Part shown: positions 1 to 20,000 of the stretch, piece after piece | How the letters are laid out: each line of letters opens with the position of its first letter | Position numbering within the stretch: position 1 is the stretch's first letter | IMG/VR virus record: IMGVR_UViG_3300037418_001250 | Origin: an uncultured virus (IMG/VR IMGVR_UViG_3300037418_001250) | Lineage: Duplodnaviria; Heunggongvirae; Uroviricota; Caudoviricetes | Length of the DNA: 20,000 nt | Reading direction: 5' to 3' (one strand) | The notes under the pieces: generated by a model | What the model saw: only the letters and a program-made list of their open reading frames with translations | Told to the model about the DNA's origin: nothing | Database searches by the model: none | Translations under genes and position numbers: made by a program

Positions 1-161
1 CTAACCATTTTCGACACCACCGGTTCCGATGACTTGAGGTGGCGCGCCAGTCCTGCTTGTGATTTTCCGGGGAGGCTAACGCCTCTCTGTAGCCATCGCG
101 CATACTTTGCCTGTAACTCCGCTTGTTTTTCATCGCGCGTCGATCGTCTCGGCACCGGCAC
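1..161 (-). CDS. CI-like XRE/HTH repressor, N-terminal part (runs off the left edge)
   Basis: Not in the ORF track; read by hand on the minus strand from GTG at 161 (or 155): VPVPRRSTRDEKQAELQAKYARWLQRGVSLPGKSQAGLARHLKSSEPVVSKMV.., open to the window edge. 'GKSQAGLARHL....VSKM' fits an XRE HTH; divergent from a cro-like gene. Confidence 0.75.
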   Translation of the reverse strand, partial: MPVPRRSTRDEKQAELQAKYARWLQRGVSLPGKSQAGLARHLKSSEPVVSKMV

Positions 162-276
162 ATTCCCTATTCACAAAACGAGCCACTAAAACCCAGAGCG
201 GTCGCATGTGAAAGATGGCTTTTGCAAGGTCGACGCGAAGTCGGTTAATGCCGACGCCTACTGGCGTCTTTCCATT

Positions 277-305
277 TTGACAAGTGGTTTCGGATAACGT
301 AGTTG
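277..305 (+). promoter_or_regulatory. Putative sigma70 promoter for the cro-like gene (PR-like)
   Basis: TTGACA at 277-282, 17-nt spacer, TAGTTG at 300-305. Confidence 0.6.
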
Positions 306-311
306 TGGGTT

Positions 312-569
312 ATGGAGAATGGACTGAACCCGGCCGCCCGCGTGCTCGAAAAGCTGGGTGGCGAAAAGGCCGTTTCAAATGGCACCGGCATTCCGATCGA
401 CACCCTCTGGCGCTGGCAGCGTCCGCGGGAGCGCGATGGAACCGGCGGCCGCATCCCGCAGGAGCGGTGGGCGGTTTTGGTCGAGTACGGCCTGCGTATC
501 GGCAAGCCATTGCGTTCGCATGAATTGCAGGAAGAAGCCCTGCGCGAATTGATGGCGAAAGCCGGTTGA
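312..569 (+). CDS. Cro-like HTH transcriptional regulator
   Basis: ATG at 312; 'PAARVLEKLGGEKAVSNGTGIPIDTLWRWQRP...GTGGRIP' resembles alphaproteobacterial phage Cro-like proteins; divergent from the cI-like gene. Confidence 0.8.
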   Translation: MENGLNPAARVLEKLGGEKAVSNGTGIPIDTLWRWQRPRERDGTGGRIPQERWAVLVEYGLRIGKPLRSHELQEEALRELMAKAG

Positions 570-590
570 GTTTCTGAGTTTTTGAGTTTC
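567..590 (+). repeat. Three tandem 8-mers TGAGTTTY
   Basis: TGAGTTTC (567), TGAGTTTT (575), TGAGTTTC (583), starting at the cro stop codon. Confidence 0.7.
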
Positions 591-636
591 GCGTCATTGT
601 GAGCGTCGTTTGGCGGTTCGCCGTCAGGGGGAAGCT

Positions 637-810
637 ATGTTCACGCCACGCGAAGTCTTGCCGCTCGGCGGGGCGGCGAAAATTTCGGTTGCGCAGATAC
701 TTTCTGATCTCGCAACTCCCATGCCAATCTCGAAACTCGCGATGTCCGCGCCGTCCGGCGACGGCCGCGACGGCTGCCGGTTTCAAATTGAGCCGGAGGC
801 CCGCCGCTGA
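637..810 (+). CDS. Small hypothetical protein (57 aa), uncertain
   Basis: ATG at 637 after GGGGGAAG; its TGA overlaps the gcrA ATG (TGATG). Contains two operator-like sites, so it could be non-coding. Confidence 0.4.
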   Translation: MFTPREVLPLGGAAKISVAQILSDLATPMPISKLAMSAPSGDGRDGCRFQIEPEARR

Positions 811-1463
811 TGGCGCCAGAGCCTCAAAATGGTGCGGTTGGGACGCCCTGGTCGAAGGCGATGATCGACGACTTGAAGGCCTTGCTCGGCGAAGGCCAAA
901 GCTTCGGCAGAATAGCCAAGGTACTGAGCGCAAAATACCGACCCGTCACGCGCTCCGCCGCCATTGGCAAAGCCACACGCCTTAAACTCGCTGGCCGCGG
1001 CGCCAGCTTCGGCACAACCGGGCGCCGCAAACCAACCCTTCGCGTCGCCCCGGTAAGCCGCAAACAAAGCTCGCAGAATGCCAAGTCGAGCCCGTGGCGC
1101 GCGGCGTCAAAGACCGCTCTTCAAAACATTCTGGAGAAGGCGCCAGCCGACCTTGTTCCCGAGCCCGATGTCGTTGCGGCCGGTGAACGTCAATCAATTC
1201 TAAGACGCAACAAAAACGGCGACATAGAGGCCAATCCGCTGTTCACGGCAAAGTCATGCCGCTGGCCGATCGGCGACCCGACCTCGGACGATTTTTACTT
1301 CTGCTGCCGCGAGGCGGTGGCTGGCGCGCCCTACTGCGAAGCGCACGCCCGGCGCGCCTACGTGCCACTGCAAACGAAGCGGCAGCAAAAAGCAAATTCA
1401 GTGCAAGCGTTGAGCGACAAGAGAGAGACGAATGAAATCGGCAGGGCTCGGACAGCTCTTTAG
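810..1463 (+). CDS. gcrA: GcrA-family cell-cycle transcriptional regulator
   Basis: N-terminal 'WS...IDDLKALLGEGQSFGRIAKVL...VTRSAAIGKATRLKL' and C-terminal 'CRWPIGDP...DFYFC......PYCEAHARRAY' are the GcrA signatures. Confidence 0.92.
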   Translation: MAPEPQNGAVGTPWSKAMIDDLKALLGEGQSFGRIAKVLSAKYRPVTRSAAIGKATRLKLAGRGASFGTTGRRKPTLRVAPVSRKQSSQNAKSSPWRAASKTALQNILEKAPADLVPEPDVVAAGERQSILRRNKNGDIEANPLFTAKSCRWPIGDPTSDDFYFCCREAVAGAPYCEAHARRAYVPLQTKRQQKANSVQALSDKRETNEIGRARTAL

Positions 1464-2589
1464 TAGCGGCACGCGGCTGCTGATGAGCGCGGCGCTTTTC
1501 ACGTTGGGTTGCGGGGCTGCTTGGCTCACGATCCAGATGAACAGAAACCTCGGCGCCTCGCTCGGCATCGGCGAGCTGGGGCAGTTTTATCAATCCAACA
1601 GCGCCACCGTCATCGACGCGGGCGCGATCTTTTTCGCGCTTTACGCGGGCATGATGATGCGCGACCGGCGCTGGCTTTTGTTCGCCGGAGCGGGGGCGCT
1701 TGCGCTCGTGCTTGGCTTTGCGTCCTGGACCGGCGTCTTCGGCTTCGGCGCCAAGGAACGCATCGGCAAGGCGGCGACGATCGAAATGCAGAACAAGGCC
1801 GCCATCGACGCGGCGACGTTCGCCCGCGACGAGCAGGCCAAGCGCACCGACGGCTATTTGGCTTGGCTCAAAGGCACGGCGAGCGAAGTCAGGGGCCGGG
1901 TGACGCGGCAGACCTATCTCGAACAGGCGACGAAGGTCGTGTTAACGCCGGTCAAGGTCGAGACACCGACGATCACGCAAGCCATCGCCGATCCGCAGGC
2001 GAGGGTCTTTGCCCAGCTCGGCAACTGGATCGACGGCGGCAAGATCACCGATGACGTCGACCCCAAAAAGATCGAGCTTACCGAGCTGAAACTGATCTTC
2101 ATGATTTCGGCGCTCGTCGTCGGCGTCAAGGTCATGGCGTTCTTTTTTGCCTCCGCCGTCTGGCCGAAGGCCGCCGCAGCAAAAATCGAAACGAAGGGTG
2201 AGAAGGAGCGGGCCGATCCCGCGCCTTCGCCCGCCGTTGAAAAGAGCGCTGAGCCGCCGCAGCCGTCGGCGACGATCATCGACCATCCCAAAAAGACGGA
2301 AGCCGAAGCTCAGCCCGGCGTCACCGATATTTCGCGCGCCCGCGAGCGCAAGATCGTCGAAGAGTTTTTTGCTGACGAAGTGGTGCTCGGCAAGGGCGGC
2401 CGCGCCAAGGCCGCGACCGTCTATCAATGGTTCGCCGATTGGTCGAAGCGCAGCAAGTACCCGCTGATCTCGAACTCGCAGTTCGGCCGCATCTGCACCG
2501 AGCTGCAGATCGAGCGCACGACCGATGGCCGTCACAACTTCTACGCCGTGCAGCGGCGTCAGGGCCAAGCCTTCAAGAAGGTCGCCTGA
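1432..2589 (+). CDS. Membrane protein (about 4 TM) with Pro-rich linker and C-terminal putative winged-helix DNA-binding domain
   Basis: Three N-terminal hydrophobic segments, a soluble region, a fourth segment (LIFMISALVVGVKVMAFFFASAVW), linker PAPSPA..EPPQP, then 'IVEEFFADEV....AATVYQWFADWSKRSKYPLISNSQFGRICTEL'. Confidence 0.7.
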   Translation: MKSAGLGQLFSSGTRLLMSAALFTLGCGAAWLTIQMNRNLGASLGIGELGQFYQSNSATVIDAGAIFFALYAGMMMRDRRWLLFAGAGALALVLGFASWTGVFGFGAKERIGKAATIEMQNKAAIDAATFARDEQAKRTDGYLAWLKGTASEVRGRVTRQTYLEQATKVVLTPVKVETPTITQAIADPQARVFAQLGNWIDGGKITDDVDPKKIELTELKLIFMISALVVGVKVMAFFFASAVWPKAAAAKIETKGEKERADPAPSPAVEKSAEPPQPSATIIDHPKKTEAEAQPGVTDISRARERKIVEEFFADEVVLGKGGRAKAATVYQWFADWSKRSKYPLISNSQFGRICTELQIERTTDGRHNFYAVQRRQGQAFKKVA

Positions 2590-2598
2590 AAACAGAAA

Positions 2599-2618
2599 CC
2601 CCGCCGGCAAGGGCGGGG
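2599..2618 (+). terminator. GC-rich hairpin, possible terminator or attenuator
   Basis: CCCCGCC-GGCAAG-GGCGGGG right after the stop at 2589; U-tract is weak. Confidence 0.45.
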
Positions 2619-2676
2619 CTTCGAAGCTTGGGAACGAAGAATTTCGGGGCGGTAACCCCATCATCGGAACGAGCCT

Positions 2677-2799
2677 ATGAACCGTGATTTACTCCAGCCT
2701 GTCAATGGTCAATCAGCCGCCGACACCGATCAGTGGGTGCGGCTTTCCTGGCACGTCAGCCGCATCGTGCGCCGTCTCAGATTGAGGGCTGCACCATGA
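2677..2799 (+). CDS. Small hypothetical protein (40 aa)
   Basis: Hand translation MNRDLLQPVNGQSAADTDQWVRLSWHVSRIVRRLRLRAAP*; stop overlaps the next start (ATGA at 2796-2799). Confidence 0.45.
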   Translation: MNRDLLQPVNGQSAADTDQWVRLSWHVSRIVRRLRLRAAP

Positions 2800-2981
2800 A
2801 GCATATGAAGCGGCCGCCGCCTCTCGTCGAGATCACGCAGTTTCCGCCCTGGCGCCAGCAGCTCATCGCGCAGGTGCATTCGGTCGACTACGACGACCGG
2901 CTGACAATCGAGGAAAAATACGACCGCGTCATGCTCGCCTTCCGGCAGGTTCTCGAACCGAATATCGGGAGAGAGGAATGA
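2796..2981 (+). CDS. Hypothetical protein (61 aa)
   Basis: ATG at 2796 after GAGG; ATGA overlap with the initiator gene at 2978. Confidence 0.65.
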   Translation: MKHMKRPPPLVEITQFPPWRQQLIAQVHSVDYDDRLTIEEKYDRVMLAFRQVLEPNIGREE

Positions 2982-4186
2982 GCGCCGTCACGGACCCAAG
3001 TGAGATCGCCGACCGGCTCGCGCACAACTCCAGCAGCGTCGATGACTGGCGTGTCAATCCCGGCGACTGGATCGCGCTCTCGCGCCGCGTCGAGTTTCAC
3101 CCCGTTGTCGGCTTTGGCCTCACAGCGAAACCCAACGACCCACGCCGAAACACCTACAGCCGCGGCGAGGCATGGCAGAGCCTTCTGTTTCTCGCCAACT
3201 TCAAGCCCGGCCGCGTCACCAATAAGGGCGTCGTGATGAGCCTCGACGTCGGTCAGCTCATTGGCGGCACGCACTTTCTGGCGCAGCGGTGGAACTGGTC
3301 GCGCGCCGCCGTCAGATGGTTTCTCGACACCCTTGAGCGGGAAGGAATGATTACGCGCGGCGGTGACAAAACCGGCGAATCAAACAGCCACCAAAATGCC
3401 GACGCCAGAAAGAACACCGCGAACGCTATAACCATCTCGAATTACACGAAATTTCAGCTTTTGGAAAATGAGCTTGACAGGTTCGTTACGAGCCTCAAAC
3501 AGCCACCGCACAACCACCGAGACGGCAAAATCGCAGCCACCGCAGCAGCCACCGAAACGGCCGCCGCAACAGCCACCGAGCCGTCTGGTAAAATGTCGAA
3601 AAAACAATCGTCTACGCTTCTGCCGAAGACCGCAACAGCCACCGACGCGGCCACCGCAACAGCCACCGACGCAACCACCGACGCGGCGATCCAGCAGCCA
3701 CAAAACACTGTATCTATTACTAAGAAAGAGGAAGGTTATTCCTCTTTGCCTCCTTCCCTTCCTACTACTGAAAATCTTCGTGTTGAGAGAGGGGTGCGGG
3801 GAGAGAGCAAAAACACTCCAGCGCCATCCAGCCCTTCGAGCAAAAAATCGGCGGCGCTGCATGGCACCCGGCTGGCGGCCGACTGGTTCCTGCCGCGCTC
3901 GTGGGGGCAGTGGGCGCTCGACAACTTCCGCTGCACCGAAACGCAGGTTCGGCTCGAAGCCGATAGCTTTGCCGCCTATTGGCAATCGAAGCCCGGCCCC
4001 CAGGCCAAGAAGCTCGACTGGCAACAGACGTGGCAGAATTGGTGCCGGAAGGCGTTCGCCAAGGTCGCCAAGCCGAGAAGCCTGTTCAATGACAAACCGG
4101 CGTCAGCGGCGAAGCCTGACCGCATGGCGGCCTACGACAAGGCCAATCTCGATGAGGGCATCGAGTTTCAGGGAGGCGGCGAATGA
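2978..4186 (+). CDS. Phage replication initiator (lambda O-like architecture, DnaT-like C-terminal domain)
   Basis: N-terminal HTH-like 'LAQRWNWSRAAVRWFLDTLEREGMI'; central low-complexity linker encoded by iterons; C-terminal 'GTRLAADW.LP....F.AYW....KLDWQQTWQNWCRK'; directly upstream of primase/helicase. Confidence 0.8.
   Translation: MSAVTDPSEIADRLAHNSSSVDDWRVNPGDWIALSRRVEFHPVVGFGLTAKPNDPRRNTYSRGEAWQSLLFLANFKPGRVTNKGVVMSLDVGQLIGGTHFLAQRWNWSRAAVRWFLDTLEREGMITRGGDKTGESNSHQNADARKNTANAITISNYTKFQLLENELDRFVTSLKQPPHNHRDGKIAATAAATETAAATATEPSGKMSKKQSSTLLPKTATATDAATATATDATTDAAIQQPQNTVSITKKEEGYSSLPPSLPTTENLRVERGVRGESKNTPAPSSPSSKKSAALHGTRLAADWFLPRSWGQWALDNFRCTETQVRLEADSFAAYWQSKPGPQAKKLDWQQTWQNWCRKAFAKVAKPRSLFNDKPASAAKPDRMAAYDKANLDEGIEFQGGGE
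3500..3780 (+). repeat. Iteron array plus AT-rich tract: putative replication origin inside the initiator gene
   Basis: CRRCCRCCG cores at 3500, 3511, 3534, 3546, 3558, 3570, 3636, 3648, 3660, 3672 (degenerate at 3385, 3695), followed by a visibly AT-rich stretch at about 3700-3780. Confidence 0.75.
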
Positions 4187-4782
4187 CCCGCTCCCTTTTC
4201 GACATTCTCGGTGAGTGGGGCGTCTACGGCATTCCCGACCGCATCGGCAAGCATCACACGACATGCCCTCGCTGCTCGAGCCAGCGCAAGAAAGCGAACC
4301 AGAAAAAGCGCGTGCTCGCCGTCTGGATCGGCCCCCGCAATGTTCGCTGCCACTGCATCCACTGCGGTTTCACCGACGCCGAATTTTTTGATGAAGGAAA
4401 GCCCGATGTTGCAAAAACTAAATCTAAATCCCGAGCACGCAACGTGGCTCGAAGAGGCGCGAAAAATCCCGAGCGAGCTGGCGGCGGAGATCGGCTTCGT
4501 GTCGCGCGGCCGGAACATAGCGTTCGAGTACCGCAAGAACGGCACGACGATGTTCCGCAAGGTCCGGTGCGAGACGAAGGACCCCGAGACGGGCAAGCGC
4601 GGCAAGACGTTTTTCATCGAACCGGCGGGCGCAAAGTTATTTCTATTCAACGAGGATTGCCTGAACGAGCCGTGCGCGCCGACGGTGCCGCTGATTATCT
4701 GCGAGGGCGAGATCGACGCCGCGTCGTGGATGCAGGCGGGCGCAACGCGCGTTGTGTCCGTGCCGAACGGCGCCCGCGCTGA
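4183..4782 (+). CDS. Primase-type zinc-binding domain protein (only the first ~75 aa look meaningful)
   Basis: ATGA overlap with initiator stop, SD GGAGG; 'TCPRCS...VLAVWI.....CHCIHCG' is a Cys4 Zn ribbon like T7 gp4/Twinkle ZBDs. The remainder overlaps the primase ORF in another frame. Confidence 0.7.
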   Translation: MTRSLFDILGEWGVYGIPDRIGKHHTTCPRCSSQRKKANQKKRVLAVWIGPRNVRCHCIHCGFTDAEFFDEGKPDVAKTKSKSRARNVARRGAKNPERAGGGDRLRVARPEHSVRVPQERHDDVPQGPVRDEGPRDGQARQDVFHRTGGRKVISIQRGLPERAVRADGAADYLRGRDRRRVVDAGGRNARCVRAERRPR

Positions 4783-5905
4783 GGTCGGCACCGACGACAT
4801 CGTGCCGGAGGAAGACACGGCGTTTTCCTATCTTTGGGAGGGCGGCCATCTCCGGCCGGAAATCGACCGGTTCCAGAAGATCATCATCGCCTCGGACGGC
4901 GATCGTGCAGGTCTTGCGCTGCGGGAAGAATTGTCGATCCGTCTTGGCCGTTCGAAGTGCTACGTCGTCACTTATCCCGACGGCTGCAAGGACGCCAACG
5001 ACGTTCTGCAGACCTTCGGCGAGCGTGGGCAAGATATGCTCATGGACATGATCGACCGGGCGATCCCGCTTGTCGCCGACAAGCTGATCCCCTTGATCGA
5101 TATTCCCGAGCGCGGTCCGAGGATCATCTATTCGGCCGGATGGGAAGGGCTCGACCCGCACTTCCGCGTCGTCATGCCGGAGCTGATCGTCGTCACCGGC
5201 CCGCCCGGTTCCGGCAAATCGCAATTCACGCTCTCCGTCTGCATGAACCTCGCGCGGCTGCACCACTTGAAAGGCGCAATTTTTCAGTTCGAGGACGATC
5301 CCGACCGCAACAAGCGGGACATTTTGAAATACGCGAAGTCGTGGGCGGTCGGCGCCGCTGACGGCAAGGGCGTCTACGTCGGCGAAGATTACCACGGCTG
5401 GGCAAGGCGCATGTTCTACGCCATATCGCCAGACGAAGACGACAACGCCGAGGTGACGTTCAATCTCGATTGGCTGTTTTCGACTATTCGCGAGGCGGTG
5501 GTCCGTCACGGCTGCAAGTGGGTATTGATCGATCCCTGGAATGAGATCGAGCACGTCTGGAAAATCAGCGAAAACGAGACCGGCTATACCAACAAGGCAT
5601 TGCGCGACATCAAGCGGCTGGCGCGGCAGCTCGGCATTGCAATTTTCATCGTCGCGCATCCCTCGAAAGCGGCCGACGGTAAGACCATCGACGAATTGAA
5701 CCTCTACCACGTCTCCGGCTCGTCAGCCTGGAAGAACAAGGCGGATCACGGCATCGTCGTCTTGCGTGACCCGGAAGACCCCGGCCAGACCTTCATCAAA
5801 ATCGACAAGTCGAAGGACTGGCAAAAGATGGGGGTGCCGGGAAAGGTCACGATGGAGTTCGTCCCCGAGCGCGCGTCGTTCAAGTTCGTGAAGGGCGGGA
5901 CGTGA
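4406..5905 (+). CDS. TOPRIM primase / SF4 helicase (T7 gp4/Twinkle-like)
   Basis: TOPRIM motifs IICEGEIDA, VSVPNGA, IASDGDRAG, KDANDVL; Walker A GPPGSGKS, Walker B VLIDPW, IVAHP, SGSSAWKNKAD. ATG 4406 preceded by AAGGAAAG. Confidence 0.92.
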   Translation: MLQKLNLNPEHATWLEEARKIPSELAAEIGFVSRGRNIAFEYRKNGTTMFRKVRCETKDPETGKRGKTFFIEPAGAKLFLFNEDCLNEPCAPTVPLIICEGEIDAASWMQAGATRVVSVPNGARAEVGTDDIVPEEDTAFSYLWEGGHLRPEIDRFQKIIIASDGDRAGLALREELSIRLGRSKCYVVTYPDGCKDANDVLQTFGERGQDMLMDMIDRAIPLVADKLIPLIDIPERGPRIIYSAGWEGLDPHFRVVMPELIVVTGPPGSGKSQFTLSVCMNLARLHHLKGAIFQFEDDPDRNKRDILKYAKSWAVGAADGKGVYVGEDYHGWARRMFYAISPDEDDNAEVTFNLDWLFSTIREAVVRHGCKWVLIDPWNEIEHVWKISENETGYTNKALRDIKRLARQLGIAIFIVAHPSKAADGKTIDELNLYHVSGSSAWKNKADHGIVVLRDPEDPGQTFIKIDKSKDWQKMGVPGKVTMEFVPERASFKFVKGGT

Positions 5906-5923
5906 GTTTTTGTGCGTGCAGCG

Positions 5924-5938
5924 TTTCTAAAACAGAAA
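5924..5938. promoter_or_regulatory. Operator-like palindrome TTTCT-AAAAC-AGAAA
   Basis: Intergenic, identical to 14635-14649. Confidence 0.65.
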
Positions 5939-5948
5939 GAGGCAAACT

Positions 5949-6239
5949 ATGATGGACGTTGAGAAACTCGCCAGCCGGATAGAAGGCAAATACATCGCCT
6001 GGGTCGTCGATGATGAACTTGTACCCAAGTTGATCGTCGCCGTTTTTTGCGCGTCGGAGAATATCGCAATAGCGGAGATCAAAACCTGCGGCGCCGATCA
6101 CTCCGACGTCGAAGAGATTGAATTGACCGGCGTCACGTTCTTCGACAGCGAAGCGGCGTGTCTGGCGCATTGCGACGAGCAAAACGCGATCGCTGATGCC
6201 GAGGAAGCTGAGGCTGCGGCCGGAAAGGCGGCAGCATGA
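5949..6239 (+). CDS. Acidic hypothetical protein (96 aa)
   Basis: SD AGAGG; ATGA overlap with ssb. Confidence 0.7.
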   Translation: MMDVEKLASRIEGKYIAWVVDDELVPKLIVAVFCASENIAIAEIKTCGADHSDVEEIELTGVTFFDSEAACLAHCDEQNAIADAEEAEAAAGKAAA

Positions 6240-6730
6240 ACCGGGTCACGCTCATTGGCTTCGTCGGTGCGGACCCTGAAATCCGCGCCGCCGGCAGCGG
6301 CAACAAGGTTGCCAACTTCAATCTCGCCACCTCGAAGCGCTGGAAGGACAAACAGACCGGCGAGCAGAAGGAAAAAACCGAGTGGCATCGGATCATCTGC
6401 TGGGGCGACGGGCTCGTCGACGTGATCGGCAGGTACGTCCGGAAGGGCTCGCAGCTTCTCGTTGAAGGCGAGCTGCAGACGCGCAAGTGGACCGACAAGC
6501 AGAACATCGAGCGCTACTCGACGGAAATCGTCGTGCAGGGCTTCGACGGTCAGGTCCGGCTTCTCGATCGCGATAACTCGACGAGGCCGCCAGCGCCGCA
6601 GCAGCCACCGCAGGGCGCCAATCTCGGCGGCTCGAGCGATCAGCACGCCAGCAACATGGTTCCGGCTTCGGCACCAAGCGACGGGCCGCCGGAATGGCAT
6701 TCGCAGGTCAACAGCGAAATCCCGTTCTGA
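6236..6730 (+). CDS. ssb: Single-stranded DNA-binding protein
   Basis: MNRVTLIG.VGADPEIR, EKTEWHRI, KGSQLLVEGELQTRKW, C-terminal tip EIPF. Confidence 0.97.
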   Translation: MNRVTLIGFVGADPEIRAAGSGNKVANFNLATSKRWKDKQTGEQKEKTEWHRIICWGDGLVDVIGRYVRKGSQLLVEGELQTRKWTDKQNIERYSTEIVVQGFDGQVRLLDRDNSTRPPAPQQPPQGANLGGSSDQHASNMVPASAPSDGPPEWHSQVNSEIPF

Positions 6731-6762
6731 GGAAAGTTCCGCCCGTGCTCGAAGAGGCCCAG

Positions 6763-7494
6763 ATGGCACCCGAACAGTTAAGCCCCGAAAAAGCACGGGC
6801 GAAACTCAACGCTCGCATGAAGCGGGACATGAAGCGTCCCGATTTGACGCAGGCGATGGCGCAGGAATACGCCAGCTTCAAATCGTGGATGAACAACGTC
6901 CGCGACATGGTGAAGGTTTCGAAGAAGAAGCCGAAGCCGCCGAAGCCCGAAACCGCAGCGGAGCGGCGGGCGCCGATGCTCAGGGCCAACGCCCGCGCCG
7001 CCGCTGAACTCGCCGGTCAGAACAAGCACTTGGTCAGCGTCGATCAGAACTATATCGACCTGCCGATGGTCGCCTTGAGCAAGGCGACGCCGAACCACGA
7101 AAAGCTCGCCTTCAATTGGCACCTGCAGGGCTTCATCGTGACGCTCGGCGCTGCCAGCCGATCACAACTCGGCGGCCGTGGCGCGCAAGTCCTCAATCTG
7201 ACGGATGAGCAGCGCGGCCACCTCGTCGCGATGTTCAACTACGTCAGCCAGAAACTCCCGCCCGAAGAACGGCAACTCTCCGACGTGTTGATCGAGCAGC
7301 ACTTGATGCTGACCGAACGGCCGATGACATACGACGAGTTCGGCCAGCTCTTGACGAGCGCCAACGACGAGCGGGTGAGGAAAGGCGGCTTCATCGGCGC
7401 CTGCCGCATGGTCTTCGCCGCCGTCCGTCACTACCAGCGCGAGTACCACATCGAGCAGGCGACGAAACGAATTGCAGCCAGGGGGCGGCAATGA
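6763..7494 (+). CDS. Hypothetical protein, possibly a transcriptional regulator
   Basis: ATG 6763 after AGAGG; basic N-terminus; ATGA overlap with the next gene. Function not recognised. Confidence 0.65.
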   Translation: MAPEQLSPEKARAKLNARMKRDMKRPDLTQAMAQEYASFKSWMNNVRDMVKVSKKKPKPPKPETAAERRAPMLRANARAAAELAGQNKHLVSVDQNYIDLPMVALSKATPNHEKLAFNWHLQGFIVTLGAASRSQLGGRGAQVLNLTDEQRGHLVAMFNYVSQKLPPEERQLSDVLIEQHLMLTERPMTYDEFGQLLTSANDERVRKGGFIGACRMVFAAVRHYQREYHIEQATKRIAARGRQ

Positions 7495-7673
7495 GCTGGG
7501 GTGAATTGCAAAAAGCCAACGGCCGCGTCGCGTGCCGCTGCCGGTCGTGCGGCCGAGAGATCGTCGTCGAGCCGAAGAAGATTTTGTCGATCAGTGGCGA
7601 GGCGTCGCTTTCCGAAGCGCTCGCGCTTTTGACGTGCCGCGTTTGCGGCACCCGGACGATAGAGGCGAAGTGA
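7491..7673 (+). CDS. Small Zn-ribbon protein
   Basis: CRSC...CRVC pairs in 60 aa; translationally coupled. Confidence 0.7.
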   Translation: MSWGELQKANGRVACRCRSCGREIVVEPKKILSISGEASLSEALALLTCRVCGTRTIEAK

Positions 7674-7674
7674 C

Positions 7675-8043
7675 ATGGGCGGAGAAAGACAGCGGCTGCC
7701 GGATCGGCGCGGCGGCGAAGTTTTGGAGGTCTACGCCGGAACGGCGGAAATCGGCATCAGCAAATGGATCGTCACGGTCGGCCGCCGTGGCAGGCTCGGG
7801 CTCGGGGAGGTCGCGGAAGTGTTTATCGCCTCCGGCAAGTCCGGCACCGACGTCAACATCATGGCCTTGGAGCTTGGCATTCTCGCCTCGCTCTGCCTGC
7901 AACACGGCGTCACCGCCGAGACCATCCGGCACGCCATGCCGCGCGATGACCAAGGCCGGCCGCAAGGCGTCATCGGCGAGCTGTTCGACGAATTGCAACG
8001 AGGCGAGAGGCGGAATTTCAAAGGGGTGGAGCAAACTGCATGA
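7675..8043 (+). CDS. Stand-alone TSCPD-domain protein (resembles C-terminal part of class II ribonucleotide reductase)
   Basis: 'RQRLPDRR...VTVG....EVFIASGKSGT......LGILASLCLQHGV..E.I' pattern. Confidence 0.75.
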   Translation: MGGERQRLPDRRGGEVLEVYAGTAEIGISKWIVTVGRRGRLGLGEVAEVFIASGKSGTDVNIMALELGILASLCLQHGVTAETIRHAMPRDDQGRPQGVIGELFDELQRGERRNFKGVEQTA

Positions 8044-8309
8044 AACGGGAAAACATCAAGGGTCTCGTCGATGAACGGCTGGCGGCCATCGGCTGCCCGT
8101 TGAGCAACCGCAACGTCAAGATCGTGCCGTCGCGGACCCGCATCGAGGTCGCCGTCGGTGATCGGCGGATGGTCATGGAGTTCAATTCGGGCCTCCCCGA
8201 GTGCGAGGTCAGATCGAAGATCGCCGACTTCGAGCGCCGGTACTTGGACTGCAAAAATCAGGTCGACCTCGAAGAGGCGATCGGCGACGTACTGGCGGCG
8301 GGGGAGTGA
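8040..8309 (+). CDS. Hypothetical protein (89 aa)
   Basis: ATGA overlap, SD GGAG, fits the operon. Confidence 0.7.
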   Translation: MKRENIKGLVDERLAAIGCPLSNRNVKIVPSRTRIEVAVGDRRMVMEFNSGLPECEVRSKIADFERRYLDCKNQVDLEEAIGDVLAAGE

Positions 8310-8314
8310 GGGCG

Positions 8315-8734
8315 ATGTGGCTTCAATTCATCGGCGTGCAGTGCTGCAATTGCGGCATACACTTTGGCCTTGAGAGCAGCCATCACGCGCTGCTCAAGCG
8401 GGACGGCGAGTGGTTTCATTGTCCGAACGGCCACAAGCAGCGCTATAGCGGCAATACCGAAAAGGAACAGTTGCGCCGCGAGCGCGACCAGCTCAGGCAG
8501 CGGCTTGCTCAGGTGGATGATCGCAATCGCGAGCTTCGCGATGCACGCGACGCCGCCGAGCGCCGCGTTGCGGCCGCCAAGGGGCAGATCACAAAACTCA
8601 AGAAGCGCGCCTCGGCCGGCACCTGCCCGTGCTGCAACCGGACGTTCCAGCAGCTCGCCGCGCACATGAAGCAGAAGCATCCCGATTTCGGCCCCAAGGT
8701 TGTCGATTTGGATGCGGCCAGGGGGAGAGCGTAA
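8315..8734 (+). CDS. Zn-binding / coiled-coil / C2H2-type finger protein
   Basis: ATG 8315; CCNC...CPNGH, heptad-rich centre, CPCC...H....H. Confidence 0.75.
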   Translation: MWLQFIGVQCCNCGIHFGLESSHHALLKRDGEWFHCPNGHKQRYSGNTEKEQLRRERDQLRQRLAQVDDRNRELRDARDAAERRVAAAKGQITKLKKRASAGTCPCCNRTFQQLAAHMKQKHPDFGPKVVDLDAARGRA

Positions 8735-8738
8735 GACG

Positions 8739-9143
8739 ATGGACGGTTTTGCAGATCAGCTCGACGTCTTCCGCCGCCACATGACGGAGGACGCCCACTA
8801 CCAGCTCGCGCAATTGCAGCAGCTCGACGCCGCTCTGAGCGAAGTCGATCAGCAGCTTTTGGATTATCTCAACGGCATGTTCCGCCGTCACGGCGAACGC
8901 CGCAGCGGCCTTATCATGCGGCTCGTCGAAGAGGCGCGGCGGTATGAGCTTCCGAGCTATCCTGAGAAACAAGGCGAAGAACGCCCAGGCGTGGCTCAGG
9001 GCGGCAATCTTGCGCGGCCGCGGTTTCTGGGAGGGGGAGAAATGCAGGAGGCGCCAGCGGCCCAGGACGGGGCGGCTGACGCGCCTGAGAATTGGGAAGG
9101 GTATCGCGGCCCCTACGAGGGCTGGCGGGTGCCGCATCAATAA
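8739..9143 (+). CDS. Hypothetical coiled-coil protein
   Basis: ATG 8739 after GGGGAG; last rightward gene before the terminator. Confidence 0.65.
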   Translation: MDGFADQLDVFRRHMTEDAHYQLAQLQQLDAALSEVDQQLLDYLNGMFRRHGERRSGLIMRLVEEARRYELPSYPEKQGEERPGVAQGGNLARPRFLGGGEMQEAPAAQDGAADAPENWEGYRGPYEGWRVPHQ

Positions 9144-9186
9144 AAATAGGGCGGCTTCCTGACCCGAATCAGAAAGCCGCCCCTTT
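9143..9186 (-). terminator. Intrinsic terminator between convergent operons (best on minus strand)
   Basis: Minus strand: GGGCGGCUUUCUGA-UUCGGG-UCAGGAAGCCGCCC (14-bp stem, one G-U; 9149-9182) then UAUUUUU; plus strand has one mismatch and CTTT. Confidence 0.85.
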
Positions 9187-9220
9187 GAACATCACAGCGG
9201 CCGGACTGGAGAGAACGGCG

Positions 9221-9436
9221 TCAGTGACGTTGCTCCTTATGTAGGGGCGTCCATAGCTCGTGTCCATCATCCATCGTCAGGACTTCCCAGGTTTTCCCGC
9301 CGCGGGTGACGTGCTGGACGGGCGGCCGCGAGCGCCACTCATCGAGCATTTTATCGCGCTGGCGAACCCGGATACTCGAGGCGATGGTCTGCGCGATGAT
9401 CGCGATGAGAAAGACCGCCAGAGCTTCGCCGATCAT
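9221..9436 (-). CDS. Small protein with N-terminal TM segment
   Basis: MIGEALAVFLIAIIAQTIA; ATGA overlap with upstream gene. Confidence 0.7.
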   Translation of the reverse strand: MIGEALAVFLIAIIAQTIASSIRVRQRDKMLDEWRSRPPVQHVTRGGKTWEVLTMDDGHELWTPLHKEQRH

Positions 9437-9744
9437 GGCTCGACCTTCTCCGAATATCGAGGGAGGAATCCCGCCATCAGCTTGCCGGTGCGGCGGTCGA
9501 TGTGGCGCCGGATGCCGAAGACGTCATGACTGAAATCGAAGTCGCCGGCATAGAGCAAGGCCCTGAGCGCCAAGGGGTTGCCGTTGCAGTGAACCGCCGT
9601 GATGTCCATCGCCAGCGAGACGCCGTCGATGGTGACGTCGGCTTCCTTGGCGAGCTTCAAGCTGCGTCGCACGATCATCCGGATCAGGATGCGATCTTCC
9701 GGCGTGACGTCGAAATTGACTTTGGCTTTCGCATTCATCTTCAT
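9433..9744 (-). CDS. DUF6874-like phage protein
   Basis: 'MDITAVHCNGNPL.L..LL.A.DFDFSHDVFGIRRHIDRRTGKL...FLPRY' recognised family pattern. Confidence 0.75.
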   Translation of the reverse strand: MKMNAKAKVNFDVTPEDRILIRMIVRRSLKLAKEADVTIDGVSLAMDITAVHCNGNPLALRALLYAGDFDFSHDVFGIRRHIDRRTGKLMAGFLPRYSEKVEP

Positions 9745-10235
9745 CCGTACACCACGTCCTTCAAGGTTACGAGTTGCAGGAAGACGTCGGCGGTGATGGC
9801 GTCGTCGTTCTCGGCCATGAAGTCGCCGAAGTGGCGGGCGTGTTTTTCCGCCATGAGCTTGAGCCCGGCGTCGAGTTCGGCGCGGGTGACGCGGTGGCGC
9901 TTGAGGTTGTCTTCGCTCTTTTTCAGGTTGAAGTATTCCGCCTCATCTTCGATCTCGTAGACGTCGACGGCGAAGTCGGATGATGCCCAAAGCCGCGCAT
10001 CGTTGTACCAGACAGTATTCGCCTCGAAGCCTTCCCAATCATCGTCGTCGATGCGCTGACCCTCGATGACGGCGTGACGGAAGCGGATGCCGCCGCACCA
10101 CGATCGCGTCATGTGGTTGCATTCGATGGCGTTGACGAAAAGATCGGCGATGCGTTCGGCCGGAATTTCGACCTTGGTGGCGATGATGAAGACGTCGGGT
10201 TTTTGTTCGGTACTTTCGATGGTTTCGGTCGTCAT
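9741..10235 (-). CDS. Acidic phage hypothetical protein (164 aa)
   Basis: Start placed at ATG 10235 by the GACTGGAGA motif; C-terminal 'DAITADVFLQL....DVVYG'. Confidence 0.75.
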   Translation of the reverse strand: MTTETIESTEQKPDVFIIATKVEIPAERIADLFVNAIECNHMTRSWCGGIRFRHAVIEGQRIDDDDWEGFEANTVWYNDARLWASSDFAVDVYEIEDEAEYFNLKKSEDNLKRHRVTRAELDAGLKLMAEKHARHFGDFMAENDDAITADVFLQLVTLKDVVYG

Positions 10236-10240
10236 GGCTT

Positions 10241-10263
10241 TCTCCAGTCTCAGGGTTAGAATT
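10241..10263 (-). repeat. Start-associated motif copy 1
   Basis: Minus: AAATTC-TAA-CCCTG-AGACTGGAGA-AAGCC-ATG. Confidence 0.85.
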
Positions 10264-10525
10264 TCTCGCGCGCAATGCACTCGCAGAGGTCGATGGCGAA
10301 CTGCATCATGTCGTTGTCCCGCATAATCCGGGCCTCAAGCACGATGGCTGAGACGACGAAGCCCTTTGCGGTTGAGAGCTTTTTCGCGATAAGGCGGCGC
10401 TCGTACTGGTTTCCCTGCACCCACTTGTTCAGCCAGTAGCGGGCGCGCGTTTCTCGCCGTTCGAGCCGCTTTTGCCGTTGGCTCGGCGGCTCCGCCGTAA
10501 TGTTTTCGGCCAGAAGGGAGGTCAT
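10256..10525 (-). CDS. Basic hypothetical protein (89 aa)
   Basis: SD GGAGG upstream; stop TAA is part of the motif. Confidence 0.7.
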   Translation of the reverse strand: MTSLLAENITAEPPSQRQKRLERRETRARYWLNKWVQGNQYERRLIAKKLSTAKGFVVSAIVLEARIMRDNDMMQFAIDLCECIAREKF

Positions 10526-10528
10526 GGC

Positions 10529-10936
10529 TCAGTATTCCTCCGCCAGCATGATCGTCAGCACGCGGGTTGTTTGCTTCGGGTCGGCTGGATCGTTGCCGCC
10601 GAACTCGAGTTTTTTGTCGTAGTAATCTATTCGCCAATAATAGCGGCCATCTTCAAAGTCGAAGGCCCCAAACTCTGCTTCGAAATACGGGTCGTTGTCG
10701 GCCGTGAACTCCTTGTAGTTACGGACCCTCCTTACGATCTCATGGCGCTTCCCGAACGGAAGAGTTGAGACGCCGTGACTGAATACAATGCGACCTCCGA
10801 TTAACGTCTCGCGAAAGCGGTTGTTGAGGGCGCGGATTTTCTTGGTTCGCGCGTCGGCAAATTCCTTGACGTTTTGCGCGTGCCGTTCGACCAAATAGGC
10901 TTGCTCGGCGGGGCCGCGATCTTCGTGGGGCTGCAT
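10529..10936 (-). CDS. DUF3768-like protein
   Basis: 'IRALNNRFR...F.ADNDPY.E.EFGAF......YWRIDYYD......DPADP..TTRVLTIMLAEEY'. Confidence 0.88.
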   Translation of the reverse strand: MQPHEDRGPAEQAYLVERHAQNVKEFADARTKKIRALNNRFRETLIGGRIVFSHGVSTLPFGKRHEIVRRVRNYKEFTADNDPYFEAEFGAFDFEDGRYYWRIDYYDKKLEFGGNDPADPKQTTRVLTIMLAEEY

Positions 10937-10941
10937 GATGG

Positions 10942-10971
10942 TCTCCAGTCTCGGGTTGCGGGTTAGAATTT
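10942..10971 (-). repeat. Start-associated motif copy 2
   Basis: Minus: AAATTC-TAA-CCCGC-AACCCG-AGACTGGAGA-CCATC-ATG. Confidence 0.85.
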
Positions 10972-11157
10972 GAAATCTTTGAGCCAGGACGGCCCAAAGT
11001 CATTTCGGAGCTGCCGCACGGCTGGGATATGTTCAGGGCGGAAGTCTGCCGCGCCGCCCTCCCAAACTCGGCGCATGTGCGTCTTCCACCGACGGCCGTA
11101 GCGGTCGACAAATGCGCCGATTGCGAGGATTTGTTCGTCGGTAAGTTTGCGTTCCAT
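10963..11157 (-). CDS. Hypothetical protein (64 aa)
   Basis: MERKLTDEQ...YGRRWK...LRNDFGPSWL; start after GGGAG. Confidence 0.7.
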   Translation of the reverse strand: MERKLTDEQILAIGAFVDRYGRRWKTHMRRVWEGGAADFRPEHIPAVRQLRNDFGPSWLKDFKF

Positions 11158-11159
11158 GC

Positions 11160-11510
11160 TCACGCGCGCTCCCTGGCCTGACGTTTCTCGATCTTGTCGA
11201 CGGCGCGAAAGATTTCTTCTTGCGATAGCCTCCAGCCGCGCTCCTGCGGCAGCCGCGCGACGACGACCCACTTGAATTGCTGGTAGAGCCGGAGCGCCAC
11301 GTCCTTGTCGCCGTAGGCGTCAGCGAGCAGCGCGAGGCTGAGCTGCGCTGGGCCGCTTCCGCCGTAGCCCCAATTGAAACCGTCGGGCGAATGGTTGACG
11401 AGGTCGCTGCGCGGGTTGAGCGGATAGAAGCGTCCCGTTGGCAGGTGGACGGAAACGTCCCGCCGTCCGAACGGGGTTTCGCCGCGGTAGGTTTTGAGCG
11501 CCTGGATCAT
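11160..11510 (-). CDS. DUF6166-like protein
   Basis: 'NHSPDGFNWGYGGSGPAQLSLALL.......A..LYQQFK'. Confidence 0.85.
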   Translation of the reverse strand: MIQALKTYRGETPFGRRDVSVHLPTGRFYPLNPRSDLVNHSPDGFNWGYGGSGPAQLSLALLADAYGDKDVALRLYQQFKWVVVARLPQERGWRLSQEEIFRAVDKIEKRQARERA

Positions 11511-12994
11511 TCTGCGGCCTCCTTGACGTCGGCGGCAGCGCGCTTTTTGAGCGCGTCGAGCTTGCTGGTGAGGTCTGGATGCACGTCGAGCTTTTCCTGC
11601 CCGCGCGTCGCCGCGACGTAGAACAGCATCAGCTCATCTGTCGGGATCGGCTTCTCGCCTTTCTCGGGGTCTTCCTTTTTCGAGACGCCGATCAGGAAGT
11701 CTTCGCAAAGCTTGACCTCGCCCCACTCGCGGCCCTTCGACTTGTGCCCTGTAGAAAGCACGACGTCGGCTTTCTTCTCGTCTTTGGGCAGGCCCTCGAA
11801 GGCATCCTTCAAGGCGTCGACGCCGTATTTCTCGACGAGGTTGACCCAGCCCGAAAGCTCCCGGTTGTCTTCGTCCTGCGCGGCGATCCTGACCTCGGCC
11901 CAATTTTTGTAGCCGAAGAACATCAGCGGATTGTCGACGGTCATGCCCGCCTGCAGCTTTTCGGTGGCGTCCAGGAGCGTCAGCATTTCGGCAACGCCAC
12001 CGACGATGAACGGCCGCTTGCCGGCTTCGAGCTGGCCGACAAGCTCTTCGATCAGCCGGGCGTTGGTGCGGGCGAGGATCGCCCGCGGGTTTGCGATGAT
12101 CTCCAGACTATCTGTCTTCTCCGGGTTGCCGGTCAGCGGCAGAGTTTCGCCGAGCATCGCAAGAATGCCGGTCGCGAAGCCCGCGATATTCGGGCCGAAG
12201 CGGAATGAGGTCGACAGCCGCCGTTCGATCTCGGTCGGCAATTCGACCATCGCGTTCATCGCCCCGCGCCACCTGTAGATCGATTGCCACTTGTCGCCGA
12301 CGGTGATGAGTTGCGCCCCTTGGTGCCGCATCAATTCCATGACGACGCCGTTGGTGTCCTGCGCCTCATCGAGCAGGATGAAGTCGCCGTCGATTTGCGG
12401 CTTTTCCATCGCCCACATTTTGAGATAGCCGTCGTGCGTCATCGGCAGCTTCGACGCCGGGTCGATCATTTGCGCCCAGAGCTGTTCGCCGTTGCGGACG
12501 ATGTCTTTCCTGAGCCCGAGCAGCAGGGGCGCCGCGAGCTTCGTCAGCTTGCCTTCGATGTGGCAGTGACGGAGCGTGATCTGATCGTCGCCGGAGCGCA
12601 TGAACTTCTGCACCGCTTCGAGCACGAGGCGGCCGTAGCTCCGTTCGGAAATGAAGAGGTCGTCGCCGTAGTCGCGCTTCCTGTAGCCGAGCTTCATCGC
12701 AATGAAGCCGCCGTTGAGGTTGCCGGTCATCTTGTCCATGCCGAAGCCGCGCTTGATGATCGAGCGGAAGGCGAGCGAGTGCATGGTCGAGCAATTGATC
12801 GTTCGCGGGAATTTCGACTTGGCTTCTTCCGCGATCGATTTGTTGAAGGCGACGTAGGTGCCGCGCCGGTCGGTGGCGTTGGCGAGAAGCTTCAAGGTCG
12901 ACGTCTTACCGGTTCCGGCATAGGCGTTAATGCGCAACTTCTTTCCGGTTTGGAAAGCTTCAACGCAAGCGGATTGCTGTGGTGTCGGCTGCAT
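11507..12994 (-). CDS. UvrD/Rep-like SF1 helicase
   Basis: AYAGTGKT, LDEAQD, VGDKWQSIYRWRGA, LSTSFRFG, ILARTN, STGHKSKGREW, FYVAATR. Confidence 0.95.
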   Translation of the reverse strand: MQPTPQQSACVEAFQTGKKLRINAYAGTGKTSTLKLLANATDRRGTYVAFNKSIAEEAKSKFPRTINCSTMHSLAFRSIIKRGFGMDKMTGNLNGGFIAMKLGYRKRDYGDDLFISERSYGRLVLEAVQKFMRSGDDQITLRHCHIEGKLTKLAAPLLLGLRKDIVRNGEQLWAQMIDPASKLPMTHDGYLKMWAMEKPQIDGDFILLDEAQDTNGVVMELMRHQGAQLITVGDKWQSIYRWRGAMNAMVELPTEIERRLSTSFRFGPNIAGFATGILAMLGETLPLTGNPEKTDSLEIIANPRAILARTNARLIEELVGQLEAGKRPFIVGGVAEMLTLLDATEKLQAGMTVDNPLMFFGYKNWAEVRIAAQDEDNRELSGWVNLVEKYGVDALKDAFEGLPKDEKKADVVLSTGHKSKGREWGEVKLCEDFLIGVSKKEDPEKGEKPIPTDELMLFYVAATRGQEKLDVHPDLTSKLDALKKRAAADVKEAAE

Positions 12995-13045
12995 GGCTCG
13001 GTGGCCCCTCTGTTTAGGTTGAAGACGTGAGCGTTAGCTTGTCCA

Positions 13046-13249
13046 TTACGCATCCTCGCGCATCGACAGGCCTGCTTCCAAAATGCCGACGACGATCGGA
13101 TCGAGGTAACGCGGCTCGATGGCGACGGCGCCGCCGATCCACATGACGTCGGGCGGCAAGTTCTCGTGGACCCAATCGATCGCGTCCGCCGTCAATGGCG
13201 CGAGCGTGACGATGGAGCCGTGGTAGGTGGCTTCGAAGTCTTTCGGCAT
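13046..13249 (-). CDS. Hypothetical protein (67 aa)
   Basis: SD GGAGG; fits the operon. Confidence 0.7.
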   Translation of the reverse strand: MPKDFEATYHGSIVTLAPLTADAIDWVHENLPPDVMWIGGAVAIEPRYLDPIVVGILEAGLSMREDA

Positions 13250-13252
13250 CGC

Positions 13253-13570
13253 TCAGCCCTCCCGTTTCATGGCGGCGAGAGCTTCGGCGGAGCCGCGCGG
13301 GTAAAGGCCGCCCTTGTCCATCCAGGTGCGAACTTTATCGGGTGAGCCCCAGCACTCGGACGGCGCATGGCGGTAGAGAAACTTCACGTAGTCGACGATA
13401 TGGTTGATGTTGGTGTCGTCGGCGTTCTGGCAGGACCGCTTGAGATCGTTTTCGAGGACTGCACTCAGGAACGAACCGACCGAGCGTCCAAGCTCAATGT
13501 AGCGGCGAAGTCCGGCGCGGCAGTGCTCGGGAATGAGTGACCAATCGGCGGTTTCAAAATCGTAAGGCAT
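13253..13570 (-). CDS. Phage hypothetical protein (105 aa)
   Basis: 'L.RYIE.G...GSFL.AVLENDL...AD..N....LY..AP..CWGS'; preceded by the motif. Confidence 0.8.
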   Translation of the reverse strand: MPYDFETADWSLIPEHCRAGLRRYIELGRSVGSFLSAVLENDLKRSCQNADDTNINHIVDYVKFLYRHAPSECWGSPDKVRTWMDKGGLYPRGSAEALAAMKREG

Positions 13571-13577
13571 TGTGAGG

Positions 13578-13603
13578 TCTCCAGTCTCGTTTCGGGTTGA
13601 AGA
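13578..13603 (-). repeat. Start-associated motif copy 3
   Basis: Minus: TGA-TCTTC-AACCCG-AAACG-AGACTGGAGA-CCTCACA-ATG. Confidence 0.85.
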
Positions 13604-14506
13604 TCAGGCGGCAAGGTCGAAGAGGTCGGCGAGCGTCGCTTGCTCGCGTGGCACCTTCGGCATTTTGTTGGGACGCGCGAACGCTGGCGGCGGAATGTTG
13701 CAGCCGAGCACGGCGGCGCTGTCGATCGCGGCCTTGATGGCCTTGTTCTGCAGCCGCGCGAGCCGCTTGGCGCGCTTTTCATCGAAGGCGCCGGAGGCCC
13801 AGAAAAGCGGCTGGCCGCCTTCGTTCCAGACGCGGCCGAAGCTCTCGACTTTGCACTTCGGCTCAATGAAGCCGTTGAAGTAGGTCAGGGCATCCTTGAC
13901 GGTCTCGAAGCGGCAGCACCGCTTCTCGTTATCGACCTCGAAGGCATAGACGTGGCCGTCGATGCAATGGCGCACGTCGTATTTGTCGGAGCGGACCGAG
14001 GGGCGAAACTCGCGCCAGTTCCAGCGGTCGTTTTTGCGGATCGAGAGCGGAATGTCGATCTGGTTGGCGTAACGTGGTAATGCCCGCTTGGCGAGTTCGA
14101 CGCCTTCGAGCCAATCCTGCCCGTCGCCGTCGCTCGATACCGAAAAGCCCTTGCCGTCGGCACTGATGCTTTCGAGATAGGCGAGGATCGCGACGACGGC
14201 GAGGTCGTAGGGTTTTTGCGCCGTCTTGCAGAAGGCCCAGCCGAGCCGGCCGGGCGTTTGGTAGTCTTCGAGGCGACGCACGCGCTCGATGTAGAAGGTC
14301 TCGTGCCCGTCGTCGCCGATGCCGTTGAAGCGGATTTTGTCGCCGGTCACTTCCGGCTGCGTGCCAGCTTCGTCCCATTCGGCGGCGAGCGCGACGCCCT
14401 GGACGTGCTGCACGTCCTTGAGGATCAGGCGAACGTCGCGGCAGAGTTCATCCCATTCGTCGCCGGTGAAGTCCCGCAATTGCGTCCAGTAATGCGTATA
14501 GCCCAT
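13604..14506 (-). CDS. Hypothetical protein (300 aa) starting MGYTHYW
   Basis: Start set at ATG 14506 by the motif; contains HETF, FCKT..KPYD, VSSDG..DW. Confidence 0.8.
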   Translation of the reverse strand: MGYTHYWTQLRDFTGDEWDELCRDVRLILKDVQHVQGVALAAEWDEAGTQPEVTGDKIRFNGIGDDGHETFYIERVRRLEDYQTPGRLGWAFCKTAQKPYDLAVVAILAYLESISADGKGFSVSSDGDGQDWLEGVELAKRALPRYANQIDIPLSIRKNDRWNWREFRPSVRSDKYDVRHCIDGHVYAFEVDNEKRCCRFETVKDALTYFNGFIEPKCKVESFGRVWNEGGQPLFWASGAFDEKRAKRLARLQNKAIKAAIDSAAVLGCNIPPPAFARPNKMPKVPREQATLADLFDLAA

Positions 14507-14514
14507 AATCGAGG

Positions 14515-14533
14515 TCTCCAGTCTCATCGGGTT
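14515..14533 (-). repeat. Start-associated motif copy 4
   Basis: Minus: AACCCG-ATG-AGACTGGAGA-CCTCGATT-ATG; a hairpin (14541-14560) lies just upstream. Confidence 0.85.
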
Positions 14534-14605
14534 GAAAGGTCCGGGGCATTCGCGCCCCGGCAGTTGACCGCCCGTCCTTTGCGTGTGGAGGAAGCGCGGC
14601 GGTAG

Positions 14606-14649
14606 TTTCGAAAAGCGAAAGTTCAAGTCTGAACTTTCTAAAACAGAAA
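14606..14649. promoter_or_regulatory. Two operator-like palindromes around a probable leftward promoter
   Basis: TTTCG-AAAAG-CGAAA (14606-14620) and TTTCT-AAAAC-AGAAA (14635-14649); minus-strand TTGAAC lies between them. Confidence 0.65.
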
Positions 14650-14651
14650 GG

Positions 14652-14855
14652 CTAGAGCGAAACAAAAACCGAGCGGATGCACTTGTGGAAATAGCCGCCG
14701 GCACTCTTGGCGCTCTTGAGCCCGCGAAAAACCTCTTCCGGGACGTCCTGGTAGGTCGTGGCGTGGCCCGAGTTGAAGGTGATCGTCAGATGTTTTTTCT
14801 TCGGGTCGTAGGTCGCATACTTGAGCGCGGCGCTTTCAAATTCAGCGGTCAGCAT
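14652..14855 (-). CDS. KTSC-domain protein
   Basis: 'SAALKYATYD....LTITFNSG....YQDVPEEVFRGL..AKSAGGYFHKCIR'. Confidence 0.9.
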   Translation of the reverse strand: MLTAEFESAALKYATYDPKKKHLTITFNSGHATTYQDVPEEVFRGLKSAKSAGGYFHKCIRSVFVSL

Positions 14856-14857
14856 GG

Positions 14858-15064
14858 TCAAAGCTCCATTTGTTGCCAGTGATCCCGCAGCACTTCGGCG
14901 TGCCAATACTGCGGGGTTTCTTCGATCAGCACGCCGGTCTCGGGTTCAAGCGGGTCGCGGACAAAGACGCCAAAATGCGTCGGCTCATTCCATTCGTTGC
15001 GGATAAGATCGATCCAGACGTCGACGCGACCGCGGCCGTCGGGGCCGAGGTAAATTCCCGGCAT
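14858..15064 (-). CDS. Hypothetical protein (68 aa)
   Basis: MPGIYLGPDG..; TGATG coupling at 15064. Confidence 0.65.
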   Translation of the reverse strand: MPGIYLGPDGRGRVDVWIDLIRNEWNEPTHFGVFVRDPLEPETGVLIEETPQYWHAEVLRDHWQQMEL

Positions 15065-15363
15065 CAAAAGGCCCTTTCCAAATTGGAACGGCGCAAGGCA
15101 TGAAGACGCTCGCGCGCCGTCATGGCGCAAAGCGCCTGATGGAACCGGGCGTTGGCCCAGGCGGCGATTTCGTTGGCGTCGCCCGCCTCCAGAGCGCGGC
15201 GGAAATTCTTGCGCCACATGCGGGAAAGTTCGAGTTCGGCGTGGTACTCATCGAGCAGGCGGCCGTAGGGCAACGGCGCGTTCGGCCAGTCGGCGGCAGA
15301 GACTTGCCAGCGGGAGGCGCGAAGCTCGGCGAACATCGCGCGGATGCGTTCGGAAATGGTCAT
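15064..15363 (-). CDS. Hypothetical protein (99 aa)
   Basis: Preceded by motif copy 5. Confidence 0.75.
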   Translation of the reverse strand: MTISERIRAMFAELRASRWQVSAADWPNAPLPYGRLLDEYHAELELSRMWRKNFRRALEAGDANEIAAWANARFHQALCAMTARERLHALRRSNLERAF

Positions 15364-15400
15364 CGGGTTCTCCAGTCTTCGGGTTTCGGGTTACTCGGGT
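15364..15400 (-). repeat. Start-associated motif copy 5 with four ACCCG units
   Basis: Minus: ACCCGAG-TAA-CCCGA-AACCCGA-AGACTGGAG-AACCCG-ATG. Confidence 0.85.
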
Positions 15401-15627
15401 AAAATTTCTTCCTCGTAGCAGCGCTGGCCGCGTGCGATCATCGCGTCGGCGTCGCCGTAGACGTCGCCCTTGCGGTCACAAAGGTGTTTGAGGTCTGCGA
15501 TCAAATCGCTGATGGCATCTTCGGGGTCGGTGCCGGTTTCGTCCATGAAGGCTTGCAGCGCGACCTCCGCCCAAGAGGCGCGGTCGTCGTTCATGTTCTC
15601 AGGATCAGGCGGCAATTTTTTCGGCAT
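15391..15627 (-). CDS. Small acidic hypothetical protein (78 aa; internal start of the 171-aa ORF)
   Basis: MPKKLPPDPENMNDDRASWAEVAL..F....DLIADLKHLCD; ATG 15627 preceded by motif copy 6. Confidence 0.75.
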   Translation of the reverse strand: MPKKLPPDPENMNDDRASWAEVALQAFMDETGTDPEDAISDLIADLKHLCDRKGDVYGDADAMIARGQRCYEEEILPE

Positions 15628-15906
15628 GGTCGTTTCTCCAGTCTTCGGGTTAGTCGCGGTCGCGTTGCTGGCGCGGGCTTCGAGGACGCCGACAATGGCG
15701 GCACCCCTGAACCATGCAGGGAAGTCGTCACCCCACTTGCGCGCCGTTCTGAGATAGGCGCGGGCGGCGGTTTCAGATTTGAAGGGAAAGAAAAAATCGC
15801 GAGCTGCGGTTCGCGTTCTGAATTTGGCGGGCACGCCGCTCCAGCAAGAGCCGGTGCGGTCGATGATCGTGCCGTCGGTCAGACGAATTGCGAATTGAGC
15901 TTCCAT
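15391..15906 (-). CDS. 171-aa ORF: 93-aa N-terminal module read in frame through the motif into the 78-aa protein
   Basis: ATG 15906 has its own shortened motif (AACCCG-GAGA-CCAGCCAC-ATG, 15915-15924); no in-frame stop before 15391. Confidence 0.55.
   Translation of the reverse strand: MEAQFAIRLTDGTIIDRTGSCWSGVPAKFRTRTAARDFFFPFKSETAARAYLRTARKWGDDFPAWFRGAAIVGVLEARASNATATNPKTGETTMPKKLPPDPENMNDDRASWAEVALQAFMDETGTDPEDAISDLIADLKHLCDRKGDVYGDADAMIARGQRCYEEEILPE
15635..15652 (-). repeat. Start-associated motif copy 6
   Basis: Minus: TAA-CCCGA-AGACTGGAGA-AACGACC-ATG. Confidence 0.85.
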
Positions 15907-15949
15907 GTGGCTGGTCTCCGGGTTGCGGGCTTTCCAGTGCCCCTATTGG

Positions 15950-15964
15950 TTTCTGATTTGGAAA
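15950..15964. promoter_or_regulatory. Operator-like palindrome TTTCT-GATTT-GGAAA
   Basis: About 45 bp upstream of the leftward ATG at 15906. Confidence 0.55.
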
Positions 15965-15981
15965 GCATAAGGCAGGGCAGG

Positions 15982-16035
15982 AACCAATGCAACAAAAGAA
16001 ACAAACTCAACAAATGCAACAATAAGAACAAGAGA
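15982..16035 (+). repeat. Six 9-bp-phased AAC(A/C)A units
   Basis: AACCAATGC, AACAAAAGA, AACAAACTC, AACAAATGC, AACAATAAG, AACAAGAGA at 15982, 15991, 16000, 16009, 16018, 16027. Confidence 0.8.
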
Positions 16036-16040
16036 AGAAC
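16026..16040. promoter_or_regulatory. Alphaproteobacterial LexA (SOS) box candidate
   Basis: GAAC-AAGAGAA-GAAC = GAAC-N7-GAAC in an intergenic AT-rich region. Confidence 0.6.
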
Positions 16041-16115
16041 ATAACATTACAAATAGTTAATGTTTATGGCTGGGGCCTTGGCCTTGCCGCCCCGCCCCCA
16101 AATCACCTAGCCCTT

Positions 16116-16326
16116 GGATAGCCTCGGCGCGTAACGGGGTTCGAGCTTGCAGAGCCGCCGAAGTCGAGGGCCTTCGGTGGCTCTCGCCGTTTCTGGATGC
16201 AACACGTTCAACGCCGCCATCAGCCATCACCCCGCCATAGGCACAAAGGGCATGATGCGCCGGTTACGAACCGTCCGTGCTTCCGGGTCAGCCAAAGAAA
16301 AGGGTGCTCAGTCCGAGCACCCGTTT
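16116..16326 (+). ncRNA. Candidate structured non-coding RNA
   Basis: Possible promoter TTGCCG(16084)-N18-TAGCCC(16108); 13-bp stem 16151-16184 with G-U on the plus strand; ends at hairpin 16302-16322; no credible ORF. Confidence 0.35.
16294..16322 (-). terminator. Intrinsic terminator downstream of the exonuclease gene
   Basis: GGGTGCTC/GAGCACCC stem (16302-16322) followed on the minus strand by TTTTCTTT. Confidence 0.8.
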
Positions 16327-16361
16327 CACGTGAAGCAACTCGTTGCCGTTTTAGAAAGCCT

Positions 16362-17279
16362 CTAGGCCGCGACCGTTTCGATCTTCTCGATCAACTGCTC
16401 GAACTCCAGCTCTTCGAAAAAGTCGAACACCTTGCGATAGTCGCGCTCTTGGTTTGCGATGGTCGCGAAGTCGAACTTGCCCGGCAGACAGTCGGGCCTA
16501 AGCTTCGTCAATTCGAGGTTCAAGAGCAGACGCTTTTCCATGCGCGCGATCCTTGCGATGATCGCGCTCTTGCCCTTGAGCTGTGAAATCGGAAAGTCAG
16601 GATCGAGAACGGTTGGATGAGCAGCGAGCGCCGCCTCCTTGCACGCCGCGATCATCTGCGCGAATGTCGGATGGTCGTTGATGAGGCTCGCGGCCGTCTT
16701 CGGCCCGACCTTCGGGACGCCGGGGACATTGTCGGCGACGTCGCCCTGCAGCGCCAGAGCTTCGCTGATGCGGTCCGGCATGACGCCCCACTTGGCGAAA
16801 GCTTCGGCTTCGCCGTAGAACTTTCGTTCGACCGGCCGGTATTGCGTCACGCCCGGCCGAATGAGCGCCATCAGGTCCTTGTCTTCGGAGAGGATCAGAA
16901 CTTCGCCGCCCTCCGCCACGAAGGCTTCCGTCAACCCGGCGATCACGTCGTCGGCTTCCTGCCCCATGACGCGGACGACGGGGATGCCGAGAGCTTCGCA
17001 GGCGCGGTCGGCGAGCGGGAATTGCGAAATGAGGTCATCGTCGCGCTCGCTCCGGTTGTTCTTGTACTCAGGATCGATCTGGACGCGGCCTGAGCGGCCG
17101 GCATCGCCGACGGCGACCCAATGGGTCGCCTCGAACTGGCGCGCCCTGGTCATCCACAAGAGACTATCGCAGAGGCCGTAGACGGCGCCGCAGGCAACGC
17201 CACCGGAGGTCGCGAGCTTCGGCAGGGCGTGGTAGGCGCGGTGAATGAAGGCCGAGTGATCGAGCAAGTTTAGCCGCAT
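16362..17279 (-). CDS. Stand-alone 5'-3' exonuclease / flap endonuclease (Pol I N-terminal domain family)
   Basis: LLD.S.FIHRAYHA, YK.NR, EADDVIA, SEDKDL, GDVADNVPGVPKVGPKTA (H3TH). Confidence 0.93.
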   Translation of the reverse strand: MRLNLLDHSAFIHRAYHALPKLATSGGVACGAVYGLCDSLLWMTRARQFEATHWVAVGDAGRSGRVQIDPEYKNNRSERDDDLISQFPLADRACEALGIPVVRVMGQEADDVIAGLTEAFVAEGGEVLILSEDKDLMALIRPGVTQYRPVERKFYGEAEAFAKWGVMPDRISEALALQGDVADNVPGVPKVGPKTAASLINDHPTFAQMIAACKEAALAAHPTVLDPDFPISQLKGKSAIIARIARMEKRLLLNLELTKLRPDCLPGKFDFATIANQERDYRKVFDFFEELEFEQLIEKIETVAA

Positions 17280-17494
17280 GGTTCCCCCTTGAGCGTTTTG
17301 AGAAGATCGCGCCCGGCATCGGTCAACGATGCGTAGGCGATTTCGCCGTCACGGCCGCGTGGCCCGACGGCAACGAGACCCTTGCCCGCGAGAGCGTCGA
17401 GGGTCTGGCCGTGGACGGGCTTGAGCAAGGGATCATCCTCGCTCAAGCGTTCGAGCAGGTAGCGTTCGAAGATCGGCAGATCAGCTACGGCCAT
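17270..17494 (-). CDS. Small protein, possible winged-helix
   Basis: 'TLDALAGKGLV......ASLTDAGR'; SD GGAAGG. Confidence 0.65.
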   Translation of the reverse strand: MAVADLPIFERYLLERLSEDDPLLKPVHGQTLDALAGKGLVAVGPRGRDGEIAYASLTDAGRDLLKTLKGEPCG

Positions 17495-17717
17495 GAACGC
17501 CTTCCATGCGTTGAAGCGGCATGTTCCGGCGTGCGGCATGGCCGCAACAAACCTTGTCCGGTTCGGAGTGGCAGGCCCAGGCGGTACTGTTGGGGCCGCA
17601 GATGGCAGCGATCTCGCCCACCGAAGGAAGGCAGCCGAGATTGTAAGCCATTTCTGTGGTCGGCTCGCCGACGTTGAATGGGCAACCAGAGCAATAGCCT
17701 TTGTGGACCTCACTCAT
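17481..17717 (-). CDS. Cys-rich hypothetical protein (78 aa)
   Basis: CSGCPF, GCLPS, WACHS, CCGH; ATGA overlap. Confidence 0.7.
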   Translation of the reverse strand: MSEVHKGYCSGCPFNVGEPTTEMAYNLGCLPSVGEIAAICGPNSTAWACHSEPDKVCCGHAARRNMPLQRMEGVHGRS

Positions 17718-18001
17718 GGCGCGAGCTTCGCGCTTCGATGCACGATCACTTCGTCTTTCCAGGCGGCAAACGTCATGCCGCACTTCGGGCATTCGACCGC
17801 TGTCGCCAACCAGTCGACGCCCTCATGCTTGGCGCTTTCAAGGCAATGCGGACAGCAGTATTCATCGCCCGCATTGGTGTGATCGGCAAAGCCGATGTAT
17901 TTGAGCACGTCGCTCGCCTCTTCGTGCTCGCCGCATTTTTCGGCGCGGTGAAATTCGCGGCCTTGGAAGAAGCAGCCGCAGGGCAATGGTGTCGTTGTCA
18001 C
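17714..18001 (-). CDS. Zn-ribbon protein (95 aa, GTG start)
   Basis: SD GAGGAG, GTGA overlap; CPHC...CPKC. Confidence 0.7.
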   Translation of the reverse strand: MTTTPLPCGCFFQGREFHRAEKCGEHEEASDVLKYIGFADHTNAGDEYCCPHCLESAKHEGVDWLATAVECPKCGMTFAAWKDEVIVHRSAKLAP

Positions 18002-18246
18002 GATGTGGTCTCCTCTTTGTGCTTGTCGGCCTCGTCGAAAAAATCTTCGGCGTTGTCGGCATTTTGCGCCATGAGGCGGACGACGTCGCCAATGACCATT
18101 TCGTCGCTGCATTGATGGCAGAGACCGGGCGCACAAACATCGAGTGTGTCGTAAGCTTTCTCGATGGCGTCACGTGCATTGTCGGCTTCAACTTCACCGA
18201 GCGGCGCCGTCAAATCGATGACGGCGATGATTTGATATTTTCCCAT
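17998..18246 (-). CDS. Acidic hypothetical protein (82 aa)
   Basis: 'EVEADNARDAIEKA', CHQC; fits the operon. Confidence 0.7.
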   Translation of the reverse strand: MGKYQIIAVIDLTAPLGEVEADNARDAIEKAYDTLDVCAPGLCHQCSDEMVIGDVVRLMAQNADNAEDFFDEADKHKEETTS

Positions 18247-18247
18247 G

Positions 18248-18550
18248 TCACTTCACCCGCTTGTTGGCGATGCGAAACTCTTTTCCGACGGCGGCGAGCG
18301 CGCCGGTCATCGTGTAGTGCTGCGGGCACCGGGTATCGCCCTTGCGCCAAGCGCTGAGTGTCGATGCGCCGATGAGGCCGTTCGACATTTTTGCGACCTC
18401 CGCCGGCTTCATATCGGCGACGGCGTCGAGCACGTCCCGCAACGCTGGGTCACGGCGCTGAATGTTTTGCTGCCGCTTGACGAATTGCCGGGCCTTGTGA
18501 GCTTCCTTCGCGGTTTTCGAGCGATAGAGCGGCTTATTGATCTTGAGCAT
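18248..18550 (-). CDS. XRE-like HTH protein
   Basis: 'MKPAEVAKMSNGLIGASTLSAWRKGDTRCP...TM..AL.AVG'. Confidence 0.7.
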   Translation of the reverse strand: MLKINKPLYRSKTAKEAHKARQFVKRQQNIQRRDPALRDVLDAVADMKPAEVAKMSNGLIGASTLSAWRKGDTRCPQHYTMTGALAAVGKEFRIANKRVK

Positions 18551-18571
18551 TGAGGGCTTCCCTTTTTGGTT

Positions 18572-18799
18572 TTAGGACTTTGTAAATTTGAGCATTCCGA
18601 CGGCGTGACCGTCGCTGTCATGCAGTTCAGCGTCGCCTAGTTTCTGGTTGATCTGCATGTCTCCGAGGGCGTCGTTAATGGCATCGAGAACGCAGCTAAC
18701 CTCGGCCAGCATGAGATCGATTTTTGAGGCGGGTTCCTCGAGGTCTTCGACGCGAGAGAAGGCGGGTGATGAGCAGTCAATTTCGATTGTCAGCTTCAT
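18572..18799 (-). CDS. Hypothetical protein (75 aa)
   Basis: SD AAGGA; 'MKLTIEID.SSPAF....LHDSDGHAVG'. Confidence 0.7.
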   Translation of the reverse strand: MKLTIEIDCSSPAFSRVEDLEEPASKIDLMLAEVSCVLDAINDALGDMQINQKLGDAELHDSDGHAVGMLKFTKS

Positions 18800-18968
18800 T
18801 TGATTTTCCTTTTTGAGATCGCCGTGCAGTGCGCGCTATCTCCCAGCGCATACCGGGAGATAGCTTTTCGAAATCGGATTGCGTGCCGTTGAATGTGCCG
18901 GGCGGCAGGTCGTCGACCGTGGGCGTCGGCTCGGACGGCTGATACGTCCAGAACGAAGCCCCGGTCAT
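18777..18968 (-). CDS. Hypothetical protein (63 aa)
   Basis: ATGA overlap at 18965-18968, SD GGAGG. Confidence 0.6.
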   Translation of the reverse strand: MTGASFWTYQPSEPTPTVDDLPPGTFNGTQSDFEKLSPGMRWEIARTARRSQKGKSNEADNRN

Positions 18969-19216
18969 CGGTTCCGCCTCCAATCTGACCCGAAGGTTTC
19001 CGTCATCATCACGCGGTCGTAATGGTCGGCATCGGATCGATTGATGAAAATTGGCAGATAGGGCTTTGGTAACTCGCTGCCATCAATGTCGTAGGCAACT
19101 TTGCCGAAGCGGGCAGTCGTGATGCCATTCGCCTTGAGCCATTCGAGCCGCGCGCTGTCGGTGCGGGCATTGCCGATGAAAATTTCATCGGCTTCGATCT
19201 TCTCATGATGCGACAT
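18965..19216 (-). CDS. Hypothetical protein (83 aa)
   Basis: ATG 19216 after GGGAG. Confidence 0.7.
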   Translation of the reverse strand: MSHHEKIEADEIFIGNARTDSARLEWLKANGITTARFGKVAYDIDGSELPKPYLPIFINRSDADHYDRVMMTETFGSDWRRNR

Positions 19217-19220
19217 CGGT

Positions 19221-19979
19221 CTATCTCCCGATGCGAAGCTGACCGCCACCGACTTTGCCGCCGCCGAGATCGACCCGGCCGCCGGCGGCTTGACCGGCGT
19301 GATAGGCGCTCGCCGATCTGACGCTGCTCGACCGCGACGTCGTGCGCAGGTTGAGGCCCTGCTCGCGGCAGTAGTCGCGATACTTGGTCGAGACGACCTG
19401 ATCCTTGACGACGACCAGCGAACGCCCCGTCACGCGATGCGCTTGGTCGGCAGCTTCACGCGCCCGGCGCATGTCGTTGATGCGGTTGCAGACGCGGGTG
19501 CAGAAGCCGGTCGCAAACGACGCCCGGATGGTGCGGCCGTTGACGTTGCGGTTGCGCTCGGGGCTCTTCATGTAGCGCGCCGCCTCGGTGTCGAGCGACA
19601 AGACCAGCATGGCCAGCATGTCCATCGCGAGGCGGGTTTCTTCGAGCGAACCGAAGAAGACCACGTTGCGGTCCCGGTCGAGATAGGTTTTGCAGTTGAA
19701 GTACCGCGCCACCGGCACCGCGCACCAGCCGACGGCCTCGTGCTGCGTCGTCGACGCGGCGCTGCGGGTGAATTTCTTGCGCCGCGCCCCATAGCGGTCT
19801 TCGCTGACTTCCTTTTCGACGTCGGTGTAGGTGAGGTCGTATTCCTGCATCAGCTTGTCGGCGGCTTCCGCGGCGTTCATCGCTTCCGCTTCGGTGCAGC
19901 CGTTGGCTTCGGTCATGGCGAGCAGGGCGCGGATTTTGGCGAGCAGCTTTTCGCGCTTGGCTTGGTTATCGGTCGTCAT
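19221..19979 (-). CDS. DUF2786-domain phage protein
   Basis: 'KLLAKIRALLAM....CTEAEA.NAAEAADKLMQEY', 'R.SF..GF', 'AYHAGQAAG..VDL'; preceded by GACTGGAGA at 19987-19995. Confidence 0.88.
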   Translation of the reverse strand: MTTDNQAKREKLLAKIRALLAMTEANGCTEAEAMNAAEAADKLMQEYDLTYTDVEKEVSEDRYGARRKKFTRSAASTTQHEAVGWCAVPVARYFNCKTYLDRDRNVVFFGSLEETRLAMDMLAMLVLSLDTEAARYMKSPERNRNVNGRTIRASFATGFCTRVCNRINDMRRAREAADQAHRVTGRSLVVVKDQVVSTKYRDYCREQGLNLRTTSRSSSVRSASAYHAGQAAGGRVDLGGGKVGGGQLRIGR

Positions 19980-20000
19980 CGTCGTTTCTCCAGTCGTTTT

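What the first reader, a model, noticed from the sequence alone, without database searches (positions are those of the whole stretch)
9149..9220. The 3' UTR and terminator of the leftward array carry the antisense of the start motif: candidate built-in sRNA feedback
Seen: the only reverse-orientation copy I found of the core, GACTGGAGA on + at 9204-9212, lies between the last leftward stop (9221) and the terminator, so the leftward RNA ends ...GUUCUCUCCAGUC... The terminator loop region (9162-9168) reads UUCGGGU on that RNA, complementary to the ACCCGAA part of motif copies 3, 5 and 6. Both halves occur in the order needed for antiparallel pairing. On + the copy serves no gene (next GTG at 9224 closes after 6 codons). 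Inference: a 3'-UTR-derived small RNA of about 75 nt could occlude the ribosome-binding sites of all motif-bearing genes at once, a one-to-many shut-off for the accessory operon. Caveats: the seed is only 9 nt and UUCG loops are common.
Basis: inference. Interest (0 to 1): 0.8.

Follow-up and report, generated by a model that had tools for sequence, protein, structure and literature searches.

The report
Anti-start-motif hairpin in phage 3'UTR
A small RNA hairpin at the tail of a phage operon, also found in two unrelated phages, displays the exact mirror image of the signal that precedes seven of the phage's genes, so it may dampen them together, but no RNA data test this yet.

Summary
The core observation holds. 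GACTGGAGA occurs 7 times on the minus strand, each 5-8 nt before an ATG. It occurs once inverted, at 9204-9212, between the last leftward stop (9221-9223) and a strong leftward terminator (9183-9148). About 0.05 plus-strand copies are expected by chance in 20 kb.

The second half of the claim, UUCGGGU in the terminator loop, does not hold. It is at chance level, mostly base-paired, and changed in a natural variant.

New evidence:
- The inverted copy is the 12-nt loop (UUCUCUCCAGUC on the leftward RNA) of a small hairpin, 9200-9219.
- In a co-occurring strain variant, 12 changes hit the flanking 32 nt and none hit this 21-nt block.
- The same loop sits on different, compensating stems in two IMG/VR phage contigs that share no genes with the window. 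One of them has the same stop-hairpin-terminator layout.

The element is therefore a real, undescribed structured RNA. Pairing of its loop with the start motifs, giving OppZ- or icaR-like feedback, is the best-supported mechanism (about 0.45), but it remains inference:
- No RNA run holds this DNA.
- The two other phage fragments lack the 9-mer start motif.
- Predicted binding energies favour motif genes only moderately.
- Cluster K mycobacteriophages show that such start motifs persist without an antisense partner.

The parts
9200..9219 (-). HP1: small hairpin. Stem 9200-9203 pairs with 9216-9219 (GCCG/CGGC). The 12-nt loop 9204-9215 reads UUCUCUCCAGUC on the leftward RNA.
   Evidence: Folds. 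The 21-nt block 9199-9219 is unchanged in variant contig X3 record 3, while 12 changes fall in its flanks. The same loop sits on other stems in L224 and L230.
9204..9212 (-). Nine-base antisense of the start motif (UCUCCAGUC on the leftward RNA; GACTGGAGA on +).
   Evidence: Mean unpaired probability 0.71.
9184..9199 (-). Variable single-stranded linker between HP1 and the terminator.
   Evidence: Unpaired. Six of the variant's changes fall here.
9138..9183 (-). Intrinsic terminator of the leftward unit: 16-pair stem-loop 9183-9148 followed by a U tract.
   Evidence: The stems are unchanged in the variant; one loop base is deleted.
9221..9436 (-). Last leftward gene (71 aa, no family hit). Its ATG overlaps the upstream stop (ATGA).
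   Evidence: By my hand reading of the differences, the variant keeps the frame and changes the stop codon type.
10241..10249 (-). Start-motif copy, 5 nt before the ATG at 10235.
10942..10950 (-). Start-motif copy, 5 nt before the ATG at 10936 (DUF3768 gene).
13578..13586 (-). Start-motif copy, 7 nt before the ATG at 13570.
14515..14523 (-). Start-motif copy, 8 nt before the ATG at 14506.
15369..15377 (-). Start-motif copy, 5 nt before the ATG at 15363.
15635..15643 (-). Start-motif copy, 7 nt before the ATG at 15627.
19987..19995 (-). Start-motif copy, 7 nt before the ATG at 19979. It lies in the upstream transcription unit, which ends at the terminator 16322-16302.

Best explanation
The inverted motif copy is the loop of a small conserved RNA hairpin (HP1, 9200-9219) in the 3'UTR of the leftward replication/accessory operon. 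It lies one base after the last stop codon and 16 nt before that operon's intrinsic terminator. On the leftward RNA the 12-nt loop reads UUCUCUCCAGUC. Nine of its bases are exactly complementary to GACUGGAGA, the Shine-Dalgarno-containing start-associated motif 5-8 nt upstream of seven leftward ATGs. Neighbouring bases add up to about 7 more pairs.

The most likely mechanism is RNA-RNA pairing between this loop and those ribosome-binding sites. The loop would act either as the 3' end of the polycistronic mRNA itself or as a processed 3'UTR fragment of about 75-80 nt. Pairing would occlude the sites and give a dose-linked, one-to-many dampening of the motif genes.

Shown: the sequence, its position, the structure, its conservation and the complementarity. 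Inferred: transcription through HP1, accumulation of a small RNA, pairing in vivo, and the sign of the effect.
For: 1. The exact inverted 9-mer is far above chance: 0.05 expected on + in 20 kb, 0.0002 in this gap.
2. All 7 of 7 minus-strand copies are 5-8 nt before an ATG, so the target is an RBS element.
3. The layout is stop - HP1 - linker - terminator with a U tract, all on the minus strand. The seed is mostly unpaired, 0.71.
4. Variant contig X3 record 3 covers 9138-10297. It has 12 changes in 9184-9236 and none in 9199-9219. The chance of an unchanged run of 21 or more covering the core is 0.005, and of any such run 0.011. One change, 9220 G>C, lengthens the stem to 5 bp.
5. The identical 12-nt loop sits on different stems in two IMG/VR contigs: 9 bp in L224, 7 bp in L230. 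84% of 25 cells pair, against 24-48% when the partners are slid, and 3 of 9 pairs change on both sides. A covariance model scores the three at 46-47 bits; the next hit in 795,297 bases scores 21.9.
6. These contigs share nothing else with the window: blastn finds only the 21-mer, and there is no protein hit at E<=1e-5.
7. Strand evidence. L230's contig has a minus-strand stop, HP1 12 nt later, then a 9-pair terminator with tail GCTTTTCTTT. L224's extended stem uses G-U pairs, giving -48.3 kcal/mol (z -5.2) on the minus strand against -38.4 (z -3.0) on the plus strand.
8. Predicted binding favours motif TIRs: -9.1 to -14.5 kcal/mol against a background of -7.8 +/- 2.9. Mann-Whitney p=0.013 against the 25 other TIRs and 0.0018 against the 12 other leftward TIRs.
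9. No + strand ORF is served, either in the window or, by my hand reading, in the variant.
Against: - Nothing here shows that the RNA exists or acts.
- The two other phages with HP1 carry no other copy of the 9-mer: 1 copy in 25,709 nt and 1 in 27,254 nt, the loop itself in each. These fragments are only 9% and 52% complete. Partial matches before ATGs are few: ACTGGAG 4 times in one, GACTGGA once in the other, with no excess in count. The loop's conservation across phages is therefore not explained by this phage's start motif alone.
- Specificity is modest. Three + strand TIRs without the motif (8700, 7675, 1432) score better than any motif TIR. Plain duplex energies do not separate motif genes at all.
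- In the analogous SAS system, Unicorn plus five further Cluster K phages keep 12-18 forward SAS copies with no reverse copy at <=1 mismatch (the five) and a drifted loop. So such motifs do not need an antisense partner.
- The family has only three members plus one variant.
- One motif gene (19979) lies in a different transcription unit from HP1.
Confidence: 0.45

Rival explanations
1. HP1 is a structured 3'-end element read by a protein, or used for 3'-end formation or stability (for example a loop-specific RNA-binding protein, or a processing or protection signal). Its complementarity to the start motif has no regulatory consequence.
For: - The loop is invariant in three phages that share no genes, and two of them lack the 9-mer start motif in the sequence available. 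That fits a target outside this phage's own RBSs.
- HP1 always sits close to a stop codon or a transcript end.
Against: - A 9-nt exact complement between a conserved loop and a 7-copy RBS motif in the same genome is very unlikely to be coincidence.
- No candidate protein is known.
- The loop is C/U-rich with a CUCC core, as in RBS-targeting RNAs (recalled, not tested).
Confidence: 0.2
2. The plus-strand RNA is the active one. Read-through from the rightward operon displays GACUGGAGAGAA in a hairpin loop, as a mimic or decoy of the start motif. The decoy would titrate whatever recognises that motif, whether the 30S subunit or a protein.
For: - The + side of the terminator has only CUUUGAA after the stem, so rightward read-through is plausible.
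- In L224 the hairpin lies 8 nt after the stop of a + strand trypsin-like peptidase gene with GC3 0.86.
Against: - In L230's contig the neighbouring genes and the terminator are on the minus strand.
- L224's extended stem is about 10 kcal/mol better on the minus strand because of G-U pairs.
- In the window a rightward RNA ending at the big hairpin would not contain HP1.
Confidence: 0.12
3. A DNA-level site or a relic. The copy is either an inverted remnant of a former gene start, or an orientation-dependent DNA site like the stoperators of Cluster A mycobacteriophages, placed to act on rightward read-through. It has no RNA-pairing role.
For: - The + strand block resembles a whole start-motif copy beyond the core: CCG..GACTGGAGA..AACG, as in the copies at 15635 and 19987. 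That suggests common descent.
- The passages I read in PMC3203893 contrast SAS with the L5 stoperators, which regulate transcription. That stoperators are orientation-dependent is recalled.
Against: - The block is kept intact in a diverged variant.
- The stems covary while the loop is fixed, the opposite of a protein-bound inverted repeat.
- It is not part of a longer inverted repeat.
- The fixed 5-8 nt spacing to the ATG and the GGAG core place the motif's function at the RBS.
Confidence: 0.1
4. Pure coincidence in a GC-rich genome.
For: A 9-nt seed is short. The terminator-loop half of the claim is indeed at chance level.
Against: - Only 0.05 copies are expected per 20 kb, and 0.0002 in this gap.
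- The block is conserved in the variant, and the hairpin recurs in two other phages.
Confidence: 0.02

Closest known systems
OppZ and CarZ, autoregulatory 3'UTR-derived sRNAs of Vibrio cholerae (PMC7398697; abstract and outline read)
   Same: The regulator lies in the 3'UTR of an operon and shares its terminator. It base-pairs with its own operon's transcript to inhibit translation, giving negative feedback.
   Different: - Those are chromosomal, RNase E-processed, Hfq-associated RNAs with experimental proof.
- Here the element is in a phage, and its seed sits in a hairpin loop.
- It would hit up to seven cistrons through a shared start motif.
- Nothing is tested experimentally.
icaR 3'UTR-5'UTR pairing in Staphylococcus aureus (PMC3868564; search listing only, title and start of abstract; details recalled)
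   Same: A C-rich anti-Shine-Dalgarno stretch in a 3'UTR pairs with the RBS of the same mRNA.
   Different: That case is one gene and one site on a monocistronic mRNA. Here the mRNA is polycistronic, several RBSs share an extended motif, and the hairpin is conserved across phages.
Start-associated sequences (SAS) of Cluster K mycobacteriophages (PMC3203893; passages read)
   Same: - An asymmetric repeat contains the SD core and lies a few nt before mostly ATG starts of non-structural genes.
- It occurs in one orientation, with a single unexplained reverse copy in K1 phages.
- In Anaya I find that reverse copy in the 10-nt loop of a hairpin in a conserved, strongly folding intergenic region. 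This parallels HP1.
   Different: - The sequence differs (GGGATAGGAGCCC), as does the host phylum.
- The reverse copy there follows a terminator and a promoter-like TTGnCG...TAGACT, so it is not in a 3'UTR before a terminator.
- Several Cluster K phages keep SAS without it.
sRNAs that target RBSs with C/U-rich hairpin loops, such as the staphylococcal UCCC-loop sRNAs and the alphaproteobacterial CcsR / 'cuckoo' and AbcR RNAs (recalled from memory, no call)
   Same: A pyrimidine-rich anti-SD sequence is displayed in a hairpin loop next to a terminator.
   Different: The loop sequences differ. Those are stand-alone or host 3'UTR RNAs. There is no Rfam match here.

Membership tests
3'UTR-derived autoregulatory sRNA (OppZ/CarZ type) | Lies between the last stop codon and the operon's own intrinsic terminator | tested here: met
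   Stop at 9221-9223, HP1 at 9200-9219, terminator 9183-9148 plus U tract.
3'UTR-derived autoregulatory sRNA (OppZ/CarZ type) | Seed complementary to the translation initiation region of a cistron of the same operon | tested here: met
   An exact 9-nt complement to 7 TIRs, 6 of them downstream of the internal terminator at 16322-16302. Predicted binding is -9.1 to -14.5 kcal/mol. This is in silico only.
3'UTR-derived autoregulatory sRNA (OppZ/CarZ type) | A discrete stable small RNA released by processing (RNase E) and bound by Hfq | not testable with these tools
   No RNA run is available for this DNA.
3'UTR-derived autoregulatory sRNA (OppZ/CarZ type) | Represses its own operon's genes | not testable with these tools
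   Needs reporters or infection experiments.
icaR-type 3'UTR anti-SD element acting in cis | C-rich anti-SD stretch in the 3'UTR complementary to an SD on the same mRNA | tested here: met
   The loop contains CUCUCC, complementary to the GGAGA of the motif. That both lie on one transcript is inferred from the absence of terminator-like sites between 16302 and 9183 stronger than those listed.
Start-associated sequences (Cluster K SAS) | Asymmetric repeat with an SD core 3-8 nt before start codons, mostly ATG, in one orientation | tested here: met
   7 of 7 minus-strand copies are 5-8 nt before an ATG.
Start-associated sequences (Cluster K SAS) | Consensus GGGATAGGAGCCC, found in Cluster K mycobacteriophages | tested here: not met
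   The motif here is GACTGGAGA. No near relative exists in GenBank phages. It is an analogue, not a member.
Rfam ar7 (alphaproteobacterial sRNA) | Score at or above the gathering threshold of 60 bits | tested here: not met
   26.9 bits, driven by the terminator-like hairpin. Its third hairpin falls in the antisense of the rightward gene.
Intrinsic (Rho-independent) terminator | GC-rich stem-loop followed by a U tract on the transcribed strand | tested here: met
   16 pairs, 9 of them G-C, tail AUUUUUAUUG on the minus strand. The + side has only CUUUGAA.

The most novel reading that the evidence does not exclude
HP1 defines a previously undescribed family of phage 'anti-RBS' hairpins with an invariant loop, UUCUCUCCAGUC, that ride at operon 3' ends in unrelated soil and rhizosphere phages. 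In this phage a start-associated motif has been recruited as, or has co-evolved into, its docking site. That gives a built-in, one-to-many post-transcriptional feedback on seven genes.

More generally, SAS-type start motifs, unexplained since 2011, would be docking sites for phage-encoded antisense loops. The single reverse SAS of K1 mycobacteriophages would be a second case.
Probability: 0.25. Interest if true: 0.85.

Novelty: new variant of a known kind. Interest (0 to 1): 0.68.

Why it matters
Regulation by 3'UTRs and 3'UTR-derived RNAs is established in bacteria but barely explored in phages. The function of start-associated motifs in phage genomes has been open since they were described in Cluster K mycobacteriophages. 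[quoted passage not shown]

This window offers a concrete, testable candidate for the RNA option. The candidate is a conserved hairpin whose loop is the exact antisense of the motif. It sits where its dose would track the operon's own transcription.

If the pairing is real, it would be a compact way for a phage to cap the output of a set of accessory and replication genes with about 20 nt of sequence. It would also make a useful orthogonal regulatory part. The culturable K1 mycobacteriophages offer a place to test the principle.

Tried and rejected
- **Relatives by protein in IMG/VR.** Five queries (71-aa gene, last rightward gene, DUF6874, helicase, DUF2786/DUF7168) gave no relative except L015, at 48% identity. 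L015 has no repeated start motif.
- **Relatives by the 17-mer AACCCGAAGACTGGAGA.** All were single matches, and no locus had more than 2 copies of the 9-mer. These are chance hits.
- **GenBank phages.** No DNA similarity beyond 4% of the query. Best protein identities were 36% and 32%. A 37-nt query around HP1 gave only coding-region hits with E>=0.5.
- **RNA evidence.** No RNA holder is listed among the 7 runs.
- **Variation at motif copies.** The one read-laying run covered only 8900-11000, so variation at motif copies beyond 10942 is unseen.
- **Unavailable sources.** The window's own genome is not held.
- **Rfam.** Nothing at gathering thresholds in the whole window. A weak ar7 hit was rejected. 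No tRNA.
- **A + strand gene for the copy.** Rejected: there is no start codon 5-8 nt downstream, and the GTG ORF is 6 codons long.
- **A longer inverted repeat or invertible segment.** Rejected: the copy is not among the 25 longest of 136 inverted pairs.
- **Plain duplexfold ranking.** It does not discriminate in this GC-rich DNA.
- **Accessibility-corrected ranking.** Motif TIRs took ranks 1, 2, 3, 5, 7 and 10 of 31. It mis-scored the seventh (15363, rank 25), because the list of suboptimal duplexes did not contain the seed duplex. I rely on the cofold result instead.
- **HP1 in bacteria.** The 14-mer gave 3 hits in 401 genomes of the order of G003. None had a stem, and the backward-read controls gave 10.
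- **A second weak model hit in L226** (9634-9670, 21.9 bits, E 0.03) was looked at but not pursued.
- **Promoter or terminator consensus near L224's hairpin.** None found.
- **Cluster K RNA-seq literature.** Searches found nothing usable. The ZoeJ RNA-seq paper that I recall was not among the listed results.

Full report
**What the window is.**
The window is 60.6% G+C and has two convergent gene arrays.
- Rightward genes, 1-9143, include a GcrA-like regulator, a DnaD-like replication initiator, a Toprim/DnaB primase-helicase and SSB.
- Leftward genes, 9221-20000, include a UvrD-like helicase, a 5'-3' exonuclease and many DUF or unknown proteins.
- No close relative exists among GenBank phages.
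- The DNA is held by rhizosphere and soil metagenome runs.
- It is a phage or prophage-like replication/accessory region. Its host is probably an alphaproteobacterium; this is inferred from GcrA only.

**The start motif is real.**
- GACTGGAGA occurs 8 times exactly: 7 times on the minus strand and once on the plus strand.
- Every minus-strand copy lies 5-8 nt before an ATG.
- It supplies the GGAG Shine-Dalgarno core. It is usually preceded by (T)AACCCGA(A), in which the TAA is often the stop codon of the upstream gene.
- It is the equal-top 9-mer of the window, tied at 8 with CAGCCACCG.
- It is an analogue of the start-associated sequences (SAS) of Cluster K mycobacteriophages, whose function is still unknown (PMC3203893, passages).

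**The inverted copy.**
It lies between the leftward stop at 9221-9223 and the best terminator of the window (minus strand 9183->9148, 16 pairs, U tract).
- A Markov model expects 0.05 plus-strand copies in 20 kb, and 0.0002 in this 77-nt gap.
- No plus-strand gene uses it.
- It is not part of a longer inverted repeat.

This is the UUCGGGU in the terminator loop, paired with ACCCGAA.
- The plus strand has three ACCCGAA copies, which is chance level.
- Most of the heptamer is paired in the terminator.
- It lies 35 nt from the seed, whereas in the targets the two parts are 0-4 nt apart.
- A natural variant deletes one of its bases.
- The extra pairs that do exist come from the bases directly flanking the seed: CGG after it, and GUU/CG before it with a one-base bulge (structures).

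**New evidence 1: it is a hairpin loop.**
- On the leftward RNA, GCCG (9219-9216) and CGGC (9203-9200) form a stem. The loop is the 12-mer UUCUCUCCAGUC.
- The mean unpaired probability of the nine seed bases is 0.71.

**New evidence 2: microdiversity.**
- One run (X3) holds both a window-like contig and a variant contig (record 3, 1208 nt) that covers 9138-10297.
- Right of 9237 the variant differs at one base in about 1060.
- Within 9184-9236 it has 6 substitutions and 6 indels.
- None of the 12 falls in 9199-9219, which is HP1 plus one base. The terminator stems are also intact.
- With 12 changes placed at random in 53 positions, an unchanged run of 21 or more covering the core has probability 0.005. 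Any such run has probability 0.011.
- One change (9220 G>C) adds a fifth base pair to the stem.
- By my hand reading, the 71-aa ORF stays in frame, with four of its last five residues changed and a different stop codon. That argues that the ORF is a real gene and that HP1 begins right after it.

**New evidence 3: the hairpin is a family.**
- An exact 18-mer from HP1 hits one IMG/VR contig (L224).
- A 16-mer hits five places. Two of them are hairpins with the identical 12-nt loop on different stems: GGCCCGCCG/CGGCGGGCC in L224 and CCGGGCG/CGCCCGG in L230.
- The other three hits are AT-rich and have no stem, so I take them as chance.
- Across the three sequences, 84% of 25 pair cells are standard pairs, against 24-48% when the partners are slid. 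Three of 9 pairs change on both sides.
- A covariance model scores the three at 45.9-46.8 bits. The next best hit in 795,297 bases scores 21.9 bits.
- The three contigs share nothing else: blastn finds only the 21-mer, and no ORF pair reaches E<=1e-5.

**Which strand.**
- In L230's contig a minus-strand gene (GC3 0.88) stops 12 nt before HP1. Six nt after HP1 comes a 9-pair terminator with tail GCTTTTCTTT, all on the minus strand. This is the window's architecture repeated.
- In L224 the hairpin is 8 nt after the stop of a plus-strand trypsin-like peptidase gene. The 257 nt to the contig end show no coding signal. Taken alone that points to the plus strand.
- However, L224's extended stem contains G-U pairs that are C-A mismatches on the other strand: -48.3 kcal/mol (z -5.2) on the minus strand against -38.4 (z -3.0) on the plus strand.
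- I read all three as RNAs whose loop is UUCUCUCCAGUC, with L224 the least certain.

**Does the loop find the motif genes?**
- With a partition-function dimer model, the 78-nt 3'UTR binds the seven motif TIRs at -9.1 to -14.5 kcal/mol.
- 150 random 100-nt windows of the same strand give -7.8 +/- 2.9, with a 5th percentile of -13.1.
- Motif TIRs rank 4, 6, 7, 8, 10, 14 and 17 of 32. Mann-Whitney p=0.013 against all 25 other TIRs, and 0.0018 against the 12 other leftward TIRs.
- Three rightward TIRs without the motif score better.

**What speaks against the feedback model.**
- There is no expression evidence.
- The two other HP1 phages have no further copy of the 9-mer in 25.7 kb (9% complete) and 27.3 kb (52% complete).
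- I saw only short matches before ATGs there, ACTGGAG four times and GACTGGA once, with no excess over expectation.
- An invariant loop in phages that share no genes suggests a target set by the host or by a common factor, not only by this phage's own RBSs.

**The Cluster K parallel cuts both ways.**
- In Anaya it is 1 of 17 matches, at L212 44871-44883. It lies in the gp96-gp97 intergenic region, downstream of a terminator and of a conserved TTGnCG...TAGACT promoter-like element.
- It forms the 10-nt loop of a hairpin in a region that folds at z -4.9.
- Five of 11 aligned Cluster K phages keep the loop CCTCCTATCCC exactly.
- Unicorn keeps 12 exact SAS copies but has a drifted loop, with 9 of 13 positions still antisense.
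- SirPhilip, Nibb, Ekdilam, Shandong1 and Mdavu have 13-18 forward copies and no reverse copy at <=1 mismatch. SirPhilip and Nibb have unrelated loops.
- So antisense-in-a-loop recurs, but start motifs clearly persist without it.

**Verdict.**
- The element is real, structured, conserved and undescribed. Rfam has no family for it. I found no paper on an antisense partner for SAS-type motifs in the searches; the library lacks many subscription journals.
- Loop-to-RBS pairing, with OppZ/CarZ-like or icaR-like feedback, is the best-supported mechanism at about 0.45.
- The main rivals are a protein-read or 3'-end element (0.2), a plus-strand decoy (0.12), and a DNA-level site or relic (0.1).

Noticed in passing
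window 3500-3668 (+), inside the DnaD-like initiator gene 2978-4186: CAGCCACCG occurs six times in 170 nt (3500, 3534, 3546, 3570, 3636, 3660). These look like iterons, so this is probably the replication origin inside the initiator gene, as in lambdoid phages (gene annotation).
   Followed up: no
window 15950-16100 (-): An AT-rich intergenic stretch with direct repeats TTGTTGCATT(T/G)GTT lies upstream of the second leftward unit. It is likely a promoter/operator region. It follows an internal terminator at 16322-16302.
   Followed up: no
window 15391-15906 (-): The motif copy at 15635-15643 and its ATG at 15627 lie in frame inside a 171-aa ORF that starts at 15906. That start has a degenerate motif (AACCCGGAGACC). 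A terminator-like site sits at 15815-15798. This may be an internal start, a leader/attenuator, or an over-long ORF call. The PHROG hit covers only the 78-aa version.
   Followed up: partly
window 9085-9237, run X3: Two strains coexist in one sample. They are nearly identical right of 9237 and strongly diverged to the left. The 30 letters shown of the unaligned part before 9138 match window about 9098-9127 at 27 of 30 by my eye. This is a mosaic junction inside the C-terminus of the 71-aa gene.
   Followed up: partly
window: starts at 9436, 10525, 12994, 13249 (-): A second, weaker start context, (C/T)GAGC(C/G)ATG, recurs at four leftward genes that lack the main motif.
   Followed up: no
L212 44716-45066 (Mycobacterium phage Anaya, record about 59715-60065) and alignment A1: The gp96-gp97 intergenic region is conserved in 182 Cluster K records. 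It has an invariant TAGACT -10-like box and strong predicted structure, and in K1 phages it carries the single reverse SAS in a hairpin loop. It is a candidate non-coding RNA or structured 5'UTR. Some records annotate ORFs over it.
   Followed up: partly
IMG/VR contig of L224/L226/L227 (25,709 nt): Very abundant short repeats occur in this contig: TTAACCTTAA 26 copies, ATTCCTTAACAA 20 copies. One lies directly after a second, weak HP1-like hairpin at L226 9634-9670. Their function is unknown.
   Followed up: no
window 810-1463 (+): A GcrA-like cell-cycle regulator gene (Pfam PF07750, E 1e-26) is carried by the phage. This hints at an alphaproteobacterial host and at host cell-cycle manipulation.
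   Followed up: no
window 9101-9232 (-): A sub-threshold Rfam match to the alphaproteobacterial sRNA ar7: 26.9 bits against gathering 60, E 0.0012 for the 301-nt search. The 5' single-stranded part and the U-tailed hairpin align, but the rest does not.
   Followed up: partly

Follow-up and report, generated by a model that had tools for sequence, protein, structure and literature searches.

A repeated start-associated ribosome-binding word in an uncultured phage and its antisense copy in the operon's 3′UTR

Start-associated sequences (SAS), known since 2011 from one group of mycobacteriophages, Cluster K, are presented in the sections of the original description drawn on here as asymmetric sites in one orientation, 3 to 7 bp before the mostly ATG starts of non-structural genes only; the upstream stop codon sometimes lies inside the site, conservation exceeds what pairing with the 16S rRNA needs, and the sites are rare in the host (PMC3203893). 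Their function was still termed undefined in passages of articles from 2024 and 2025 (PMC11373665, PMC12699233). The stoperators of L5 and Cluster A phages, as treated in the pertinent part of PMC9283540, are asymmetric sites on the scale of a 13-mer that occupy short intergenic spaces, with an orientation tied to the direction of transcription; the immunity repressor binds them as double-stranded DNA, and they also occur in promoters.

In this study, we analyzed a window of 20,000 nucleotides (20 kb of a ~67-kb genome) from an uncultured soil phage that, judged by its GcrA gene and its homologues, is probably of alphaproteobacterial type. The exact word GACTGGAGA occurs eight times in this window, whereas 200 dinucleotide-preserving shuffles contain it 0.10 times on average and none of them (0/200) reaches eight. 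Seven copies lie on the minus strand, each followed after 5 to 8 nt by an ATG (Table 1). The invariant word is (G/A)AGACTGGAGA, and the GGAG inside it, 6 to 9 nt from the ATG, is the sole Shine-Dalgarno (SD) candidate of the motif genes. Six copies have an AACCC(G) box 0 to 5 nt upstream of the core, which often begins inside the TAA stop of the preceding gene, with stop and box fused at four junctions. The pattern AACCC-N0-9-AGACTGGAGA-N5-8-ATG was found six times in the window (0.00 expected from shuffles), and AACCCG by itself is mildly enriched (20 versus 12 expected; 4/200 shuffles reach 20). A sequence-only reading of this DNA had placed the element before a series of minus-strand starts, including a shortened copy before 15906 and a degenerate one before the UvrD-like gene, and the eight exact cores, seven of them ahead of ATGs, together with both variant copies, confirm this. 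Three of its statements need amendment: (i) the AACCCG unit is doubled in the 10936 copy as described, but the fourfold array seen at 15364-15400 consists of three exact units and one TACCCG; (ii) no rightward gene at 1-9162 is preceded by the element, yet one plus-strand copy exists, at 9204-9212, where it precedes no gene; and (iii) the motif does not precede every leftward gene, being absent at the starts at 18799, 18550, 18246, and 17279.

Table 1. Copies of the element and features of the operon 3′UTR, in window coordinates
Span	Strand	Exact GACTGGAGA	Feature	Gene and context
10233..10258	-	10241-10249	Full copy: TAA fused to AACCC, then TGAGACTGGAGA, 6-nt spacer, ATG 10235	164-aa gene, phrog_2355; TAA is the stop of gene 10256-10525
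10934..10965	-	10942-10950	Full copy, doubled box: TAACCCGCAACCCGAGACTGGAGA, 6-nt spacer, ATG 10936	DUF3768 gene (Pfam); TAA in the motif is the stop of the 64-aa gene 10963-11157
12992..13025	-		Decayed copy: TCTTCAACCTAAACAGAGGGGCCACCGAGCC-ATG 12994	UvrD-like helicase gene (Pfam); 13005-13025 reads TCTTCAACC..AGAGGGG, with TCTTCAACC and AAAC.AGA in common with the 13570 copy
13568..13606	-	13578-13586	Full copy: TGA, TCTTC, AACCCGAAACGAGACTGGAGA, 8-nt spacer, ATG 13570	105-aa gene; TGA is the stop of the 300-aa gene
14504..14533	-	14515-14523	Full copy: AACCCGATGAGACTGGAGA, 8-nt spacer, ATG 14506	300-aa gene; GC hairpin at ~14541-14560 ahead of the copy, within a 145-nt gap
15361..15401	-	15369-15377	Full copy, multiplied boxes: TACCCGAGTAACCCGAAACCCGAAGACTGGAGA, AACCCG as spacer, ATG 15363	99-aa gene; TAA in the motif is the stop of gene 15391-15627
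15625..15652	-	15635-15643	Full copy: TAACCCGAAGACTGGAGAAACGACC-ATG 15627	78-aa gene, phrog_3963; copy inside the ORF open in frame from ATG 15906 (171-aa in-frame fusion), which reads through because the motif's TAA is out of frame
15904..15924	-		Shortened copy: AACCCGGAGACCAGCCAC-ATG 15906; short core word AACCCGGAGACC	First gene after the 455-nt non-coding region behind the FEN-gene terminator
19977..19995	-	19987-19995	Core copy: GACTGGAGAAACGACG-ATG 19979	DUF2786/DUF7168 gene (Pfam); upstream box not visible because the window end cuts the copy
9200..9219	-		Small hairpin GCCG-UUCUCUCCAGUC-CGGC	3′UTR of the leftward operon
9148..9183	-		Intrinsic terminator, strong in both directions, with a stem of 16 bp and, on the minus strand, a AUUUUUAUU tail	Closes the leftward operon

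The element shares much of its anatomy with the Cluster K SAS. The core contains the SD and keeps its short distance to the ATG in 7/7 minus-strand cases, seven of the eight exact copies point the same way as the leftward genes for accessory functions and DNA metabolism, and the upstream stop sometimes falls within the word. Conservation of bases that do not pair with 16S rRNA, judged with the tail of one alphaproteobacterial genome, may be a further parallel. The restriction to non-structural genes is seen only in part, because the window holds no structural genes. The word is also rare in host-type genomes, here meaning candidate host relatives only: among 401 Rhizobiales-order genomes, 11 carry the bipartite word in one copy each, compared to 9 control hits, which is chance level. 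The simpler pattern GACTGGAGA-N5-8-ATG occurs in 42/61 Rhizobiales-order genomes, with at most eight copies each, and a 17-mer of the bipartite word gave single hits only across 76 genome stretches and 14 IMG/VR stretches. However, GACTGGAGA plus AACCCG has only GGAG in common with the SAS consensus GGGATAGGAGCCC (≤2 deviations), and the element is therefore an analogue rather than a member of that family. Host phylum differs as well, and the element is known from one genome. Unlike the ESAS, 17-bp imperfect inverted repeats at about half of the SAS sites, it is accompanied by a short direct box at variable spacing; no inverted repeats were found flanking the motif copies, where the direct AACCC(G) box, sometimes multiplied, stands instead. 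The SAS analogy drawn in the sequence-only reading holds for position, orientation, and host rarity.

Within the transcription unit running from 15906 to 9221, all eight spaced junctions carry the element (six full copies, one short, and one decayed), compared to none of the eight junctions at which genes overlap or lie ≤3 nt apart (coupled junctions). Being present at every uncoupled junction of this unit, the element heads groups of one to three coupled genes, and these groups belong to unrelated families. RNA folding indicated that seven of the eight translation-initiation regions are less stable than their own shuffles (z of +0.63 to +1.92; −0.16 for the eighth). This openness, the stop-box fusions at four junctions, and the occurrence of the element exactly where overlap coupling is absent would all suit a plain ribosome-binding cassette, that is, an A/C-rich, structure-free linker plus GGAG on which the ribosome restarts on the next gene and which has no specific reader. 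The identity of the copies would then stem from duplication or gene conversion of a junction of ~30 nt during gene addition. Pairwise likeness between copies is indeed mosaic (for example, 13570/14506, 15627/19979, and 10235/10936), with subfamilies that share flanks; as far as this comparison of sequences goes, it shows that the copies share descent, so that part of their identity may be history and not selection. That AGA..GGAG can pair with the 16S tail likewise favors the cassette.

What speaks against such a cassette is the pattern of conservation. The 9-mer is the same in seven copies, which amounts to 63 core positions (9 nt × 7) with zero changes, whereas the SD-ATG and box-core spacers beside it have fully diverged in sequence and length alike; the sameness beyond the SD, GACT included, that had been noted earlier is thus real. 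The 16S 3′ tail GGATCACCTCCTTTCT, taken from one alphaproteobacterial genome that may not be the host's, pairs only with AGA and GGAG, leaving the C, the T, the final A, and AACCCG without a partner. With this tail, pairing amounts to −8.0 to −8.6 kcal/mol for the motif, compared to −5.9 to −12.6 kcal/mol for non-motif starts: the motif is not a stronger SD than those of neighboring starts, and its strength is average. The unpaired C and T are invariant even though AA in their place would pair better. Still, the 16S tail offers partners to 7/10 bases of AGACTGGAGA, so that the conservation taken at face value overstates how far the word goes beyond a ribosome-binding site. A cassette also leaves the exact reverse copy in a gene-free spacer, discussed below, without a reason, and we regard it as an unlikely account of the element.

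All of this conservation is read from one genome and from strains that are ~99% identical to it; none of the sequencing runs that contain this stretch is an RNA run. In a 2.6-kb contig of the co-occurring strain X3, none of 16 differences falls inside the four motif copies that it covers, and three lie within 8 nt of one copy; at the 14506 site, positions 14507 and 14508 (spacer) and 14539 vary and the motif is unchanged.

Short intergenic repeats have been proposed in other phages, as T4-type promoter-early stem-loop modules and as lambdoid "linker" sequences, to allow the shuffling of small groups of genes. The sequence-only reading had offered a similar possibility for this locus, in which the words are short homology linkers, DNA-level recombination points that swap groups of one to three genes, with the ribosome-binding site riding along. 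The coupled groups of unrelated families that each element heads and the local multiplication of the boxes would fit this. So would the 15906/15627 pair, in which two modules are fused in frame right at the motif and phrog_3963 matches the downstream one only, and the UvrD-like gene, whose neighbors differ in all 160 loci compared. Unlike the words studied here, in which an SD is embedded, the T4-type and lambdoid modules are promoter- or terminator-sized elements or homologies at gene boundaries, and the fixed distance of 5 to 8 nt to the ATG is needless for a linker. No shuffling was observed at the motif in the window: X3 lacks 17998-18247, the only difference in gene content seen between the co-occurring strains, and neither end of this deletion carries a motif. 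In three relatives with 60 to 62% primase identity the word was present in 0/3 loci, the part in common being the replication module only; the relative encoding P0001, with a UvrD identity of 81%, is among the closest. Recombination linkers are, in our judgment, quite improbable as the explanation.

The stoperators provide a third precedent for many copies in short intergenic spaces, oriented along transcription. All eight exact copies follow the local direction of transcription, including the plus-strand copy at the far end of the rightward arm, as would be expected if a phage repressor bound asymmetric DNA sites and halted transcription elongation, as in L5/Cluster A. Yet stoperators have no fixed relation to a start codon or SD, so that the embedded GGAG and the fixed SD-like distance to the ATG are foreign to them, and a rigid DNA-binding site is hard to square with two boxes whose spacing varies. 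No copies were found among the rightward genes at 1-9162 or in the candidate promoter region 15930-16100, which lies within the 455-nt non-coding region, and Pfam detected no repressor or helix-turn-helix (HTH) family in the window. Judged from these 20 kb of the ~67-kb genome, we find stoperator-like sites very unlikely. Still further from the evidence is a function as promoter, recognized by a phage RNA polymerase or sigma factor, or as a processing site at which the polycistronic mRNA would be cut right before each ribosome-binding site. In its favor, the word is conserved over ~25 nt, is strand-specific, and stands in front of genes, and by eye it recalls the promoters of single-subunit RNA polymerases. 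Against this, the two halves are separated by indels of 0 to 5 nt and by box duplications, the intergenic spaces measure just 20 to 33 nt, the copies show neither sigma-70-like hexamers nor an Rfam match, and among the genes of the window we saw no candidate for a polymerase or nuclease; we give this explanation hardly any weight.

The eighth exact copy of GACTGGAGA lies on the plus strand at 9204-9212, inside the 58 nt that separate the two convergent gene arms. On the leftward transcript, 9212-9204 reads UCUCCAGUC, the exact antisense of the invariant core, which sits in the small hairpin of the 3′UTR, 16 nt ahead of the strong terminator, and complements seven translation-initiation regions. 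Only 103 of 200,000 shuffles of the 81-nt 3′UTR reach seven targets, and among 1992 windows of 81 nt, the 3′UTR is, besides the motif sites, the only one with 9-mers complementing translation-initiation regions. The terminator region folds at −36.7 kcal/mol (z −3.97), and the UUCGGGU of its apical loop region (9168-9162) is antisense to ACCCGAA, part of the upstream box. Folding of the small hairpin gave −6.6 kcal/mol (z −0.72), a weak structure. By eye, two copies allow 4 further bp past the 9-mer, with a bulge; otherwise the complementarity ends there. RNAduplex energies of the 3′UTR do not set the motif genes apart: they run from −19.7 to −24.4 kcal/mol with the translation-initiation regions of these genes, from −7.0 to −26.8 kcal/mol with those of non-motif genes, and from −16 to −31 kcal/mol with those of rightward genes. 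In the X3 contig that covers the 3′UTR, the listed changes, 11 of 17 differences (3/10 substitutions and 3/7 gaps stand outside the list), crowd 9186-9198 and 9220, and none of those listed is inside the hairpin.

The K1 phages of Cluster K likewise have a single reverse SAS copy away from gene starts. Our scan of Anaya yielded 16 forward copies and one reverse copy. The latter falls within a non-coding region that is conserved in 182 phage records, and on the sense transcript it occupies the loop of a hairpin. In bacteria, small RNAs borne by 3′UTRs or terminators combine a single-stranded or loop seed, a spacer, an intrinsic terminator, and a U tail, and the seed complements ribosome-binding sites. 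The 3′UTR described here has the same order, with UCUCCAGUC as loop seed followed by spacer, terminator, and AUUUUUAUU tail, but differs from these small RNAs in that its candidate targets are seven genes of the same operon, marked by a word that the phage itself supplies.

Taken together, we propose for the element the role of a start-associated translation module private to this phage, a reading to which we give about an even chance. The bases outside GGAG would be kept because some reader recognizes the word sequence-specifically on the mRNA, and the translation of all group-leading genes of the early/accessory operon would be set or shut off together. The earlier suggestion of a shared translational control site draws support from the anatomy of the locus, namely, the invariant non-SD bases, the open initiation regions, the link to uncoupled junctions, and the antisense copy in the 3′UTR. 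An HTH protein, which had been named as a possible reader, was not detected by Pfam in the window, where a GcrA-like protein and a KTSC-domain protein are the only candidates. The best sequence-based candidate for the reader is the operon's own 3′UTR hairpin displaying UCUCCAGUC; its pairing with the core would mask the ribosome-binding sites while the transcript builds up. A phage or host RNA-binding protein could take this role instead. In a more specific version, which is doubtful as it stands, an RNA of ~80 nt from the operon end would shut the early/accessory operon off with two loops antisense to both halves of the word, the small hairpin showing UCUCCAGUC and the terminator tip UUCGGGU, so that the phage would supply a private ribosome-binding word plus its own RNA reader. 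Joint shut-off has a precedent in RegA and RegB of phage T4, where one factor acts on many early-gene initiation regions with GGAG SDs. The module proposed here would resemble the T4 case in logic and the Cluster K SAS in anatomy; RegA/RegB targets have only loose sequence features, in contrast to the invariant 9- to 11-mer and second box of our element, and we detected nothing like regA or regB among the genes of the window.

We read the element as a sequence-distinct analogue of the Cluster K SAS with a proposed sequence-specific reader, which may be the 3′UTR RNA of the operon itself. A sequence-unrelated case with a clean positional rule in a phage of another bacterial phylum speaks for private ribosome-binding words as a strategy of phages in general rather than a peculiarity of mycobacteriophages. 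The antisense copy in the 3′UTR offers a concrete hypothesis for how start-associated signals might be read, and the same design may explain the Cluster K SAS, whose single reverse copy also lies in a hairpin loop. If this is true, phages could mark a class of genes to be controlled together at translation without relying on signals of the host, and the word and its reader would be usable as an orthogonal expression switch.

The element formed by the core GACTGGAGA, which contains a GGAG Shine-Dalgarno (SD) sequence, and an upstream AACCC(G) box may well be a new analogue, with a sequence of its own, of the start-associated sequences (SAS) of Cluster K mycobacteriophages: a translation-start module that one early/accessory operon uses wherever adjacent genes are uncoupled and that is kept under sequence-specific constraint; we give this reading about an even chance. 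The core occurs exactly eight times in the window, compared to 0.10 expected, and the full pattern of box, core and ATG six times, compared to 0.00 expected; the motif and coordinates reported in a sequence-only reading are confirmed. All seven minus-strand cores, the seventh belonging to a copy truncated by the window edge, lie 5 to 8 nt ahead of an ATG, and in six of them the box stands 0 to 5 nt upstream of the core. Aligned, the copies have an invariant core next to spacers that are entirely different in both sequence and length, and two sites have the box in double or triple form. The copy before gene 15906 (genes are named by start coordinate) is shortened, and the one before the helicase gene is decayed. 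By eye, the word holds no CcrM/GcrA site (GANTC), and a sigma-70 scan gave nothing at the motif copies. A motif-like AACCCGAGACCGG at 14933-14946 (-), with no start after it, lies inside the coding region of a 68-aa gene (14858-15064) and is either chance or a relic.

The window (60.6% G+C) carries two convergent gene arms. The GcrA gene, together with named homologues of the UvrD-like helicase from Rhizobium, Bradyrhizobium, and Hyphomicrobium, points to a probable alphaproteobacterial host. Near-unchanged window DNA is present in rhizosphere and soil metagenome runs, with no RNA run among those listed, and a record of the primase encoded in the window exists from a 67,480-bp contig. When 9000-20000 was compared by megablast with 50,697 phage records, no known phage proved similar at the DNA level; scans of the window found no tRNAs and no Rfam match above noise. 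The gene for the DnaD/replication-initiator-like protein contains six exact CAGCCACCG repeats within 290 nt (3383-3668, +), five of which extend to AACAGCCACC; a further copy at 6602 and one in reverse orientation at 1315 bring the total to eight versus 0.21 expected. The repeats may be origin iterons lying inside the gene for the initiator, or a coding repeat rich in proline.

Gene arms, junctions of the motif-bearing operon, and layout of its 3' untranslated region (3'UTR)
Feature	Coordinates	Strand	Remarks
Rightward arm	1-9162	+	encodes the four products that follow
GcrA-like regulator	810-1463	+	
DnaD/replication-initiator-like protein	2978-4186	+	
Primase-helicase	4211-5905	+	
SSB	6236-6730	+	
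Leftward arm	20000-9221	-	named products and many small proteins without family
DUF2786/DUF7168 protein		-	leftward arm
5'-3' exonuclease	16362-17279	-	
KTSC-domain protein	14652-14855	-	leftward arm
UvrD-like helicase	11507-12994	-	
DUF6166, DUF3768, and DUF6874 proteins		-	leftward arm
Element-bearing junctions	before 15906 (short), 15627, 15363, 14506, 13570, 12994 (decayed), 10936, 10235	-	
Element-free junctions	before 15064, 14855, 13249, 11510, 11157, 10525, 9744, 9436	-	
Stop of last gene	9221	-	first item of the 3'UTR on the leftward transcript
Small hairpin GCCG-UUCUCUCCAGUC-CGGC	9219-9200	-	loop contains the exact antisense of the core
Spacer, 16 nt		-	between small hairpin and terminator
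Terminator, 16 bp, AUUUUUAUU tail	9183-9148	-	

The distribution of the element follows the way in which neighboring genes are joined. With the small-gene boundaries of the leftward arm refined before counting, the motif-bearing operon (15906 to 9221) has 16 gene junctions: the element is found at all eight that have a real gap or in-frame read-through and at none of the eight in which stop and start overlap or lie at most 3 nt apart, a split with a one-sided chance, by our own arithmetic, of 1 in 12,870. Four of the sites read TAACCC, the first three letters being the TAA stop of the preceding gene. In the 15627 copy this TAA is out of frame, and the ORF from 15906 stays open across the motif and extends into the module that follows. 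The resulting ORF 15391-15906 (-) is a 171-aa in-frame fusion of two modules across the motif (junction ...ATNPKTGETT-M...), with its phrog_3963 match limited to the downstream module (residues 101-168); the long product and one of 78 aa are both possible. A GC-rich hairpin (CCGGGGC-GCGAAU-GCCCCGG, then ACCUUUC; 14541-14560, -) also lies in the 145-nt gap that precedes the 14506 copy and may be an attenuator or terminator internal to the unit.

The leftward arm comprises at least two units, with an intrinsic terminator (16322-16302, -) 3' of the exonuclease gene and then a non-coding region of 455 nt. Of the starts in the upstream unit, 19979 alone has the core; those at 18799, 18550, 18246, and 17279 have A-rich sites of the AAAAAGG type or other sites. 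The element is thus not a feature of all leftward genes. Two of these A-rich contexts (AAAAAGGGAAG and AAAAAGGAAAA, at 18550-18572 and 18799-18820, -) are closer to a sequence fully complementary to the 16S tail of alphaproteobacteria, so that the arm appears to use two ribosome-binding "dialects." Between the terminator and the ATG at 15906, an AT-richer non-coding stretch (15930-16100, -, especially 15982-16031) carries four AACAA-type repeats with 9-bp periodicity and TTGTTGCATT twice on the sense strand, and may serve the motif-bearing unit as promoter/operator.

A plain ribosome-binding cassette, multiplied by copying, would be another account of the element, and we consider it rather unlikely. 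Against the 16S 3' tail GGATCACCTCCTTTCT, which comes from one alphaproteobacterial genome met by chance and may not be that of the host, two blocks of the word, AGA and GGAG, can pair (-8.0 to -8.6 kcal/mol), and such pairing could therefore account for seven of the ten bases in AGACTGGAGA. Pairing with this tail would leave unexplained the invariant C and T (where AA would pair), the final A, and the AACCCG box. Non-motif starts in the window span -5.9 to -12.6 kcal/mol against the same tail, and as a ribosome-binding site the word is not especially strong. Translation-initiation regions are open to an unusual degree: seven of eight fold worse than their own shuffles, and no consistent secondary structure surrounds the motif copies. 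Nor, in the genomes searched, is the word part of host usage: GACTGGAGA-N5-8-ATG is present in 42 of the 61 genomes from the order of a Pararhizobium genome, with at most 8 per genome, and the bipartite word in 11 of 401, once each, compared to 9 matches of a reversed control.

Co-occurring strains in the metagenome run X3 lend weak support to a constraint on the motif. A second contig (13213-15805) shows 16 differences, all listed, none of them in the four motif copies spanned; three adjoin the 14506 copy, at 14507 and 14508 (spacer) and 14539 (upstream of the box). Copies of this kind could instead be recombination linkers, an explanation we regard as improbable. One X3 form lacks 17998-18247, exactly one 82-aa gene (phrog_9642; 250 nt, with CCA in its place), and there is no motif at either end of this deletion; joints other than 17997 to 18248 mostly had sides of about 20 nt, probably from other organisms, and were left out.

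Scans with two single proteins, the UvrD-like protein and its close homologue P0001, which shows 81% UvrD identity and is encoded on a 67,971-bp contig, gave no match in IMG/VR or species genomes. Profile scans reached at least 160 loci for UvrD, where among the matches listed only a distant SSB (in two) was otherwise common to the window, and at least 80 for the primase, where among the matches listed at most one further replication gene was shared. A back-translated peptide pattern found three IMG/VR contigs with 60 to 62% primase identity, which have GcrA, initiator, primase, and SSB genes in common with the window. The motif, which the sequence-only reading had suggested seeking in related phages, is absent from these three: they contain no array genes, no copies of the word, and no repeated start-associated 9- to 10-mer of their own. 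The loose motif pattern gave single chance matches among those listed from IMG/VR, and a 17-mer of the word gave 14 single matches in IMG/VR and, among species genomes, 76; every locus had at most two cores per strand. A 17-nt match in one genome (GACTGGAGAACCCGATG, the same as core, spacer, and ATG at 15363) was dismissed as chance, having no box and no shared protein.

The likeness to Cluster K SAS, proposed in the sequence-only reading, holds for anatomy, which is nearly the same in the relevant passages of Pope et al. (2011, PMC3203893); the sequences are distinct, making the element an analogue. Both systems also have a reverse copy that precedes no gene. In K1 phages, the same passages place a single reverse SAS away from gene starts, and papers from 2024 and 2025 still term the SAS role undefined (PMC11373665, PMC12699233). 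Phage Anaya has 16 forward copies and 1 reverse copy, the latter at 59870-59882, within a non-coding gap of 385 nt that follows a terminator and, on the sense transcript, within the 10-nt loop of a GC hairpin. This non-coding region (~380 nt near the right genome end; Anaya 59682-60066, or 44683-45067 in our Anaya locus L295, and Cluster K loci L460-L467) is matched in 182 phage records. Its hairpins, one with a loop antisense to SAS, show apparent compensatory changes, e.g., GCTCCGAAATGGAG versus GCCCCGAAATGGGG in Guanica15, and small ORFs are annotated over it in some records. Among nine aligned phages the anti-SAS decamer is exact in six, changed in two (Ekdilam and Krueger), and missing in one (Yuna), which neither proves nor refutes pairing.

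In the window, the reverse copy is an eighth exact core (9204-9212, +), which the sequence-only reading had missed; it lies where the two arms converge, in their 58-nt spacer, and heads no gene. Stoperator-like sites of the L5 type (PMC9283540), the main DNA-level rival, would explain why all eight copies are aligned with the direction of transcription but leave the fixed SD geometry unexplained, and we rate them as quite improbable. On the leftward transcript, the whole 85-nt 3' RNA (9224-9140) folds at -36.7 kcal/mol (z -3.97). The terminator tip UUCGGGU is antisense to ACCCGAA (three boxes; ACCCGA in five). In a scan of both strands in 1992 windows, each 81 nt long, the 3'UTR was unique in holding a 9-mer complementary to seven translation-initiation regions, save the plus strand at motif sites, which is trivially complementary; among 200,000 shuffles of the 3'UTR, 103 reached seven targets and 183 six or more. 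Three results speak against pairing: the complementarity stops at the 9-mer, the small hairpin is weak, and RNAduplex energies fail to tell motif starts from non-motif ones. Among the differences listed for the X3 strain, three substitutions and three single-base deletions fall in 9186-9198 and one substitution at 9220, with none at 9199-9219; 6 of the contig's 17 differences lie outside this listing, so that constancy of the hairpin is not proven. Judged from sequence, the operon's own 3'UTR RNA would be a concrete but rather unlikely candidate for the reader of the word.
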